A stretch of DNA of 64,000 nt, from assembly GCA_041649015.1 (NCBI GenBank), contig JBAZNU010000008.1, positions 25,425-89,424 on the forward strand. The letters run 5' to 3'. The notes under the pieces are model-generated. The model did not search any database. It worked only from the letters and a program-made list of their open reading frames with translations, and was not told where the DNA came from. Shown in pieces: positions 1-64,000 of the stretch. The DNA comes from Ignavibacteria bacterium. GTDB lineage: Bacteria; Bacteroidota; Ignavibacteria; Tepidaquicellales; Tepidaquicellaceae. A program made the translations under genes and the position numbers. Positions within the stretch are counted from its first letter, which is position 1. Each line of letters begins with the position of its first letter.

Positions 1-1
1 A

Positions 2-1942
2 CCCAAAATGAAACTTATGCCTAACGATAAAATAATTGCTCAGTCTGTGTTTCTTTATATTGAGGGCGTGCCGGTTTTTTGGGTGCCTTTTATAGTATTA
101 CCGAACAAGACGGGCAGGTCATCAGGATTTATAGTACCGAGTTGGGGAAACGACAATACTTATGGTATTTATTTTGCAAATGCCGGATATTTCTGGGCAA
201 TTAATGATTACATTGACCTTGCGTTGAAAGGTACAGTATTCACAAAAGGAAGGTATGACTTTTCGACTAGGTTCAGATATGCCAAGAAGTATCTTTATGA
301 CGGGACGTTTGAAGCAGGATATTCATTGATAAATAAAGGAGAAGAAAAAGATCCTGATAAATTCACCTCAAATCAGTGGATACTAAGTTTAAATCATAAT
401 CAGAAGTTTACACCGACAAGTTCATTAACCGGAAATTTAACGTTCGTAAGCGGCAAGAGCTATTATGATAATTCTACAAATGCATTACCTGATCTTCTCC
501 GTCAGAATGTAGTTTCGAATCTAACATTTTCAAAGTACTGGGAGGAGACACCGTTCTCATTTTCTGCAAATTATTACAGAGACCAGAATCTACAAACTGG
601 AGATTTGAATGAAAGGCTTCCGTCTGTGAGTTTTAATATATCAGAAACGTATCCATTCAGGAAGGACTATACCGGTGGAGATCAAAAACTGTATGAGTTC
701 TTTTCTTATTCTTATAATGGAACATTATTAAATAACAGAACTAAAGTTGTGGGTCAATACAATGATGAAATACAGTCTAATTTAGGTATGATAAACAGGG
801 TGGGACTGAATTTTGCACCAACATTTAAATATTTTAATATAAGACCATATTTTAATTATACAGAAATATGGTATAATAAATATATTCTAAAGGAAAGAAA
901 CGCTAATGATTCATTGGTTACTATAGAGAATGATGCATATAAAGCAGTGCGATATTTCAATATGGGAGTTTCGCTTAATACGAAACTAATCGGAATTTTT
1001 AATCCAAAGGTTTTCAATGTTACCGGTATAAAACATACATTAACTCCATCGGTATCATATAATTTTACTCCCGATTTCTCTTCACCCGGCTGGGGATATT
1101 ACGGGATGTATGAGGATGATTTTGGTAATCCAGTAAAGTATTCATATTATGACGGGAGGGTATTTGGAACAGCTCCCGCAAATGAACAGCAATCTTTAGG
1201 TTTTACACTTGGTAATCTTTTTGAGATGAAAACAAGGACTAATGACACAACTGAAAACAAATTTCAACTATTTAATATTAACGCAGGTGTTAATTATAAT
1301 TTTGCTGCTGATTCTTTAAAGTGGTCTGAGATTTTTACAGACTTCAGGACACAAATAGGAAATTTTCTAAATATTGGTGGAAATGCAACATTCAATCTTT
1401 ATAAATTTGATGCTGATAAGCAGACAAGGATTAATGAATTTTTAGTAAGCGACGGTAAACTTGCACAGCTGTCAACTTTTAATATTAATATTTCAACATC
1501 TTATAACTTCGGTTTCAGTACGAGAAGGGATGAAGATGACAGCAGGAAATATGATTCATTAAAAATAGAAAGGCCTACTTACAGGTCTGCTTTTGATGAG
1601 CCTTATCTCAATGTACCGCTTTCGGGTTCACTTAACTACAATTTCAGCGAGAACAGACAAAATCCAACAAGAATTTTCAAGACATCAAATGTAAGTGCAA
1701 GCATTAATGTGAGTCCGACACCGAAATGGAGATTCTCATTCACTGCGAGCTATGACCTTGAGAATAGTTTACTTTCTGCACCTTATATAACTGCATACAG
1801 AGATTTGAATTCTTGGGAAATGAATTTTAATTGGTATCCGATAGGAATATACAGAGGATTCTTTTTTCAGGTCAGAATAAAGGCTCCAATGCTGCAAGAC
1901 TTAAAATATACAAAACAAACTAATGCAAGGGGTGTATATTAA
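2..1942 (+). CDS. LptD/OstA-like outer-membrane beta-barrel protein, C-terminal part (5' end runs off the window)
   Basis: The frame is open to the window edge, so the Met at 8 is probably internal. Asn/Tyr/Phe/Ser-rich sequence with alternating beta-strand character, resembling the barrel of FCB-group LptD proteins. Stop overlaps the dapF start (TAATG). Family call from memory only. Confidence 0.45.
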   Translation, partial: PKMKLMPNDKIIAQSVFLYIEGVPVFWVPFIVLPNKTGRSSGFIVPSWGNDNTYGIYFANAGYFWAINDYIDLALKGTVFTKGRYDFSTRFRYAKKYLYDGTFEAGYSLINKGEEKDPDKFTSNQWILSLNHNQKFTPTSSLTGNLTFVSGKSYYDNSTNALPDLLRQNVVSNLTFSKYWEETPFSFSANYYRDQNLQTGDLNERLPSVSFNISETYPFRKDYTGGDQKLYEFFSYSYNGTLLNNRTKVVGQYNDEIQSNLGMINRVGLNFAPTFKYFNIRPYFNYTEIWYNKYILKERNANDSLVTIENDAYKAVRYFNMGVSLNTKLIGIFNPKVFNVTGIKHTLTPSVSYNFTPDFSSPGWGYYGMYEDDFGNPVKYSYYDGRVFGTAPANEQQSLGFTLGNLFEMKTRTNDTTENKFQLFNINAGVNYNFAADSLKWSEIFTDFRTQIGNFLNIGGNATFNLYKFDADKQTRINEFLVSDGKLAQLSTFNINISTSYNFGFSTRRDEDDSRKYDSLKIERPTYRSAFDEPYLNVPLSGSLNYNFSENRQNPTRIFKTSNVSASINVSPTPKWRFSFTASYDLENSLLSAPYITAYRDLNSWEMNFNWYPIGIYRGFFFQVRIKAPMLQDLKYTKQTNARGVY

Positions 1943-2763
1943 TGATTGATTTTAAAAGATACAGCGGGGCGGGTAATAAGTTTTTAATCTTGAATAATCT
2001 GGGTAGCAGTATCAATTCGAACAGAGATGTTGTTATTGAATTGATGCAAGAAAATTCCGGGTTCGACGGTGTGATATTTGTTGAACCTTCTTCTATAGCA
2101 GATTATAAGATGAACTATTTTAATAAAGATGGTACCGGTGATGCATTGTGCGGTAATGGTTTAAGATGTACAGCAAGGTTTTTGAAAGATGAGGGTTTTA
2201 TCAATAATGAAATTGTTTTGATTGAAGGTGTCGGTAAGATTTATGACTGCAGATTTATTGATGATGGGGAGATAAGTGTAGGCTTTCCGCCACCTGCAAA
2301 GATGAAGTTTAATTTTAAACTTAAAGTACATTTTGAAGAATGGTGGCAGTTGATTAATGCTTCTTACGTTGATGTTGGGTCGCCACATGTTATTATCTTT
2401 GTTGAAGATATTGAAAAACCAATAGTGAACAATCTTGATGAAATACCATTGGATGAGTGGGGCAAGTATGTGAGAATGCATAAGGATTTTCTGCCAGATG
2501 GAGTTAACTCACATTTTGTGAAAGTGATTGATGCTGAAAAAGGTGAATTGCAGATAAGAAGTTTTGAAAGGGGAGTTGAAGGGGAAACACTTGCTTGCGG
2601 TACAGGATCATTATCAAGTGCGATTTCAGCTTATGCAGTGAAGAGCGTTAAAACTCCTGTTAGACTTTTAACAAGAAGCGGAGAGTATCTAACAGTAAAT
2701 TTTAGCGTAGTGGAGGGTGTGATAAGAGAGTTAAAACTAAAGGGTGGTGCGGTAGAAATTTAG
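1942..2763 (+). CDS. dapF: diaminopimelate epimerase
   Basis: 273 aa, typical length. Two half-domains with the catalytic Cys motifs ..ALCGNGLRC.. and ..LACGTGS.. Confidence 0.85.
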   Translation: MIDFKRYSGAGNKFLILNNLGSSINSNRDVVIELMQENSGFDGVIFVEPSSIADYKMNYFNKDGTGDALCGNGLRCTARFLKDEGFINNEIVLIEGVGKIYDCRFIDDGEISVGFPPPAKMKFNFKLKVHFEEWWQLINASYVDVGSPHVIIFVEDIEKPIVNNLDEIPLDEWGKYVRMHKDFLPDGVNSHFVKVIDAEKGELQIRSFERGVEGETLACGTGSLSSAISAYAVKSVKTPVRLLTRSGEYLTVNFSVVEGVIRELKLKGGAVEI

Positions 2764-2796
2764 ATGATGTTAATTTATTAAATAAATATATTTGAC

Positions 2797-3246
2797 ATGA
2801 ATAGTTTAACATTAAAAGAATCAAATCAAAAAATTGTAGAAAGAATTAATAATCTGTCTTCTGATACTGCACCATTATGGGGAAAAATGAACTCAGGACA
2901 GATGTTGGCTCACTGCACCGTAGGACTTAGAATAGCAAACGGAGAGGTGATACCAAAATCTAATATTGTTTTTAAACTATTAGGAAGATTGGTTAAGAGA
3001 AGAATAATATCACAGGAGAGTTTTAAGAAGAATTCAAGAACTGCAAGAGAGTTTATAATATCAGAAGATAAAAATTTTAACGAGGAAAAAGATAAGATAT
3101 TGAAATACCTGAGAGAAATGGAAATTAAGGGATATGATTTTTTTACAAAAAAGCCTCATGCAATATTCGGACCTTTAAAGCCTGAAGAATGGGATACAAT
3201 ATCATTCAGGCATTTTGACCATCACCTAAAGCAGTTTGGCGTGTAA
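2797..3246 (+). CDS. DUF1569 (DinB-fold) family protein
   Basis: 149 aa. ..APLWGKMNSGQMLAHC.. and the C-terminal ..EEWDTISFRHFDHHLKQFGV resemble DUF1569 proteins. Confidence 0.45.
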   Translation: MNSLTLKESNQKIVERINNLSSDTAPLWGKMNSGQMLAHCTVGLRIANGEVIPKSNIVFKLLGRLVKRRIISQESFKKNSRTAREFIISEDKNFNEEKDKILKYLREMEIKGYDFFTKKPHAIFGPLKPEEWDTISFRHFDHHLKQFGV

Positions 3247-3270
3247 GAAATTGAGCGGTATTTAAAATAA

Positions 3271-3293
3271 AAAATCGATTATAATTCGATTTT
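3271..3293. terminator. AT-rich hairpin, possible bidirectional terminator
   Basis: aaaatcga-ttataat-tcgatttt: 8-bp stem flanked by A and T runs, between the DUF1569 gene and the minus-strand tRNA. Confidence 0.3.
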
Positions 3294-3381
3294 AAAATAC
3301 TTCTTTAAAGCATTCTTAATTTCTTCGTCAGATTTTAAGTCGAAGGTTTGTACAATACCATTGATGTTGGAAATGAGTTTG

Positions 3382-3453
3382 TTCCCCTTCATGGATTCGA
3401 ACCACGACCGTGACTTTCAGAGAGTCATGTGCTAACCGTTACACTAAAGGGGA
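3382..3453 (-). tRNA. tRNA-Gln (anticodon CUG)
   Basis: Hand-folded cloverleaf on the minus strand: acceptor TCCCCTT/AAGGGGA, D arm GTGT..GCAC, anticodon stem TGACT/AGTCA with loop CT-CTG-AA, T arm CGTGG-TTCGAAT-CCATG, discriminator A. 72 nt; no encoded CCA. Confidence 0.85.
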
Positions 3454-3512
3454 GTAACTTTTACATTGTATGCAAACTATCAATGTTCTCATACATTTTC
3501 AAGCCAATTAAC

Positions 3513-4898
3513 TTAAGGCTTTATGAATTCTTTGTGCAGAGCATTAATTACTTCATAAAGCTCTTCTTTTGGAACTATAATATAAATAGCAACTTCTGAG
3601 GCACCTCCCGAAGCCATTTCTACATTTACCTTCTCATGTGATACTGCATTAAGAATTCTTCCGAAAATTCCCCGTTTCCTTAAAAGTCCTTCTCCGATTA
3701 CTGCAATCAATGCTATGTTTCTGACAAAATTTATTTTTTCAATTATCTTGCCTTTAAATGAATTGAGGATTTCCAGAGCTTCTTCCGCGAAGTTGTTTTC
3801 AATAATCAAATTGATTGTCGTTTGCGAGCTTAAAGTTGAGAAAATATTTATACCGTTTGCTGAAAGGGCATCGCTAATACTTTTTATCAGACCCGGTTTA
3901 TAACCGATTCCTGTTCCATGAATTCGAATCATTGCAATATCATCATTTTGTGATATGCTTTTGACGACATTCTCCTCAACGTATGCTTCGGTTATTATTA
4001 ATGTTCCTTTTCCTTTGGGATCGCAGAGATTTTTGACTGATATGGGTATTTCCTGTGTAGCTATTGGTTCAATGGTAAGAGGATGTAAAATCCTTTTACC
4101 AAAATAAGAAAGTTCTGCTGCTTCAAAGTATGAAAGTTTATCAATAATAACAGCATCTTTAACGATGTCAGGGTCGGCACTTGTAAAACCGGTACAGCAT
4201 TTCCATATTTCAAGTTCGGTTGCGTCAAAGCCATAAGCAATGACAGAGGCAGAATAGTCCGCTCCGCTCCTTCCGAAAGTGGTTACTTTTCCTTCGGCAG
4301 AACTTCCGAAAAAGCCAGTGAATATAGGGATAATACCTGCATTATAAATACTATGTGCATGAAAATTAAAGTTACGCTTAAATTCTTCAAGGTTAACCAT
4401 AGCTTGATCGAAATTATCATCAGTTATTAATCCAATTTTATCGGTCTCAATTACAGTTGATTCTGTTCCGTGGTCTTCAAGAACGCCCGAAAGAATCGCC
4501 GCCGAAATTCTTTCACCATAACTTAAAATGTATGCTTTAACGGCATCCGTTATCTCTTCTGTATAACTTACACCATAAAGAAGTCTTTCAACTTTTTTAA
4601 TCAGCTTTGTGAAAATCTGAATTGTTTTGTTAAAGACCTTATCATTCTTGATGGATTCCTGTGTAATATTATAATGAAACTCGGTTAAAGTACTAATTGT
4701 CTCGTTTACGTTTGTTTCTTTGCCCTTAGCTTTTATAATTCCATTTAAAAGCAAGTCAGTGATTCCTTCCATTGCAGAAACAACGACAACGGGGAACTGT
4801 TTTTCCGATAGAATGATTTCAACAGCTTTAAGAATATGTTTTGAATCACTCAAACAGTCACCGCCGAACTTTATTACTTTAATATTATTCTTTTCCAC
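3513..4898 (-). CDS. lysC: aspartate kinase with C-terminal ACT domains
   Basis: 461 aa. N-terminal ..VIKFGGDCLSD.. kinase motif and ..FGRSGADYSA..; C-terminal duplicated ACT-like region. GTG start. Confidence 0.85.
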   Translation of the reverse strand: MEKNNIKVIKFGGDCLSDSKHILKAVEIILSEKQFPVVVVSAMEGITDLLLNGIIKAKGKETNVNETISTLTEFHYNITQESIKNDKVFNKTIQIFTKLIKKVERLLYGVSYTEEITDAVKAYILSYGERISAAILSGVLEDHGTESTVIETDKIGLITDDNFDQAMVNLEEFKRNFNFHAHSIYNAGIIPIFTGFFGSSAEGKVTTFGRSGADYSASVIAYGFDATELEIWKCCTGFTSADPDIVKDAVIIDKLSYFEAAELSYFGKRILHPLTIEPIATQEIPISVKNLCDPKGKGTLIITEAYVEENVVKSISQNDDIAMIRIHGTGIGYKPGLIKSISDALSANGINIFSTLSSQTTINLIIENNFAEEALEILNSFKGKIIEKINFVRNIALIAVIGEGLLRKRGIFGRILNAVSHEKVNVEMASGGASEVAIYIIVPKEELYEVINALHKEFIKP

Positions 4899-5178
4899 GA
4901 TTTGTTTATTAATTATAATCTTTTCAAAATTACAAAGAATAAAGGACTATTTTGATGTAATTCATAATGCACATACAAAACAGCAGGTTATTCAAGGATA
5001 ACTTTAGTCAGGTAACTTTAAGGAGTCAAGTAATTGCATCAAGAAAAAACAACAGGAAAAAGATTGATTTAGTATTTGTATTTTAATAGTATATTTATTA
5101 TTTTGATTGTTCTCTAGAAATACTAAAATATCAAACTTATATCCTCACAAGCAGTGGAAAATTCCCGCTGTTCTTGCA

Positions 5179-5207
5179 TTGACTTATTTTATTTAAATTA
5201 TTAATTT
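5179..5207 (+). promoter_or_regulatory. candidate sigma70-type promoter for the rplB cluster
   Basis: TTGACT (5179-5184), 17-nt spacer, TAATTT (5202-5207), about 90 nt upstream of rplB. An alternative Bacteroidetes-style pair is TTTG (5212-5215) with TAAATTTG (5236-5243). Neither is verified. Confidence 0.3.
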
Positions 5208-5299
5208 AAAGTTTGTCTAAAATTCGTTAAACCAGTAAATTTGAAGTTTAGGTTGTTTTATGCAACAATTTGAAAATTAGAAAACACTTGATTATATAA

Positions 5300-6127
5300 A
5301 TGGCATTAAGAAAGTTAAAACCAGTAACACCGGCGACGAGATACTACTCGATATCTTCATTTGAGGAGATTACAAAGTCAACACCGGAAAAATCATTGTT
5401 GGCACCGATTAAGAAATCCGGAGGCAGAAATAACCACGGAAGAGTGACTTCAAGATTCAGAGGCGGCGGACACAAGAGAAGATATAGGATTATAGATTTT
5501 AAAAGATCAAACTCTGAAGAGGCAAAAGTAATTGCAATCGAATACGATCCTAACAGAACGGCACGCATAGCATTAATACAATACGGCGACGGAACAAAGG
5601 CTTATGTAGTAGCTCCGGACGGAATAAAAGTAGGAGAGGTAATTCAATCTTCTAACGAAGCTGAAATGAAAACCGGCAACACCATGCAGGTATATTCGAT
5701 ACCTGTGGGTACTTTTATTCATAATATAGAACTTAAACCGGGTAAAGGTGCACAGATTGCGAGAAGCGCAGGTACATCTGGTCAGATTGTTGCGAAAGAT
5801 GAAAAATACTGTCAGGTAAAGCTACCATCGGGTGAAGTCAGGATGATTAAGAACGAATGCAAGGCAACAATTGGTGTAGTAAGCAATATTGACCATGAGA
5901 ATATAAGTATTGGTAAAGCCGGCAGGTCAAGATGGATGGGCAGAAGGCCTCACGTAAGAGGTGTTGCGATGAATCCGATTGACCATCCAATGGGCGGTGG
6001 TGAGGGTAAAACATCAGGTGGTGGTCATCCTGTAAGCCCCTGGGGATTACCAGCAAAAGGTTATAAAACAAGAAAGAAGAAAAGTGTTTCCAACAAATAC
6101 ATTGTTAAAAAAAGGAATAAGAAATGA
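5300..6127 (+). CDS. rplB: 50S ribosomal protein L2
   Basis: 275 aa; ..GGGHKRRYR.. and ..[13 protein letters not shown].. motifs. Confidence 0.97.
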
Positions 6128-6414
6128 CGAGATCCTATAAGAAAGGTCCTTTTATAGATTTTAAACTTTTAGCCAAAGTTGAAAAACTCAACGAAAGCAA
6201 TAAGAAACAGGTTATAAAGACCTGGGCAAGAGCCTGTACAATAACGCCAGACTTTATAGGCCATACTTTTGCAGTACATAACGGTAATAAGTTCATTCCT
6301 GTTTTCATTTCGGAGAACATGGTAGGACATAAGCTTGGAGAGTTTTCGCATACGAGAACTTTTAGAGCCCACTCGGGTCAAAGAAAAGAAGAAAAGGCTG
6401 GAGGTGCTAAGTAA
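6124..6414 (+). CDS. rpsS: 30S ribosomal protein S19
   Basis: 96 aa; ..SYKKGPFID.. and ..HNGNKFIPV.. Start overlaps the rplB stop (ATGA). Confidence 0.97.
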
Positions 6415-6767
6415 TGGAAGCAAGAGCAGTAAAAAGATATATACCTACGTCACCAAGAAAGATGAGACTTCTTGTTGATCTTATAAGGAATATGAATGTT
6501 GAAGACGGACTTAATACCCTGAAGTTTTCGAAGAAGCATCCGGCGAAAGTTGTAGAGCTTACATTATTATCTGCATATTCAAATCTTGTAGGTAAGCTGG
6601 ACACAGGAAGATTAGATAAGAAAGAAGTTATAATAAAGGAAGCCTTCGTAAACGGGGGACCTGTAATGAAAAGAATGCTGCCCGCACCTCAGGGAAGAGC
6701 ATACAGAATAAGAAAGCGTTCAGCCCATTTGACATTAGTGGTTGAAAATATAGAAGAAAAGATTTAA
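6414..6767 (+). CDS. rplV: 50S ribosomal protein L22
   Basis: 117 aa; ..ISPRKMRLLVDLIR.. Position in the conserved gene order. Confidence 0.95.
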   Translation: MEARAVKRYIPTSPRKMRLLVDLIRNMNVEDGLNTLKFSKKHPAKVVELTLLSAYSNLVGKLDTGRLDKKEVIIKEAFVNGGPVMKRMLPAPQGRAYRIRKRSAHLTLVVENIEEKI

Positions 6768-6793
6768 AAATTTAAATAATTTAAGGAGATTTT

Positions 6794-7423
6794 TTGGGAC
6801 AAAAGACACATCCGGTTGGTTTTAGATTAGGGGTCATAAATACCTGGGACTCTAATTGGTATGATGAGAAGAGTTTTGCTCAAAAACTAAAAGAGGATTC
6901 GAAGATAAGAAATTATCTTAAGAAAAGACTTGAGAAAGCAGGAGTAGCAAAGGTTTACATTGAAAGGACTCTCAAGAAAATCACTCTTACCATCAGTACT
7001 TCTAGGCCAGGTTTCGTTATCGGGAAGAGCGGTAAGGAAATCACACAGTTGGAAGAGGAAATCAAGAAGATTACGAATAAAGAGGTGAAGATAAACGTTG
7101 AGGAAATCAAGAAGCCGGAGTTGAATGCACACTTAGTCGCTGAAAACATTGCTTCACAGATTGCAAATAGAGTTTCTTTCAGAAGAGCAATGAAGGCAGC
7201 AATAACGTCGACTATGAGAATGGGTGCCGAGGGTATCAAGGTAATGTGCGGAGGAAGGCTTGGCGGTGCAGAAATCGCAAGGTCAGAGCAGTATAAAGAA
7301 GGAAGAATACCGCTACAGACATTAAGAGCGGATATTGATTATGCTTCTGTGACGTCTCATACAATTTACGGTGCAATAGGCGTGAAAGTATGGATTTGCA
7401 GAGGAGAAAAACATTCAAAATAA
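6794..7423 (+). CDS. rpsC: 30S ribosomal protein S3
   Basis: 209 aa; [13 protein letters not shown].. N-terminus. TTG start 7 nt after an AAGGAG site. Confidence 0.96.
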
Positions 7424-7450
7424 AAGTTAATTATACGGAGTATATAGATT

Positions 7451-7861
7451 ATGTTAATGCCCAAAAGGGTTAAATTCAGAAAAACCCAGAAAGGAAACCG
7501 AAGAGGAAAAGCAGGCAGAGGAAATCTGGTAGCTTTTGGTTCTTATGGTATGAAAGCTATGGAAGCTGCATGGATTACGGACAGACAGATAGAGGCAGCG
7601 AGAATTGCTCTGACAAGATTTATGAAAAGAGACGGTAAGGTCTGGATAAGGATATTTCCTGATAAACCAGTAACTAAGAAACCTGCTGAAACCCGTATGG
7701 GAAAGGGTAAAGGAGCACCTGAATATTGGGTGGCTGTAATTCAACCGGGCAAGATTATGTTTGAAGTTGACGGAGTAACGGCGACTGTTGCTGAAGAAGC
7801 ATTCAGGTTAGCATCTCATAAACTTCCAATAAAAACAAAGTTTGTAAAAAGATTAGTTTAA
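7451..7861 (+). CDS. rplP: 50S ribosomal protein L16
   Basis: 136 aa; [11 protein letters not shown].. and ..RMGKGKG.. Confidence 0.97.
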
Positions 7862-7876
7862 TTAATAAGAAGAAAA

Positions 7877-8089
7877 ATGAAGTTTTACCAAATAAAGGAC
7901 ATGACAAGCGAAGATCTGAAGCATAGTCTGAAGGATTCATACGAAGCTTTAGAGAACTTCAGATTCCAGCATGCATCGGGACAGCTTGAAAATTATAAGG
8001 CAATGAGGAATACAAAGAAAGATATTGCAAAGATTCTTACTGTCCTTAGACAAAGAGAAATAGCAGAAAAATCAAATTCAAAGAAATAA
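7877..8089 (+). CDS. rpmC: 50S ribosomal protein L29
   Basis: 70 aa; helical L29-like sequence in the conserved position between L16 and S17. Confidence 0.9.
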   Translation: MKFYQIKDMTSEDLKHSLKDSYEALENFRFQHASGQLENYKAMRNTKKDIAKILTVLRQREIAEKSNSKK

Positions 8090-8101
8090 CATAATATCTG
8101 A

Positions 8102-8395
8102 ATGAGCGAAGATAAAAAAATGGAGCAAACAGAAGTTAAGAAAAGAACTACTTCTAGAAAATCAAGAATCGGTGTTGTGGTAAGCAGCAAAATGGATAAG
8201 TCGGTGGTAGTTGCGATAGAGAAAAGGGTCAAACATCCTTTGTACAAGAAGTTTTTTAAGAAGACAACAAAGTTTATGGCTCATGACGAAAAGAATGAAT
8301 GCGGAATAGGTGATACGGTAAAAATAATGGAGACAAGACCACTGAGTAAGAATAAACGCTGGAGGCTTGTTGAAATAGTTGAAAAAGCCAAATAG
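8102..8395 (+). CDS. rpsQ: 30S ribosomal protein S17
   Basis: 97 aa; ..[17 protein letters not shown].. and ..[14 protein letters not shown].. Short N-terminal extension, or a start at Met7. Confidence 0.93.
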
Positions 8396-8432
8396 TTTTT
8401 TAATAAAGTAAAGACAATTTTAATTATTTAAT

Positions 8433-8801
8433 ATGATACAGGAAGAAACAAATCTTACGGTTGCAGATAACTCAGGTGCAAAATCTGTCAGATGTATAAG
8501 GGTACTAGGCGGTTCGGACAGAAGATATGCAAGTCTCGGTGATATAATAGTCGTATCGGTAAAGTCTGCTATCCCAGGCGGAACGGTCAAAAAAGGTGAA
8601 GTTTCAAGAGCCGTAATAGTAAGGACAGCGAAGGAAGTACAAAGAAAAGACGGCAGCTGTATAAAGTTTGATGAAAATGCAGCAGTACTATTAAATGCAA
8701 ATAACGAACCGAGAGGAACGCGTATTTTCGGACCTGTCGGCAGAGAACTTCGCGAAAAACAGTTTATGAAGATTATTTCATTAGCTCCGGAAGTAATTTA
8801 A
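8433..8801 (+). CDS. rplN: 50S ribosomal protein L14
   Basis: 122 aa; [17 protein letters not shown].. canonical L14 N-terminus. Confidence 0.97.
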
Positions 8802-8831
8802 TATAATATAGATATTAACAGAGATTATAAA

Positions 8832-9170
8832 ATGATAAAAACAAGACTCAAGAAAAGCGATACAGTAAAAGTATTAAGTGGAAACTCAAAAGGTTCAACC
8901 GGAAAGATACTTTTTATTGACAAGCAAAAAGGCAGAGTTATAGTTGAAGGTGTTAACATAGTTCATAAGCACCAGAAAGCAACTCAAAAAAATCCTCAGC
9001 CGGCAATTATAAAAAGAGAAGCTCCGATCAACATAACCAACGTTGCGCTTGTATGTCCGAAGACAAGCAAGCAGACAAGAATAGGTACGGAGATTGTAAA
9101 AGATCCGACAACCGGCAAAGAAAAAAGGATGAGGTTGAGCAAAAAATCAGGTGAAATTATAATTAGTTAA
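8832..9170 (+). CDS. rplX: 50S ribosomal protein L24
   Basis: 112 aa; KOW-type ..[20 protein letters not shown].. Confidence 0.93.
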
Positions 9171-9177
9171 TCAGAAA

Positions 9178-9828
9178 ATGGCAAAAAGCAAAGAAGATAG
9201 AAAAAAAGATTCTGAAGTTGCCGCAAAACAGGCAAAAGGCAAAAAAGGAAAAGACGCAAAAGATACAAACTTTAAGGAAGAAAAAGTACCTGTAAGATTA
9301 CTTGAATTTTACAGAACAAAGATAGTACCCGAGCTGATTAAGAAACACGGATATAAAAATGTTATGCAAGCGCCAAAGCTTACAAAGATTGTGTTGAACA
9401 GTGGTGTGGGTCAGGCAGTTGTTGATCCGAAGTTAATAGATGCAACAGTAAAAGATTTTGAAGCTATTACAGGTCAGAAACCGACAGTAGTTAAGGCTAA
9501 GAAATCGGTGTCTAACTTCAAGCTAAGAGAAGGGATGAACATTGGTGTGAGAGTAACTTTAAGAAACGACAGGATGTATGAATTCCTTGACAGGTTTATA
9601 AATGTATCAATACCGCGAGTACGCGATTTTAGAGGTTTACCTGACAAGAGTTTTGACGGGAGAGGAAATTATTCTATGGGTGTGAAAGAACAAATTATAT
9701 TTCCGGAAATTAATGTTGATGGAATAACGAGAATAACAGGTATGGACATAACATTCGTTACAACAGCAAAAACTGATGAAGAAGCTTACGATCTTTTAAA
9801 GGGTTTTGGAATACCATTCACAAAATAA
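9178..9828 (+). CDS. rplE: 50S ribosomal protein L5 with a Lys-rich N-terminal extension
   Basis: 216 aa. The conserved L5 core starts near ..[35 protein letters not shown].. and is preceded by about 38 Lys/Asp/Glu-rich residues with no alternative in-frame start. Confidence 0.95.
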
Positions 9829-9854
9829 TAATTCAGAATATTAGATTCATATAA

Positions 9855-10124
9855 ATGGCAAAAAAATCACATATAGCGAGGCAACAAAGAAGAGAAAGAA
9901 TAGTTGCTCAGTATGCAGAAAAAAGGAAAGAGCTAAAAGCAAAAGGTGATTACGCAGGGCTTGCAAAACTGCCGAGAGACAGCAGTGCAACGCGCCTTCA
10001 CAACAGATGCATGATGACAGGTAGGGCAAGAAGTTATTACAGAAAGTTTGGAGTATCACGACTTGTTTTCAGAGAATTAGCGCTTCAGGGTAAAATACCC
10101 GGAGTAGTTAAATCAAGCTGGTAA
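9855..10124 (+). CDS. rpsN: 30S ribosomal protein S14 (long, non-zinc form)
   Basis: 89 aa, ending ..[11 protein letters not shown]; lacks the CxxC pairs. Confidence 0.95.
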
Positions 10125-10149
10125 AAAATTAAAACGGAGATTATTTAGA

Positions 10150-10548
10150 ATGTCAATGACAGATCCAATAGCGGATTTTTTAACAAGGGTTAGAAACGCA
10201 ATAAGTGCCGGAAAGAAATCAGTCGATATTCCGGCTTCAAACATGAAAAAAGGTATCGCTGAAATAATGAAGAGTGCACACTTTATTAGTGACTATTCAG
10301 TCGTAGAAGGCGATGGAATTAAAAAATATATATCAATAAAACTGAAATACAATGACGGTATCAGTGTTATTGAAGGACTAAAAAGAGTTAGCAAGCCGGG
10401 TATAAGAAATTATACTGATTCGGAAAGTATTCCAAGAGTCCGCAACGGATTAGGCATTGCAGTAATTTCGACCTCCAAGGGTTTGATGACCGACAAGCAG
10501 GCAAGAGCTCAGAAAATTGGCGGGGAAGTAATTTGTGAAATCTGGTAA
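10150..10548 (+). CDS. rpsH: 30S ribosomal protein S8
   Basis: 132 aa; MSMTDPIADFLTRVRNA.. Confidence 0.97.
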   Translation: MSMTDPIADFLTRVRNAISAGKKSVDIPASNMKKGIAEIMKSAHFISDYSVVEGDGIKKYISIKLKYNDGISVIEGLKRVSKPGIRNYTDSESIPRVRNGLGIAVISTSKGLMTDKQARAQKIGGEVICEIW

Positions 10549-10577
10549 TCAATAAAATTTAATCGTAAAATCAGAAT

Positions 10578-11117
10578 ATGAGTAGAATAGGTAAAAAGCC
10601 GATAACAATTCCGGGGAATGTAAAACTTGATATAAAAGACAATGTTATAAATGTTACAGGACCAAAAGGCACATTGAATATGACAATGACAGGTGATGTA
10701 AAAGCGAAACTTGAGGGTTCAGAGCTAACATTCACCCGCGATAATGACCTTAAGAAGAATAAAGCTTTGCATGGTTTGTACAGAGCACTTATGATGAACA
10801 TGATTGTCGGTGTTACAGACGGTTATTCGAAAAAACTAGAATTAGTAGGCGTAGGTTATAAAGCAGAATTAAAGGGGAAGAATCTCGTTTTGGCACTTGG
10901 TTATTCGCATTCAATAATTTTTATGGCACCTGAAGAAATTAATATTGAAGTTCCTAATCCAACGAATATAATGATAAGCGGAATTGATAAACAGCTTGTA
11001 GGGGCTATTGCTTCAAAGATACGTTCATTCAGAGAGCCTGAACCTTATAAGGGTAAAGGTGTTAAGTATGATACAGAAAAGATAAGAAGAAAAGCCGGTA
11101 AAACAGCAGCAAAGTAA
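10578..11117 (+). CDS. rplF: 50S ribosomal protein L6
   Basis: 179 aa; MSRIGKKPITIP.. Confidence 0.97.
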   Translation: MSRIGKKPITIPGNVKLDIKDNVINVTGPKGTLNMTMTGDVKAKLEGSELTFTRDNDLKKNKALHGLYRALMMNMIVGVTDGYSKKLELVGVGYKAELKGKNLVLALGYSHSIIFMAPEEINIEVPNPTNIMISGIDKQLVGAIASKIRSFREPEPYKGKGVKYDTEKIRRKAGKTAAK

Positions 11118-11145
11118 ATTATAAAAGTTTAAATTATAAATAACA

Positions 11146-11511
11146 GTGAATACGAAATATCTAACTAACAGACAAAAGATAAAATACAGGATTAGAAAAA
11201 AGATTAACGGTACACCTGAAAGACCGCGTCTTGTTGTCTATAGAAGTCTTTCTCATATATATGCTACATTAGTTGATGATGTTAATGGAAAAACTCTAAC
11301 AGCTGCTTCATCAACTGAGAAACTAACAGCCGAGAAAATAAAAAGTGTTAAAGGTAAAATTGCAAAATCAAAAGAAATTGGTAAAGCAATTGCTGAAAAA
11401 GCAAAAAATATGAATATTGAAACAGTTGTTTTTGATAGAAACGGTTATTTGTATCACGGAAGAGTAAAATCACTGGCTGATGGTGCCAGAGAAGGTGGTT
11501 TGAAGTTTTAA
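11146..11511 (+). CDS. rplR: 50S ribosomal protein L18
   Basis: 121 aa; ..[15 protein letters not shown].. and ..[26 protein letters not shown] start. Confidence 0.95.
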
Positions 11512-11539
11512 ATCAAACCTGTTAGTTGATTTGAGCGAA

Positions 11540-11610
11540 TCTCGGATCGTCTAATGGCAGGACAGCGGCCTTTGGAGCCGTTAGTGGAGGTTCGAATCCT
11601 CCTCTGAGAA
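11540..11610 (+). tRNA. tRNA-Gln (anticodon UUG) inside the spc ribosomal operon
   Basis: Hand-folded: acceptor TCTCGGA/TCTGAGA, D arm GTCT-AATGGCA-GGAC, anticodon stem GCGGC/GCCGT with loop CT-TTG-GA, T arm GGAGG-TTCGAAT-CCTCC, discriminator A. 71 nt; no encoded CCA. Confidence 0.85.
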
Positions 11611-11746
11611 CGATTTTAAAAATGACTTGACTTTATTGTTTGTTTTTACAATTATTGACAAGTTCTTTTAAATAAAAACTTTATATAAGCACTGTTTCAG
11701 TCTTAATAATAAAGTAGTTAACGAAAAGAGAAAATAAATAAATTTA

Positions 11747-12256
11747 ATGGCGAAAAAATACATAAAAGCGAGTGAGCTTGAGTTAAAAGAGAAATTAGTC
11801 TACATAGGCAGAGTAGCCAAAGTTGTAAAGGGTGGAAGAAGATTTAGTTTTAGTGCAGTTAGTGTAGTCGGAGATGGCAAAGGTCATGTAGGCATCGGGC
11901 TTGGCAAAGCAAATGAAGTGACGGATGCAATAAGAAAAAGCGTAGAAGACGCTCGTAAAAGTATCGTTTCGGTTCCACTTAGAAAAGGTACGTTACCTTA
12001 TGAGATTATAGGAAAGTATGGTGCAGCAAAGGTCTTATTAAAGCCAGCTTCACCGGGAACAGGATTAATCGCCGGCGGTGGTGTAAGAGCAGTACTCGAG
12101 TCAGTTGGTGTCCAGGATGTTTTGACTAAATTGTTAGGTTCATCAAATCCGCATAATGTTGTAAAAGCGACCGTGAATGCATTGAAGAATTTGAAGGATG
12201 CAAAAATGGTTGCGGATAAGCGGGGAATCGGTTTAGCAGAACTTTTTTCAATCTAA
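11747..12256 (+). CDS. rpsE: 30S ribosomal protein S5
   Basis: 169 aa; ..[30 protein letters not shown].. pattern. Confidence 0.97.
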
Positions 12257-12273
12257 ATCAATTTTAATTATTA

Positions 12274-12456
12274 ATGGAAAAGAATTTAAAAATAACCCAA
12301 ACAAAAAGCATTATAGACACAACTGTCAGGCAGAAGAAAACAATAGAAGCATTGGGACTTGGAAAACCTAATTATTCAACAGTTAAGAAGGATACACCGC
12401 AGATAAGAGGAATGATAGAAAAGGTGAAACATTTAGTAAAAGTTGAAGTATTATAA
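12274..12456 (+). CDS. rpmD: 50S ribosomal protein L30
   Basis: 60 aa; ..LKITQTKSIIDTTVRQKKTIEALGL.. Confidence 0.9.
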   Translation: MEKNLKITQTKSIIDTTVRQKKTIEALGLGKPNYSTVKKDTPQIRGMIEKVKHLVKVEVL

Positions 12457-12517
12457 TAAAAAGTTTTTCGGCAACATCAGCAACAAAAAACTGTAAAAAA
12501 CTTATTTAAAAACAAAA

Positions 12518-13222
12518 ATGAAAGGTAACAAAATGAAAAAGTTATTCATCATCTTCGTAATGTCCTTGTTCGTTGCAAGTGCATCATTTGCACAGATCAA
12601 CAAAAACTGGGATGGTACAAAACCTGAAGTATATCAGGGTTCAAAGAGCTTTGTATTTGTATATGCTCCGTTCGTAAGTGCTAACCTCGGTGGTGCTTAT
12701 TCAGGTTCATACACTACTTATGCTGACTCAATGAACGCAAATGTTAGTAACATGTTCGGTGTTGGATTCCAGTACTTTGTAACCAACAATATCTCTTTAG
12801 GTGGCGGTATAAGCTTTGCGACAAGTTCATGGGAGCCCAAACTAACAAGCGGAACAGCAAAGAACACAACCACAATGTTTGGTGTTTCAGTTGACGGTAA
12901 TTATCACTTCAAGTCATTGTACGGTGTATCACCTTACTTAGGACTTAACGTTAACATAGGTACCTACTCGTCAACAACAGATGTTACTGGCGGGGGAGCA
13001 AGTGCACAGTACAAGAACACCGGCAGTACGATTGGTTTTGGTGCAAACTTTGGATTTGACTGGTATTTTGCGCCTGGAATTTCATTAGGCGGTAAATACA
13101 CATTAGGAATGCAGATGAATGGTGCACCTGAGTACACACAACCTTCAGGTAAAAGTGAAGGTCCTAAAACAAGCACATTTGGAACAGGTGTTGCAAGTAT
13201 ATTATTAAATGTTCACTTCTAA
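12518..13222 (+). CDS. small outer-membrane beta-barrel protein (porin/OmpW-like) inserted in the r-protein cluster
   Basis: 234 aa. Signal peptide ..LFVASASFA-Q; Gly/Ser/Thr/Tyr/Asn-rich alternating strands; C-terminal ..LLNVHF, where an aromatic terminal residue is typical of BAM substrates. Alternative start at Met6 (12533). Confidence 0.7.
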   Translation: MKGNKMKKLFIIFVMSLFVASASFAQINKNWDGTKPEVYQGSKSFVFVYAPFVSANLGGAYSGSYTTYADSMNANVSNMFGVGFQYFVTNNISLGGGISFATSSWEPKLTSGTAKNTTTMFGVSVDGNYHFKSLYGVSPYLGLNVNIGTYSSTTDVTGGGASAQYKNTGSTIGFGANFGFDWYFAPGISLGGKYTLGMQMNGAPEYTQPSGKSEGPKTSTFGTGVASILLNVHF

Positions 13223-13248
13223 AAAATTGATTTAGAAATCATCCAATA

Positions 13249-13283
13249 CCTATGTCCGCTGAAAAGCGGACATAGGGTTTTTT
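13249..13283 (+). terminator. strong intrinsic terminator after the barrel gene
   Basis: Perfect 11-bp stem cctatgtccgc / gcggacatagg, 6-nt loop, then g + TTTTTT. Lies 25 nt before the rplO start. Confidence 0.85.
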
Positions 13284-13308
13284 ATAGTAATAGATAAAAA
13301 GTAAATAA

Positions 13309-13767
13309 ATGCACATACTCAGTAACTTAAAATACGCAGAAGGCTCAAGGAAAAAGAAAAAGCGAGTCGGTAGAGGTCAGGGTTCCGGTTTTGGAGGTAC
13401 ATCCACAAGAGGAGAAAACGGTGCAAAATCCCGTTCAGGCAATAAATACAGAGCCTGGTTTGAAGGCGGTCAGATGCCGTTGCAGAGAAGGGTTCCTAAG
13501 TTCGGATTTAAAAATATTAACCGTATAGAGTACAACGTATTGAATCTTGGCGGTATTCAGAAACTTATTGATGAGGGTAAGATAACTGAAACAGCTTTTG
13601 ACTTCAAATATCTGCTTGACTACGGTTTTGTAAAAGACTCACGCAAGCCGCTGAAAATTCTCGGCAACGGTGAATTAAAATCTAAACTTGAGATCTCAGC
13701 AAATTCATTCAGCAAATCTGCAAAAGAAAAAATCGAGAACCTCGGAGGAAAAGCCATCATCATATGA
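13309..13767 (+). CDS. rplO: 50S ribosomal protein L15
   Basis: 152 aa; ..KKRVGRGQGSGFGGTSTRG.. and ..FEGGQMPLQRRVPK.GF.. Confidence 0.96.
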   Translation: MHILSNLKYAEGSRKKKKRVGRGQGSGFGGTSTRGENGAKSRSGNKYRAWFEGGQMPLQRRVPKFGFKNINRIEYNVLNLGGIQKLIDEGKITETAFDFKYLLDYGFVKDSRKPLKILGNGELKSKLEISANSFSKSAKEKIENLGGKAIII

Positions 13768-15098
13768 GCGGTTTCGTAGAAAATTTCAGGAATATATTCA
13801 AAATAGAAGAACTCAGGACGAGAATCTTCTTTACTATTGCCCTATTAATAGTTGTCAGAATAGGTGCACATATTACACTTCCCGGCATAGATTCATCAGT
13901 ATTAGCAGAGGCTAATAAAAACGCGAATACTGGCGGACTTTTTGGCTTGTATGATTTGTTTGTCGGAGGTGCATTCAGCAAAGCTGCTGTATTTTCGCTT
14001 GGTATAATGCCTTACATCAGTGCATCTATTATCATTCAGTTACTCGGTGCAGTGTTTCCATACTTCCAGAAACTTCAAAAAGAAGGTGAAGAAGGAAGGA
14101 AAAAAATCAACCAGCTTACAAGGCTTGGAACAATACCTGTGGCTGCACTTCAGGCATGGGGTATAAGCGTTCAGCTTGCTTCAAGAAGAGCAGGAGAGAT
14201 GAATATTATAAGTCCGGAAGTATCAATGTTTGTATTCACTTTTTCGACTGTAATATTTTTAACTGCAGGTACAATTTTGTTAATGTGGTTCGGTGAACAG
14301 ATTACAGAACGAGGAATAGGAAACGGTATATCATTAATTATTTTTATCGGGATTATTGACAGGTTTCCATATTCATTATTTGACGAATATCAGATAATCG
14401 CTTCGGGTGTAAGAAATATTCTTATTGAAGCTATTTATATTGCAGGATTTGTTTTTATTATAGCAGGTGTGATATCAGTAACAATTGCTACAAGAAAGAT
14501 ACCTGTACAATATGCAAAAAGAGTTGTAGGTAGAAAAGTTTTCGGAGGAGTTACTCAGTACATACCACTGAAAGTTAATCAGGCTGGAGTAATGCCGCTG
14601 ATATTTGCTCAATCAATAATGTTTATTCCAAGTACAGTATTGTCATTCTTTCCGAACAGTGAGTTTATGCAATCTATATCTGGATACTTTAATTACGACA
14701 GTTGGTTTTATTCATTTATATACGCGTTATTAATTATATTCTTTACATATTTTTATACAGCTATTGCGTTTAATCCAAAGGATGTAGCTGATAACATGAA
14801 AAAGCAGGGCGGTTTTATTCCGGGTGTAAGACCTGGCAAGCCCACATCAGATTTTATAGATAATATATTAACAAAAATTACATTACCAGGATCAATATTC
14901 CTTGCGATTATTGCCATAATACCTACGTTCCTAATGAAGCTCGGTATCAGTACAGGACTGGCACAGTTTTTTGGAGGAACAAGTTTACTAATCGTTGTTG
15001 GTGTTGCACTTGACACTTTACAGCAGATTGAATCTCATCTGTTAATGAGGCATTATGACGGATTTATGAAAGGGACAAAACTTAAATCACGCAGATAG
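13764..15098 (+). CDS. secY: preprotein translocase subunit SecY
   Basis: 444 aa, multi-TM; ..GIMPYISASIIIQLL.. Start overlaps the rplO stop (ATGA). Confidence 0.96.
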   Translation: MSGFVENFRNIFKIEELRTRIFFTIALLIVVRIGAHITLPGIDSSVLAEANKNANTGGLFGLYDLFVGGAFSKAAVFSLGIMPYISASIIIQLLGAVFPYFQKLQKEGEEGRKKINQLTRLGTIPVAALQAWGISVQLASRRAGEMNIISPEVSMFVFTFSTVIFLTAGTILLMWFGEQITERGIGNGISLIIFIGIIDRFPYSLFDEYQIIASGVRNILIEAIYIAGFVFIIAGVISVTIATRKIPVQYAKRVVGRKVFGGVTQYIPLKVNQAGVMPLIFAQSIMFIPSTVLSFFPNSEFMQSISGYFNYDSWFYSFIYALLIIFFTYFYTAIAFNPKDVADNMKKQGGFIPGVRPGKPTSDFIDNILTKITLPGSIFLAIIAIIPTFLMKLGISTGLAQFFGGTSLLIVVGVALDTLQQIESHLLMRHYDGFMKGTKLKSRR

Positions 15099-15108
15099 AA
15101 AGTTTTTA

Positions 15109-15870
15109 ATGTCCTTAATTAAGAGTGAAAAAGAAATTGAGTTGATGCGTGAAAGCAACATGATTGTTGCAGAGACCTTAAGATACATAAGGTCTTTTAT
15201 AAAGGAAGGTATAACTACACAAGAGTTGGATAGGGAAATAGAATTTTTCATACTAAGTAAGAATTCTATTCCTGCGTTTAAAGGTTATGGCTCTACAAGA
15301 AGAAGAAAGGGGTTCCCCGCAAGTGCTTGTATTTCAGTCAACGAAGAAGTTGTTCATGGAATTCCTTCACAAAGAAAATTAAAATCCGGTGATATTGTAT
15401 CTGTGGATATAGGTGTCTTAAAAAACGGATATTACGGAGACTCAGCTTATACATTCCCGGTTGGTGAGGTCAGCAAGAAGAAACAGAAGCTGATGAAAGT
15501 AACGGAAGAATCTCTTTACAAAGGGATTTCAAAAGCTATAGCAGGTAATGTTATAAACGATATTTCAGTTGCTGTTCAGGCGCATGTTGAAGGTTCGGGT
15601 TACAGTGTTGTTCGAGATCTGGTTGGACACGGAATAGGAAAAAGTCTGCATGAAGAACCAGCAGTACCAAATTTTTACAGTCCTGCGAGTAACATTAAAT
15701 TGAAGGCCGGAATGACAATAGCAATAGAACCGATGGTTAATTATGGAGATTATACTGTTAAGACACTTAGCGACGGATGGACAATAGTGACACAAGACGG
15801 AGAGCCTTCAGCTCATTATGAACATACGATTTTGATAAATGACGGTGTACCGGAAGTATTAACAAAATAA
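15109..15870 (+). CDS. map: type I methionine aminopeptidase
   Basis: 253 aa; ..VVHGIPS.., ..[15 protein letters not shown].., ..[12 protein letters not shown].., ..HYEHTI.. metal-ligand motifs. Confidence 0.95.
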
Positions 15871-15877
15871 AATTAAC

Positions 15878-16096
15878 TTGGTAAAACAGGATTCAATAAA
15901 GGTCGACGGTATTATTACGGAAATTCTTCCGAATACTACATTTAAAGTAAAGCTGGAAAACGGGCATGAGATACTTGCTCATATTTCAGGAAAGATGCGG
16001 CTGCATTATATAAGGATTCTGCAAGGAGATAAGGTAAGTGTTGAGCTTTCACCTTACGACCTGACTAAGGGAAGAATTACATACAGATATAAATAA
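15878..16096 (+). CDS. infA: translation initiation factor IF-1
   Basis: 72 aa; ..[51 protein letters not shown] start. Confidence 0.96.
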
Positions 16097-16113
16097 AAAT
16101 AAATTACAAGGAT

Positions 16114-16227
16114 ATGAAAGTAAGAAGTTCGGTAAAAAAAATGTGCGATAAGTGCAAAATCATAAAACGTAAGGGTGTTGTTAGGGTTATTTGTACTAAT
16201 CCTAAGCATAAACAGCGTCAGGGATAA
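16114..16227 (+). CDS. rpmJ: 50S ribosomal protein L36 (not in the supplied ORF track; below its length cutoff)
   Basis: Hand translation gives [37 protein letters not shown] (37 aa), with C11/C14/C27/H32 zinc ligands. Canonical position between infA and rpsM. Confidence 0.93.
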
Positions 16228-16262
16228 TTTTTTATAATTTTTAATATTAACAGGAGTATAAA

Positions 16263-16643
16263 TTGGCAAGAATAGCAGGTGTTGACCTACCAAGAAATAA
16301 AAGAGCAGTAATTGGGTTAACTTCCATATTTGGAATCGGTCTTTCAACTTCTAAACAAATTTTAGGTAGACTTGGTATCAGCGAAGATACAAAAGTCTCT
16401 GCCTTAACCGATGATGAAGTAAACAAGATAAGGAATGAAATAAGCACTATAAAGCTCGAAGGTGCACTGAAGTCTGAAGTACAGATGAACATAAAGAGGC
16501 TTATTGATACCGGTACTTACAGAGGTAAAAGACACAGAAGAGGATTACCTGTTAGAGGTCAAAGAACGAGGACAAATGCTCGTACAAGAAAAGGTAAGAG
16601 GAAGACTGTTGCAGGCAAGAAGAAAGCAGCAGCCAAGAAATAA
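16263..16643 (+). CDS. rpsM: 30S ribosomal protein S13
   Basis: 126 aa; [10 protein letters not shown].. TTG start after an AGGAG site. Confidence 0.96.
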
Positions 16644-16683
16644 TTGAACAAGGTTTTTTAAATTAATTTAATACATAATAGAT

Positions 16684-17070
16684 TTGGCTAAAACTGTAAA
16701 AAAGACTAAAAAGAAGATTCAAGTCGATTCGACAGGAGTTGCAAGAATCAGGGCTACTTTTAATAATGTCATAGTTACCTTAACTGACGCTTATGGAAAC
16801 ACAATTTCATGGGCTTCCTCCGGTAAGATGGGATTCAAGGGTTCGAAGAAAAACACTCCATTTGCAGCACAAATGACAGCAGAAGCTGCAGCTAAAGAAG
16901 CATTCGACCTTGGATTAAAAAAGGTTGAAGTTCTTATTAAGGGTGTTGGTTCCGGACGTGATGCAGCGGTCAGAGCTTTAAATACTGCAGGCCTGGAGAT
17001 ATCATCGATTAAGGACATTACACCGCTACCGCATAACGGTTGCCGTCCACCTAAGAAAAGAAGAGTATAA
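16684..17070 (+). CDS. rpsK: 30S ribosomal protein S11
   Basis: 128 aa; ..[31 protein letters not shown].. TTG start. Confidence 0.96.
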
Positions 17071-17106
17071 AAAACAATTTATTATAACATAAAGAAAAAA
17101 TTATAA

Positions 17107-17736
17107 ATGGCTAGATATACTGATGCAAGTTGCAAACTCTGCAGAAGAGAACGAACAAAACTGTTTTTAAAAGGAGTAAAATGCTTTACAGATAAATGCC
17201 CGATAGAGAAGAGAAACTATCCTCCCGGACAGCATGGTATGAGCAAAAGACCAAGAACATCTGATTATCTGGTTCAGCTTCGAGAAAAGCAGAAAATCCG
17301 CAAGACGTATGGATTGCTTGAAAAGCAATTCAGAGGTTATTTTGCAGAAGCTGCAAGAAGAAAAGGTATTACTGGAGAAAACCTCGTTAAGATACTTGAA
17401 AGCAGGTTTGACAACACATTATACAGAATCGGGCTTGCACCTTCTAGAAAAGCAGCAAGACAGCTTATTCTGCATAAACACCTGACTGTAAACGGAAATA
17501 TAGTGAATATTCCTTCATACATGCTCAAATCAGGAGATGTATTGCAGGTTCGTGAAAAAAGCAGAAAACTTCCAGCATTCCATGATGCCATGAAAAGAAT
17601 GAAAGATAACATGATTCCGTCCTGGTTGAATCTTGATAAAGCAAATATGGCTGGTACTTTCCTGCACATTCCCGACAGAGCTGATGTTCCATTCATAGGT
17701 AACGAGCAGTTAGTCGTTGAGTTGTACTCGAAATAA
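17107..17736 (+). CDS. rpsD: 30S ribosomal protein S4
   Basis: 209 aa; MARYTDASCKLCRRE.. zinc-type N-terminus and an S4 RNA-binding domain. Confidence 0.96.
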   Translation: MARYTDASCKLCRRERTKLFLKGVKCFTDKCPIEKRNYPPGQHGMSKRPRTSDYLVQLREKQKIRKTYGLLEKQFRGYFAEAARRKGITGENLVKILESRFDNTLYRIGLAPSRKAARQLILHKHLTVNGNIVNIPSYMLKSGDVLQVREKSRKLPAFHDAMKRMKDNMIPSWLNLDKANMAGTFLHIPDRADVPFIGNEQLVVELYSK

Positions 17737-17757
17737 AAATAAATAATAAATATTATA

Positions 17758-18753
17758 ATGAAAATCAATCATTTACATTTACCGGAAAAGGTAATAAGAG
17801 AAGAAAATACGTACACAAACACTTTTGGCAGATTTATAATGCAGCCTCTGGAAAAGGGGTATGGTGTTACTATCGGAAATGCTTTAAGGAGGATTCTGAT
17901 ATCTTCACTTCCGGGAACAGCTATTGTTGCGATGCAGGTTAATGATATTCAGCATGAGTTCACTACGATTAAAGGAGTAGTTGAAGACGTATCTGAAATT
18001 ATTTTAAATCTTAAAGAAGTTCGGTTTAAGGATTTAACCGGTAAAGCTTCAAAAATTGAAATAAGCATTTCAGGACCAGCTGAATTAAAAGCAAAACACA
18101 TTCAGGAAGCAACTGCTGATTTGGAAATTCTGAATCCAGACCTTCATATTGCCACGCTTAATAAAGAAGGCAAAATGAATATTGAATTAAGAATCGGTTC
18201 CGGAATAGGATATGTCCCTTCCGAGGAAAACAAGAAACACGAACTTCCTCTCGGTTTTATTGCGATTGACTCTCTGTTTTCACCGATATTGAACGTGAAT
18301 TTTGTAATCGAAAATACTCGTGTTGCACAGAAAACTGACTACGAAAAACTTATACTCGAGATTGAAACAACAGGCGCAATGGATTCTGAAACCGCTCTGA
18401 TACTTGCTTCACGCATTCTTAAAGACCACATACAATTATTCATGAATCTCAGTCCTGAAGCAGAAGTAAAAGAAATTGAAGAGGAAGTAAAGGATGAACA
18501 GTTTGAGAATACGAGAAAAATACTCTTAACTCCTGTTGACGAGTTAGACCTTTCAGTCAGGTCACAAAACTGCCTGCGTTCTGCTAACATCAAGAACATA
18601 GCAGACCTTGTCGGTAAACAGGAATCAGATATGTTGCACTACAGGAATTTCGGAAGAAAATCACTTGCTGAGCTTGGAGACCTTATTGAAAGTTTTGGGT
18701 TAGCATTTGGTATGGATGTTGATAAATATATTGGCGAGGAAAAGAAAAAGTAA
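17758..18753 (+). CDS. rpoA: DNA-directed RNA polymerase subunit alpha
   Basis: 331 aa; ..PLEKGYGVTIGNALRRILISSLPG.. and C-terminal ..LDLSVRSQNCLRSANI.. (alpha-CTD). Confidence 0.96.
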   Translation: MKINHLHLPEKVIREENTYTNTFGRFIMQPLEKGYGVTIGNALRRILISSLPGTAIVAMQVNDIQHEFTTIKGVVEDVSEIILNLKEVRFKDLTGKASKIEISISGPAELKAKHIQEATADLEILNPDLHIATLNKEGKMNIELRIGSGIGYVPSEENKKHELPLGFIAIDSLFSPILNVNFVIENTRVAQKTDYEKLILEIETTGAMDSETALILASRILKDHIQLFMNLSPEAEVKEIEEEVKDEQFENTRKILLTPVDELDLSVRSQNCLRSANIKNIADLVGKQESDMLHYRNFGRKSLAELGDLIESFGLAFGMDVDKYIGEEKKK

Positions 18754-18795
18754 GCTGTTCAGATATAATTTTGTAATCAAATATTTTTGTAAAGA

Positions 18796-19425
18796 ATGGA
18801 ACATAGAAAAAAAGGAAGAAAACTAAAAAGAACCGCAAGTCATAGGAAGGCATTGCTATCAAATCTCTGCATCTCTTTAATCAAACACAAGAGAATTTCA
18901 ACCACTCTCGCAAAAGCAAAAGAATTAAAGACTTTTATTGAGCCTTTGATTACTAAAGCGAAGAAAGCATCAAAAAGTCCTGAAGCATACGTACATTATG
19001 CAAGAGAAATAAGAAAATTTCTGAGAGACAGAGAAGCTATTACAATAATTCTTAAGGAAATTGGACCAAAGGTTCTTGATCGTTCGGGAGGTTATACACG
19101 CTTGCTAAAAAGCGGATATCGCGTCGGTGACGGAGGTGAAACAGCGATAATTGAATTGGTGGATTTTAGTGTAGTTGAAAAAACTAAGACTGAAACAAAA
19201 TCAACTACAAAGGGAACTGAAAAAACAACTAAAAAATCTGTTTCGAGGAAAGAAAAGTCTGAAACCGAAATAGAAAAACCGGAAAAGAAACCTGCAGATA
19301 AGAAAACTGTCAAGAAAAAAATAGAAAAGCACACGAAATCGGAAACACATGATAAGCCAATAAAGAAGACGGAAAAGAAAACTGTTGCTATGCGCACAGC
19401 CTCAAGAAAGAAAAGCGAAGGTTAA
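18796..19425 (+). CDS. rplQ: 50S ribosomal protein L17 with a long Lys/Thr/Glu-rich C-terminal extension
   Basis: 209 aa. The L17 core ends around ..GDGGETAIIELVDF.. and is followed by about 85 low-complexity K/T/E/S residues. Confidence 0.94.
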   Translation: MEHRKKGRKLKRTASHRKALLSNLCISLIKHKRISTTLAKAKELKTFIEPLITKAKKASKSPEAYVHYAREIRKFLRDREAITIILKEIGPKVLDRSGGYTRLLKSGYRVGDGGETAIIELVDFSVVEKTKTETKSTTKGTEKTTKKSVSRKEKSETEIEKPEKKPADKKTVKKKIEKHTKSETHDKPIKKTEKKTVAMRTASRKKSEG

Positions 19426-19448
19426 ATCCCTTTATTAATATTATTAAA

Positions 19449-19473
19449 GCGGCTGTTTTTTGCAGCCGTTTTT
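19449..19473 (+). terminator. intrinsic terminator ending the r-protein/rpoA cluster
   Basis: gcggctg-ttttttg-cagccgt stem (one G-U pair) followed by a T run. Confidence 0.7.
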
Positions 19474-19629
19474 ATTTTATTGAAATCAATGTCAAAGTAT
19501 TAATTTTGTCATTTCTAAAATTAAACATTTTTATTATTTTTACATATCTCTTTTTGTTAACTTTTGAATAAACAAGTACATAAAGAAGCCGGCATTTTTA
19601 ACCGGACATTATAAAATACATTTTTTAAA

Positions 19630-20241
19630 ATGAAGATTACAACTGCAGAATTTATTACAAGTATATACGATTTAAGAACATTACCAAAGTCAGTACTACC
19701 TGAATTCGTATTTGTCGGACGGTCGAATGTCGGTAAATCTTCAATGGTAAATAAGTTATGTAATAGAAAATGTCTTGCTAAAATCGGTTCGGTACCGGGT
19801 AAGACAAGGCAGCTTAATTATTTTTTAATTAACGAAGAGTTTTATCTCGTTGATTTACCCGGATACGGTTATGCAAAGGTTCCAGAGCAGATTCGCGCCG
19901 GCTGGCGAAAACTTGTTGAACAGTACGTTAGCGACAGACAGAATGTAAGTATGGTTTTTGTTCTGATAGATTCGAGACATGAACCCACTTATCTCGACGA
20001 GCTTATGGTTACATGGCTCGAGTACTATGAGATTCCATACGCAATTGTTCTGACTAAGTCTGATAAGATATCAAAGAATAAGATGGATAAACAGATATAC
20101 AGATGTGCAAAGATTGTTAATAATGAGGAGTTGTGCGTCGATTATATTCCGTTTTCTATTATTACCGGTGAGGGCAGGAACGAGATGTTAGGATTAATTT
20201 CCAAATCACTTAAAAATCCGAGACCAAGAAACGAAGACTAA
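19630..20241 (+). CDS. engB: ribosome-biogenesis GTPase EngB (YihA/YsxC)
   Basis: 203 aa; ..FVGRSNVGKSSMVN.. (G1), ..DLPGYGYA.. (G3), ..TKSDK.. (G4). Confidence 0.88.
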   Translation: MKITTAEFITSIYDLRTLPKSVLPEFVFVGRSNVGKSSMVNKLCNRKCLAKIGSVPGKTRQLNYFLINEEFYLVDLPGYGYAKVPEQIRAGWRKLVEQYVSDRQNVSMVFVLIDSRHEPTYLDELMVTWLEYYEIPYAIVLTKSDKISKNKMDKQIYRCAKIVNNEELCVDYIPFSIITGEGRNEMLGLISKSLKNPRPRNED

Positions 20242-20317
20242 TTATTCTTTTTTAGAATATATTGCAATCCGTTTATTTTCTCCCGGTGATTCAAAATTTA
20301 TTAAAACTACTACCTAA

Positions 20318-21244
20318 ATGAAAATCTCCAAGAAGATTAATGTATTAATTGCTGATAAAGTCAATCTTCTTCATTTACACAAACTCAGAAAATCCAAGTT
20401 TAATGTTACTTTGAGGTACGGTATGACGAATGATGAGATTCTTTCTTTTTCACGTTTGAAGAATTTTCAGGTTCTTTTTGTTAAATCTCAAAGGTGTTTG
20501 GATAAGGTGTTTTTGGCGAGATGCAATTTTGAGGTTATCTGTACGGCTTCGAAGGGGCTGGACCATATTGATATTGATTATGCTTTTAAGAGGGGGATTA
20601 GTGTAGTTTTTTCAGATTCGGGAAATTCGGTTTCTGCTGCAGAGCATACTTTGGGGCTGATTTTAACGGGGTTTAAGAGGATTAACTACGCTGACGGGCT
20701 TGTGAGGACGGGAAATTTTACTGATTGGGGATATGAAAGGCGGACGCTTGAGGGGAAGAGGATTGGCGTTATCGGGACGGGAAAAGTTGGTTTTCTCGTG
20801 GCAAGGTATGCTAAGGCGTTCGGGATGGAGGTGATTGCGAATGATACTGACAGGGATGTGAGGAGGAGGAACAGGGATTTGAAGTATTACTCTCTGGATT
20901 TCTTACTGAGAAACTCTGATGTGATATCTGTTCACATTCCTCTTGAGAAAAGGAATTTGAATTTTATTGACGGTACGGCTTTTGACAAGATGAAGAGCAA
21001 TGTGATTTTTGTTAATACTTCAAGAGGTGAGGTTGTTGACGAGGAGTATCTGATTAGAAAAGCAAGGTTGAATAAAAAGATTTTTATTGCGCTGGATGTG
21101 TTTAAGGATGAACCAAATTTGAATCCTGATTTATTTTCGCTGAGGAATGCAGTTTTTACGAATCATGTTGCAGGTAAGACTCCTGAGGGCGAGCAAGGTA
21201 TAGGAAATGATTTATTTATGCAAGTCAATAATATTTTTTATTGA
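20318..21244 (+). CDS. D-isomer-specific 2-hydroxyacid dehydrogenase (phosphoglycerate dehydrogenase-like)
   Basis: 308 aa; NAD fold ..GVIGTGKVGFLVARYAKAFGMEV.., ..SRGEVVDE.. and ..NHVAG.. catalytic-region motifs. Confidence 0.75.
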   Translation: MKISKKINVLIADKVNLLHLHKLRKSKFNVTLRYGMTNDEILSFSRLKNFQVLFVKSQRCLDKVFLARCNFEVICTASKGLDHIDIDYAFKRGISVVFSDSGNSVSAAEHTLGLILTGFKRINYADGLVRTGNFTDWGYERRTLEGKRIGVIGTGKVGFLVARYAKAFGMEVIANDTDRDVRRRNRDLKYYSLDFLLRNSDVISVHIPLEKRNLNFIDGTAFDKMKSNVIFVNTSRGEVVDEEYLIRKARLNKKIFIALDVFKDEPNLNPDLFSLRNAVFTNHVAGKTPEGEQGIGNDLFMQVNNIFY

Positions 21245-21318
21245 GGTTTATTTTTTAGTATGTTTGAAATAGTGCTTTAATGTTATAAAATTGTAAAATA
21301 TTGCTATTAAATTATATA

Positions 21319-21347
21319 TTGACAAGATTTTAAAATAGTACTATATT
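21319..21347 (+). promoter_or_regulatory. sigma70-type promoter candidate
   Basis: TTGACA (21319-21324), 17-nt spacer, TATATT (21342-21347), about 45 nt upstream of the 21391 ATG, which has an AAAGGAG site. Confidence 0.5.
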
Positions 21348-21390
21348 ATAACAAATTAATTTTCCTAAATTAAATTAAAGGAGATACAAA

Positions 21391-23226
21391 ATGCTAAAAA
21401 GACTACTTTTAGTTGGATTGATTGCGATTATTGGTATTAGTACCGCTGACGCACAGTTCAGCAAGGCAGAGTGGAAATTCTTGTTAACACCTCACAAAAT
21501 GATGTATGGCGAGAATGTTTCAACGACAAGGGTTGACGGTAAGCCTGTTTTTTATGGATTACCTTCATTATCAGATTTGATTAGTAAGTTTAATAAATCA
21601 CGTGTTGATAGGTCAACTCAGGGTATTACTACTGAGATAGTTTTTACAGGAAGACAAACGGTTCTGGATTATCCTTCGAATAGTTCTCCTATTCAGGTAT
21701 GGCAGGATCCTTTAGAACCAAATAATATTCATGCCGTTACTATGTATAATGACGGCGGCTTGACGGGTACGAGGTTGACTTCTTATATTTTCTCGTCCGA
21801 TAGGGGTGCGACCTGGACTATTATTTGTGATGTTCCTTCGGTGAGGAGCGGTTTTTCAACGATTGATGGTTTCAGTGATGGGACGGCTCTAGTTACGACT
21901 CATACTGCCGACCCAGAAGTTGCTACGACTTACACGAGGAGTATGGCGTATAAGGATTTGGCACCGGGTGCGGGTTCTTTTACGAGGTTTACTCCTCCGG
22001 GATTGAATTTATACATCTGGGGAAGAATTATTCCTACGAAAGATCTTACTCAGACCAACAAGTTCGTTTTGATTTCTTCATTGAATGGCAGTGGAGATTC
22101 AGCGTTTATGACACGTTGTACTGATGTTTCATCAACACCGGGAACTTGGACAAACTGGAATTATATGCCAAATACAAATAATGCCGAAAAACATCCAATG
22201 GCAAGAGGAACTGATGGCAGAATAGGTCTTGCTTACATGGGAGTTGATACTTCTGCCAATGTCTGGTTTATGGAATCAACGGATAATGGAGCAACTTTCA
22301 GCGCTCCGTTAATGATATACCAATGGACCCCAACTTGGCATGTCTACGATACTGATTCCATATTCGCCGATTATGGTCCATGGACAAGTTTGGATATAGC
22401 ATATAAAGGAAATACTCCGGTCGTTACTTTTGAAGGAATATTGCAGCAAACTCCGGGATCTGCCAATACCGGTTTAGAATCAAAGATATTTTTCTGGTCA
22501 CAGGCGACAGGTGTTAAAGTTGTGGCTGATACTAACACTGTTCCATTTTTTCCGTTTGTAGGATTACAATATAATGATGCTTTTATGTCTCACCCGAGTA
22601 TTGGTACATCCGCAGATGGTAATGCAATTTTTATTTCGTTTATGGCAGCTTCAGGTGATATTGATGCTACAGATTCAACAAGCTTTTGCGATTCTTACTT
22701 GTACGCATCAAACGATGGTGGAATGACTTGGCCGATTCATGGAAAATTGAATCCGAATACACCTCGTAAAGACTGGAGATATCCAAATTTATCAAATTGG
22801 AACGACAACAATGGATTAACCTATTATGCTAATATGGTTGCAACTCCTGGGCTCGTAGCCGGTGTGTTTAATGGTAGTGCACCTGCATCTTTAGAGGATT
22901 TTACTTTTGTAAGAGCAGCTGTGACTTTTACTTCTATAAATACTGTTTCAACTGAGATGCCTGAAAAGTTCTCGCTTTCACAGAACTATCCGAATCCTTT
23001 CAACCCAACAACAAACATAAAGTTTGCTGTTGCAAAAGCCGGATTCGTTACTTTGAAAGTTTATGATTTATCAGGTAAAGAAATTTCTTCGTTAGTTAAA
23101 GAAAATCTTGCAGCCGGAACTTACAACTATGCATTTGACGGTGCAAAGCTCGCAAGTGGAATTTATTTCTACACGCTTACAGCTAATGGTTTCTCGGAAA
23201 CAAAGAAGATGATGTTAATTAAGTAA
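21391..23226 (+). CDS. secreted BNR/Asp-box (sialidase-like propeller) protein with a T9SS C-terminal sorting domain
   Basis: 611 aa. Signal peptide; Asp-boxes SSDRGATW, STDNGATF, SNDGGMTW. C-terminus ..FSLSQNYPNPFNPTTNIKF...SGIYFYTL......KKMMLIK is a type-A T9SS CTD pattern. Confidence 0.75.
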   Translation: MLKRLLLVGLIAIIGISTADAQFSKAEWKFLLTPHKMMYGENVSTTRVDGKPVFYGLPSLSDLISKFNKSRVDRSTQGITTEIVFTGRQTVLDYPSNSSPIQVWQDPLEPNNIHAVTMYNDGGLTGTRLTSYIFSSDRGATWTIICDVPSVRSGFSTIDGFSDGTALVTTHTADPEVATTYTRSMAYKDLAPGAGSFTRFTPPGLNLYIWGRIIPTKDLTQTNKFVLISSLNGSGDSAFMTRCTDVSSTPGTWTNWNYMPNTNNAEKHPMARGTDGRIGLAYMGVDTSANVWFMESTDNGATFSAPLMIYQWTPTWHVYDTDSIFADYGPWTSLDIAYKGNTPVVTFEGILQQTPGSANTGLESKIFFWSQATGVKVVADTNTVPFFPFVGLQYNDAFMSHPSIGTSADGNAIFISFMAASGDIDATDSTSFCDSYLYASNDGGMTWPIHGKLNPNTPRKDWRYPNLSNWNDNNGLTYYANMVATPGLVAGVFNGSAPASLEDFTFVRAAVTFTSINTVSTEMPEKFSLSQNYPNPFNPTTNIKFAVAKAGFVTLKVYDLSGKEISSLVKENLAAGTYNYAFDGAKLASGIYFYTLTANGFSETKKMMLIK

Positions 23227-23234
23227 GAAGCTGG

Positions 23235-23262
23235 AATCTAGAATCTAAAATCTAGAAACTAG
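23235..23262. repeat. 4 x 7-bp microsatellite
   Basis: AATCTAG AATCTAA AATCTAG AAACTAG, directly after the stop codon. Confidence 0.8.
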
Positions 23263-23311
23263 TGTGAAAAAAAGATGATGTTAAAATCAAGTATTAGTAA
23301 ATAAATTTACA

Positions 23312-23358
23312 GCAGGACTTTTTGAGTAAGAAGATTACTCAGGAGCCCTGCATTTTTT
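23312..23358 (+). terminator. intrinsic terminator
   Basis: Long imperfect hairpin (outer gcagg/cctgc, inner tgagtaa/ttactca, loop gaaga) followed by a + TTTTTT. Confidence 0.7.
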
Positions 23359-23384
23359 AAAATAAATCTTATTCGGAGGGAAAA

Positions 23385-26363
23385 ATGAGGGATAATACAA
23401 CTTTTAGGATTATTTCCCTTTTTCTATTTGCATTTTTGTTTATCCTGCCCATAAGCGTCTTTTCTCAGTCGACAGGTTCCATTGGGGGCCGGGTTACTGA
23501 TAGTAAAGACAATTCACCGTTAGTCGGTGCGGTCATCAAAATTGAAGGCTCGAATATGGGTGCGGTGGCAGATGATAACGGTGAATACGTTATCTTAAAC
23601 GTTGATGTCGGAGCATACACTCTCGTATGTTCTTACATCGGTTACGAAACAGAAAAAGTAACAAACGTAAGGGTTTCCGTTGACGGCAGAACAATAACCG
23701 ATTTCAGACTTTCCGTTACAGGGGAAATTAAAACGGAAGTGGTAGAAATTGAAGCCCCAAGAAAGGGCATTGATGTCGAACAAAGCGGAAGAATTATTGA
23801 AACTGATAATATTAAAAATCAGGGAACGCGCGGAATCACTAATATCGTCTCAAAGACAGCCGGTGTTGTTCAGGACGAAAGAGGCGGCTCTATCAACATC
23901 CGCGGCGGCCGTACTAATGAGAGTGTAATTATTCTCGACGGTGTTGAAACAACAAACCTTTTTGACGGTTCTTCAAGGGCGTTTATTCCAAACAACCTTT
24001 TGCAGGAAATCACAGTCTTAACGGGCGGTTTTGGCGCTGAGTACGGTAACGTACTTTCGGGCGTTATAAACGTTTCTTCAAAGAGCGGTACTGACAAGTT
24101 TACGGGTTCTGTTGAGGCAATTACAGATGAGTTTACGGGTGCCTGGATAGATACAAAATCTCAGGGATACAATCTTTATAACGTTAACCTTGGCGGTCCG
24201 CTTATTCCAACAAAAGAGCTTTCCAGGGTTCTTAATGTTTTCCTGAGTTATGAAAGAACTTTCCAGAGAATGACTATCGGTTCATGGATTATTAACCGCG
24301 TGCCGACAATCGTTCCGAACGGCGAGCTTCCTGACAATGAATACGGGTCAAACTCTTTTAACGGAAGGTTAAACATTAATCTTTCTGAATTAAAGGGCGG
24401 AAAGATTCCTATTAATTTAAGATTAGGTGCTACTTACAACACAACAAAGGGCAGAGTGACTTATGGTTCGGGTGTTTATAAGAGACTCGATGACACGAAG
24501 TATGTAACAACCTGGGGTGAGACGGTGTACAGTCCAACATACGGTCAGATTATAGGAAATCATTTCAGGAATCCTGTAACTGAGGGTATTGACCAGCAAT
24601 ACTTCGGCAGAATTTCGGTAAATCCTTCAAGCAAATTCTTCTTTGAATTGCAGGCAAATTACTTCTCAACCGTTTCTGAGCAAATGGACCCGATTCATAG
24701 GGACAGATTGAATCAATATGGCGATACGACCTACAATCCGCTTCTTAATTATTACTATCCCGGATTTGGTAACGGCAGAGTGTATGGTTCTGACCCGAAT
24801 ACTTCTTTCCTTTACAACAGAATTGGTACTGTCATAGACATTTACCAGAAGCTTGATATTAGTTATTTAGGTTTCAAGGGAGATGCTACATGGGCATTAC
24901 TTACTAAAAAATATGGTGACCACGAAATCAAATTTGGTGGTGAGTATAAATACAACACTTTAAAACGTTTGACTATTAATCCTGCTTCGATTGCGGACCA
25001 AACTGTTCAGAACGTTCTTGACAGGTATTACGGGACTAATTTAGCGAGATTAAAGACATACGGGTTTAATATTGTTGACCCGGTTTCCGGTATTTTAGTG
25101 GCTGACGAGAACAATTCAGATGCCGGCACTTCACCGAAACATCCGATAACCGGAGGTTTCTACGTTAGGGATAAGGTTAGTTTTGCTGACTTTAATTTTA
25201 ACGGCGGTGTCAGGGTTGATTTCTTTGACGTAAATGATTTAGTATTCAAGAGTCTTGCGACGGATATTGTGGGTCCTGACGGTCTCGTTGCGACAAATGA
25301 CGACTTTACACAGAGCAAGATGGATTTCTTTGTAAGCCCAAGGCTCGGTTTTTCATTCCCGATTACTGATAAGACTATTTTCGTTGCTCAGTACGGTAAG
25401 ATGGTTCAGATGCCGCAGCTTCAGTTATTATACGTGAATCAGGCAACTTTACAGAGATTCCTTTCAACGGCTTTGCAGGATGTAATCGAAAATTCATCGC
25501 TGAAACCAACAAGGTTAACTCAGTATGAAATCGGTTTCAAACAGCAGGTTGGTGATTATATAAATCTTGGTGTTACGGCTTTCTACAAGGAAGCAACAGA
25601 TCTTATAGGTGCCGGCAGGATTCAGGCAACTACAGACGGAAAAGTACCCGTCGGTTTTGTTACTTATTTGAATAATGACTTCTCTATCTCAAGAGGTTTT
25701 GACATGTATTTATCCATGAGAAGATGGAACAGAATTTCTGTTGACCTTGCATATACGCTTTCTTATGCTTCGGGTACGGGTTCTGACCCATTTTCAAAGA
25801 CATCGCTGGCAAACGACGCAACTCAGGAATTACCGCAGTTCGTTTATCCGCTCGATTACGACCAGAGACATACAGGAAGTCTTAATTTTGACTATAGATT
25901 TGGCGGAGATGAAGATGTGCCAAAAGGATTTATGGGACAAGTGTTAAAGAATGCCGGTTTGAACCTGTTATTCAGCTTCAACAGCGGCAGACCTTATACA
26001 GCAAGAACAGTATCAAACACTGCTACCGGTACCTCGGGCGATTACGTTCTTTCTTCAAAGAATGAACTTTACCGCGACTGGAACTTCAGGTTAGATATGA
26101 GAGTTGATAAAACAGTCTCAATCTGGAAAACAAACTGGAATTTCTACGTTTATGTAATTAATTTACTTGACTCAGAAATTATCAACACAATTTTTGAAGG
26201 TACCGGATTACCGGATGATAACGGATTCCTTAATACACCGACAGGTGCTTCAAGGTATGAAACTGACCCGGTATTCAGACAGTTATGGCCGGAAAGAATC
26301 AAGTTCTTCTCCAACTGGGGTCCGCCAAGACAGGTAAGATTTGGTGTAAACATTAGTTTCTAA
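23385..26363 (+). CDS. TonB-dependent receptor with an N-terminal carboxypeptidase-regulatory-like domain
   Basis: 992 aa. Signal peptide; ..GSIGGRVTDSKDNSPLVGAVIKIEGS...DDNGEY.. (CarbopepD_reg-like); plug region ..SINIRGGRTNES.ILDGV..; long barrel ending ..RQVRFGVNISF. Confidence 0.85.
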   Translation: MRDNTTFRIISLFLFAFLFILPISVFSQSTGSIGGRVTDSKDNSPLVGAVIKIEGSNMGAVADDNGEYVILNVDVGAYTLVCSYIGYETEKVTNVRVSVDGRTITDFRLSVTGEIKTEVVEIEAPRKGIDVEQSGRIIETDNIKNQGTRGITNIVSKTAGVVQDERGGSINIRGGRTNESVIILDGVETTNLFDGSSRAFIPNNLLQEITVLTGGFGAEYGNVLSGVINVSSKSGTDKFTGSVEAITDEFTGAWIDTKSQGYNLYNVNLGGPLIPTKELSRVLNVFLSYERTFQRMTIGSWIINRVPTIVPNGELPDNEYGSNSFNGRLNINLSELKGGKIPINLRLGATYNTTKGRVTYGSGVYKRLDDTKYVTTWGETVYSPTYGQIIGNHFRNPVTEGIDQQYFGRISVNPSSKFFFELQANYFSTVSEQMDPIHRDRLNQYGDTTYNPLLNYYYPGFGNGRVYGSDPNTSFLYNRIGTVIDIYQKLDISYLGFKGDATWALLTKKYGDHEIKFGGEYKYNTLKRLTINPASIADQTVQNVLDRYYGTNLARLKTYGFNIVDPVSGILVADENNSDAGTSPKHPITGGFYVRDKVSFADFNFNGGVRVDFFDVNDLVFKSLATDIVGPDGLVATNDDFTQSKMDFFVSPRLGFSFPITDKTIFVAQYGKMVQMPQLQLLYVNQATLQRFLSTALQDVIENSSLKPTRLTQYEIGFKQQVGDYINLGVTAFYKEATDLIGAGRIQATTDGKVPVGFVTYLNNDFSISRGFDMYLSMRRWNRISVDLAYTLSYASGTGSDPFSKTSLANDATQELPQFVYPLDYDQRHTGSLNFDYRFGGDEDVPKGFMGQVLKNAGLNLLFSFNSGRPYTARTVSNTATGTSGDYVLSSKNELYRDWNFRLDMRVDKTVSIWKTNWNFYVYVINLLDSEIINTIFEGTGLPDDNGFLNTPTGASRYETDPVFRQLWPERIKFFSNWGPPRQVRFGVNISF

Positions 26364-26405
26364 AAATCAACTTGAAAATTTTATTAAACAAAATTTGAGT
26401 TTATT

Positions 26406-29400
26406 ATGAAATTGAATAAATTAAAAATAATAATACTCCTGTTAATTCTGGTAACTGCTTCTGCGGGTATGGCAAAGCCGAGGATTGTTATCGGCGGTAA
26501 TCCATACAGCATGAGTCCTGATGTCGTTGTTTTGCAGAGAATTATTCTTAATGCGAACAATGTTTCAGCATACTTTCAGAATACAGGAATAATGGACCAG
26601 AATACTACTTCCGGTAATACTGCGGGTCTTGAGTGGCCTAAGGGTTCAGGAAGATATGCCAGTTTTACTGCAGGTCTTTCCATCGGTTGCGGTATTAACG
26701 GCCAGTATGCTCAGGTTATGGCATCTTACAAGGGTGAGTATGCTCCTGGTCATTTTAAAGCAGATGGTACCTGGGAAACCAATAATGATTTTAAAATGTA
26801 CGTGGTTAGACTTGGGGATAATGCTTCAAGCAATCCCGATTATGCTAACTGGTACAAGATGGTTCCCTATGGTGCCCCTTATACTGATGTAAATAAAAAT
26901 CATCAGTATGATGATGGAGTCGATATACCCGGTATGACGAATGCGGGACAGACTATTTTCGAATGTATGGGTGATGGTGATGTTTCAAACAGAAGTCCCG
27001 GTGAAGGTTTCGGTGGTGGTGTTACTACTCCGATTCTCGGTGCTGAAATTCATTTCACAGCCTGGGCTTACACAACTCCCGGTCTTGAAGACTTGCAGTT
27101 TGTAAACTGGCTTGTTATTAACAGAGGTACGAATAGATGGGACTCAACTTTTACAGGTGTAGTTGTTGACCCTGACCTTGGCGATGCTGAGGATGATTAT
27201 ATTGGATGTGATGTTACAAGAAATCTTGCATTCTGCTACAATGCGGATAATAACGACGGTACAGGCGCTCCGCCGACTTATGGTGCTGCTCCTCCGGCGT
27301 TTGGTATGGACTATTTTAAGAGTCCTATCTATAAAGATCCTGCATCTCCTAATTATGGAGATACTTTGGGCTTAACATCTTTTGTATTCTTTACCAATAC
27401 AGGAAGTTCACCTCCTCCTTGCGAGTCAGATCCTAATGGTGAGCCGGTACCGGCTTATCATATGCTTCAGGGTTTGAAGAAGGACAGGTCTCCTTTCCTT
27501 GATCCGACTGTTACACCACCTGCAGTAACATTATTCTGTTATCCGGGTGACCCTGAGTCAGGAGCCGGCTGGACAGAGTATAAAGGTTCAGTGCAGAACT
27601 GTAATGGTATAACCGGTACGACTGTTACGGTTAACCCTCCGGGAGACAGAAGATTCATCTTTAATTCGGGTGCACATGATTTTGTTGTTAATCCGGGCGA
27701 TACTCAGAATATTATTGTTGCTAAGATGGTTCAGAGAGGTGCGGATAACAAGAATTCTGTTACATTGTTGAAGAGGATGAGTAATACGGCTCAGATTATT
27801 TATGATAACAATTTTAATGTTACGCCGCCACCGCCGCCACCGTCAGTGAATGCTTCGTTTACTCCGCTGGTTAATGGATTGTGTAATATTACGCTTTCGT
27901 GGGGCGATGCTTCTGAGTCTTATAATTACTGGGATTCGATATTCTACATGCCCGGTGATTCTAATATATATAAGTTTGAAGGTTACGAAATCTACGAAAT
28001 TAATAAATTCTCTAATCAGCTTCCTGATTTTACAAAGCCATATTCTATTGACCCGAATGTTATCAAGTTAGTTGATGCGTTTGATGTTAAGAATAATGTT
28101 GGGTTGGTTGTTGATACTTTCTCGACGGGTACTATTGTTAATAACAGTGAAGTTATGGCTCCATTCCCGATTGTTCCTCCGTTTAATATGACTGTTCCGA
28201 GCGGTTTTCCGAACAAGGGGATTTCAAGGAGTATTACGCTTACAGGTACTAAATTCTCTCAGAATTACAATGGGCAAACTTCTTTTATTTTCGGACAGGA
28301 GTATCAGTTTGCTGTTGTGGCTTATGCGGTTAGTACTTCTGACAAGCTTAAACGAGGGTTTAAGGTAATCAGGAATTCTGTGGGGACGCAGATTGTTAAG
28401 ATTGTTCCTACGGCTCCGCCTGCTGGTACTGTGTTTGTTTATAATAACGGCGATACGCTGAATACAAACATGCGCGACCTTGCGGTCATTCCTGTTATCA
28501 GGAATTCAAATCTGCTTCAGGATGCTACGTACAGGATTCAGTTTAATGCTGATACTACTTACAATATAATGAAGAGATTGCCTTCAGCTACAAGGTTCGA
28601 TACTTTAAGGAGCAATCTTAAACCAAAGGATACTAAGATGGAGTCTGATGAAGCTGCAAGGACTATTGATGGTATTTATATTAATATGGAGAGGATTAGA
28701 TTTGCGGGTACTGCGCCTAATTATACGGGTAATGCAGGTTTGGTGAAAGATCCATCGGCAACTTTACTTCCTGACAGTATTCAGAGCAAGCAGTATGGAT
28801 ATGAGTGGTCGAATCCTTCGAACAAGTTCCTTACCGGGAGCAAGTATATAAAGGATTTATCGAGGCCATGGCAGTCGGTTTCTATGTCGATTTCTTATCC
28901 TATGTCAGGGACTTATAATAATCTGAGGTCTTTGTTGACGGCTGACAAGCTGAGAAAGGTTACTATTGAGTGGACAGGTCAGGGACAGGGTCAGTTTGCT
29001 TACTGGTATCAGGATACTTCGTCAATAAATGATAATTATTATATTTTCAGGGGTATTAAACCGGTTCCGTTTAAGGTTTATGTTGATACTTTGATTATTG
29101 AAGACCCAACTATACCTTCATTCAGGTATGAGAGACGTCAGGTGAATTGCGGTTTTGTAGAGTCTGCCGATGTTAATCCTTTTACAGAGGGATGGAATCC
29201 GACAACGGACACTCTCGGAGGCAAGCTGCTGCTTTATACGTTCGGTACGGGGTATGATACGAGCATTACAACGCCTTATAAGAACAGGAATCTGCTTATT
29301 CAACAGCCGCAATTTGATATTATGTTTATATGGTCTCCGCAGCTGGTTAGCACGGGCGGAAGCGGCCAACCGGGCGAATTTTTCTTCATGTATCCTTATA

Positions 29401-29825
29401 CCGCTACAAGACCGTTTTATTCAGGCACAGCTCCATTATACTATGAGTTTGTTTCAAAGAAGCCTGCGTTCGGCGATATGACTTCAGCTAAGGCTGATAT
29501 GGAAAAGATCAAAGCTGTTCCAAATCCATATTATGGATTTTCAACCTTAGACAGGAGTAGTTCTGATAAGTTTGTGACGTTTACGCATCTTCCGCTGAAT
29601 TGTTTTATCAAGATTTACACTCTGAACGGTGATTTGATAAAAACGATTACAAAGTCAGGTTCAGGCGACCCGACATTCAACTCTACAGCGGAATGGAATC
29701 TTCAGAATGAGGATAATGTCCCTATTGCTTCCGGTATTTACGTGGCATTGATTGATGCTCCGGGTGTCGGAACGAAGATCCTAAAGCTGGCTATATTTAC
29801 GTCACAAGAAAGAATTAATTTCTAA
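26406..29825 (+). CDS. large secreted protein of unknown function with a CTD-like C-terminus
   Basis: 1139 aa. Signal peptide ..VTASAGMA; poly-Pro linker (PPPPPPPS) near residue 475. The last ~100 aa (..KAVPNPYYGFS...FIKIYTLNGDLIKTI...ASGIYVALI...) resemble the T9SS-CTD/FlgD-Ig pattern. No family recognised for the rest. Confidence 0.6.
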   Translation: MKLNKLKIIILLLILVTASAGMAKPRIVIGGNPYSMSPDVVVLQRIILNANNVSAYFQNTGIMDQNTTSGNTAGLEWPKGSGRYASFTAGLSIGCGINGQYAQVMASYKGEYAPGHFKADGTWETNNDFKMYVVRLGDNASSNPDYANWYKMVPYGAPYTDVNKNHQYDDGVDIPGMTNAGQTIFECMGDGDVSNRSPGEGFGGGVTTPILGAEIHFTAWAYTTPGLEDLQFVNWLVINRGTNRWDSTFTGVVVDPDLGDAEDDYIGCDVTRNLAFCYNADNNDGTGAPPTYGAAPPAFGMDYFKSPIYKDPASPNYGDTLGLTSFVFFTNTGSSPPPCESDPNGEPVPAYHMLQGLKKDRSPFLDPTVTPPAVTLFCYPGDPESGAGWTEYKGSVQNCNGITGTTVTVNPPGDRRFIFNSGAHDFVVNPGDTQNIIVAKMVQRGADNKNSVTLLKRMSNTAQIIYDNNFNVTPPPPPPSVNASFTPLVNGLCNITLSWGDASESYNYWDSIFYMPGDSNIYKFEGYEIYEINKFSNQLPDFTKPYSIDPNVIKLVDAFDVKNNVGLVVDTFSTGTIVNNSEVMAPFPIVPPFNMTVPSGFPNKGISRSITLTGTKFSQNYNGQTSFIFGQEYQFAVVAYAVSTSDKLKRGFKVIRNSVGTQIVKIVPTAPPAGTVFVYNNGDTLNTNMRDLAVIPVIRNSNLLQDATYRIQFNADTTYNIMKRLPSATRFDTLRSNLKPKDTKMESDEAARTIDGIYINMERIRFAGTAPNYTGNAGLVKDPSATLLPDSIQSKQYGYEWSNPSNKFLTGSKYIKDLSRPWQSVSMSISYPMSGTYNNLRSLLTADKLRKVTIEWTGQGQGQFAYWYQDTSSINDNYYIFRGIKPVPFKVYVDTLIIEDPTIPSFRYERRQVNCGFVESADVNPFTEGWNPTTDTLGGKLLLYTFGTGYDTSITTPYKNRNLLIQQPQFDIMFIWSPQLVSTGGSGQPGEFFFMYPYTATRPFYSGTAPLYYEFVSKKPAFGDMTSAKADMEKIKAVPNPYYGFSTLDRSSSDKFVTFTHLPLNCFIKIYTLNGDLIKTITKSGSGDPTFNSTAEWNLQNEDNVPIASGIYVALIDAPGVGTKILKLAIFTSQERINF

Positions 29826-29882
29826 ATTAAAATTGAAATCCATGAAAAAGGGTTTAATTAAAAATTTAAGGAGATTTTCAAA

Positions 29883-30929
29883 ATGAAATTGAGTCAAACA
29901 AAAATTATACTAATCTTATTGGTAGTGTTGTTTGCAGCAAGCATTTCTTATGCGGGTCCGAGAAAAAAATACGGAACCTCTGCTGCCCCCGAACTACTTA
30001 TACCGGTTGGCTCAGTCGGAACATCGCTCCTCGGCTCGAATATGTCATACATCTCTGGCGTAGACGCAATGTATTGGAATCCTGCAGGTCTGGCTAATAT
30101 TAAGTCCAGAAATGCAGAAGCAATGTTCTCACATGTTACTTACTTCGCCGATATGAATATTGAATACGTTAGTGTTGCATCTAAGATTGGTAATCTTGGT
30201 GTCCTCGGCGCTGGCGTTAAAGCATTCAACATCGGTGAGTTTGAACAGACAACCGAATATCAGCCGGAAGGTACCGGTGCTATTTTTAAACCTACTTATA
30301 TTACTGCTAACCTGAGCTTCGCTCGACAGATGACCGATAGAATCCGTTTCGGAACTAACGTGAAAATCATCAGCGAATCCGTTGCAGACGTTTCTGCAAC
30401 CGGATATGCGTTCGACTTCGGTATTCAGTATAAAGGCGGGGAAACCGGTTTTAACTTTGGAATTGCTATTAAAAACTTAGGACCTACCATGAGATTCAAT
30501 GGTCCGGGTCTTGATAGAACTATCCAGGGGCTAAACGGGCAGATTTCAACTCAGAGAGTTGTGCTGCAGGATTTCGACCTTCCTACTGCTCTTGACATCG
30601 GGATTTCTTGGGGTAAAATGTTCAAGAATGAAATGGGACTTACCCTCGCTGCAAGCTTTACTAACAACAGCTTCACCAGTGATGAGTTCAAATTCGGTCT
30701 TGAATATACCTATAAAGAGATCTTTTATGTAAGAGGTGCTTATAACCTGGAAATTGATAAAGAAAGTGGTCAAGACATCTCAATTTTTGGACCCTCTATC
30801 GGTGCTGGTATCCACTACCCGATCGGCGGTATCAATGTTGGATTTGACTATGCTTACAGATTTATCAATTCATCAGGCGAGAGTTTGAATTCTACTAATC
30901 AGTTCTTTACTGTTAGCTTAGGATTCTAA
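29883..30929 (+). CDS. PorV/PorQ-family (FadL-like) outer-membrane beta-barrel
   Basis: 348 aa. Signal peptide; ..GVDAMYWNPAGLANI.. motif near the N-terminus; alternating strands; terminal ..FFTVSLGF. Confidence 0.6.
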   Translation: MKLSQTKIILILLVVLFAASISYAGPRKKYGTSAAPELLIPVGSVGTSLLGSNMSYISGVDAMYWNPAGLANIKSRNAEAMFSHVTYFADMNIEYVSVASKIGNLGVLGAGVKAFNIGEFEQTTEYQPEGTGAIFKPTYITANLSFARQMTDRIRFGTNVKIISESVADVSATGYAFDFGIQYKGGETGFNFGIAIKNLGPTMRFNGPGLDRTIQGLNGQISTQRVVLQDFDLPTALDIGISWGKMFKNEMGLTLAASFTNNSFTSDEFKFGLEYTYKEIFYVRGAYNLEIDKESGQDISIFGPSIGAGIHYPIGGINVGFDYAYRFINSSGESLNSTNQFFTVSLGF

Positions 30930-30950
30930 TAATAGTATATAAAATTATAA

Positions 30951-30985
30951 AAGGTAATCATAGTTTCTATGGTTACCTTTTTGTT
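30951..30985 (+). terminator. intrinsic terminator after the PorV-like gene
   Basis: About 13-bp stem aaggtaatcatag / ctatggttacctt (one G-U pair), 3-nt loop, T-rich tail. It overlaps the 5' extension of the next ORF in the ORF track. Confidence 0.75.
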
Positions 30986-31028
30986 ATTTTTTATTCTGGT
31001 AGTTATAACAATAAAATTTTTATTCATC

Positions 31029-32414
31029 ATGAAAACACTAAAATTTTTTTTGTCGCTTGTTTTCTCTTTATTGTTCTTAGGCAATGTATTCTCAGCCGAG
31101 AATTTCTATTTTGATGCGGATTATTCCGTCTTCAGAAGCTCATCAACAAAATCAATTCTCGAGGTTTATTTCTCTTTTACTCAGAAGGGCCTTTTCTTCG
31201 TTAAAACCGGAAATAATTTCGTCGGTGAGGCTAATACACAGATTATCATATTCGATAATGCTACATCAAAAGAAATTTTTAATGAAACCTATGGACTCCA
31301 ATCAAAAGTTGTTGATTCTGCTCAATTTAAACTAAAAAACAAACTAATAGGTCAGCAAAATCTTACTATTCCCAATGGTAATTATACGTTAACATTTATC
31401 GGTTATGATCAGAACAATCAGAATAGAAAAGACACAATCATACTCGAACTAAACCTTAATCAGTTTGAAGATACAAAATCCTCTTTAAGCTCTTTACAAC
31501 TGGCTTCAAGGATTGATAAATCAAGCGATAGCTCAAGTATTTTCTTTAAAAATGGATTGGAGTTGACTCCAAATCCGAATCTTCTCTTCGGAAGTAACCT
31601 TAATAAGCTTTACTATTATATTGAGGTTTACTATCCATTAGTTGATTTCAATTCCGACAGTGCACAATTCTCTGTACTAATTACAGACCCCTCTGGAAAA
31701 TTGCTGAATGAAAAACGAAAGAGCGTCAATACTAAGAATACTATTTATGCAGAAACAGGTTACTTTAACGTTGATTCGCTTATGACCGGTTCTTATTTCA
31801 TAACAGCAGCATTGATAGACAACGTTACCGATAAAAAAGTATCACGGGAAAAAAAGTTTTTCATATATAATAATGCTCCTAAAAAACAGGATTATACAAG
31901 TCCCGATGAAGAAGCATTCATGCAATCTGAGTTTATTCTTCTAACGGAAAGTCAGGTGGAAGATGAATTTAATAAACTGATTTACTTTAGAAATTCTTCT
32001 GATAACAAGGAATGGGATAATCTGAAAACTCTTGAAGATAAAAGAAAGTTTCTTTTCAAATTCTGGAAAAAAAGAGACACAAACCTAAACACCCCAAGGG
32101 TAGAGTCGCGTGATGAATTCTTTAATAGAATAAAAGAAGCTAATAAGCAGTTTAAGGAAAATTTTAAGGACGGATGGAAATCTGACAGAGGACGTATATA
32201 CGTTATGTACGGGGCTCCAAGTGAAGTTGATAGGCATTTTATGGAAGCTGATGTTAAGAACTATGAAATATGGACTTATGATTTCTTTGAAGGGGGAACA
32301 ATATGCGTCTTTGCTGAAGTTCAGACTTCAGGGGAAGGTACCTACTTGCTTGTTCATTCTACTATGCGGAATGAATTCAAAGACCCTGATTGGTACGCAA
32401 AGCTGAAAAAATAA
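31029..32414 (+). CDS. GWxTD domain-containing protein
   Basis: The start is placed at Met21 (MKTLKFFLSLVF.., a signal peptide) because the longer ORF runs through the upstream terminator. C-terminal ..DGWKSDRGRIYVMYGAPSEV.. matches the GWxTD motif region. Confidence 0.7.
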   Translation: MKTLKFFLSLVFSLLFLGNVFSAENFYFDADYSVFRSSSTKSILEVYFSFTQKGLFFVKTGNNFVGEANTQIIIFDNATSKEIFNETYGLQSKVVDSAQFKLKNKLIGQQNLTIPNGNYTLTFIGYDQNNQNRKDTIILELNLNQFEDTKSSLSSLQLASRIDKSSDSSSIFFKNGLELTPNPNLLFGSNLNKLYYYIEVYYPLVDFNSDSAQFSVLITDPSGKLLNEKRKSVNTKNTIYAETGYFNVDSLMTGSYFITAALIDNVTDKKVSREKKFFIYNNAPKKQDYTSPDEEAFMQSEFILLTESQVEDEFNKLIYFRNSSDNKEWDNLKTLEDKRKFLFKFWKKRDTNLNTPRVESRDEFFNRIKEANKQFKENFKDGWKSDRGRIYVMYGAPSEVDRHFMEADVKNYEIWTYDFFEGGTICVFAEVQTSGEGTYLLVHSTMRNEFKDPDWYAKLKK

Positions 32415-32415
32415 C

Positions 32416-33342
32416 ATGAGAAAGAATATCTTTATCATCATAAATACGTTTATTTTTTCGGTTCTGCTGTGGATATATGTGAACCTTAATCTAACATATT
32501 CGTTTGAGGTCAACGTTCCATTATCAGTAAGGTCGTCTAAATCTCAGGGTGTTTCAAATGATATACCTGCTTCAGTCAATGTAATCCTTAAGGGTAAAGG
32601 TTGGAGTCTTTTTAAAATTCTTACAACTGAAAATCTTGAATACTATCTTGATCTTACTCAATTTAAGAAAGATACTAAAGTTGACCTGATGCAGAATACA
32701 AGCGAGGCATTAAACCTGCCTCCGGATGTTTATGTCCAGAATGTATATCCCGGTTCAATAGAAGTTATGTTTGATAATATAATTACAAAAATGGTCAGAG
32801 TCAAAAATAATACATCCGTTCAAACAAGAGATGAGTTTACTGTTATCGGTAGTGTTGCACTTAGTCCGGATTCCGTTAAACTTACAGGAGCAAGTTCTTC
32901 TCTTTCGAAAATTAAATTCGTTCAGACGGAGTTCGTGGTTTTTAAGGATGTAAATACAAACATTAGTCGTGACGTTAAACTCATAGATACTCTCGGAAAT
33001 CAGATAAAGATTGAACCTACTGAAGTAAATGTTAGTTACAAAGTTGAATTGTCCGCTGAAAAAACTTTCGAAGAAATAGATGTTAATGTTTATGGTTTGC
33101 CAGTTGATAAAGATGTTTTAATTATTCCCCCGAAAATATCAATAACACTCAGGGGCGGCGTGGAAGAGTTGTCAAAGCTAACTGCAAAAGATTTAAACAT
33201 AGGTATAAATTATCATCAGATAGAAGCTGACGAGCAGGGTGAAGTTGAACCTACTATTGAGCTGTCTGATATCTTTACACTTATAAAAGTTCAGCCGCAA
33301 CGATTCAAATACATAATAAAAAATAAATCGTCAGAAAATTGA
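32416..33342 (+). CDS. YbbR-like domain protein (tentative)
   Basis: 308 aa. One N-terminal TM followed by repeated beta-rich modules (..VNVILKGKG.., ..VKLTGASSSL.., ..ISITLRGGVEEL..), as in YbbR/CdaR-type proteins. Confidence 0.4.
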   Translation: MRKNIFIIINTFIFSVLLWIYVNLNLTYSFEVNVPLSVRSSKSQGVSNDIPASVNVILKGKGWSLFKILTTENLEYYLDLTQFKKDTKVDLMQNTSEALNLPPDVYVQNVYPGSIEVMFDNIITKMVRVKNNTSVQTRDEFTVIGSVALSPDSVKLTGASSSLSKIKFVQTEFVVFKDVNTNISRDVKLIDTLGNQIKIEPTEVNVSYKVELSAEKTFEEIDVNVYGLPVDKDVLIIPPKISITLRGGVEELSKLTAKDLNIGINYHQIEADEQGEVEPTIELSDIFTLIKVQPQRFKYIIKNKSSEN

Positions 33343-34073
33343 TTGACTATTTAAAAAATGAGTTTCGTAATCTTATAGCAGAGACCAAAACACTCGAATT
33401 CCGAATTGTATATATTTTCATGTCAGTTGCTTTCATAGTGTTTTTTTCTTTAACTGCTGCAAGTCCGGCTTTTTATTATGACTATTTTGGGAGAAACAGG
33501 CTCGATTCAAGAATCTATTGGTTTCTTGTTGATGGTTCATTTATGTTCCTTATCCCTGTTCTGTCAATCAAATTCATTTTTAAAAAGAAGTTGTCTGATT
33601 TTGGTTTTACTCTCGGTGATAAAAAATTCGGACTCATAACTTCTGCTTTGTTCTTTGTTTTTATGTTTATCACTGTCTGGATTGTATCAGCATCCCAGGA
33701 GTTTACATTAGCATACCCGCAGGGCGGTGCAGCACTCAAGACTGATATCCGGCTTCTTTTCTTCTATGAGTTCTGCATACTTATATATATGCTTGGCTGG
33801 GAATTTCTCTGGCGGGGGTATATGTTGTTTGGTCTTAAAGAAAAAATGGGATACTATGCTATATTTATTCAAATGATTCCGTTCTTTATTTTGCATAAAG
33901 GGAAACCTGAAATAGAGCTTTTTGCTTCAATCTTTGCAGGAATTATTCTCGGCATTCAAGCGCTTAGAAGCAGGTCGTTTGTTTACAGCTGGATTTTGCA
34001 TTGGCTTGTAATGGTATCAATAGATACCATTTCCGTTCTAAGATTTCAATATAATTTTTATAAAATATTTTAA
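33339..34073 (+). CDS. CPBP-family intramembrane metalloprotease (CAAX protease-like)
   Basis: 244 aa, multi-TM; ..GWEFLWRGYM.. (EExxxR-type motif 1), ..FFILHKG.. and ..ILHWLVMVSID.. His motifs. The TTG start overlapping the upstream stop is uncertain. Confidence 0.6.
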   Translation: MIDYLKNEFRNLIAETKTLEFRIVYIFMSVAFIVFFSLTAASPAFYYDYFGRNRLDSRIYWFLVDGSFMFLIPVLSIKFIFKKKLSDFGFTLGDKKFGLITSALFFVFMFITVWIVSASQEFTLAYPQGGAALKTDIRLLFFYEFCILIYMLGWEFLWRGYMLFGLKEKMGYYAIFIQMIPFFILHKGKPEIELFASIFAGIILGIQALRSRSFVYSWILHWLVMVSIDTISVLRFQYNFYKIF

Positions 34074-34081
34074 CTAACATT

Positions 34082-34798
34082 ATGAAATTAGCAGTTAATA
34101 TTGATCACATCGCAACTATCAGAGAAGCACGCGGCGAGATAGAACCCGACCCGGTGACTGCTGCCGCTGTATGCGAGCTTGCGGGTGCTGAGGGTATTGT
34201 CTGCCATCTTCGTGAAGACAGAAGGCATATTAATGACAGGGACGTAAGGCTTTTACGTGAAACGGTCAAGACTAAGTTTGACCTGGAAATGGCTGCGACG
34301 GATGAAATGGCAAGGATTGCTTCTGAAATTTTACCCGACCTTGTTACGATTGTTCCTGAGAACCGTAAAGAGCTTACGACTGAGGGGGGTCTTAATATTT
34401 TGTCTATTAAGCCGAAACTTAAAGACATTATTTCTCAGATGAAGGAAAAGGAAATATTAGTGAGTTTGTTCATTGATCCGATTCCTGAGGCAGTTGACCT
34501 TTCTTTGGAGGTTGGTGCTGATATTATTGAGATTCATACGGGTAAATATGCTAATTCGACGGATGAAAAATCGCAGATTAAAGAACTTGGTAAGATTGCT
34601 TCTGTTTCACGCATGGCTTCTGAAATGGGTTTGATTGTTACTGCGGGGCACGGTCTGAATTATTACAATATCTTCCCGTTTCTTAATATACCGGAAATCA
34701 GAGAAGTCAGCATCGGTCATGCAATCATCTCTCGTGCTGTCTTTACCGGTTTGCATAAGGCAGTAAAAGATATGATTAAAATTATTAGTAAGTTCTGA
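34082..34798 (+). CDS. pdxJ: pyridoxine 5'-phosphate synthase
   Basis: 238 aa; MKLAVNIDHIATIREARG.., ..VCHLREDRRHI.., ..IEIHTGKYA.., ..AGHGLNY.. Confidence 0.92.
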   Translation: MKLAVNIDHIATIREARGEIEPDPVTAAAVCELAGAEGIVCHLREDRRHINDRDVRLLRETVKTKFDLEMAATDEMARIASEILPDLVTIVPENRKELTTEGGLNILSIKPKLKDIISQMKEKEILVSLFIDPIPEAVDLSLEVGADIIEIHTGKYANSTDEKSQIKELGKIASVSRMASEMGLIVTAGHGLNYYNIFPFLNIPEIREVSIGHAIISRAVFTGLHKAVKDMIKIISKF

Positions 34799-35550
34799 TG
34801 CCAAGCAGCCTTAAAGCCTCTGACCTTGTAAAAGAATACAAACAAAGGACTGTCGTTAATAACGTTTCTATCGAGGTTAAACAAGGTGAAATTGTAGGAC
34901 TTCTTGGTCCTAATGGTGCAGGGAAGACTACTACTTTCTACATGATTTGCGGTATGGTACGTCCAAATTCAGGTGTAATTGAACTTGATGGTGTTGATAT
35001 TTCTAAATTCCCTATGTACAAGCGTGCTCAGTCCGGCATAGGTTACCTTCCACAGGAGCCTTCAATATTCAGAAAAATGACTGTAAGAGAAAATATTTAT
35101 TCCATTCTTCAGTTTATGAATTTGGATAAAGATGAAATGGAAGACAGATGCGAGAAATTGCTTAAAGATTTTAATATCAAAAAAATTGAAGATTCAAAGG
35201 GTTTAACTCTTTCAGGCGGCGAGAGAAGGAGAACAGAAATAGCACGGGCTCTTGCATCCAGACCCAAATTTATACTGCTTGATGAGCCGTTTGCCGGAAT
35301 AGACCCTATTGCATCAGAAGACATTATGAAAATTGTAGCGCATCTAAAAGATAGGGGAATCGGGGTTCTTATTACGGACCACAATGTCCATGAAACACTT
35401 TCAATCGTTGACAGAGCTTATATACTTATAGAAGGCAAAATTTTCCGCTCGGGTTCTGCTTTAGAACTGGCATCCGATGAAAGAGTTAAAAAGCTTTATC
35501 TGGGTGAAAATTTCAGCTTAGACCGTTACATGCAGGAATTCAATAAGTAA
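34798..35550 (+). CDS. lptB: LPS export ABC transporter ATP-binding protein
   Basis: 250 aa. Walker A GPNGAGKTT, signature LSGGERRR, Walker B ILLDEPFAGIDP; LptB-like N-terminus ..LVKEYKQRTVVNNVS.. Start overlaps the pdxJ stop. Confidence 0.85.
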   Translation: MPSSLKASDLVKEYKQRTVVNNVSIEVKQGEIVGLLGPNGAGKTTTFYMICGMVRPNSGVIELDGVDISKFPMYKRAQSGIGYLPQEPSIFRKMTVRENIYSILQFMNLDKDEMEDRCEKLLKDFNIKKIEDSKGLTLSGGERRRTEIARALASRPKFILLDEPFAGIDPIASEDIMKIVAHLKDRGIGVLITDHNVHETLSIVDRAYILIEGKIFRSGSALELASDERVKKLYLGENFSLDRYMQEFNK

Positions 35551-35754
35551 AAGATAAAACACTTCATTTTGCAGGTTTATTCAGGCGTTATCATTTCCCT
35601 ACGCTTTAGAAATATTCCAAAGATTGATTCATTTACATACCATATGTATTAAATATGAACAATTAGAACAAGAAGCTATAATTCACATTTCTAATTTATT
35701 GTATTCTATTAAACCTATACTTAGGGTTAGAATAGCCTCAATATGAGGTAAAAG

Positions 35755-35805
35755 TTGCGGTCAATTTGCGGTTGTATTGCGGTGATATTGCGGTTAATTT
35801 GGTTT
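35755..35805. repeat. 4 (+1 degenerate) tandem 11-bp units, 7-bp core TTGCGGT + 4-bp variable spacer
   Basis: TTGCGGTcaat TTGCGGTtgta TTGCGGTgata TTGCGGTtaat TTGGTTT.., in a 393-bp ORF-free gap between convergent lptB and the FmdB gene. Confidence 0.9.
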
Positions 35806-35943
35806 TTTACTCATTATGCCTATATTCAACATACTTGTATTTTTAATAAAATGCTGGTTGTAAAAATCATCCCTTTTAAACTGTATCATAGCAAATTAAT
35901 TGCTAAATAATGTTCAATATTTCTTGATTAAATGTTCCCTGTT

Positions 35944-36240
35944 CTAATCTTTCTTCTTTCCGTTTGTCTTCTTTTCTTTAGTCTCCGGTTTCTTCTCTGT
36001 CTTTGCTTTTGGTGTCGTTTCCTTCTTATCAGTTTTTTCTGTTAAAGAACTGCTCTTTTTTGCATAATCCGTCAGATAAAAGCCTGACCCTTTAAAAATA
36101 AGACCGGCCGGCATACTTATCATTTTTTTAAGTGTGCTAAGCCCGCACTCCGGACATAACGTTATAGGGTCTTCTTTTATCGATTGAAATAACTCAAATG
36201 TATTTTTGCAATTATCACATTTATAATCGTATGTTGGCAT
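35944..36240 (-). CDS. FmdB-family zinc-ribbon protein with a Lys-rich tail
   Basis: 98 aa. MPTYDYKCDNCKNTFELFQSIKEDPITLCPECG.. (CxxC...CxxC, FmdB/TIGR02605-type N-terminus), followed by a K/T/E-rich tail. Starts 9 nt after the upstream gene stop. Confidence 0.8.
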   Translation of the reverse strand: MPTYDYKCDNCKNTFELFQSIKEDPITLCPECGLSTLKKMISMPAGLIFKGSGFYLTDYAKKSSSLTEKTDKKETTPKAKTEKKPETKEKKTNGKKKD

Positions 36241-36249
36241 ATTGAACTA

Positions 36250-39200
36250 TTATAAGTTTAAAAATTTATTCTTTGCTTTTTCGAATTCTTCCTTTGTAAT
36301 AAGTTTATCATCAAGGGCTTTTTTCAGTTCTACTAATTTAGCATAACTGATTCCTGATTTAAATTGTTCCCTCTCTTTGGAACCCGCATCATATGTGACC
36401 TCTTCATTTAAAAGATCTTTTACTTTCAGAATCCTCTTAATACCATCACCCGATAATTTTGAGAATGAATCAGGATTGCTCTTTAATTTCTGAACTTTTA
36501 ATATGTATTTTTCCCTTTCCTCATTGGGGATGCTGTTCTCTATCTTTCTCGCCAGTTCTCTCACTACCTTATACTGGTATGTTTCATTCTTCTTTTTAGC
36601 TTCACCGGATATAGCAATCTCTTCGGGCTTATACACATTCTCATAGTAATACTCATAAATTAAAAGTAACTCCGCAAATTTGTTGCACTTAATCAATTCT
36701 TTTTCTACGCTTTCTGCTTTCTTCAGTATTTTATTCCTTAAAGATTCATGTTCTTCTTCATCATAAAGCCTGTTAATTAATCTTGATTCTATACCAAGTT
36801 GTTCAGTTCTTTTTACCGTTATTCCTTCCGGTAGTGTATAACTATACACAGCTTTTTTCATTCCTGTTGTTGTGTCGGTTTCTATTCCTATCTCAAACAG
36901 GTCAAATATTAAACCCATAATAAATGCTTTGTACGATTCATTATATCTTATTTTCTCTTCGAGTGATAGAGGTATTATGTCATTAAACACATAATAGTTC
37001 CTATCAATATGAAGGTCTATATTAATATTTCGTGACAAATTTTTATAATAGCTTCTCATTTCCTCAGATACTGTGTATGAATAAAACAGCGGAAATCCTG
37101 CCCATTCTGTGTAGAATGTAATTGATGAATTGTCCGCCGAATCCTTGAATTCGACCGAGTTTCCTGCGATTGAATGTATTAAACTTTTGAATTTATTAAA
37201 CGATGCTGTGTTAGTTCTTGTTCCTACGTAGAACTTCTTTGCCGAGTCATCCAGTTTAAACCTGCCGGGTATCTCATTTATTCTCAGCCATGGAAAAGCT
37301 TGTGAAAGCATACCCCTTATTTTCGATTCACTCCTCAATACGTCTTTCTCAAAGAGTATCTCAGTAATATTGTAATCTTCTCTGATACCTTCCAATTGTT
37401 TCCTTGCAAATTTAAGCATACTGTTCTCAACTATTTTTGCGTCACTGTCTTTCAGTATATTCACAATGTCCGTTACATCAGATGCATTAAGTTCCTTCAA
37501 CAATTCAAACGCAAGGACCTTTATCTTATCCGTTGCGTTCTGTCCGCTGCCAATGTAAGCAATGTAATAATCATTCTTCACGTCATCAGGGTCATATATG
37601 TGAAGATTAAAACTTGTATCTTGTCTCTGAATAAAGTACTCGTATTTCTTCCTGAAATTATCTTTAAGCAGTCCTAAATTACCGGTAAGCTTGTTTATAT
37701 CGCTTATTAAACCGGTGAAAAGTATCTTGCCGTCATCCGTTTTTGTTCCTCTTTCAATTAATCCGAGTATTCTCTGACATATTTCCTTTGCATAGTATCT
37801 TGAATGAAGCTTGATTAATGCATTGTAATACTCATCAAGTACTTTCAGTAATTTCTCTAAAGTGCCTTCCATAGCGGCTCTTCGCATAACATTAAGTTTC
37901 GACCTTGATTCGTCTTCCCTTAAATCCTGAAGTCGGCTCTTCACTTCTGCCTCTAATCGTGTTATCAGAATCTGTAAATCTTTTATTTCCTTGTCAAATG
38001 TTGGTATGTAATCAAAATTTCCGTTAGTCAGTATAAACTGTAACCTTCTGAGTAAGCTTATTGAATAAAATACTCCTCTTGTTGAGTCATTTATTAGTGA
38101 ATTAATCTTTCTCTCAAGCTTGCCTGTGATGTTCCTTTCTCTGTCACCTATTATATTCTTTATAATGTTATTTCTATTAGAATATATTTGTGAGTAAAAT
38201 AAGCCCTTTCTGCTTACATCGTTGTCATCTTTAAAGTTTGTTTCAAACTTCATCTTTTCGTTTGTTATGTATGATGACCACTTATCACCGCGTTTACCGC
38301 TTATTAAATCATTCTTTAAATTGTTTAGGAAGGATTTTATCTGAGATTGTATGGACGATTTCTCTCCCATACTGTAAAGCGAATTAAGCATTTGATGCTT
38401 TGAGTTTGACTCTGCAAGACCAAGTTCCGGAAGCATCTCTTCTCTCAGGTATTCATCAATACTACTCTGAGAACCCTCCGCATAAGTTAAATAATAATTA
38501 ATGATATCCTCGCACAACTTGTATGCACAGGATAAAATTATTCTGTCAACAGGAATAGAAATTGTCGCTTGACCTAAAGTTGAGTATTTTCTCGAGAATG
38601 TATTCTCCGTAACTGTGTTATCATCAGGAAAAAGTCTTTGCTTGTATTGAACAAGGTTTACTCTAACACCTCTTTTATAATTAGCAAAATCTGAATTAGA
38701 GAAATCCTGGAATATTGTATCTGATATCATTTTGTATATATCCCTGTTACTCATTTCCGAAAGGGATAAGTTCTTACAGTTTTCACCATCTATCAGGTAT
38801 ACATCATCGTAAACTCCGGGTTGGAATTTATGAGGTTCATTCTTCTTCCAGGAGATATTAAATGGATTTTTTAGATTGTAATATTCAAGCTCCATAAGAG
38901 CCGCATATCCGTTCGCAAAAACCCTCTCTTTACCGTATCCTTGGTATATTTTAGGTAATACTATATACGAAGAAGAAATTGCCTGATTCCTAAATAAATG
39001 TCTTATCATAAACCCAAGGTCAAGGAACATACCCGAACCGGTTCCCCCGCTAATTGAAGTTATTACATATACGTTTATCTTTTCTGTGTTTACATTCTTT
39101 ATGTTATGTTTTTCTTTAACAACGTTAATCGACCTTGAATCTGTAATCGTAGATTTCGCGGACGTAAGTTTATATACTATTTCATCGTAATTATGGAAAA

Positions 39201-39648
39201 GTGCAAGGCGTGCCGCAGGTCTTATCTGGCCAGCGCCTGTATTCATTGTTCCGAGTTTTCCGATTTCTCCTGTCGTGCTAAGCCATTCCTTTATATGAGG
39301 AACGTCATTAATTCTGTGTATGTAATCTGACGGATTAACAGGATTGAATACTTTCTCTGATGGTTTGAAGTCTATTTCATTTATAAGATAATCTCTTTCA
39401 CGCGCTATTCCGCTTTCTTCAGCAGGGGCGTTGTCCGTGTCAATGTACAAGTATGATGTAATAGGGAAGTCGTCAAGTGATCCGTATTTTTCGACAAACT
39501 GTCTCCTTATTCTTAAAAGCACTTCTTTTCCGGTTCCTCCAAGACCAATTAGGATTGTTGGCATGAATTCCTGTGTCTTGAGCTCTAATGAACCCTTCTC
39601 AATCGTTACAGGTTCTTTTTGTTCCGGTAATTTAAATGGATCAGCCAT
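36250..39648 (-). CDS. giant tubulin/FtsZ-superfamily GTPase-like protein (Tubulin_2 / FtsZl-1-like) with a helical middle region and a C-terminal SHOCT domain
   Basis: 1132 aa. ..ILIGLGGTGKEVL.. (T1-like GxGxxG loop), ..NTGAGQIRPAARLAL.., ..VYVITSISGGTGSGMFLDLGFMIR.. (tubulin signature GGTGSG). The last ~30 aa, ..YAKLVELKKALDDKLITKEEFEKAKNKFLNL, match the SHOCT pattern. The middle ~650 aa are K/E/L/I/N-rich and look helical or coiled-coil. Confidence 0.7.
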   Translation of the reverse strand: MADPFKLPEQKEPVTIEKGSLELKTQEFMPTILIGLGGTGKEVLLRIRRQFVEKYGSLDDFPITSYLYIDTDNAPAEESGIARERDYLINEIDFKPSEKVFNPVNPSDYIHRINDVPHIKEWLSTTGEIGKLGTMNTGAGQIRPAARLALFHNYDEIVYKLTSAKSTITDSRSINVVKEKHNIKNVNTEKINVYVITSISGGTGSGMFLDLGFMIRHLFRNQAISSSYIVLPKIYQGYGKERVFANGYAALMELEYYNLKNPFNISWKKNEPHKFQPGVYDDVYLIDGENCKNLSLSEMSNRDIYKMISDTIFQDFSNSDFANYKRGVRVNLVQYKQRLFPDDNTVTENTFSRKYSTLGQATISIPVDRIILSCAYKLCEDIINYYLTYAEGSQSSIDEYLREEMLPELGLAESNSKHQMLNSLYSMGEKSSIQSQIKSFLNNLKNDLISGKRGDKWSSYITNEKMKFETNFKDDNDVSRKGLFYSQIYSNRNNIIKNIIGDRERNITGKLERKINSLINDSTRGVFYSISLLRRLQFILTNGNFDYIPTFDKEIKDLQILITRLEAEVKSRLQDLREDESRSKLNVMRRAAMEGTLEKLLKVLDEYYNALIKLHSRYYAKEICQRILGLIERGTKTDDGKILFTGLISDINKLTGNLGLLKDNFRKKYEYFIQRQDTSFNLHIYDPDDVKNDYYIAYIGSGQNATDKIKVLAFELLKELNASDVTDIVNILKDSDAKIVENSMLKFARKQLEGIREDYNITEILFEKDVLRSESKIRGMLSQAFPWLRINEIPGRFKLDDSAKKFYVGTRTNTASFNKFKSLIHSIAGNSVEFKDSADNSSITFYTEWAGFPLFYSYTVSEEMRSYYKNLSRNINIDLHIDRNYYVFNDIIPLSLEEKIRYNESYKAFIMGLIFDLFEIGIETDTTTGMKKAVYSYTLPEGITVKRTEQLGIESRLINRLYDEEEHESLRNKILKKAESVEKELIKCNKFAELLLIYEYYYENVYKPEEIAISGEAKKKNETYQYKVVRELARKIENSIPNEEREKYILKVQKLKSNPDSFSKLSGDGIKRILKVKDLLNEEVTYDAGSKEREQFKSGISYAKLVELKKALDDKLITKEEFEKAKNKFLNL

Positions 39649-39677
39649 ATCTTTTATTTGTAGTTTTAATAAAATTA

Positions 39678-39705
39678 ATCATATCTCATTTTATAAAATA
39701 GTGAA
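39678..39705 (-). promoter_or_regulatory. candidate sigma70-type promoter for the tubulin-like gene
   Basis: On the minus strand: TTCACT, 16-nt spacer, TATGAT, about 30 nt upstream of the 39648 ATG, in the 77-bp AT-rich gap. Confidence 0.3.
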
Positions 39706-39725
39706 AAGACATGAATAATTATTTA

Positions 39726-40013
39726 CTATAATACATTGATAGTAATTTTTTCAATAACCTCTGCATTTTTTGCTTCATAAGAAACGTCCGCTATCTTCCC
39801 TTCGGGAAATTCAGTAATCATTATCTCAGCCGATATCTTTATATCGCATGAACAGAAAAAATCATTCTTGCTTAAATATTTTCTTTCTGTCTGTCCATCT
39901 TTATCAAACTTCCCGTACGGGTCAAAAACAAGATCTCTGCCTTCTATCGAATGTGATTTATGGCATTCCTTGCATTTGAGCTTGAGATATCCCTTTCTTA
40001 TGAAACGTATCAT
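39726..40013 (-). CDS. small Cys-containing hypothetical protein (possible zinc-binding)
   Basis: The start is placed at Met25 of the track ORF (MIRFIRKGYLKLKCKECHKSH...FFCSCDIK..; CxxC plus CxC). The upstream 24 codons translate a perfect palindrome and begin with TTG, so they are probably non-coding. Confidence 0.45.
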   Translation of the reverse strand: MIRFIRKGYLKLKCKECHKSHSIEGRDLVFDPYGKFDKDGQTERKYLSKNDFFCSCDIKISAEIMITEFPEGKIADVSYEAKNAEVIEKITINVL

Positions 40014-40050
40014 TGTAGAATTAGTTTTGGTTGTTTTGTGAGGATAGTTT

Positions 40051-40079
40051 AACATCCTTCCCTCGCCGGGAAGGATGTT
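40051..40079 (-). other. GC-rich stem-loop separating the fatty-acid genes from the tubulin-like module
   Basis: Perfect 11-bp inverted repeat aacatccttcc / ggaaggatgtt (12 bp with the c-g closing pair), 13 nt downstream of the reductase stop. No clear U tract on the minus strand. Confidence 0.6.
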
Positions 40080-40092
40080 CTTCAATTTTATT

Positions 40093-40890
40093 TTAGAATC
40101 CGCTTATCGTTTCGCCGCCATCAATGTGTATAACACATCCAGTCATCCAGTGCGAGTCTCGTTTATAGTTGTCAAGAATAAAATTCGCAATATCTGTTGG
40201 TTCTGTAAGTTTTCCTTGCGGATTTCTCATTAGAGCCATTTTTATCAGGTCATCATTTTTTGGTATTTTTCTTAGTGCAGGAGTGTCCGTAACACCCGCA
40301 AGCAGGGCATTAACAGATATATGCCTGTGTCCGAGTTCTAGCGCTAACTGTCTTACATGTGATTCAAGACAAGCTTTAGCTGCTGATACTGCTCCATAGA
40401 ACTCAATGACTCTGGAACCGCCCGATGATGTCATAGCATATATTTTACCCCCTGCTTTCATCAAGTCTCTTTTCAATACTTCCTGCGTCCAGTAAACAAG
40501 ACTGTGAGCCATTACGTCAACAGTCATTTCCATCTGCTTCATATTTATTTGATCGTTGCCGTCTTCACTCACGAATTTTCTTAGAGTACCGAAAGCCAGT
40601 GAATGAACCAGAACCTTTATCGTTGGATTGTTTTTATTCTTGAATATCTCAACAACTGTATTAAGTACATCTTCACGTTTGTGCGGGTCAGCTGCATTGA
40701 TGTTGAAGAAATGTGCTTCAACTCCGTATGATTTGATTTCTTCAATTTCTTTCTCTACGTCAGGCATTGTTGTTGCCCTGTCTAAATGAACACCGATTAT
40801 GTTTACCCCATCCTTTGCAAGAGTAAGTGCTATTTCCTTTCCAAAACCGCTTGATGCTCCAAGAATTAGCGCAAAATATGTTTTCTCCAT
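40093..40890 (-). CDS. SDR-family enoyl-[acyl-carrier-protein] reductase-like protein (FabL/FabI-like)
   Basis: 265 aa. Gly-rich ..LGASSGFGKEIA.. and a Y-x6-K catalytic spacing (..FYGAVSAAK..), typical of enoyl-ACP reductases rather than the classical YxxxK SDRs. Lies downstream of accB-accC. Confidence 0.55.
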   Translation of the reverse strand: MEKTYFALILGASSGFGKEIALTLAKDGVNIIGVHLDRATTMPDVEKEIEEIKSYGVEAHFFNINAADPHKREDVLNTVVEIFKNKNNPTIKVLVHSLAFGTLRKFVSEDGNDQINMKQMEMTVDVMAHSLVYWTQEVLKRDLMKAGGKIYAMTSSGGSRVIEFYGAVSAAKACLESHVRQLALELGHRHISVNALLAGVTDTPALRKIPKNDDLIKMALMRNPQGKLTEPTDIANFILDNYKRDSHWMTGCVIHIDGGETISGF

Positions 40891-40899
40891 TATATATTA

Positions 40900-41448
40900 T
40901 TATTTACTTTTTAAAGCTATTATGCTCATTATCAGACTGACTATGAACAGAAAAATCAATATTGTCATAAAGGCAGCGGATGACCACATACCTGCAATTA
41001 TTCCCCAAATTATAAAAATCCAGATTACTGTTACTATAAAAAATAAATTCCAGCTTAGCAGCAATGATTGTCTTGTGGACTTTGTCCTGTGAAACGTCCT
41101 AAATAATGTCTTCACAAACAGAAAAAAGAAGAATCCTGCACCCGCCACTGAAAGAAGTATGTAAACAAATAAATTTACATTCGTAAATCTTGGTGTTTCC
41201 TTTTCGGATGCATTAATCACTGAGTCCGTCTTAATTACTGCTGTACTCGTAGTATCAATCTGGTTTATTATCTTTGAAGTATCAATCTGTACAGCATTAA
41301 TCTTTGATGTGTCTGTTTGCTTCTTTCCTGTTGAGTCCGTCTTCTTTGTCTGTCCGGCTAACGTAACAGTAAAAAGCAGCAATATTGTCAGCACTGCTGT
41401 TCCTGCTATTTTAATTCTACTATACTTCAATTTCTTCTCTTTTTTCAA
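40900..41448 (-). CDS. hypothetical membrane protein
   Basis: 182 aa. N-terminal signal/TM, a Thr/Asp/Ser/Lys/Ile-rich segment (..[15 protein letters not shown]..), then about 3 TM helices. The start overlaps the accC 3' end by 29 nt. Confidence 0.5.
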
Positions 41449-42763
41449 TGTAGTTCGTATCGAAATCGTTTTCGATAAACTTTTTCTCTCTGAAAATTTG
41501 TTTAAAAATTGGTAATGTTGTTTTTACTCCTTCAATTATAAATTCATCGAGAGCTCTCAGCATCCTCGCTATTGCCTCTTCTCGTGTAGTTCCGAGAACA
41601 ATCAGTTTAGCTATCATAGAATCATAATGCTGTGGTATGTTATAACCGGAGTAGCAGTGTGTATCGATTCTTACTCCATGTCCTCCTGGTGCATTGAACG
41701 CAGTAATAAGTCCAGAACTAGATTGGAAATTCTTCGAAGGGTCTTCAGCATTTATTCTTACTTCAAAAGAATGCCCGAATAATTTCTGCTTCTTCTTCGA
41801 TATCCTTTCCCCCGCTGCTATTTTTATTTGTTCTTTCACCAGGTCAAGTCCTGAAACTGCCTCTGTAATAGGATGCTCTACCTGAATTCTTGTGTTCATT
41901 TCCATGAAATAAAAATCCTTATTCTTATCCACTAAAAATTCAACCGTTCCAAGGCTCTCATAATTTACCGTTTTCCCTGCAGCTATTGCAGCCTCGCACA
42001 TTCTCTCTCTTAAATCCTCATCAATTATAGGAGACGGTGATTCTTCAATTAACTTCTGATGCCTTCTTTGAACCGTACAGTCTCTTTCTCCCACATGTAC
42101 AATAGTCCCGTACTTATCGCCCATTATCTGAATTTCAACGTGTCTTGGATTTTCAACTAATTTCTCAATGTACATACTGTCATCCCCAAATGCAGCCATT
42201 GCCTCACTTTTTGCTATAAACATTGCCTGCTCTAAATGACTCGCTTCACGTACTATTCTCATGCCCTTACCTCCGCCTCCCGCTGCTGCTTTTAGCATGA
42301 TAGGATATCCAATCCTTTCTGCAATACTTGCTGCCGTCTCATAATCACTAAATTTCCCGTCGCTGCCCTGAACAAGCGGTACACCTGCTTCCTTCATAAG
42401 TCCTTTGGCTATCGCTTTATCTCCCATCTTAATTATCATTTCAGGTTTTGGACCTATAAATGTAATGTTAGTATCTGCGCATATTTCCGCAAATTCAGCA
42501 TTCTCCGCAAGAAATCCGTATCCGGGATGTATCGCGTCAGCATTCGTAATCTCCGCTGCTGCGATTATTTTAGGTATGCTTAAATAACTTTGGTCCGACT
42601 GCGGAGGCCCAATACATACGGCTTCATCTGCAAATCTTACGTGTAAAGAGTTCTTATCTGCTGTCGAATAAACAGCAACTGTCTTAATGCCTAATTCTTT
42701 GCAGGTTCTTATTATCCTTAACGCAACTTCGCCTCTATTAGCTATTAGAATTTTATTAAACAT
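41420..42763 (-). CDS. accC: acetyl-CoA carboxylase biotin carboxylase subunit
   Basis: 447 aa; [26 protein letters not shown].., ..[17 protein letters not shown].., ..[11 protein letters not shown].. Confidence 0.95.
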
Positions 42764-42788
42764 ATATTCTCCCCCGATAAGTTTATTT

Positions 42789-43277
42789 TTATGCTTTCTC
42801 TATTAACATCAGCGGCTGGTCGTACTCAACTGCCGTGCCGTTTTCTACAAGAATTTTTATTAATTTACCGGAAACTTCTGATTCAATTTCATTCATTAGT
42901 TTCATAGCTTCAATTATGCAGATTACCGACCCTGTACTTACTAAGTCTCCTGCTTTTACGTATGGTTCTGCATCAGGCGAAGGTGATGCATAGAACGTTC
43001 CTACCATGGGAGACCTGACTTCGTAAACATTAGTTCCTAATATTTCCTCTTTCTTGGTTTCCGATTTTGTCTCATGAGTAGTTTCCATACCTGCTGCCGG
43101 AGTATGCATAAATCCACCACCTTGTTGAGGTAACATTGGTACTGTTCCTGCAAACATCTTAGGTCTCGGTTTTGATAATCTTATTTTTGTGCCCTCTTCT
43201 TCAATTTCTATTTCGGCAAGATTGCTTGTATCAAGCATCTTTATAATCTTTTGTAAATATTTTAGGTCCATTTTCAT
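42789..43277 (-). CDS. accB: acetyl-CoA carboxylase biotin carboxyl carrier protein
   Basis: Biotinylation motif ..[11 protein letters not shown].. The start is placed at [12 protein letters not shown].. (or 43271, MDLK..), since the longer track ORF overlaps efp by 44 nt and homologs begin MD(I/L)(R/K). Confidence 0.9.
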
Positions 43278-43305
43278 CTGTATTTTTAAATTAATAAAAT
43301 TCTGT

Positions 43306-43869
43306 TTATTTTTTAACTCTTTCGAGATATTCCCTCGTTCTAATATCAATTTTTATGAACTCTCCTTCATCTATAAATAAAGGTACATTCACTTCTGCAC
43401 CTGTTTCCAGTGTTACAGTCTTGGTCGCATTTGTTGAAGTATTGCCTTTAACTGCCGGAGGTGCCGAAGTAACCTGAAGTACAATATGTGGAGGTAAAAC
43501 CAGTGATAATGCCTTTCCATTGTGGAAAACAATCTGAACTTCCTGTCCGGCTTTTAAAAATTCACCTTGCTCTCCAACTATGTCTTCCAATAAATGTATC
43601 TGATCGTACGTCTCGTTCTCCATGAAGTAGTACTCTGTATTATCTTTGTACAAATACTGATATACCTTCTGTTCAAGTCTCTCTACAGTAATTTCCTCAC
43701 CCGAACGGAACCTGTTGTCAATCATCTTCCCGTTTCTCAAATTCCTCATTTTTACCTGATAAAATGCCCTTAAATTGCCGGGTGTTCTGTGCTCTACCTG
43801 TAAAACTTGGTGTAAATCGTTGTTAAATTTGATAATAATACCATTTTTTAAATCTGAGGTTGTTGCCAT
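43306..43869 (-). CDS. efp: elongation factor P
   Basis: 187 aa; [28 protein letters not shown]...[11 protein letters not shown].. Confidence 0.93.
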
Positions 43870-44040
43870 TCCTTTTCCTTAATTATTAAATCTAATTTTT
43901 GCAATTATAAATATACCGAATTCGATTAGCAAAATCAATTTAAGATATACGGATTATTTAATTTGAATTTTGTTTGCTTTTTAAGTATTTTAATGAAATT
44001 CAATTAGAATCTTATCAAAAATCTATAAAACGGAGTTAAA

Positions 44041-45033
44041 ATGTCACTAAAAATTGGAATAAATGGTTTCGGGCGTATCGGACGCCTTGTTTTTAAAAGG
44101 ATGATCCAAAAGGGTGGTTTTGAGGTTGTTGCTGTTAATGACCTGGCTGATACCAAAACTTTAACGCATCTTCTTAAATATGACTCGATTCATGGCAGGT
44201 TTCCGGGTGAATTAAAGGTAACTGAAAAAGGTTTTAATCTTAATGGTAAAGAAATCCTGATTACTTCTGAAAAAGATCCCACGAAACTCGAATGGGATAA
44301 GAAAGGTGTTGATCTCGTAATCGAATCCACCGGTGTCTTTACTACAAAAGAAAAGCTTTCTATGCACCTTACAGCAGGAGCTAAAAAAGTTATTCTTACT
44401 GCTCCGCCTAAAGATGATCTCGATGCTATAGTAGTTCTCGGTGTTAATGACGAAGTTTTAAAGCCCGAGTATAAGATAATTTCAAATGCTTCATGCACAA
44501 CGAACTGTCTCGCTCCTATGGTTAAAGTTCTAGACGATAATTTCGGTATAGAGAAAGGTTTTATGAATACTATCCACTCTTATACTAATGATCAGGTTAT
44601 GCTCGATCAGCCGCACAAAGACCTCAGAAGAGCAAGAGCGGGTGCTGTTAATATTATTCCAACTTCAACTGGTGCCGCAAAAGCAGTCGGTAAAGTTATG
44701 CCCCATCTTAACGGCAAACTTGACGGTTTATCTCTTAGAGTCCCTACACCAGACGGCTCCATTACAGACTTTACTGTTATTCTTAAGAAAGAAGTTAAGA
44801 AAGAAGAAATCAACGCAGCTATGAAGAAAGCTTCGGAAACTTCGCTTAAAGGTATTCTCGAATATTGTGAAGACCCGATTGTATCTTCTGATATAGTAGG
44901 TAACGACCATTCCTGTATCTTCGATGCACTCTCAACAATGGCATTCGGAAGTCTTGTAAAAGTCATTGGGTGGTATGATAATGAGTGGGGATACAGCTGC
45001 AGAGTTGTTGACTTAGCTAAAAGAATTATCTAA
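44041..45033 (+). CDS. gap: type I glyceraldehyde-3-phosphate dehydrogenase
   Basis: 330 aa; ..[14 protein letters not shown].., active site ..[12 protein letters not shown].., ..WYDNEWGYS.. Confidence 0.96.
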
Positions 45034-45119
45034 TTTTATAATGTAAATATTTTCACACCTAGTTAAACTTCGGTTTGAGAAGGTATTTAAAAATAATTAT
45101 AAACTTTTTCACTACTTGC

Positions 45120-45148
45120 AAGCCGGCTAATAACCGGCTTTTTATTTT
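45120..45148 (+). terminator. intrinsic terminator after gap
   Basis: aagccgg-ctaataa-ccggctt stem followed by tttatttt. Confidence 0.7.
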
Positions 45149-45239
45149 GACAATTCATATTTGAGTGTTTGGTTTTTTATAAATTACCGGTTTATCCTTT
45201 TGGATTTACTAATTCAAGCTTTTTTACAAAATTACATCA

Positions 45240-46688
45240 ATGTTCCATGCAAAACGAAATATTGAGCTTCTCATTCTACTTTGCACTTTATCAATAGTAA
45301 TAATTTGGCAGTTGTTCTTCATTATTCAACTCCATGACGGCGATACCGATGCTTATGCACATTTTATAATAGCAAGAGATATTGTCAAAAATCCTTACAA
45401 TCTGAGTTCTCACTGGGTATGGCTTCCGCTTTTTCATTATATTGGTGCATTTTTTGTCATAATCGGTACAGACCTCGAACCTATAAGATTTGTAAATCTA
45501 ATATTGTGGAATGCTACTCCCTTAGTGTTATTTTTCTATCTAAGACAGAAACTTGCAGATTCTGTTATTCCTATAATTGCTTCTTTACTCACAGCACTAT
45601 CGCCAATTGGTATATTGATGGGCACGACAGCACAGCCCGAACCATTATTCACTTTGTTAATTCTTTTATTTATAGTTGCTTTTGATTTTAAAAAATATTT
45701 TATATCAGCATTGCTTCTCTCGGCTTCATGCATGCTCCGTTATGAAGCGTGGGCAGTGCTAGCGGGACTGGGGATATATTTCTTAATTCTGTTTTTTAAT
45801 AAAAAGAACTGCAAGATTTCATCTACAGGGAAATGCTTTTTCTATTATTCAAATGTATTTCTTCCTTTATTCATTATTATTATTTGGACATTCCTTCGCT
45901 TTCAATCTGATGGGGAGTGGTTTTCATTCCTACATGGTACACAAAAGTTTGCAAACGATGCACTCGGCGAAGCAAACTCATTCCAAGGTGGAATATTAAA
46001 ATTTATAAATGATTTATTTTTCTATCCGTTTTGGATTCCGTTTCTTTATACAGGTATTTCAGCAATTCTTATTCCTTTCGGATTGAAAAAATTCTTTGAA
46101 CAAAACAAAATTTCCTTTGTTGTGTCTCTAAGTATTCTGATTTTCATTTCAGTAAGTTGGGTAATGAAGGCAAACCTTGGACTTAACCGACACTTTACAT
46201 CTCTTCTTCCCTTTTATTCACTGCTGATTGCATACGGATTTGCATCTGCATTAGAATATCTGAAAAAATACAAACTTTTTAGTTCAGGGAAACTTCTGCT
46301 TTCTGTGTTTGCCGTAATCATATTATTTTATACTTCAATGTGGCTCTATATCTGGAGAAATACTAACTCAAATAACTTTTTCGAAAAACAAGATACTATC
46401 GAATATCTTAAACATATAAATTCTTTTGATCCTGATGCCCTGATTCTTTGTAACGACCCGATGATTGAAATCCTTAGCGAAATTAATTTTAAATCATTCA
46501 ATCATTTCTGGATGGGTGAAAACCTTGAAACCAAACTATACATAGAATCCCTAAAACAAGACTCTGAAAAAATAGTTATCGTTACCTCTGCTCAAAGGGA
46601 AAACTTCTTTTCATCATTTTCTGAAAAAATTTACGAATCCTCATCTCCCGATAAAAACGGCTTCAAAATACTTATATTCAAATATTAA
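45240..46688 (+). CDS. polytopic membrane protein, ArnT/PMT-like (GT39/GT83-type) glycosyltransferase candidate
   Basis: 482 aa with about 10 or more hydrophobic helices. First loop ..HDGDTDAYAHFIIARDI..; soluble C-terminal ~100 aa. Weak, pattern-based call. Confidence 0.35.
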   Translation: MFHAKRNIELLILLCTLSIVIIWQLFFIIQLHDGDTDAYAHFIIARDIVKNPYNLSSHWVWLPLFHYIGAFFVIIGTDLEPIRFVNLILWNATPLVLFFYLRQKLADSVIPIIASLLTALSPIGILMGTTAQPEPLFTLLILLFIVAFDFKKYFISALLLSASCMLRYEAWAVLAGLGIYFLILFFNKKNCKISSTGKCFFYYSNVFLPLFIIIIWTFLRFQSDGEWFSFLHGTQKFANDALGEANSFQGGILKFINDLFFYPFWIPFLYTGISAILIPFGLKKFFEQNKISFVVSLSILIFISVSWVMKANLGLNRHFTSLLPFYSLLIAYGFASALEYLKKYKLFSSGKLLLSVFAVIILFYTSMWLYIWRNTNSNNFFEKQDTIEYLKHINSFDPDALILCNDPMIEILSEINFKSFNHFWMGENLETKLYIESLKQDSEKIVIVTSAQRENFFSSFSEKIYESSSPDKNGFKILIFKY

Positions 46689-46749
46689 TATCGTGTAAAT
46701 ACATGTACTTATTTTGTTATCATTTTCGCACTCTTTATTTTTTCATAAC

Positions 46750-46793
46750 TTGTCTCTAATTTGTCTATAATTAGTCTTGAATTAGTCTTAACC
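46750..46793. repeat. 4 tandem 11-bp units (TWGTCTn + 4 bp)
   Basis: TTGTCTCTAAT TTGTCTATAAT TAGTCTTGAAT TAGTCTTAACC; about 110 bp upstream of tRNA-Val. Confidence 0.9.
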
Positions 46794-46902
46794 TAATTTT
46801 ACCTTATTTCTGTTTTTCCATATACTAAATATTTCCTTGCGGTTTCCTCAAAATTGGTTTGATTATTATCTCTTTAAGCAGTATTTTTATTGTTTGTTAA
46901 AA

Positions 46903-46976
46903 GGGCGATTAGCTCAGTTGGTTAGAGCACTTCGTTTACACCGAAGGGGTCTGAGGTTCGAATCCTTAATCGCCCA
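46903..46976 (+). tRNA. tRNA-Val (anticodon UAC)
   Basis: GGGCGAT-TA-GCTC-AGTTGGTTA-GAGC-A-CTTCG-TT-TAC-AC-CGAAG-GGGTC-TGAGG-TTCGAAT-CCTTA-ATCGCCC-A; 74 nt. Confidence 0.9.
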
Positions 46977-47062
46977 CTCTTGAAAGGTTGTAGATTCACA
47001 TTTTCTCGGGTCAACAATCTTTTTTGATATAAAGAACCTTGATTTGAAAACTTTACCTGTGG

Positions 47063-48094
47063 ATGAAGAGTAAGCTTTATTTTATTGGGACTGTTCTGGC
47101 AATATTTCTAATTAATCTTGTAAAAGATTCCATCGACCCTTATTATTACACGATCCTTATCTACATCGGAATCAACATTATACTTGCTTCCAGTCTTAAT
47201 TTAATAAACGGTTTTACAGGTCAGTTCTCCCTCGGTCATGCAGGCTTCATGGCTATCGGAGGATATTTATCCATTGCCTTCTCAACATACTTTGCTCCTT
47301 TCTTTAGCTCACTTTTTGGTACCGGATTATTTGGCGAGAATATGACGTTTGTTAGTGTCATAATTGCCGGCGGTATTGCTGCTGCTTTGATTGGATTACT
47401 TGTTGGAGTTCCTTCTCTTCGTCTCAAAGGTGATTATCTTGCAATCGTCACTCTCGGTTTTTCTGAAATTATACGTGTTCTAATTCAAGGTATGGATTTC
47501 ATCGGAGCATCGCAGGGGTACCGTGGTGTGTATCAATACAGTAATGGAATAAAAAGTCTATCAATGATTGAGGGGTCTCAGGACTCATTCGTTTTTTACA
47601 GTGTTCCGAAATATACGGACTTCTTCTGGGTATTCTTTGTGGCGGCTATACTTATTTATTTCACATTTAATCTAATTAACTCAACCTATGGCAGGGGATT
47701 CATTGCAGTAAAAGATGATGAGGTCGCAGCTGAATCAATGGGTATTAATACAACAAAGTTTAAAGTTATGGCTTTCGTAAGCGGTGCTTTCTTTGCAGGT
47801 GTTGCCGGAGCTCTGTACGGTCACTTCAATCTGTATCTCAACCCGGAAGACTTCAATTTCCTTAAATCAATCGAAATAGTTGCAATGGTCATTCTCGGAG
47901 GCATGGGAAGTATTCCTGGTGTTATTATTGCCGCTGTTATACTTACAATACTCCCGGAATTACTTCGCGGAATATCAGAATATAGAATGGTTGTCTATGC
48001 ACTTTTGCTTATAATAATGATGTTAACCCGTCCTCAGGGAATATTCGGTGTCAAGTTCAGAATTAGGAAGAAGAAAGCAGGTACGGTAAAATGA
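47063..48094 (+). CDS. livM: branched-chain amino acid ABC transporter permease (LivM-type)
   Basis: 343 aa, multi-TM; ..GQFSLGHAGFMAIGGY.., ..LRLKGDYLAIVTLGFSEI.., ..FIAVKDDEVAAESMGIN.. Confidence 0.85.
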   Translation: MKSKLYFIGTVLAIFLINLVKDSIDPYYYTILIYIGINIILASSLNLINGFTGQFSLGHAGFMAIGGYLSIAFSTYFAPFFSSLFGTGLFGENMTFVSVIIAGGIAAALIGLLVGVPSLRLKGDYLAIVTLGFSEIIRVLIQGMDFIGASQGYRGVYQYSNGIKSLSMIEGSQDSFVFYSVPKYTDFFWVFFVAAILIYFTFNLINSTYGRGFIAVKDDEVAAESMGINTTKFKVMAFVSGAFFAGVAGALYGHFNLYLNPEDFNFLKSIEIVAMVILGGMGSIPGVIIAAVILTILPELLRGISEYRMVVYALLLIIMMLTRPQGIFGVKFRIRKKKAGTVK

Positions 48095-48864
48095 ACGTAC
48101 TTAAACTGGATAATATTACGATGAAGTTCGGAGGATTAATTAGTATTGATGCTCTGAATGCTGAAGTTAATGAAAATGAGCTCGTTGGTCTTATCGGTCC
48201 TAACGGTGCCGGTAAGACGACAGTATTCAACGTAATCACAAGTGTTTATACGCCGACATCAGGCGATGTATTGTTCCTCGGCGATTCACTGATAAAATAC
48301 AGTACAAGCCAGATAGCACATCTTGGTATCTGCAGGACTTTTCAGAATATCCGTCTGTTCAAAAGCCTCAGCGTTAAAGATAATGTAAGAGTCTCATTCG
48401 GCGTTCACTTAAAATCAGGCTTCTTTTCTTCAGTTATTCAATTGAACAAATTCGCTGCTGAAGAAAAGAAGATTGATAAGGGTATTGATGAACTCCTTGA
48501 AATGTTCGGACTTCACGATGTTAAGGATGAAGAAGCAATCTCATTGCCTTATGGTGACCAGAGAAAGGTTGAAATCGTCAGAGCCCTTGCAACAGAGCCG
48601 AAACTCCTGCTTCTTGATGAACCAGCCGCAGGTATGAATCCTAAAGAGAAGTCTGACCTTATGAAACTTATAAAAGACGTAAAAGAAAAGTTTAAGATTT
48701 CGATACTTCTTATAGAGCATGACATGAGTGTAGTAATGGGTATATGCGAAAGGATTTATGTTATTGAATACGGCAAGAAAATAGCTGAAGGATTGCCGTC
48801 AGAAATACAGTCGAATGAAAAGGTTATTGAAGCATATTTAGGAGATACGAAACACCATGCTTAA
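48091..48864 (+). CDS. livG: branched-chain amino acid ABC transporter ATP-binding protein (LivG-type)
   Basis: 257 aa; GPNGAGKTT, ..RTFQNIRLF.., ..LPYGDQRKVEI.RALA..P.LLLLDEPAAGMNP.. Confidence 0.88.
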   Translation: MNVLKLDNITMKFGGLISIDALNAEVNENELVGLIGPNGAGKTTVFNVITSVYTPTSGDVLFLGDSLIKYSTSQIAHLGICRTFQNIRLFKSLSVKDNVRVSFGVHLKSGFFSSVIQLNKFAAEEKKIDKGIDELLEMFGLHDVKDEEAISLPYGDQRKVEIVRALATEPKLLLLDEPAAGMNPKEKSDLMKLIKDVKEKFKISILLIEHDMSVVMGICERIYVIEYGKKIAEGLPSEIQSNEKVIEAYLGDTKHHA

Positions 48865-49564
48865 GATTGAAAACCTGAACGTTAATTACGGTGCCATAAA
48901 GGCAGTCAAAGATATTACCATTGAAGTTAAAAAAGGTGAAATAGTAACTCTAATCGGTGCGAACGGTGCGGGGAAGTCAACGATACTTCGCACAATCTCT
49001 TCAATCATAAAAGCCGCATCCGGCAGAATACTTTTAGAAGGAAAAGATATATCTAATTTACCACCTCACAAAATAGTTGAGCTTGGCATTTCTCAGGCAC
49101 CCGAAGGAAGAATGATTTTTTCAAACCTGACTGTTCAGGAGAATCTTGAAATGGGTGCATTCACACGCAAAGATAAAGATAACATTCACTACGACCTCGA
49201 ATTTATTTTTACACTTTTCCCTCGTCTCAAGGAAAGGTTAAAGCAGCCCGGTGGTACGCTAAGCGGAGGCGAGCAGCAGATGCTCGCAATCTCACGTGCT
49301 ATCATGTCAAAACCGAAACTGCTTCTACTTGATGAACCTTCACTCGGTATAGCACCTATATTAGTAAAACAGATATTTGAAAAGATTAAATCTCTTAAAG
49401 ATGCTTCAGGGCTTACAATCTTACTTGTTGAGCAGAATGCTAACATAGCATTATCAATTTCAGATTACGCATATGTACTCGAAACGGGCACCATTAAACT
49501 GGAAGGAGAGGCAAAAGCCATGGCAGATAATCCTGAAGTTCGGAAAGCTTATTTGGGCGAATAA
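48857..49564 (+). CDS. livF: branched-chain amino acid ABC transporter ATP-binding protein (LivF-type)
   Basis: 235 aa; GANGAGKST, ..LSGGEQQMLAI.RA.., ..LLLDEPSLGIAP.., C-terminal ..VRKAYLGE. Confidence 0.88.
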   Translation: MLKIENLNVNYGAIKAVKDITIEVKKGEIVTLIGANGAGKSTILRTISSIIKAASGRILLEGKDISNLPPHKIVELGISQAPEGRMIFSNLTVQENLEMGAFTRKDKDNIHYDLEFIFTLFPRLKERLKQPGGTLSGGEQQMLAISRAIMSKPKLLLLDEPSLGIAPILVKQIFEKIKSLKDASGLTILLVEQNANIALSISDYAYVLETGTIKLEGEAKAMADNPEVRKAYLGE

Positions 49565-49633
49565 TTCCTTTATTTTCACTATTTTTGTAGTACCTCTAAC
49601 AATAAACTATTACCAATTTAAACACATTGTATC

Positions 49634-50794
49634 ATGAATTTTAAATATGCAAAAAGAATGCAAAACCTCGGCACTGAGACTGCCTTTGAGGTTTTAGCTA
49701 AAGCAAAGAAACTGGAAGCTGAAGGCAAGCACATTATCCATCTTGAAATTGGAGAGCCTGATTTTCCGACGCCTGATAACATTGTTCAGGCAGCTGCGAA
49801 GTCATTGCAAGGCGGCGATACACATTATACTCCTTCAAACGGTATTCTGCCTTTGAGAGAGTCAATTGCAAAATATATGTCAAGAACCAGAGGTCTGGAT
49901 TTTACTGCTGATGAAGTAGTAATGACACCGGGCGGGAAACCGATTATGTTTTTTGCAATCATCGCACTTATTGATGAAGGTGATGAAGTCCTTTATCCAA
50001 ATCCGGGATTTCCTATCTATGAATCGATGATTAAATTTATGGGAGGCAAACCAGTTCCTATTCCGTTAAAGGAAGAAAAAGGATTTGCCTTTGACCCTGA
50101 GGATTTAAGAAAATTAATTACACCAAAGACTAAACTTTTAATAATTAATACACCTCAGAACCCAACAGGCGGAATTCTTACAAAAGATGCTATTCTTAAG
50201 ATTGCAGATATTGTAAAGGATAAAGATATCTGGATACTGAGCGATGAGATATATTCACGTTTGATATTTTCAGGCGAACATTTCAGTATTGCACAGGTTC
50301 CGGGCTTTAAAGAGAGAACTATTATACTTGACGGTTTCTCAAAGTATTACGCAATGACAGGATGGAGAGCGGGTTTTGGTGTAATGAACAAAGAGATTGC
50401 TCCAATGATTTCCAAATTAGTTACAAACAGCGTATCATGCACAAACACATTCGTTCAGAAAGGATGTATTGAAGCACTCGAAGGTCCGCAGGATTCAGTC
50501 GACCAGATGAAAGCAGAGTTCCTTGCACGCCGGGATACCATTGTTGAAGGATTAAATTCTCTAAAAGGATTTTCATGTATCGTTCCTGACGGTGCATTCT
50601 ATGCTTTCCCGAATATAACAAAGACGGGTTATACATCAAGAGAGCTTAATGACCATCTGCTATACAAAGCTAACGTAGCAGCGTTATCAGGTACGGCTTT
50701 CGGCGAATACGGCGAAGGATATCTGAGATTCTCTTATGCTAATTCAAGAGAGAATATAAAGGAAGCAATTAAAAGAATTAAAAACGTTTTATAA
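49634..50794 (+). CDS. class I/II pyridoxal-phosphate-dependent aminotransferase (aspartate aminotransferase-like)
   Basis: 386 aa; ..NPQNPTGG.., PLP-lysine region ..DGFSKYYAMTGWRAG.., ..LRFSYA.. Confidence 0.85.
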   Translation: MNFKYAKRMQNLGTETAFEVLAKAKKLEAEGKHIIHLEIGEPDFPTPDNIVQAAAKSLQGGDTHYTPSNGILPLRESIAKYMSRTRGLDFTADEVVMTPGGKPIMFFAIIALIDEGDEVLYPNPGFPIYESMIKFMGGKPVPIPLKEEKGFAFDPEDLRKLITPKTKLLIINTPQNPTGGILTKDAILKIADIVKDKDIWILSDEIYSRLIFSGEHFSIAQVPGFKERTIILDGFSKYYAMTGWRAGFGVMNKEIAPMISKLVTNSVSCTNTFVQKGCIEALEGPQDSVDQMKAEFLARRDTIVEGLNSLKGFSCIVPDGAFYAFPNITKTGYTSRELNDHLLYKANVAALSGTAFGEYGEGYLRFSYANSRENIKEAIKRIKNVL

Positions 50795-50815
50795 CTTATT
50801 GTTATCTCTTTCATT

Positions 50816-50847
50816 AAAAACGGCTCTATCATTAAGAGCCGTTTTTG
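50816..50847. terminator. bidirectional intrinsic terminator between convergent genes
   Basis: aaaaacggctct-atcatta-agagccgttttt: perfect 12-bp arms including the flanking A and T tracts. Confidence 0.8.
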
Positions 50848-50859
50848 TTTATGAACACT

Positions 50860-52734
50860 TTATCTTACTAACACCATCTTTTTAGTATCATTGTAATCCT
50901 CTGCTGACATTCTGTAAAAATAAACACCTGAGGAAAGTATTTTAGCGTTATATTTTACAGTATATTCACCTGTTCTGAAAAATTTATTGACTACTTCTGC
51001 AATCTCTTTGCCTCTAATGTCGAATATTTTAATAACAACGTTACCATCTTTTGGTACAGAGAATTTAATGTTAGTTTCGGGATTAAAAGGGTTTGGATAA
51101 TTATTGTATAATTTATATCCAGTGATTCTCGATGTTTCATTAGAAATGAAAGCTGTGCTTAATTCCTTGATTCTACCAGTAGAAACATAATTAAGTGTAT
51201 CGAATGTTGATACAAAATTCTTAATGCATATATATTCAGGTGTAAATGTAGGTGTCAGGCTGCTTATCTGTATCCCAAGCTGTGAGAGTGCAAAAAGTAA
51301 ACCTTCATTAGCAGATGCAGAGTAGTTTGCAGATGTCGAAAATGCTGTGTCATTTACGAACATGCTCGAGGGAATCACTCTTTGACCGATTGGCAGGGTT
51401 TTATCATAATCGAATCTAAGACCGGCAAACTGAGGGAAGTAACTTACGTTATTCGTAATTAAAGCGAATATCAGTTCGAGTCCTCTTTTCAGTTCTGCAC
51501 CCGTAATACTGAATTTCATAACGTTGAAACCGAGTCCTGTAGCAGTGTCATAACCGTAAGGCATAGTCCTTAAAATGTCGTACCCTGTTACACCTCCATG
51601 GTAAATTGTTTCTGCGGTCAGTCCAACGGCTGTCATTGAAATTTGTGTATTTGTAAGACTTCTTTGTGCGTCCGTAACAAGATTACCAAGAGGAGTATCC
51701 CTGAAGGATATACTATCGTTCCAGGAAGGAGAAATATTACTTTTTGCATAAGTCACATTCTGGAAAACATCACCATATCTGTTTATTATTCCTTTTTTAA
51801 GTGAATTTACATAGCTCTTGATTTCAGCATTCTCAGGAATACTTTGATTTATTTCAACGAGACTATAGTTTTCGAATATTACGTTCCCGTTATCATATTC
51901 GAACCTAAGTTTTCCGGCATATCTGTAGTGACTTCCCGGGTGGCATATTATCGTGCTGTGACCCGCGGGATTCGGCACGAAAACCGGCTGTGTTGTTATG
52001 AAATGGTCATGTCCTCCGAGAATTATGTTAATACCAGGAACGACTGAAGCCATGAAATTATCAAATTCATATCCCATGTGCGAGAGGCACACTATTACAT
52101 CGCATCCTTGATTTATTAGTGCTGCTGTCGTTTTTCCTGCAATCTGAAGAGCACTGTCATTTATGACAACAGGAAACGGATTACTTGAAGGGTCGTTTAT
52201 TGTAAGACCGAATATTCCAATCTTTACGCTGTCGTAATGTTTTATGATATATGGATAAACGAATTGAGTTAATGAAGGAAACCCGTTCATGTTTAAGTTT
52301 GAAGATACAAGAGGAACGGCACTTGTATGGAAAGCAGTATCAAGCGAATTGTACAAAACCTGCGGACCTACGTCTAAATCATGGTTTCCGACTGCAATAG
52401 CATCAAGATTCAGTCTGCTTAAAACATTATATTCAGGAAATGAAAAGTACTTATTAAAAAAGAAGTCTCCTGTGAATATATCACCCGAATGGAATACCAT
52501 TACGTTCGAGTCTGTGCTGCGTGTGTTAGCAATGAATGTAGCAAGTCTTGATATACCGCCTTTAGTGTATTCGCCCTGAATGTTCTTTTCACCCAAACCT
52601 AATACATAAGAGTGTGAGTCGCTGAAATGAATTATAGTAAACGGGATTTCTGTGCTATTCGAAACAGAATTGAAGAATAAAAGAAATCCTGATATAATAT
52701 ATATTATTTTACTTTTTAGCATAAAATTAATCAT
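50860..52734 (-). CDS. secreted metallophosphatase/5'-nucleotidase-family protein with a T9SS C-terminal sorting domain
   Basis: 624 aa. Signal peptide; ..IIHFSDSHS.., ..HSGDIFTGD.., ..VGNHDLD.., ..GGHDH.. calcineurin-like motifs; 5'-nucleotidase C-domain-like middle. C-terminus ..YNNYPNPFNPETNIKF...SGVYFYRM...KKMVLVR. Confidence 0.78.
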   Translation of the reverse strand: MINFMLKSKIIYIISGFLLFFNSVSNSTEIPFTIIHFSDSHSYVLGLGEKNIQGEYTKGGISRLATFIANTRSTDSNVMVFHSGDIFTGDFFFNKYFSFPEYNVLSRLNLDAIAVGNHDLDVGPQVLYNSLDTAFHTSAVPLVSSNLNMNGFPSLTQFVYPYIIKHYDSVKIGIFGLTINDPSSNPFPVVINDSALQIAGKTTAALINQGCDVIVCLSHMGYEFDNFMASVVPGINIILGGHDHFITTQPVFVPNPAGHSTIICHPGSHYRYAGKLRFEYDNGNVIFENYSLVEINQSIPENAEIKSYVNSLKKGIINRYGDVFQNVTYAKSNISPSWNDSISFRDTPLGNLVTDAQRSLTNTQISMTAVGLTAETIYHGGVTGYDILRTMPYGYDTATGLGFNVMKFSITGAELKRGLELIFALITNNVSYFPQFAGLRFDYDKTLPIGQRVIPSSMFVNDTAFSTSANYSASANEGLLFALSQLGIQISSLTPTFTPEYICIKNFVSTFDTLNYVSTGRIKELSTAFISNETSRITGYKLYNNYPNPFNPETNIKFSVPKDGNVVIKIFDIRGKEIAEVVNKFFRTGEYTVKYNAKILSSGVYFYRMSAEDYNDTKKMVLVR

Positions 52735-53003
52735 AATAAATTAACACTTAAATTGCGTTGTATAGTTTCAGCAAATTAAATTAATTCGTGTTCCAATTAT
52801 TATCTGTTTCATAAATAGCAAAAAATAATTAAATTTGTGTAACCAACTTTTCTGAACAAATGATAAAGTTGTTTATCTTATCTCAGTCTATAAATGTTTC
52901 AATATCGTTTGAGGGTTTAATTGCAGGGATTTGTTCTGTTTTCGGCTCTGCTTATTTTGAATATTAAAACTTTTTATAAACTTTATAATAAAGGATTAAA
53001 CAG

Positions 53004-53657
53004 ATGAAACATTCAAATTTATTTGTAATGATTTTAGTTATGTTTCTTTTCTTTGCAGTTAACACATCATATTCTCAGGTAACTGATAAAGACGGGAATA
53101 GTTATAAAACGGTTACAATCGGTAAGCAAGATTGGATGGCAGAGAATCTAAATGTTGAGCATTACAGAAACGGCGACCCAATTCCTGAAGTTCAGGATAA
53201 AGAGGAATGGGACAATCTAACGACGGGTGCCTGGTGCTGGTACGAAAACAACTCAGCGAACGGCACAACATACGGCAGGCTTTATAACTGGTATGCGGTG
53301 AATGATCCGCGCGGGCTGGCACCTGAGGGATGGCTTATACCCTCAAGCGATGAATGGAATAAACTTACGGATAATTTAGGCGGTGCAGAAACTGCGGGCA
53401 CAAAGCTGAAATCAACGAGCGGATGGAGTGAGGGGGGAAACGGAGATAACAAAAGCGGTTTTACTGCAATTCCGGGAGGTTACAGAACACATGACGGTTA
53501 TTTTTCAAACATGGGAAAGAATGCACTCTTCTGGACTTCTACAGAATTTAATTCAGCTAATGCCTGGTTTAGAAATGTAATAGGCAGTATTCCTGATGTA
53601 TATGCTCCGAATTACGGAAAGGATTTTGGGCTTTCTGTTCGTTGTGTAAAAGATTAA
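53004..53657 (+). CDS. FISUMP (Fibrobacter succinogenes major paralogous domain) protein
   Basis: 217 aa. Signal peptide; ..DKDGNSYKTVTIGKQDWMAENLN.., ..YGRLYNWYAV.., ..GW.IPS..EW..L.., ..FWTSTE.., ..GLSVRCVKD. Confidence 0.75.
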   Translation: MKHSNLFVMILVMFLFFAVNTSYSQVTDKDGNSYKTVTIGKQDWMAENLNVEHYRNGDPIPEVQDKEEWDNLTTGAWCWYENNSANGTTYGRLYNWYAVNDPRGLAPEGWLIPSSDEWNKLTDNLGGAETAGTKLKSTSGWSEGGNGDNKSGFTAIPGGYRTHDGYFSNMGKNALFWTSTEFNSANAWFRNVIGSIPDVYAPNYGKDFGLSVRCVKD

Positions 53658-53669
53658 TATAAAAATATT

Positions 53670-54323
53670 ATGAAAAGAATAACAAAATATACATTAGCGC
53701 TAAGCGCTGTTCTGTTTCTATTTACAGGCATATCATTTTCCCAAGTTACGGATAAAGACGGGAATGTTTACGAAACAGTTAAGATAGGTTTACAGGAATG
53801 GTCGGCTGAAAATCTTGTAGTTACACATTACAGGAACGGCGATGAAATACCACAAGTGCAGGATGCAAATGAATGGTCGAAACTTAAAACCGGTGCATGG
53901 TGCTGGTATGAGAACAAAACAGAAAACGGGAAGACGTACGGCAGGCTTTACAATTGGCATGCAGTGAATGACACGCGTGGTCTTGCACCTGAGGGCTGGC
54001 ATATATCGACCGATAACGACTGGCAACAGCTCATTGATTTTCTTGGCGACTGGATGACATCAGGGCAGAAATTGAAGGGTAAGAACGGCTGGTTTAATGA
54101 TAAGAACGGCACCGATGAAAGTGGTTTTAATGCTGTCCCGGGCGGAATACGAGATTCAGACGGCGACTTTTATGATTACTTAAAGTTTGGATGTTTTTGG
54201 ACTTCGACAGAGAATAATGAGGCAAACGCGTGGTATTATTTTGTAATCCACAACTATACTGATGTAGCAAGGTTTGATGGTGCGAAAGAAAGAGGATTAT
54301 CGGTGCGGTTAGTAAAGGATTAA
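53670..54323 (+). CDS. FISUMP domain protein, tandem paralog
   Basis: 217 aa; same motif series as the preceding gene (..DKDGNVYETVKIGLQEWSAENL.., ..YGRLYNWHAV.., ..FWTSTE.., ..GLSVRLVKD). Confidence 0.75.
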   Translation: MKRITKYTLALSAVLFLFTGISFSQVTDKDGNVYETVKIGLQEWSAENLVVTHYRNGDEIPQVQDANEWSKLKTGAWCWYENKTENGKTYGRLYNWHAVNDTRGLAPEGWHISTDNDWQQLIDFLGDWMTSGQKLKGKNGWFNDKNGTDESGFNAVPGGIRDSDGDFYDYLKFGCFWTSTENNEANAWYYFVIHNYTDVARFDGAKERGLSVRLVKD

Positions 54324-54344
54324 ATTTTCATAGTTTTTACATTC

Positions 54345-54379
54345 AAAAAGGGTGAAATTGCAATAATTTCACCCTTTTT
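54345..54379 (+). terminator. strong intrinsic terminator
   Basis: A tract, 10-bp perfect stem gggtgaaatt / aatttcaccc, 5-nt loop, TTTTT. Confidence 0.85.
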
Positions 54380-54465
54380 CATTAATATTTGCTTGATATT
54401 TGGAAGAAATTCGAGATTTTTGATAGATTTTGGCGGAATTATTACAAAAACCGGAAATATAAACC

Positions 54466-54631
54466 CTATATATAGAGCTATATAAGGGCCATATGAAAGC
54501 TATATGATAGCTATTTGCGAGCTATATGCGTTCTATATAAATTTCATATAAACTCTATATGAACGCTATATGGAAATATGGCATTTTCATGGTATGTTTA
54601 TGGGATGTTGATGGTATGTTCATGGGATGTT
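54466..54631. repeat. tract of about 15 phased 11-bp repeats in two sequence classes
   Basis: Hand alignment places CTATATG-type cores at 54466, 54478, 54489, 54500, 54511, 54522, 54533, 54544, 54555 and 54566, with some 1-nt variants. A transitional unit sits at 54577, then nATGGKATGTT at 54588, 54599, 54610 and 54621. Exact 11-bp phase holds from 54478 to 54631 (14 units). Confidence 0.9.
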
Positions 54632-54693
54632 AAAATAAAGAATTGTTATTACATAAAATTACAAAGCAGTTCTTTTTTATAAACTGCACACCT

Positions 54694-54717
54694 GAATATT
54701 TCTCCTGGGAAATATTC
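54694..54717. promoter_or_regulatory. perfect 9-bp inverted repeat, operator-like
   Basis: GAATATTTC-tcctgg-GAAATATTC, in the non-coding region between the phased repeat tract and the first propeller gene. Confidence 0.5.
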
Positions 54718-54868
54718 AATTGTAAACTCACTACAAAGATACAAAAAATATAAATTAAAGTAAAGGAAAAAATTGATATTGGATTAACAATTTTTCAATG
54801 ATTTAAATATTAAGATTCTTTCGATTTTTCATACCTGATTCCGTACAAGCATTTTTTGCATTCTCAAA

Positions 54869-55012
54869 ATTTATATTGAATAAATTGATTCAAATGTATA
54901 ATTTATGTTAATAACGTTTTTTATAAATCAACTCATAAAAGACTATGAAAAAACTGATTTTCCTCCTCACAGCAGTTTTACTCGTAACCGCACAGCTATA
55001 TTCACAATGGGT
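54869..55012 (+). repeat. duplicated promoter + 5'UTR + signal-peptide block, copy 1
   Basis: 144 bp that align with 56257-56400 with about 6 mismatches by hand. Contains TTGAAT-15 nt-TATAAT (54876-54902) and the first 23 codons (MKKLIFLLTAVLLVTAQLYSQWV). Confidence 0.9.
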
Positions 55013-56225
55013 ATTACAGTCAACACCAACCACAAATGCACTCGAAGCAATTTTTGTTGTAAATGCAAACGTAATATATGCAGCGGGTGATGATGAAACA
55101 ATAATTAAAACAACAAACGGCGGTGTGAACTGGTTTTTGCTGCGTGAGAATGCAGCAGGTAAAGATTATCTTGACGTTTATTTTGTGAATGAAAATACGG
55201 GTGTAGCGGTTGGCGGGCTTTCCTCACCAATAAGAGTTGGTTTAATATCAAGAACTACAGACGGCGGTTTGCACTGGGTTGATTTTATTACAACTGACGG
55301 AAACTTTCTCGCTTTACAATTTGTAAATTCATTTACGGGATATCTTGGGGGCTGGGTGAATTCGGCTTCAATGTCACCTGTTTTGAAAACTACAAATGCC
55401 GGTGTGACCTGGCTGGCGGCAGTGCCTTTCAACTGTTATGGTATTGAATGTTTTTCATTTTTAAATGAGACAACCGGTTTTGCAACAGGAAGCTATTCAG
55501 GCGGCGAGGCGATTTTCAAAACAACAAACGGCGGTTATTCGTGGACATTGCATTCAAACTTTGGCAATGGTTTCTGGCTTTGCTCGGTTTTCTTCGTGAA
55601 CGCAAACACGGGCTGGGTTTCGGGAAATCAGTCTTCACCCTGGGGAGGTCTGCTGAGAAAAACAACTAATGGAGGTGTGAACTGGACTCATCAAACGAAT
55701 GCGAATACGAATGAAACATACGAGTTGTACTTCCTGAATGAAAACACAGGCTGGGTTGCGGGGGATTCACCAAAAATTCAAAAGACAACAAACGGCGGCG
55801 TGAACTGGTTTACGCAGTCAACACCATCAGGATGGTGGATGTGGGATATTCAGTTTATTAATGAAAACACCGGCTGGGCTGCGGGTTCACAAGGTAAGGT
55901 CTTTTTTACAATTAACGGCGGCGGAACGGTATCAGTGCAGAATATATCGACTGAAATACCTAATTCTTATTCGCTCAGTCAGAATTTTCCGAATCCGTTT
56001 AATCCGAGAACAGTTATCAGCTTTCAGCTTCCAGCGGTCAGTGATGTGATGCTAAAGGTTTATGATGTTACAGGGAAGGAAATTGCGACACTTGTGAATG
56101 AAAGGCTGCAGGCGGGATCGTATGAAACCACTTTTGACGGGAGCGGACTTAATAGCGGGGTGTATTTTTATAGACTAACTACGGATGGTTTTTCAGAAAC
56201 GAAGAGGATGGTGCTAATTAAATAA
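54945..56225 (+). CDS. secreted Ycf48/BNR-like beta-propeller protein with T9SS CTD (paralog A)
   Basis: 426 aa. Signal peptide; repeated ..KTTNGG.NW.. Asp-box-like blades. CTD ..YSLSQNFPNPFNPRTVISFQLPAVSDVMLKVYDVTGKE...SGVYFYRLTTDGFSETKRMVLIK. Confidence 0.8.
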   Translation: MKKLIFLLTAVLLVTAQLYSQWVLQSTPTTNALEAIFVVNANVIYAAGDDETIIKTTNGGVNWFLLRENAAGKDYLDVYFVNENTGVAVGGLSSPIRVGLISRTTDGGLHWVDFITTDGNFLALQFVNSFTGYLGGWVNSASMSPVLKTTNAGVTWLAAVPFNCYGIECFSFLNETTGFATGSYSGGEAIFKTTNGGYSWTLHSNFGNGFWLCSVFFVNANTGWVSGNQSSPWGGLLRKTTNGGVNWTHQTNANTNETYELYFLNENTGWVAGDSPKIQKTTNGGVNWFTQSTPSGWWMWDIQFINENTGWAAGSQGKVFFTINGGGTVSVQNISTEIPNSYSLSQNFPNPFNPRTVISFQLPAVSDVMLKVYDVTGKEIATLVNERLQAGSYETTFDGSGLNSGVYFYRLTTDGFSETKRMVLIK

Positions 56226-56256
56226 ATTTTAAAATCTCAGCAGCGAAAGCCACGGG

Positions 56257-56400
56257 ATTTATATTGAATAAATTGATTCAAATGTATAATTTATGTTAAT
56301 AGTGTTTTTTAGAAATCAAACCATAAAAGACTATGAAAAAACTGATTTTCCTCCTCACCGCAGTTTTACTCGTAACCGCACAGCTATATTCACAATGGGT
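56257..56400 (+). repeat. duplicated promoter + 5'UTR + signal-peptide block, copy 2
   Basis: See copy 1. The TTGAAT-15-TATAAT element recurs at 56264-56290. Confidence 0.9.
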
Positions 56401-57619
56401 TCAGCAGATATCACCAACCCCTGCTTCGCATTACAATATTCTTTTTCTGAATAGTCAGACGGGTTATATATCGTCCGTGAGTGGTATTATTTTAAAGACG
56501 ACCGACGGAGGTACTAACTGGGATATGCCAACTCCAATTACATATTTAAATGTATTTGATATTTATTTCATCGATATAAATACGGGTGTTGCGGTTTGCA
56601 GTAACACATCGACATTTAATTCATCTATTTATAAAACAACAAATGGCGGCACAAACTGGGTTTTAAAGTTTAGTGGAAGTCGAATTGCATTAAGAGGGGC
56701 ACTTCAATTTATAAATTCTGATACCGGCTATGCAGGTGGATGGTCGATTGATACGGCCTTAGTAAAAACAACTGACGGCGGAGAGAGCTGGCAAAGAGTT
56801 TACGTCAGCGGAGCTATAGGTATAGATAAGATTTGTTTCATCGATGCAAACACAGGGTATATGGCAGGGTATGGTATGGATAGCAAACCTTCTGTGTTAA
56901 AGACAACGAACGGCGGTCTTAACTGGACGAAAATATATTCCCATTCAAATGCTATGATGTTTATGTCAATGTATTTTGTGAATGCTTACACAGGCTGGGT
57001 AGTGGGAACAAGTGCATCAAACCAAAGTTTAATTCAGAAAACAACAAATGCAGGTGTTAACTGGGTTGACCAGATGAACCAGCACCCTGCCAACTGGGAA
57101 CTGTACAACATTGAAATGATAAATGAAAATACAGGATGGATAGTAGGAGATGCAGGTCAAATAATTAAAACCACAAATGGAGGAACGAACTGGAGAGCAC
57201 AGGTTGATCCTTCGCCGGGTCCTTATCAACCATTATATGCTGTTGATTTTAATAATGCCGATACAGGGTGGATAGTTGGAGGTAATGGAAGAATATATAA
57301 AACAACAAACGGCGGCGGAACGGTATCAGTGCAGAATATTTCGACTGAAATACCGTCTGCGTATTCATTAAAGCAAAACTATCCGAACCCGTTTAATCCG
57401 AGAACAGTTATCAGCTTTCAACTTCCAGCCGTCAGTAACGTGATGCTAAAGGTTTATGATGTTACTGGGAAAGAAGTTGCGACGCTTGTGAATGAAAGAC
57501 TGCAGGCGGGTACGTACGAAACCACGTTTAACGGGAGCATACTTAATAGCGGCGTGTATTTTTACAGACTTACTACGGATGGTTTTTCGGAAACGAAGAG
57601 GATGATGATGATAAAATAA
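56333..57619 (+). CDS. secreted Ycf48/BNR-like beta-propeller protein with T9SS CTD (paralog B)
   Basis: 428 aa. Signal peptide identical to paralog A, divergent propeller (..KTTDGGTNW.., ..KTTNGGTNW..), near-identical CTD. Confidence 0.8.
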   Translation: MKKLIFLLTAVLLVTAQLYSQWVQQISPTPASHYNILFLNSQTGYISSVSGIILKTTDGGTNWDMPTPITYLNVFDIYFIDINTGVAVCSNTSTFNSSIYKTTNGGTNWVLKFSGSRIALRGALQFINSDTGYAGGWSIDTALVKTTDGGESWQRVYVSGAIGIDKICFIDANTGYMAGYGMDSKPSVLKTTNGGLNWTKIYSHSNAMMFMSMYFVNAYTGWVVGTSASNQSLIQKTTNAGVNWVDQMNQHPANWELYNIEMINENTGWIVGDAGQIIKTTNGGTNWRAQVDPSPGPYQPLYAVDFNNADTGWIVGGNGRIYKTTNGGGTVSVQNISTEIPSAYSLKQNYPNPFNPRTVISFQLPAVSNVMLKVYDVTGKEVATLVNERLQAGTYETTFNGSILNSGVYFYRLTTDGFSETKRMMMIK

Positions 57620-57625
57620 TTTACT

Positions 57626-57650
57626 AATCCCACTGAATGCTGGGGATTTT
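57626..57650 (+). terminator. weak hairpin, possible terminator
   Basis: aatccc-(11-nt loop)-gggatt followed by tt. Confidence 0.3.
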
Positions 57651-57672
57651 ATAATTATTAAATCATAAAGAT

Positions 57673-58887
57673 ATGAAATATATATTTGTTGTTTTAGTAA
57701 TGCTCATTACAATGAATGTAAGCGGGCAATGGCAAAATGCTTCAAACGGACTTTTAGGAGGTTCTGTATGCGGATTTACAACTATCGGTACTGATATATA
57801 CACTGCAGCATCTTTTTTCACTGGTCCAGAAATTACTGACTCTTCCGGAATATTTCGTTCTACAAACAACGGTTTAAGCTGGACCCCAACAGCATTTTTT
57901 CCACTGCGAATAATAAATATATTCGCAAACGGTTCACGCTTGTTTGCCTGTACTAATAATCAAGGAACATATTACACCGATAATTTTGGTGCAAGTTGGA
58001 CTTCGATGAACTTAGAAATTAGTTCTTTCGGTTCGAACAGCACACATCTTTTTGCCACATCAAATCCCAATTTATTAGTATCAACTAATAACGGAACAAA
58101 TTGGGCCACTATAAACTCAATTTACGGTCGATTGCTCATTAACGGAAGTAATGTTTATGTTTATGGTTCTAATTATATCAATATTTCTTCTAACAATGGT
58201 GTGAATTGGTCAACTTCATATTTATATACATATGAAATATCTTTAATGACAGCTTTAGGAAATGAACTTTATGCCGTAACTTATTCCTCAGGAATTATAA
58301 AATCTACAGACAATGGTTACACCTTTAATCAAACATCACAATTCAGCAGCTCAATCATAAAATCATTAATTGCATTTGGAACATGTGTAATTGCTGGAGC
58401 TTGGGGCAGTGGAATAATTATTTCAACAAATGGAGGTATATACTGGATACGTAAGAATGAGGGTTTTGATGGAGACGATTATATAATAACAAATCTTTTG
58501 TATGCAAACGGTTATGTTCTTGCAGGTCGTGCTTATTATTCAAGTGGATTCCAATCATACAAAGTATGGAGAAGAGACTTTCAGGAATTAGTATCTGTAA
58601 ACGAAATATCATCTGCATTACCATCAAAGTATTCACTATCGCAAAACTATCCGAACCCGTTTAATCCGAGAACTAAAATTAGTTTTCAGTTGTCAGTTGT
58701 TAGTTTATCGACATTGAAAGTATTTGACATTACGGGAAAGGAAGTTGCGACGCTTGTGAATGAAAGGCTGCAGCCGGGGACGTATGAAACCACTTTTGAC
58801 GGGAGCGGACTTAATAGCGGCGTGTATTTTTATAGACTGACGACGGATGGTTTTGCGGAGACGAAAAGGATGGTATTAATAAAATAA
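57673..58887 (+). CDS. secreted beta-propeller-like protein with T9SS CTD (paralog C)
   Basis: 404 aa. Signal peptide; blades marked by STNNGLSW, TDNFGASW, STNNGTNW, SSNNGVNW, STDNGYTF, STNGGIYW. CTD ..YSLSQNYPNPFNPRTKISFQL... Confidence 0.75.
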   Translation: MKYIFVVLVMLITMNVSGQWQNASNGLLGGSVCGFTTIGTDIYTAASFFTGPEITDSSGIFRSTNNGLSWTPTAFFPLRIINIFANGSRLFACTNNQGTYYTDNFGASWTSMNLEISSFGSNSTHLFATSNPNLLVSTNNGTNWATINSIYGRLLINGSNVYVYGSNYINISSNNGVNWSTSYLYTYEISLMTALGNELYAVTYSSGIIKSTDNGYTFNQTSQFSSSIIKSLIAFGTCVIAGAWGSGIIISTNGGIYWIRKNEGFDGDDYIITNLLYANGYVLAGRAYYSSGFQSYKVWRRDFQELVSVNEISSALPSKYSLSQNYPNPFNPRTKISFQLSVVSLSTLKVFDITGKEVATLVNERLQPGTYETTFDGSGLNSGVYFYRLTTDGFAETKRMVLIK

Positions 58888-58892
58888 TTACC

Positions 58893-60116
58893 ATGAAAAA
58901 ATTATTAGTAATCTTAGCAATGCTCTTATCAATGAACACTATTGCGCAGTGGATGCCAACATCTGCACCATTAGGCGGAACGGTTAATACATTAGTTTAT
59001 TCAGAATCAAATATTTTTGCAGGAACACAATACAATGGAGTATTCTTATCAACTAACCATGGTACAAACTGGACTGTCAAAGGATTAATGGGTATGGAAA
59101 TAACATCGCTTGCAGTATCAGGTTCAAACATATTTGCAGGTGCAAATAACAGCGGAGTATTTTTAACGACAAATAATGGCTCCAACTGGACTGCTGTAAA
59201 TAACGGTTTAAGCGGTCAAATCGTAAAGGCAGTTGCTGTAGTGGGCATGAATGTTCTTGCAGGAACCTATAACGGAGGAGTTTTCTTATCAACAAACAAC
59301 GGAGCAAATTGGTCATCTGCCGGTTTAACAGAGAGAGGTATCTGGACATTTGCGGTTTCAGGAACAAGTATATATGCCGGAACATACAACACCGGTGGAG
59401 TATATTTATCAACTGATAACGGAGCGAACTGGTCCTTAAAAGGATTAAACAATATTCCCATTTGGTCACTTGCGGTTTCAAGTTCAAATATATATGCGGG
59501 TACAGACGGCAGTGTGTATTCATCGATAGATAATGGCACAAACTGGACGGAAAATGTATTAACAAGTGCAACCTTTAGAATCAGGAGTATTGTAATATCC
59601 GGCGATAGAATCTTTGCGGGATTTTCCGACCAGGATGCATTTCATGGTGATGGTGTATATTTATCTACAAATAACGGTGTAAACTGGATGAATAAAAATC
59701 AGGGATTCAACTACCCTCCACCTTCTATTCATTCATTACTTATTGTTAACAGCATTATATATGCAGGAGCATTTTCTAATACATCAGGGTCTGTATGGAA
59801 AAGAGAACTTTCCGAAATACTACAAATACAAATGATAAGCACTGAAATACCTTCAGCATTTTCACTATCGCAAAATTATCCCAATCCATTTAATCCGAGA
59901 ACAGTTATCAGCTTTCAGCTTCCAGCGGTCAGTGATGTGATGCTAAAGGTTTATGACGTTACAGGGAAAGAAGTTGCGACACTCGTGAATGAAAGACTGC
60001 AGGCGGGAACGTATGAAACCACTTTTGACGGGAGCGGACTTAATAGCGGGGTTTATTTTTATAGACTAAGCACACTTGATTTTACAGAAACAAAAAGGAT
60101 GATTATGATTAAATAG
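58893..60116 (+). CDS. secreted beta-propeller protein with T9SS CTD (paralog D)
   Basis: 407 aa. Highly regular ~40-aa blades (..A.SGSNIFAGT..GGVFLSTNNG.NW..). CTD near-identical to A/B/E/F at the nucleotide level. Starts 5 nt after the paralog C stop. Confidence 0.8.
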   Translation: MKKLLVILAMLLSMNTIAQWMPTSAPLGGTVNTLVYSESNIFAGTQYNGVFLSTNHGTNWTVKGLMGMEITSLAVSGSNIFAGANNSGVFLTTNNGSNWTAVNNGLSGQIVKAVAVVGMNVLAGTYNGGVFLSTNNGANWSSAGLTERGIWTFAVSGTSIYAGTYNTGGVYLSTDNGANWSLKGLNNIPIWSLAVSSSNIYAGTDGSVYSSIDNGTNWTENVLTSATFRIRSIVISGDRIFAGFSDQDAFHGDGVYLSTNNGVNWMNKNQGFNYPPPSIHSLLIVNSIIYAGAFSNTSGSVWKRELSEILQIQMISTEIPSAFSLSQNYPNPFNPRTVISFQLPAVSDVMLKVYDVTGKEVATLVNERLQAGTYETTFDGSGLNSGVYFYRLSTLDFTETKRMIMIK

Positions 60117-60262
60117 TCCGCCGTGGAGGACTTTACCGGAAGTCTTAGTTTATCCCGATGTTCTTTATCGGGAATAACTAACAGTATCGGGATTATTATT
60201 GAAATAAATCAATCCCCGTTGTGAGAATAGCGGGGAATTTAAAAACATAAATTTTATGAGGA

Positions 60263-61552
60263 ATGAAAAAGTTAATTGTTATACTTCTTATGTTGATTTG
60301 CAATGTTGCTATTTCTCAGACGGGTTGGTTTTTGCAAACAACTCCTACAACAAAAAATTTACTGGATATTTTCTTCATAAATTCTCAGACAGGCTGGGCT
60401 TGCGGAGATTCGGGAAGAATTATAAAGACAACGAACGGCGGGAGTATCTGGACTGAGATACCTCCTTTTACAGTAAGCAAATTGAATGTAATAAGATTTT
60501 ATAATTCCAATTTCGGATATGTAGCAGGGGGTTTGCAAACTCAGGATCCGTTTTGTATTGATAATGATATTCTTGCAAAGACTACAAACGGAGGAGAAAC
60601 CTGGACAACGCTACTTTCAAATTCAACGTGGGATATCTTTTATGACCTTGCTGTCTTGAACAAAGATACAATTTTTGCAACTTATGCCGGTACAGATAAT
60701 TTTTGTATGGGTTCATCAGGCGGAACGTACAGTTCATTCAACGGTGGCAGCAATTGGAATCAATTTGGCAATGGTTGGATGAAAGGAATCTCATTTATAA
60801 ACTCAAGCACAGGATGGGCAACAACTTACAGTATTAGTGATGTAATGATTGGATTTTTTGGAGTTTTGAAAACTACTAACACAGGTGTGAACTGGAATTT
60901 AGTATATGGTGATACTACCTTGGGAGGTTCATACATTGGAAAAATAAGATTCGTTGATGCAAATAATGGATATACTTTTAAGAGAATGCTTCGTAAAACA
61001 ACAAATGGCGGTGTGAATTGGCAAATAGTTGATTCGGCAACTACATACTTTGTAAATAGTTTTGCTCTTGCTAACAAAGATACAATATGGATATTAAAAA
61101 ATTCTAACTCAGTTTTAAGAACAAACAACAGCGGGGCTAACTGGATTCAGCAATTATCCGCGGGAGGTTTAAACTCAATTTATTTTCTCGATAAAAACTC
61201 AGGTTGGATTGCAGGCAACAACGGAATAATTTATACAACTGTGACGGGAGGTTTGACAGATGTTCAGAATATTTCAACTGAGATTCCTTCAGTGTATTCA
61301 TTAAAGCAAAACTATCCGAACCCGTTTAATCCGAGAACAGTTATCAGCTTTCAGCTTCCAGCGGTCAGTGATGTGATGCTAAAGGTTTATGATGTTACAG
61401 GGAAGGAAGTTGCGACGCTTGTGAATGAGAGGCTGCAGGCGGGGACGTATGAAACTATTTTTGACGGGAGTGGACTGAATAGCGGGGTGTATTTTTATAG
61501 ACTTACTACAGATGGTTTTTCGGAGACAAAAAGAATGGTATATTTAAAATAA
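60263..61552 (+). CDS. secreted Ycf48/BNR-like beta-propeller protein with T9SS CTD (paralog E)
   Basis: 429 aa. Signal peptide MKKLIVILLMLICNVAISQ; ..KTTNGG..W.. blades; conserved CTD. Confidence 0.8.
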   Translation: MKKLIVILLMLICNVAISQTGWFLQTTPTTKNLLDIFFINSQTGWACGDSGRIIKTTNGGSIWTEIPPFTVSKLNVIRFYNSNFGYVAGGLQTQDPFCIDNDILAKTTNGGETWTTLLSNSTWDIFYDLAVLNKDTIFATYAGTDNFCMGSSGGTYSSFNGGSNWNQFGNGWMKGISFINSSTGWATTYSISDVMIGFFGVLKTTNTGVNWNLVYGDTTLGGSYIGKIRFVDANNGYTFKRMLRKTTNGGVNWQIVDSATTYFVNSFALANKDTIWILKNSNSVLRTNNSGANWIQQLSAGGLNSIYFLDKNSGWIAGNNGIIYTTVTGGLTDVQNISTEIPSVYSLKQNYPNPFNPRTVISFQLPAVSDVMLKVYDVTGKEVATLVNERLQAGTYETIFDGSGLNSGVYFYRLTTDGFSETKRMVYLK

Positions 61553-61558
61553 TAAATT

Positions 61559-62482
61559 ATGAATAAGATAATATTTGTTTTATTGCAGATAATATTTATT
61601 ACTATGATCTCAAAAGCAGCAGATACAGTTTCTGCCAAATATTTACCCCTTGCCGTCGGGAATAAATGGGTGTATTTAAAAGCATCTTCAATGGGTGGTT
61701 CTTATATCTATTCAATTACCGTAACACAAATTACAAAAGATACTGTTATTAATAACAGAAAATATTTCTATACAAACATTATCCCTTCAGTTTCCGCATA
61801 CTGGATTCGTTATGATTCCACTAATGGACAAATTAAAATGTACGCAAATTATGCTCCAGATTGTAATTATGAACGAATGTATTATGATTTGTCGGTTAAT
61901 GTAGGCGATTCCTGCAATAATTCGTATATGCCATGTACAATGAATAATTATTATTGCACTCAGATAAAGGACACCTCACTTTTCGGAATAATTACGCGAA
62001 TAAAAACCTATTATTACTCATTTTCGATACATAATGGTGGTAGTACAAAGACAGAAAATTTTGCGAAAAACATTGGTTGCTATTCTGATATTTCACATGT
62101 AGCAAGTGTCTACGGTCAAAATCATAACATTTACACTTTGAAAGGCTTTGTAATTAACGGCCAATTATACGGCGATACAACTTTAACATTTATTAATACA
62201 ATTAGTACAAATATCCCGGGGAAATATTCACTATCGCAAAACTATCCGAACCCCTTTAATCCGAGAACAGTTATCAGCTTTCAGCTTCCAGCGGTCAGTG
62301 ATGTGATGCTAAAGGTTTATGATGTTACAGGGAAAGAAGTTACGACGCTTGTGAATGAAAGTTTACAGCCGGGGACGTATGAAACCACTTTTGACGGGAG
62401 TGGACTGAATAGCGGTGTGTATTTTTATAAACTGATTGCGGATGGTTTTACAGAGACGAAACGAATGTTATTAGTAAAATAA
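61559..62482 (+). CDS. secreted protein with an unrelated N-terminal domain and the same T9SS CTD (paralog F)
   Basis: 307 aa. Signal peptide; Cys/Tyr/Asn-rich ~200-aa domain without propeller blades; CTD ..YSLSQNYPNPFNPRTVISFQLPAVSDVMLKVYDVTGKEV.. Confidence 0.75.
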   Translation: MNKIIFVLLQIIFITMISKAADTVSAKYLPLAVGNKWVYLKASSMGGSYIYSITVTQITKDTVINNRKYFYTNIIPSVSAYWIRYDSTNGQIKMYANYAPDCNYERMYYDLSVNVGDSCNNSYMPCTMNNYYCTQIKDTSLFGIITRIKTYYYSFSIHNGGSTKTENFAKNIGCYSDISHVASVYGQNHNIYTLKGFVINGQLYGDTTLTFINTISTNIPGKYSLSQNYPNPFNPRTVISFQLPAVSDVMLKVYDVTGKEVTTLVNESLQPGTYETTFDGSGLNSGVYFYKLIADGFTETKRMLLVK

Positions 62483-62531
62483 ATTCTCGGTGAAAACAAT
62501 TGAAATGTTTAATTTGTAATATTTGAATAAA

Positions 62532-63542
62532 ATGAAAAGACAAATTGCAGCATTTGCTGCTATAGCAATGATATCCATTGCATTAATTTCGTGCGAAAAC
62601 AGTGTTATTAATAATAATACCCCGATCCCTCAAGATAACTTCTTATTCAACGTTTGGGATTATTCTGAAACACATTATTTTGTTGATACTTTGTACAGAC
62701 GTTCTTTTACGGAGTATTACAGGGATAGTATGACAACTTATTTAATTTCGAATTCAATAATTGAAAGCCCCACGCAGCCGCTTGAAGTTTGGGTTCAGTG
62801 TGATGTCACAATTGCGGAAAAAAGATTTTGTGTCGGTAAAGTTATGCTTGGGGAACGACCGCCGCAGGGATATGACACATCTGTTACAAATCCTGAGACT
62901 GTAATGGGTGAAAAGTTTGCGGGTTATTTCAGGAAATTAGGACCTTCGGAATATTATCACAATAATCTTGCAGGGTTTATCGGTTTGAATATTTCGGTTC
63001 CCGAAAACTATCATGTGGGTGTGGTTTACAGGAATTATTCTAATCAAATGTTTGGAAAGGGTTTTATTGAATCACTTCCGACAGATACGATTGTATTGAA
63101 ACTGGTAAAGGTTGATAATCAAAGTCCGGATTTAACACCGCTTGCGTGGAAACTGAAGATGAAGAATGTTTATAAGATTCCATATACAAATCTACAAAAT
63201 TCAACAACAATAAAAACAGGGTTCAATGAGAATAATGTTTACCGCGATACAATCACAGGCTATACAACTCCACTGATAACTATGCTAAAGCTTGACAAGG
63301 TTAATAACACAACATTATTACCACCGCCTGATGGAAAGTTTGATTGGTTGAACGGAAAAACAATTTTCCCTGCAGAGGGTTATTTGGTTTTTCCTACGCT
63401 CGAACCGTTTGGAAGGGATTTGCCTTTGTCGCCTAATGATTCCAATTATTGCTATTTTGAAATTTATTCAATGAGGAAAACTAGTGCCCAAATTAGTCAC
63501 AAATCAATTTATTATGCAATTAAAGGCAACGCGGTTTATTAA
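62532..63542 (+). CDS. hypothetical lipoprotein (no CTD)
   Basis: ATG at 62532 is preferred over the TTG at 62523. Lipobox-like ..ISIALISC-ENS; no recognisable domain and no T9SS CTD. Confidence 0.55.
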   Translation: MKRQIAAFAAIAMISIALISCENSVINNNTPIPQDNFLFNVWDYSETHYFVDTLYRRSFTEYYRDSMTTYLISNSIIESPTQPLEVWVQCDVTIAEKRFCVGKVMLGERPPQGYDTSVTNPETVMGEKFAGYFRKLGPSEYYHNNLAGFIGLNISVPENYHVGVVYRNYSNQMFGKGFIESLPTDTIVLKLVKVDNQSPDLTPLAWKLKMKNVYKIPYTNLQNSTTIKTGFNENNVYRDTITGYTTPLITMLKLDKVNNTTLLPPPDGKFDWLNGKTIFPAEGYLVFPTLEPFGRDLPLSPNDSNYCYFEIYSMRKTSAQISHKSIYYAIKGNAVY

Positions 63543-63587
63543 TGTAATAAAAGAAGTTCTTAAAATTTAGAATAGAGTTATTTGAGA

Positions 63588-64000
63588 TGAAAAATATATT
63601 TATAGTTTTGATAATGCTTGCGGCGATTAACTCAAATGCTCAGTGGGAACAGTGTGATGGTCCGCGCGGAGGCTATCTCCGTGTTTATACCCTTGCCATA
63701 AAGGGAAACAGTATTTTTATGGGCACAGATTTTGATGGTGTATCTTATACTACAAATAACGGAGCGAGCTGGATACAAACTTCTTTAAATAATAAAACTG
63801 TATATTCTCTTGCCATAAGCGGAGATAATATCTTTGCCGGGACACAGGAGGGTGTCTATCTCTCGACAAATAACGGAATAATTTGGACACAAACTGCATT
63901 GAATAATTATGAAGTTCCATCACTTGCGGTATCAGGAAATAATATATTTGCGGGGACACTTTCCGGCTTTTATAAATCAACAAATAACGGATTGACTTGG
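63588..64000 (+). CDS. secreted beta-propeller protein of the paralog D type, 3' end runs off the window (not in the ORF track)
   Basis: Hand translation from ATG 63588: MKNIFIVLIMLAAINSNAQWEQCDGPRGG...LAIKGNSIFMGT...YTTNNGASW...LAISGDNIFAGTQEGVYLSTNNGIIW...LAVSGNNIFAGT...STNNGLTW, open to the window end. Confidence 0.75.

Follow-up and report, generated by a model that had tools for sequence, protein, structure and literature searches.

The large ORF of the window (the 64,000-nt stretch of Ignavibacteria DNA analyzed here) encodes Tub2, a predicted 1132-aa GTPase of the FtsZl1/Tubulin_2 family (36250..39648 on the (-) strand, stop codon included). The best explanation for this protein, to which we assign a probability of about 0.6, is that it is an FtsZl1 core-gene product that serves as a nucleotide-regulated scaffold in an envelope- or membrane-related process, and not in defence, partition or primary cell division. 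No branch of the tubulin/FtsZ superfamily is more divergent than FtsZl1. In defining the family, Makarova and Koonin suggested membrane remodelling as its role (PMC2875224). This branch is known but uncharacterised, and Tub2 is a real member of it.

All of the features pointed out in a preliminary description of this DNA exist where it had placed them, and its assignment of the large ORF to the Tubulin_2/FtsZl-1 group was correct. In the profile search, Pfam Tubulin_2 (PF13809) matched aa 32-383 with E=6.6e-70 (236.6 bits vs a cutoff of 27). PF00091 gave only 16.8 bits (cutoff 33), and FtsZ_C was not found by Pfam search. The GTP-binding loops are present in the order that had been claimed, GLGGTGKE (aa 35-42), GAGQIRPAARL (aa 138-148) and SISGGTGSGMFLD (aa 198-210), and the T1, T3 and T4 loops of the head are intact (T1 at 39523-39546; T4 signature SGGTGSG at 39031-39057; both (-)). 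In alignment A3, which comprises 53 sequences of the family and was the basis of the invariant columns, G35, G37, G38, G40, G201, G202, T203 and G204 are invariant in members with as little as 24% identity. T6-H7 was not found in the FtsZl1 family by Makarova and Koonin (PMC2875224), and hhalign of Tub2 with E. coli FtsZ aligned only the S4-T4-H4-S5 segment and no T7-type catalytic loop. The fold comparison proposed in the preliminary description supported the assignment: the AF2 model (mean pLDDT 83.8, pTM 0.70) matched tubulins, gamma-tubulin and CetZ1/2 in the PDB (Foldseek, E about 1e-5, probability 1.00), with a TM of 0.51 to CetZ1, and its BFVD matches were phage FtsZ/tubulin. Together with the invariant residues and hhalign, these matches delimit a tubulin/FtsZ-fold head at aa 27-388 (38485..39570, (-)). 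Profile and fold thus identify the product of the large ORF as a true member of the tubulin/FtsZ GTPase superfamily.

Behind the head, the models place a helical stalk of about 400 aa, an alpha/beta domain, a mixed region, a flexible linker and a SHOCT tail, in this order. The helical region, formerly put at about 650 aa, therefore holds for about 400 aa (aa ~389-795; 37264..38484, (-)), after which the alpha/beta domain and the mixed region follow. DSSP on the AF2 models revealed two helices of ~35-43 residues in the stalk-like region (aa 548-580 and 589-631); its sequence matches were of the compositionally biased apolipoprotein type only, and no significant fold match was obtained. The alpha/beta domain (aa ~796-965; 36754..37263, (-)) is defined by the strands and helices of the models and by family-invariant residues of the 53-sequence alignment (G809, E848, Y868, H880 and G952), and has no match in Pfam or the PDB. 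Nothing among solved structures matched the 750-aa C-terminal region. Canonical head-to-tail filaments are not assured, because the four-stranded tubulin C-terminal domain is not seen after the head in the model. The protein ends in a low-confidence linker (aa ~1088-1100) and a two-helix SHOCT-like tail (aa 1101-1132; together 36253..36387, (-)), with pLDDT below 50 at aa 1084-1098 and helices at 1102-1113 and 1119-1129. The SHOCT motif noticed earlier is present in this sense, and the precomputed Pfam annotation of many orthologues includes PF09851 (e.g. P0021-P0042), but Tub2 itself scores below the cutoff (16.2 bits vs 27, E=0.009, aa 1104-1128). Within the family, this tail is specific to the present Ignavibacteria clade. 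The TM scan found no transmembrane segment in Tub2.

The length of the large ORF, which had been regarded as unusual, is not. The family search gave 3750 matches (E<1e-3). Many representatives, 1050-1400 aa long, can be aligned with Tub2 residues ~25-1075 at 25-42% identity, and about 1100 aa is the family norm. The description of the FtsZl1/Tubulin_2 family dates from 2010. Relatives in other phyla lie in operons with beta-propeller, vWA-like and HSP70-like genes, the last encoding giant proteins, and PP2C and RHS genes also occur in these neighbourhoods. The vWA-like, propeller and HSP70-like partners are all missing from the window. In Synechocystis, phototaxis is lost in mutants of the Tubulin_2 gene sll0445 and of its actin/HSP70-fold neighbour (PMC9880817).

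The genomic surroundings of Tub2 are those of a core chromosome, as had been supposed: the window carries core genes such as those for SecY, GAPDH and the T9SS, and the G+C content of Tub2 equals that of its neighbours. Upstream lies a conserved co-directional string (40093..43869, (-); Pfam, NCBIfam and TM scan) consisting of efp (43306-43869), accB (42789-43349), accC (41420-42763), a gene for a 3-4-TM protein (40900-41448) and a FabL-like, enoyl-reductase-type SDR gene (40093-40890). Tub2 is the second-to-last gene of the string and ruc/fmdB the last. Orthologues with 60-100% identity were found in Ignavibacteria MAGs. The comparison covered 25 genome loci, all from Ignavibacteria-type MAGs, and a 26th clade locus (L029) retrieved via P0121; the searches turned up no cultured species, and all that is known of the clade comes from MAGs. 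Except in L005, every clade locus of sufficient extent keeps the order efp-accB-accC-membrane protein-SDR-Tub2-ruc, and the upstream string is syntenic in 18 of the 19 loci extending upstream, including L029 at 62% identity. In the clade at about 70%, Tub2 is 69-71% identical, compared with 64-67% for AccC, 61-65% for EF-P, 63-67% for SDR, 70-72% for PdxJ and 76-79% for LptB. Strict synteny and an identity of about 70% against about 65% for AccC argue against a role in defence or partition. Within one clade of uncultured Ignavibacteria, Tub2 is a core gene of the chromosome, inherited vertically and constrained at the level of housekeeping genes. Its spacing suggests co-transcription with the efp-acc-SDR genes; sigma-70-like matches upstream of Tub2 were not above chance frequency.

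The FmdB-type zinc ribbon reported 9 nt downstream of the large ORF was confirmed, with the spacing exact. This 98-aa protein (35944..36240, (-)) matches TIGR02605 of NCBIfam (E=2.3e-19, 69.2 bits vs a cutoff of 31.3) and PF09723 (E=2.4e-16), and shows the pattern C8xxC11-N17-C29xxC32, a GLIFKGSGFY motif and a variable S/T/K/E-rich tail. Its cysteines occupy the same positions as in Rv0991c/Ruc of M. tuberculosis (PMC7448276), the studied member of the FmdB (Ruc) family and a zinc-binding, disordered, oxidation-activated chaperone whose partners are DnaK/DnaJ/GrpE (PMC7448276; PMC13407613). GrpE lies directly upstream in 13 of a sample of 80 metagenomic FmdB loci. The gene is the Ruc-family chaperone-type gene of this lineage, and the nucleic-acid or membrane adaptor first suggested is not supported.

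It is possible, although rather unlikely, that Tub2 and Ruc/FmdB form a dedicated two-component system. Ruc would then assist Tub2 assembly as its specific chaperone or adaptor and stand in for the fused C-terminal zinc ribbon and the HSP70-like partners found in relatives from other phyla. The FmdB gene follows Tub2 co-directionally within 5-40 nt in 22/22 clade loci extending that far, down to 62% identity, and the pair is intact in L005 despite the replacement of its upstream side. Ruc binds DnaK (PMC7448276), which recalls the HSP70-like giants of the canonical operons, and partner proteins in those operons begin with zinc ribbons. In 13 of the 131 full-length family representatives, including 11 of the 22 highest-ranked non-Ignavibacterial ones (P0124-P0145), a low-complexity linker leads into a fused C-terminal zinc ribbon. 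However, the entire region is syntenic, so that this adjacency alone weighs little. FmdB/Ruc is a near-universal small gene, present in 2/2 surveyed Ignavibacteriae genomes (PMC7448276), and none of the 80 metagenomic FmdB loci, all outside this clade, has a Tubulin_2 neighbour, GrpE being the recurrent one. The fused ribbon of most acidobacterial relatives is Pfam DZR, a different family from Zn_ribbon_8, and the FmdB core evolves as a generic member, with 51-68% identity to metagenomic FmdB genes without a Tubulin_2 neighbour.

The third member of the module proposed in the preliminary description, a 95-aa Cys-rich ORF counted from ATG, is present as described (39726..40013, (-); the mechanical ORF extends to 40085 from TTG), but it is lineage-specific and lies outside the conserved unit. 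It is intact with four conserved Cys only in the window, L001, L002, L004, L018 and L024, and was found only in relatives with at least 86% identity. Its synonymous to non-synonymous codon changes stand at about 1:1, against about 5:1 for SDR, and searches of Pfam, NCBIfam, PHROGs and PDB gave no family match for it. An MFS transporter gene separates it from Tub2 in L004, and a type I R-M system replaces the entire upstream side, this ORF included, in L005. The three-gene module is therefore not supported. The G+C-rich hairpin that had been taken to set them apart does exist 13 nt downstream of the SDR stop codon (40051..40079, (-); 12-bp stem with 6 G-C pairs, dG -21 kcal/mol), but it accompanies the Cys ORF: it recurs with dG of -17 to -25 kcal/mol across the six genomes carrying this ORF and was not found in the other 13 loci, where 30-46 nt separate the SDR stop from the Tub2 start. 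No U-tract follows it on the coding (-) strand. The Cys ORF and hairpin look like a recent insertion of ~370 nt at the SDR-Tub2 junction.

That the locus is an anti-phage or conflict system with this tubulin-like NTPase at its centre seems improbable. TIR fusions exist in some family members (P0163 carries TIR_2, E=3e-21, plus Tubulin_2), which indicates that the family is not confined to housekeeping. The vWA-like, beta-propeller, HSP70-like, PP2C and RHS surroundings of the relatives recall predicted conflict systems, L005 has its R-M system directly upstream, and the Cys ORF has a weak PADLOC match to DrmMI (E=3.5e-5). Against this, Tub2 has no match in PADLOC or PHROGs, its region is not anomalous in composition, the vWA-like, propeller and HSP70-like partners are missing from the window, and synteny and constraint are of the housekeeping type clade-wide; what is inserted at the junction, R-M system or Cys ORF, is variable cargo rather than a conserved partner.

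Very improbable is a role as the main or auxiliary division tubulin of the clade, replacing or helping FtsZ. Tub2 is clade-wide, slowly evolving and single-copy-like, has a tubulin fold, and its flexible linker and short conserved C-terminal helix resemble the layout of the FtsZ tail. Nevertheless, FtsZl1 normally coexists with canonical FtsZ and its discoverers thought a division role unlikely (PMC2875224), the Tub2 locus has no dcw-cluster context, the PF00091 score is weak and FtsZ_C is missing.

The 11-bp iteron-like array is real (35755..35801, (+); four copies of TTGCGGTnnnn, 4.3 by TRF, within the 393 nt that separate the convergent genes lptB and fmdB) and non-random (pattern TTGCGGTNNNNTTGCGGT, 3 matches vs 0 expected in shuffles), but it has no Rfam match, is absent from 24/25 related loci and recurs only in the 97%-identical L001; it is a local oddity, not a conserved element. 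Segregation of the TubZ-TubR-tubC type, with Tub2 as motor, the two small Cys-containing flanking proteins as DNA adaptors and the array as centromere, would suit a tubulin-superfamily GTPase but is largely refuted by the unconserved array, the separable Cys ORF, the assignment of FmdB to a chaperone family (PMC7448276) instead of a TubR-type winged-helix one, the syntenic and constrained chromosomal core context, neither plasmid nor prophage, and the lack of TubZ among the best 50 Foldseek matches.

We therefore return to the scaffold reading, in which Tub2 would be a cytoplasmic, nucleotide-regulated scaffold for a constitutive envelope or membrane-related process, outside defence, plasmid partition and primary cell division. 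Gene adjacency suggests the lipid or envelope link. The head would bind GTP, and self-association might occur via the head, as in tubulin-superfamily proteins, and/or via the SHOCT tail. The C-terminal linker and short helical tail may serve for partner docking. FtsZ and TubZ dock their partners through linker-plus-peptide tails, and the tail of Tub2 would do likewise; in the acidobacterial relatives, the linker and double zinc ribbon may dock partners in the same manner.

The 1132-aa open reading frame at 36250-39648 on the minus strand, here called Tub2, is a real, well-conserved protein of the FtsZl1/Tubulin_2 family, the most divergent and least understood branch of the tubulin superfamily. 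It matches the Tubulin_2 profile PF13809 over positions 1-355 of 356 (E = 6.6e-70; 236.6 bits, cutoff 27). The GTP-binding loops quoted in the preliminary description of this DNA were found in the order proposed there: GLGGTGKE at residues 35-42, GAGQIRPAARL at 138-148 and SISGGTGSGMFLD at 198-210. In a family alignment of 53 sequences, G35, G37, G38, G40, G201, G202, T203 and G204 are invariant, and the tubulin signature SGGTGSG is present. The match to PF00091 amounted to 16.8 bits (cutoff 33), a Pfam search found no FtsZ_C or Tubulin_C domain, and a TM scan found no transmembrane segment. The profile match to PF13809, together with the fold matches obtained by Foldseek, bears out the proposal that Tub2 is a tubulin/FtsZ-superfamily GTPase of this group. 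The three ORFs of the preliminary description (a small cysteine-containing ORF, Tub2 and an FmdB gene) sit where it placed them, with 9 nt between Tub2 and FmdB. Neither the family nor its giant size nor its relationship to the tubulin fold is new, and these proteins carry the annotation tubulin-like at NCBI. What is new in the clade of uncultured Ignavibacteria that carry orthologues is a contextual variant of FtsZl1, which is without the vWA-type operon, bears a SHOCT-like tail and lies in core synteny.

An AlphaFold2 model of Tub2 was built on the 53-sequence alignment (24-89% identity) and has a mean pLDDT of 83.8 and a pTM of 0.70. The best 50 Foldseek matches of this model in the PDB are all tubulins, gamma-tubulins or archaeal CetZ1/2 (E ~1e-5, probability 1.00; TM to CetZ1 0.51 over ~370 columns), and phage FtsZ/tubulin proteins are its sole matches among viral models. 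The structural comparison therefore found the tubulin-fold similarity whose absence would have spoken against the assignment. When the family profile was compared with E. coli FtsZ by hhalign, only the S4-T4-H4-S5 segment aligned, with a probability of 2%, and the alignment did not reach the T7 catalytic loop (NxDxxD in FtsZ). The motif NSDFAN at residues 318-323, between two helices, resembles FtsZ NVDFAD by eye only. Beyond the tubulin-fold head (residues 27-388), the model shows in turn a helical region (~400 aa) that includes two very long helices, an alpha/beta domain at ~796-965, a stretch of mixed structure, a linker modelled with low confidence (1084-1098) and a tail of two helices. 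The family-invariant residues beyond the head (G809, E848, Y868, H880 and G952) all fall in the alpha/beta domain. Modelled alone, the C-terminal 748 aa have a pLDDT of 83.3, and a fold search of solved structures with this region returned no significant match (best E = 0.53). Matches to XaxA/YaxA, F-BAR and the MxB stalk were rejected as generic long-helix likeness of low probability. A PDB sequence search with the single Tub2 sequence gave no matches; the apolipoprotein and designed-helix matches obtained with the 53-sequence profile were set aside as non-homologous and compositionally biased. On the proposed SHOCT tail the observations diverge: a two-helix tail is modelled and PF09851 is recorded on many orthologues of 73-87% identity, but the Tub2 C-terminus itself scores 16.2 bits, under the cutoff of 27.

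Scanning GTDB at one genome per species yielded 25 Tub2 loci, all in Ignavibacteria-type MAGs, and a 26th clade locus (L029) was retrieved through its protein P0121. As judged by tblastn of the window's neighbours, the clade layout is efp, accB, accC, a 165-182-aa membrane protein, a FabL-like SDR, Tub2 and FmdB. This layout is kept in all loci reaching far enough upstream, one locus (L005) excepted, and also in the clade's most distant lineage (P0121/L029, 62% identity). The genes for LptB, PdxJ, an Rce1-like protease and YbbR are convergent to the Tub2 string. A homology search for cultured hosts, seeded with the 62% lineage, gave MAGs only. In the ~70% clade, Tub2 is 69-71% identical to its counterpart in the window; the values are 64-67% for AccC, 61-65% for EF-P, 63-67% for the SDR, 70-72% for PdxJ and 76-79% for LptB. 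Mean column identity of Tub2 is 78% over 18 orthologues. Tub2 is thus as constrained as central metabolic enzymes along its whole length. Its G+C content is unremarkable, and the window, which encodes SecY, GAPDH, a TonB-dependent receptor and T9SS components, belongs to the core chromosome. Promoter and terminator predictions were no more numerous than in shuffles and were uninformative on operon structure.

Several neighbours are of interest in their own right. The membrane protein between accC and the SDR clade-wide (window 40900-41448) has 3-4 TM segments, a start that overlaps the end of accC and no family match; possibly it belongs to the acc/fab string as a clade-specific component. The SDR (40093-40890) scores best as FabL (153 bits, under the equivalog cutoff of 328) and also reaches 84 bits with the model of YmfI, the EF-P 5-aminopentanone reductase, which deserves attention in a string led by efp. 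A cluster of type IX secretion components at 26406-32414 contains a 1139-aa protein with weak PorZ/PorU-like C-terminal similarity, a PorV/PorQ-family protein (29883-30929, E = 6.5e-47) and a GWxTD-domain protein (30969-32414). T9SS C-terminal sorting domains occur in two further window proteins (21391-23226 and 50860-52734). One MAG contig (L025, CAWIJF010000009.1) keeps the synteny, with Tub2 and its neighbours broken by many frameshifts. These are most likely long-read assembly errors and not pseudogenisation, and the locus was rejected as a distant orthologue of "55% identity" because the assembly is riddled with them.

When 1.84 billion cluster representatives were searched exhaustively with HMMER, 3750 matches had E < 1e-3. 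Many representatives of 1050-1400 aa align to Tub2 residues ~25-1075 at 25-42% identity, and the length that had seemed unusual for Tub2 is normal for FtsZl1/Tubulin_2, at ~1100 aa. Makarova and Koonin defined the FtsZl1 family in 2010 and described a C-terminal coiled-coil region, unidentifiable T6-H7 elements and operons that usually contain vWA genes; their membrane-remodelling role was a speculative proposal (PMC2875224). A later survey treated the Tubulin_2 proteins as a divergent outgroup (PMC9871819). We found no biochemical characterisation of any family member in the literature, and the nearest experimental datum is the loss of phototaxis in Synechocystis mutants in sll0445 (Tubulin_2) and its actin/HSP70-fold neighbour sll0446 (PMC9880817).

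Across ~6 kb on each side of the Tubulin_2 gene, all six non-Ignavibacterial relatives with readable contigs (L026, L027, L028, L030, L031 and L032) share an operon; among them are P0122, at 42% identity, and members of the Acidobacteriota, one of them a Bryobacteraceae MAG. The operon encodes a PQQ-type beta-propeller, a ~530-580-aa vWA-like protein with an N-terminal MIDAS-like DxSxS motif (and sub-threshold VWA matches in three of five cases), a 100-250-aa protein, Tubulin_2, an 850-970-aa HSP70-like protein and, last, two more uncharacterised proteins. The N-terminus of the 100-250-aa protein is hydrophobic when read by eye, which suggests that it may be secreted or membrane-bound. This operon appears to be largely undescribed, and tblastn with 16 partner proteins from L026-L028 gave no significant match within the 64-kb window. 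Several of the partners start with zinc ribbons. In P0163, a representative protein from outside the window, an N-terminal TIR_2 domain (E = 3e-21) is fused to Tubulin_2. Because this fusion exists, parts of the FtsZl1 family may act in immune or conflict signalling.

Tub2 is packed tightly and co-directionally behind efp-accBC-SDR and before the FmdB gene (ruc), and its architecture comprises a head with intact nucleotide-binding loops, a stalk, a conserved distal domain, a linker and a short helical tail. Such a head would be expected to bind GTP, and Tub2 may self-associate under nucleotide control via the head and/or the SHOCT-like tail. By analogy with the tails of FtsZ and TubZ, the linker and tail could form a docking element. 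The protein would be a cytoplasmic scaffold in a constitutive process, plausibly related to the envelope or membrane in view of the family contexts and the lipid-synthesis neighbours. The synteny, the constraint, the ordinary G+C and the lack of PADLOC or PHROGs matches fit vertical inheritance and a constitutive role. In a bolder and less likely reading, Tub2 was freed from an ancestral vWA-like/HSP70-like operon and would now be a constitutive, essential-like cytoskeletal or membrane organiser, which would form a non-canonical head-stalk-SHOCT assembly, be co-expressed with lipid-synthesis genes and be assisted by Ruc. We would put the probability of this composite reading at about one in five. 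If it is true, bacterial cytoskeletal polymers would gain a new class, one whose 750-aa module lacks a solved structural relative.

The FmdB-type zinc ribbon predicted downstream of Tub2 was confirmed. The 98-aa product of the gene at 35944-36240 (minus strand) scores above the cutoff for TIGR02605 (E = 2.3e-19, 69.2 bits, cutoff 31.3) and matches PF09723 (E = 2.4e-16), and the gene lies 5-40 nt 3' of Tub2 in all 22 clade loci that reach that far. Its conserved 60-aa core reads MPTY[DE]YxCxxC...CPxCG...GLIFKG[ST]GFYxTDY, in which C8, C11, C29 and C32 are invariant and form an N-terminal CxxC-N17-CxxC zinc ribbon beginning at the initiator Met. Because the S/T/K/E-rich tail varies from ~30 to 90 aa across the 22 orthologues, what had been called a polycationic tail is a degenerate FmdB-family tail. 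The FmdB family has been identified with Ruc (M. tuberculosis Rv0991c), which has cysteines 8, 11, 29 and 32 and an intrinsically disordered C-terminal half (PMC7448276); Rv0991c is annotated as FmdB family (PMC13407613). Ruc becomes a holdase upon oxidation, binds DnaK and promotes DnaK/DnaJ/GrpE refolding, and both zinc binding and the oxidation-activated holdase activity in cooperation with DnaKJE have been shown for Rv0991c only (PMC7448276). The gene was present in two of two Ignavibacteriae genomes surveyed, and in 21% of FCB bacteria it adjoins DnaK, DnaJ, GrpE or ClpB (PMC7448276).

Outside the clade, 80 metagenomic FmdB loci (L033-L112) with a core 51-68% identical were collected, 21 with at least 3.4 kb and 35 with at least 1.5 kb of upstream sequence. 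In 13 of these 80 loci (for example L068, 5418-5984, and L081, 5369-5998), the gene directly upstream, on the same strand, encodes GrpE (PF01025, E ~1e-46); the downstream genes vary. This adjacency in our own sample agrees independently with the reported linkage of ruc to chaperone genes (PMC7448276) and is indirect evidence for a DnaKJE-linked holdase function in the FmdB family. With one locus excepted, FmdB-lptB synteny outside the clade came down to generic ABC-ATPase similarity. The simplest reading is that the window FmdB is the lineage's ordinary ruc gene, which adjoins Tub2 in this clade specifically. That Tub2 and the Ruc/FmdB protein are functionally tied is, in our judgement, unlikely. 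Double zinc ribbons fused to the C-terminus after a low-complexity linker, in 13 of 131 full-length family representatives and in most acidobacterial relatives, argue for such a tie, as do the zinc ribbons that open partner proteins of the canonical Tubulin_2 operons and the HSP70-like giants encoded there. However, tblastn with 14 diverse queries placed a Tubulin_2 neighbour at none of the 80 FmdB loci outside the clade, where GrpE recurs instead.

The idea of a three-gene module of Cys ORF, Tub2 and FmdB is not borne out. The Cys ORF (95 aa, 39726-40013, minus strand) occurs only in the window, L001, L002, L004, L018 and L024, in all of which Tub2 is at least 86% identical, and its four cysteines are kept in these six genomes. 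Synonymous and non-synonymous codon changes stand at ~1:1 in the Cys ORF and at ~5:1 in the neighbouring SDR, and the Cys ORF is probably a real gene that is weakly constrained and young. In L004 (4296-6000), the Cys ORF is separated from Tub2 by the gene for a 417-aa MFS transporter. In L005 (1-6000), from which the Cys ORF is absent, a type I R-M system (HsdM/HsdS-like) on the opposite strand replaces the whole upstream string. An ORF so confined and so separable from Tub2 argues against a module. The hairpin at 40051-40079 is real and non-random and is confined to the six Cys-ORF genomes; at 13 other loci the Tub2 start (ATGGAAGGTAAA...) follows the SDR stop by 30-46 nt without stable structure. 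Since the hairpin and Cys ORF co-occur and the junction is contiguous elsewhere, they look like a ~370-nt insertion into the ancestral SDR-Tub2 junction, which seems to tolerate cargo. In the window's sublineage, this junction (window 39650-40092) behaves as an insertion hot spot.

The four-copy 11-bp array (TTGCGGTnnnn, 35755-35801) exists as described and is non-random. It lies in an unusually long 393-nt gap between convergent lptB and fmdB (35551-35943). Beyond the window, the array occurs in a single related locus, L001 (97% identical), and is absent from 24 of 25, so its interpretation as iterons is not supported. A permissive Rfam scan of the window from 30 to 46 kb matched the array and the intergenic regions to no known RNA family. 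A DNA-binding-type adaptor is not supported either, since the FmdB family is the Ruc family (PMC7448276) and the Cys ORF is a lineage-specific orphan. The unconserved array, small proteins of which neither is TubR-like and the core chromosomal locus speak against partition. Conserved synteny on the core chromosome speaks against defence or conflict, as do searches of PADLOC and PHROGs, which gave no match for Tub2; PADLOC matches of the small proteins were weak only (PDC-M14A, E = 0.015; DrmMI with the Cys ORF, E = 3.5e-5). The Ignavibacterial Tub2 shows no conflict-system hallmarks, and the pattern at its locus is not one expected of a defence island or of a mobile partition cassette.

The analysis removes the unsupported ideas of module, adaptor, iterons, partition and defence and relabels the FmdB neighbour as a putative Ruc-type chaperone gene. 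The clade is an unusually clean case, in which Tub2 is single, strongly conserved, core chromosomal and without the multi-gene operon of its relatives. The model is confident; its head is clearly tubulin-like and the other two thirds match no solved structure. With this clean genomic setting and the confident model, Tub2 is well suited to studies of FtsZl1 structure and biochemistry. The hosts are uncultured, and FtsZl1 function is a genuine question to which the clade offers a clean target.

Tub2 resembles other FtsZl1 proteins in its strong profile match, its tubulin-fold head with T1 and T4 loops, and its long helical C-terminal extension, which brings it to ~1100 aa without recognisable FtsZ_C or Tubulin_C and is alignable family-wide to residue ~1075. 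It differs from its relatives in that it sits in a housekeeping efp-accBC-SDR string and has no vWA-like, beta-propeller or HSP70-like genes nearby, which six of six non-Ignavibacterial relatives examined have; where acidobacterial relatives carry a double zinc ribbon, Tub2 has a clade-specific SHOCT-like tail. With FtsZ, tubulin and CetZ it shares the fold of the N-terminal ~380 residues, the SGGTGSG signature and a tail made of a flexible linker and a short C-terminal element. Unlike them, its sequence similarity is confined to the T4 region, it has no four-stranded C-terminal activation domain, and solved structures offer no match to its 750-aa extension. It also departs from the FtsZ of cell division in a PF00091 score below cutoff, the lack of FtsZ_C and a context that is not dcw. 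The TubZ-TubR-tubC type III systems likewise combine a tubulin-superfamily GTPase with small proteins and a short array of repeats, but the Tub2 locus is chromosomal core, its array is unconserved, its small proteins are not TubR-like and its architecture is unrelated past the head fold. The window 98-aa protein is like Ruc (Rv0991c) in its CxxC-N17-CxxC ribbon and its variable, hydrophilic, low-complexity tail of disordered type, and unlike it in that its gene lies directly 3' of Tubulin_2, an association unseen at the 80 FmdB loci elsewhere. Dynamin-like proteins serve as a working analogy only: the Tub2 GTPase fold is that of tubulin and not P-loop, and the Foldseek match of its C-terminal region to the MxB stalk is weak and not significant (probability 0.09). 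The analogy lies in a GTPase head joined to a long helical stalk and a distal domain, and in the proposed role as a membrane-associated scaffold.

Follow-up and report, generated by a model that had tools for sequence, protein, structure and literature searches.

Dissimilar heads and homogenised sorting-domain tails in a tandem array of T9SS cargo genes from an uncultured Ignavibacteria bacterium

The array and its genes

The window, i.e. the whole stretch of 64,000 nucleotides that was analysed, comes from the metagenome-assembled genome (MAG) of an uncultured member of the Ignavibacteria (phylum Ignavibacteriota). Its last part is occupied by an array of T9SS cargo genes that begins at 54945 and, as read from the whole contig, continues beyond the window end to 67356. 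The array consists of eight same-strand type-A cargo genes, A to H, and one lipoprotein gene without a C-terminal sorting domain (CTD). The preliminary description had counted at least seven cargo genes packed with gaps of 5-146 bp; the packing is real and the actual count is larger. From A through B, C, D, E, F, and the lipoprotein gene to the gene at 63587, the gaps are 107, 53, 5, 146, 6, 40, and 44 nt. When the window was extended, the truncated gene at its end was found to encode 684 aa (gene G), and it is followed by gene H with the same tail and then by four further CTD cargo genes on the minus strand that converge on the array. The features are as follows.

54869-55012, plus strand: 5' block of gene A; the first 23 codons (putative signal peptide) with about 76 nt of upstream sequence, and a near-exact duplicate ahead of B
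54945-56225, plus strand: gene A, 426 aa; putative signal peptide, head with a Ycf48/BNR-like beta-propeller, CTD of T9SS type A
56257-56400, plus strand: 5' block of gene B, copy of 54869-55012
56333-57619, plus strand: gene B, 428 aa; Ycf48/BNR-like propeller and CTD
57673-58887, plus strand: gene C, 404 aa; BNR/sortilin-like propeller and CTD
58665-58749, plus strand: patch in the C tail that resembles the J-type tail of the minus strand
58893-60116, plus strand: gene D, 407 aa; BNR/sortilin-like propeller and CTD
60263-61552, plus strand: gene E, 429 aa; Ycf48/BNR-like propeller and CTD
61559-62482, plus strand: gene F, 307 aa; Cys/Tyr-rich head without family match, and CTD
62523 or 62532 to 63542, plus strand: lipoprotein gene; lipobox LISC, no CTD, paralogue of a SprA segment
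63587-64000 in the window, ending at the window-equivalent position 65641, plus strand: gene G, 684 aa; array-type CTD
65749-67356, outside the window, plus strand: gene H, 535 aa; BNR_2 propeller and array-type CTD
56004-56159 (A), 57398-57553 (B), 58666-58821 (C), plus strand: homogenised cores of the CTD tails; core nucleotide identity 0.90, peak 0.92-0.96
59895-60050 (D), 61331-61486 (E), 62261-62416 (F), plus strand: homogenised tail cores equivalent to that of A

None of the genes A-H was truncated or promoterless, and every one is complete from its own start codon through an apparent signal peptide to the CTD. The profile PF18962 (Por_Secre_tail, cut-off 27 bits) was matched by A-F at 40.9-43.0 bits, by G at 36.4 bits, and by H at 43.6 bits, and the CTD of F also matched TIGR04183 (cut-off 23) at 44.5 bits. 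Each of the eight proteins therefore has the CTD of about 75-80 aa above the curated cut-off by which type-A cargo is recognised. In the interleaved lipoprotein, described earlier as starting at 62532 and lacking a CTD, the domain was indeed absent in the profile search. When the heads were searched with profiles, those of A, B, and E belonged to PSII_BNR/Ycf48, those of C, D, and the 63587 gene to BNR/Sortilin-Vps10, and that of H to BNR_2; the head of G has at least 12 NIFAGT/STNNG.NW blades. The head of F was without a Pfam family, and its NCBIfam match was confined to the CTD. These results agree with the proposal of at least three head types, namely Ycf48/BNR (A, B, E), regular propellers (C, D, and the last gene, given as 63588), and a non-propeller domain (F), and over the whole array the heads fall in at least four unrelated types.

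The array is an island of type-A T9SS cargo genes, each a complete unit with its own head and CTD. By eye, the N-termini of the proteins are of the MKK type, hydrophobic and then with a Q, and the order within a unit would be Sec signal peptide, beta-propeller or other head, short linker, and CTD of about 80 aa. Judging from the family, export would be by Sec, followed by recognition of the CTD by the SprA/PorV translocon. A translocon gene is present in this genome as a 2206-aa ORF (C5:91025-97645), the first 420 aa of which alone score 190 bits against the SprA profile TIGR04189, and about 210 ORFs of the genome bear a T9SS CTD.

Tail homogenisation and head turnover

The tails of the array were 72-87% identical at the nucleotide level over 264 nt, and the heads that could be aligned were 46-53% identical in nucleotides and 33-45% identical in amino acids, which bears out the claim that tails are better conserved than heads at the nucleotide level. 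The further description of a near-constant tail of about 300 nt holds for a core of about 100 nt, from -240 to -150 nt relative to the stop, which was 92-96% identical, but it does not hold outside the core, where the first 45 nt and the last 63 nt of the tail were only 75-77% identical. The pS values were 0.08-0.14 in the core centre, 0.37-0.40 over whole tails, 0.5-0.7 in the tail flanks, and 0.67-0.79 in paralogous heads, where they are saturated. Since about half of the synonymous sites differ outside the core, most of the tail is without recent conversion. Identical runs of 68-95 nt link non-adjacent genes, for example A with G and E with G. For the genes at 21391 and 50860, the CTDs of which had been called more divergent, amino acid identity to the array tails was 60% and 44%, compared to 85% among the array CTDs; the mean over the 210 CTDs of the genome was 47%. 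That the tails are old and merely constrained was suggested by the dN/dS of whole tails (dS about 0.7), but this average masked the recently converted core, which was revealed by column-by-column alignment and sliding pS.

The heads have orthologues in congeneric genomes with 71-91% amino acid identity (B and G005_3321, 71%; C and G005_4674, 91%; D and G008_992, 79%), and therefore the heads are older than the species splits. In the pair of C and G005_4674 the head dS was 0.17, and the tails were synonymously saturated and 77% identical in amino acids. Tail dS was higher than head dS in all nine of the orthologue pairs, and the best match of each A-H tail was a paralogue from its own genome. 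When heads and tails were clustered separately, the two phylogenies were incongruent in that heads grouped by orthologue and tails by genome; in none of 500 shuffles were the genome labels as clustered in the tail tree. The indels in the tails were genome-specific, AU tests rejected the orthologue topology of the tails (p from 8e-10 to 0.017), and a GENECONV-style permutation of polymorphic sites was significant for most pairs, with 10 pairs at p = 0 in 2000 permutations (p < 0.0005). The concerted evolution of the sorting signal that the preliminary description had proposed for the array is borne out by these results. The same contrast between heads and tails was found in two other arrays of the genome, at C4:230214-240763 and C7:157695-179291.

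The tail of C is a mosaic. Its patch at 58665-58749 was 78% identical to J and 85% to G008_7197m compared to 67% to the array consensus, and array-type sequence borders it on both sides (86% and 93%). As the genome is a MAG, chimeric assembly across strains could contribute some mosaicism. An assembly artefact is unlikely, as the identical runs do not exceed 95 nt and the same architecture occurs in independent MAGs.

Classical concerted evolution of tandem gene families by gene conversion makes the paralogues of one genome resemble each other more than they resemble their orthologues elsewhere, and it leaves mosaic tracts and homogenised synonymous sites. All of this, together with significantly long tracts, was found here, but unlike in the classical case only part of each gene undergoes conversion, namely a segment of about 100-270 nt and, in some genes, the signal-peptide end, and the genes that share it are otherwise unrelated. 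An explanation without conversion would be that the genes arose by simple tandem duplication not long ago and that their heads then diverged very fast, the tails being alike through protein constraint. The purifying selection on the tails (dN/dS about 0.14) is consistent with this, and propeller repeats can diverge quickly, but the head orthologues in other species, the larger differences of tails between orthologues than between paralogues, the homogenised synonymous sites of the core, the number of unrelated head types, and the rejection of the vertical topology in the AU tests all stand against it. This explanation is already contradicted by the present data and depends on the head orthology assignments being wrong, and we give it next to no credence.

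The explanation that we favour, with a probability of roughly 85%, is that the heads are old and dissimilar, that the CTD tails of the eight genes are kept alike by gene conversion, and that exchange turns over the head modules. The heads are mostly unrelated or strongly diverged, and the tails would have been made alike through repeated short non-reciprocal homologous recombination among direct repeats, with tracts centred on the core and with ragged ends within the CTD. Mosaic structure, incongruence of heads and tails, homogenised synonymous sites, and turnover between genomes are directly shown by the data. We infer T9SS export, RecA-type conversion as the agent, and an origin of the homogenisation chiefly as a self-reinforcing by-product of the sole shared homology rather than as a programmed switch. 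Conversion is infrequent relative to the species splits (orthologue dS 0.17-0.9).

Gene content also changes at this locus. An ungapped comparison and a repeat search showed that A and B have in common a block of 145 nt, comprising promoter and signal peptide, with about five mismatches. In a sister genome, the slot that corresponds to E by orthology is occupied by G005_5969. The first 50 coding nucleotides of this gene (signal peptide) match those of E at 96% identity and its CTD is of the array type, but its head is unrelated. The content of the array varies among nine congeners. The homology of the tails and the similar signal-peptide ends would permit unequal exchange that adds, deletes, or replaces head modules on an evolutionary time scale, so that congeners differ in the sets and orders of heads beside the same anchor lipoprotein gene. 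The suggestion that the tails serve as homology tracts for head swapping is plausible and has some comparative support from G005_5969, and module swapping itself, to which the A/B block also points, is partly supported.

Shared signal-peptide and CTD blocks that bracket variable heads, at a locus where gene content changes especially often between congeners, are also what a programmed surface-variation system would have, in which heads are exchanged at high frequency between donor and expression cassettes to vary the cell surface. In such a system silent incomplete donors would be present, but all eight genes are complete and silent cassettes are absent. Orthologous heads were under purifying selection (dN/dS about 0.1-0.3), and the flank pS indicates rare exchanges. 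In the repeat search there were no inverted repeats of at least 25 nt in 53600-64000, and in a search for tyrosine recombinases (PF00589) all four matches in the genome were on contigs other than that of the array (C8). No match to the RVT_1 reverse transcriptase was found anywhere in the genome. Given the outcome of these searches, we rejected a shufflon and an invertible promoter as well as a diversity-generating retroelement (DGR). The possible cassette system of the preliminary description is therefore not upheld in the programmed sense, and we consider it very improbable.

The SprA-fragment lipoprotein

The lipoprotein of 339 aa corresponds, as a stand-alone paralogue, to residues 344-651 of the SprA translocon of its own genome, to which it is 49% identical. 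When it was compared to the PDB with phmmer no match was found, and a profile search then found SprA: it scores 96 bits against TIGR04189, at profile positions 373-587 only, and as this is below the family cut-off of 200 it is a domain-level SprA paralogue and not a translocon. An AlphaFold model from an alignment of 26 sequences had a pLDDT of 85 (that from the single sequence, with a pLDDT of 30, was uninformative), and the predicted fold matched the SprA segment (PDB 6H3I, 8GL6) with a Foldseek E of 5e-18 and a TMq of 0.66-0.69. The lipoprotein thus shares with SprA/Sov the sequence and predicted fold of one segment, but unlike SprA/Sov, which has about 2200-2400 aa and a 36-strand barrel, it has no barrel and it carries a lipoprotein signal.

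This raises the possibility that the lipoprotein, as a stand-alone copy of the CTD-contacting part of SprA, is devoted to the neighbouring CTDs, whether as receptor, chaperone, surface anchor, or decoy, and that selection to fit this partner keeps the CTD class uniform, conversion being merely the means. The homologous stretch of Flavobacterium johnsoniae SprA, residues 272-680, includes Q452, which has been named as a CTD contact (PMC10994853). The lipoprotein is under purifying selection (dN/dS about 0.17), the adjacent CTDs have a C-terminal half (GTYETTFDGS.LNSGVYFY) that is kept across species, and in 10 of the 12 loci of its family (f1) that were examined the lipoprotein gene directly adjoins a same-strand CTD gene on at least one side (the window's own genome, G001, G005, G008, G009, G012, G013, G014, L030, and L038). 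Against this, the lipoprotein gene of G003 has no adjacent CTD gene, the nearest one in G006 is two genes upstream, the lipoprotein frame is interrupted by a stop in both G006 and G013, cargo genes do not flank the distant stand-alone relatives in Ignavibacteriaceae, and other arrays of the genome are homogenised without such a lipoprotein. We regard a co-adaptation of this kind, proposed from sequence comparison, as unlikely; these comparisons do not distinguish neutral conversion from selection in favour of one CTD class beside the lipoprotein.

Known systems and implications

The closest known case is that of the KLIKK protease clusters of Tannerella forsythia (Ksiazek et al. 2015, PMC4404884), in which T9SS cargo genes with differing heads and a near-identical C-terminal extension or CTD are likewise clustered, with lipoprotein genes in between, and a close relative lacks the whole array. 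Unlike the KLIKK proteases, the proteins of this array, which is in a different phylum, have beta-propellers or an unknown domain as heads, and their tails end not in KLIKK but in [VLIM]-[LMY]-[ILV]-K (VLIK, MMIK, IMIK, VYLK, LLVK, LLIK, and ILLK). There is a single SprA-fragment paralogue here, compared to one small unrelated lipoprotein ahead of each gene in the KLIKK clusters, and conversion was demonstrated here with orthologue controls, an analysis of which a term search of PMC4404884 gave no sign. The gingipains and HagA of Porphyromonas gingivalis (Dashper et al. 2017, PMC5266723) are also modular T9SS surface proteins with a conserved CTD and shuffling by homologous recombination, but there adhesin domains are shuffled between dispersed loci and strains, whereas in the present tandem array homogenisation affects the sorting domain itself.

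What these data mean is that a sorting tag evolves in concert within the array, independently of its passenger, and apparently two or more further arrays of this genome behave likewise. The usual view of T9SS sorting domains is that of passive tags passed on vertically. CTD phylogenies are unusable for tracing the history of the cargo, and the CTD repeats are the portable homology that drives secreted-protein modules to be gained, lost, and replaced. The CTD subclass of a substrate may indicate the group to which it belongs. If the lipoprotein were indeed a partner of the CTDs, there would be a private sorting sub-route in a genome with about 210 T9SS substrates, and the SprA-fragment lipoprotein, conserved beside the array in one Ignavibacteria family, offers a testable handle on CTD recognition outside the translocon.

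Layout of the cargo array

The assembly that holds the window has 3.2 Mb in 12 contigs and a G+C content of 36%. The ORF listing and the adjoining part of the contig (JBAZNU010000008.1, here C8, whose positions 25425-89424 are the window) gave the following features, in which a tail is the 3' segment coding for the type-A T9SS sorting domain (CTD) and a head is the N-terminal part.

Features of the array and its surroundings (window positions)
54869-55012 and 56257-56400, + strand, near-identical 145-nt blocks before and into A and B (upstream sequence plus signal peptide)
54945-56225, + strand, gene A, complete in the ORF listing
56333-57619, + strand, gene B, complete in the ORF listing
57673-58887, + strand, gene C, complete in the ORF listing
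58665-58749, + strand, 85-nt J-like patch in the tail of C, flanked by array-type sequence
58893-60116, + strand, gene D, complete in the ORF listing
60263-61552, + strand, gene E, complete in the ORF listing
61559-62482, + strand, gene F, complete in the ORF listing
62523-63542, + strand, lipoprotein gene in the ORF listing, 339 aa
start at 63587 and interrupted by the window end, + strand, gene G, 684 aa (length from the contig)
next after G, outside the window, + strand, gene H, 535 aa, with the same tail as the array
up to window-equivalent 73681, - strand, genes I-L, four CTD-bearing genes converging on A-H
68266-69729 (window-equivalent; C8:93690-95153), - strand, gene J, with a Kelch-propeller head

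The preliminary description had proposed a same-strand array of at least seven cargo genes, and this was confirmed by the six complete ORFs and the cut gene at 63587, with 5-146 nt between array genes. Beyond the window the contig completed G and added H, after which I-L converge on the minus strand. In a Pfam search the Por_Secre_tail type-A CTD scored above the cut-off in all listed genes except the lipoprotein. The heads of A, B, and E are Ycf48/PSII_BNR-like propellers, those of C, D, G, and L are BNR/sortilin-like propellers, that of H is a BNR_2 propeller, that of J is Kelch, and those of I and K are FG-GAP, while no recognisable family was found for the head of F. Immediately upstream of the control region of the array, at 53004-54323, two tandem 217-aa secreted proteins with a FISUMP domain (TIGR02145) are encoded. 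Within 54945-63650, a Q follows the predicted signal-peptide ends of A-E and G (…YSQW, …SGQW, …IAQW, …ISQT, and …NAQW), which is reminiscent of the Bacteroidetes 'Q-rule', a rule for which PMC5837995 saw no consistent presence across the FCB superphylum outside Bacteroidetes.

Histories of heads and tails

Over their final 264 nt the tails of A-H were 72-87% identical in nucleotides and 75-92% in amino acids, with a mean dN of 0.10 and a mean dS of 0.73, whereas the heads that could be aligned were 46-53% and 33-45% identical, respectively, and saturated at synonymous sites (synonymous differences per site, pS, 0.67-0.79). The earlier statement that the tails are better conserved than the heads therefore holds, but their near-constancy is confined to a core at about -240 to -150 nt from the stop, sharply delimited by column-wise alignment and sliding windows, in which seven of the eight tails were 92-96% identical with a pS of 0.08-0.14, whereas the tail ends (first 45 nt and last 63 nt) had a pS of about 0.6. 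Non-adjacent pairs had identical runs of 68-95 nt in common (A-G 95, E-G 90, and A-E 87). In a GENECONV-style test, in which the order of the 172 polymorphic tail sites was permuted 2000 times, the observed run of ten tail pairs was reached in none of the permutations. The patch in the tail of C was 78% identical to J and 85% to G008_7197m, a gene of a related genome, compared to 67% to the array consensus.

The lipoprotein gene, detected in 40 of 41 related genomes, served as the anchor for locating the array in relatives, and the DNA around it was compared in nine congeners. The head of C has its orthologue in G005_4674 (91% in amino acids, dS 0.17), that of B in G005_3321 (71%), and those of D and G in G008_992 and G008_2245 (79% each), while the heads of J, K, and L have orthologues at 84-86%. 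The best matches of every A-H tail, however, were paralogues in the same genome and not the tails of the head orthologues. Tail dS was higher than head dS in all nine orthologue pairs, and for C and G005_4674 it was saturated. The plus-strand array tail type was distinct in each genome, with insertions peculiar to one genome (8 aa in G005, 6 aa in G001). Genome labels were strongly clustered on a maximum-likelihood tree built from 35 tails, with 11 changes over all groups compared to a shuffled mean of 23.7, and none of 200 shuffles gave a number as low. In AU tests four head-orthologue pairs were rejected as tail clades (p = 8e-10, 2e-8, 0.017, and 8e-5). Such grouping of tails by genome and of heads by orthologue is what concerted evolution classically leaves behind. 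Heads and tails have incongruent histories, contrary to the congruence that the preliminary description had named as refuting it, and the concerted evolution of the sorting domain put forward in the preliminary description is upheld by the tail matches within the genome, the AU rejections, the low pS of the core, and the permutations.

Exchange also reached beyond the tails. The 5' block common to A and B covers positions -76 to +68 relative to the ATG and differs at 5 of them, while outside it the heads are 41% and the tails 86% identical; it suggests a short conversion or duplication event of recent date at the 5' border of the module. In G005 the position following the C orthologue is occupied by a gene (G005:C39 5969-7504) whose first 50 coding nt match those of E at 96% identity; it has an array-type CTD and a head of about 350 aa that has no similarity to that of E. 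G005_7520 retains the signal-peptide sequence of D (92%) and has a head that shares only about 50% identity with the D head. For the head of J the orthologue is G008_10170m (85%; G008:C49 7197-11636 region), whereas the tail of J is 85% identical to that of a different gene, G008_7197m, and 49% to that of the orthologue; this is a replaced tail among the minus-strand genes, too. The number and order of genes around the anchor differed in every congener examined. These shared 5' blocks, swapped heads and tails, and turnover argue for recombination at both module borders and for an array that has been reshaped over evolutionary time. The head swapping proposed earlier is plausible and has some support on this time scale, but a programmed switch of surface-diversity cassettes is not supported, because all the array genes are complete, no inverted repeats of at least 25 nt were found in 53600-64000, the genome has four tyrosine recombinases, all on contigs other than C8, and no reverse transcriptase was found in the genome. 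The dN/dS of 0.1-0.3 in orthologous heads and the tail flanks, which are old, also oppose it. Promoter and terminator consensus scans gave site numbers no higher than chance expectation.

The interleaved lipoprotein

The CTD-less lipoprotein reported within the array was found again, with the lipobox LISC and no Por_Secre_tail match. By its sequence it is a free-standing paralogue of one part of the T9SS translocon SprA (residues 344-651), being 49% identical over 308 aa to the SprA of its own genome (2206 aa) and matching TIGR04189 positions 373-587. A profile of 26 homologues matched F. johnsoniae SprA residues 272-357 and 430-680 (E = 1e-24). The AlphaFold model built from this 26-homologue alignment (pLDDT 85, pTM 0.81) matched only SprA chains in the PDB by Foldseek (E = 5e-18, TMq 0.66-0.69), with a CTD-bound SprA complex as the top match. 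Type-A CTDs make contact with SprA itself over a buried surface of about 1000 A^2, with Q452 named among the SprA residues that touch them (PMC10994853), and Q452 falls within the stretch aligned to the lipoprotein. That the lipoprotein would bind the array CTDs is an attractive hypothesis.

The 57 clusters of the family are about 335-348 aa long; those named by organism are all Ignavibacteria, one of them labelled Candidatus Kapaibacterium, and are annotated as hypothetical or 'cell surface protein SprA', with no Pfam domain in any. The gene is under purifying selection (dN/dS 0.17 vs G005), and 10 of the 12 own-family loci examined have same-strand cargo immediately next to it, on at least one side. 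In G003 it has no adjacent cargo gene, and the CTD gene closest to it in G006 lies at a distance of two genes. Orthologues with an in-frame stop were found in G013 (TAA, C14:193416-194390) and G006 (TGA, C1:1917923-1918933), and in G006 the single remaining nearby CTD gene together with this stop may reflect joint decay. Distant relatives in Ignavibacteriaceae are not beside cargo.

Other arrays with probable tail homogenisation, and known systems

When an HMM from the array tails was searched against the 2738 ORFs of at least 120 aa in the genome, a type-A CTD was found in 210 (roughly 8%). Pairwise CTD identity was 47% on average genome-wide (99th percentile 72%) and 64% among same-strand neighbours, compared to 85% (minimum 76%) in A-H, which is the largest homogeneous array in the genome. 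At least two others were found.

Further arrays with similar tails
C4:230214-240763, second array, 5 genes
C7:157695-179291, third array, 6 genes

Their tails were 81-86% identical and their heads had a mean identity-times-coverage of 21-27%, compared to 17% in A-H. Because these arrays have the same contrast of tails and heads, array-wise tail homogenisation seems to be a genome-level trait that extends beyond the A-H locus, which is the locus that the orthologue test covers.

The closest described system is found in the clusters of KLIKK protease genes in Tannerella forsythia, which combine different catalytic heads with an almost uniform C-terminal extension/CTD, have lipoprotein genes scattered among them, and are missing from a sister taxon (PMC4404884). 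Unlike these, the A-H array is a non-protease array in Ignavibacteria and has an unusual SprA-derived lipoprotein. A looser parallel is the domain shuffling of gingipains and HagA in P. gingivalis (PMC5266723). A full-text literature search that paired concerted evolution or gene conversion with T9SS found no paper on CTD homogenisation. For the A-H array, CTD conversion is demonstrated with orthologue controls.
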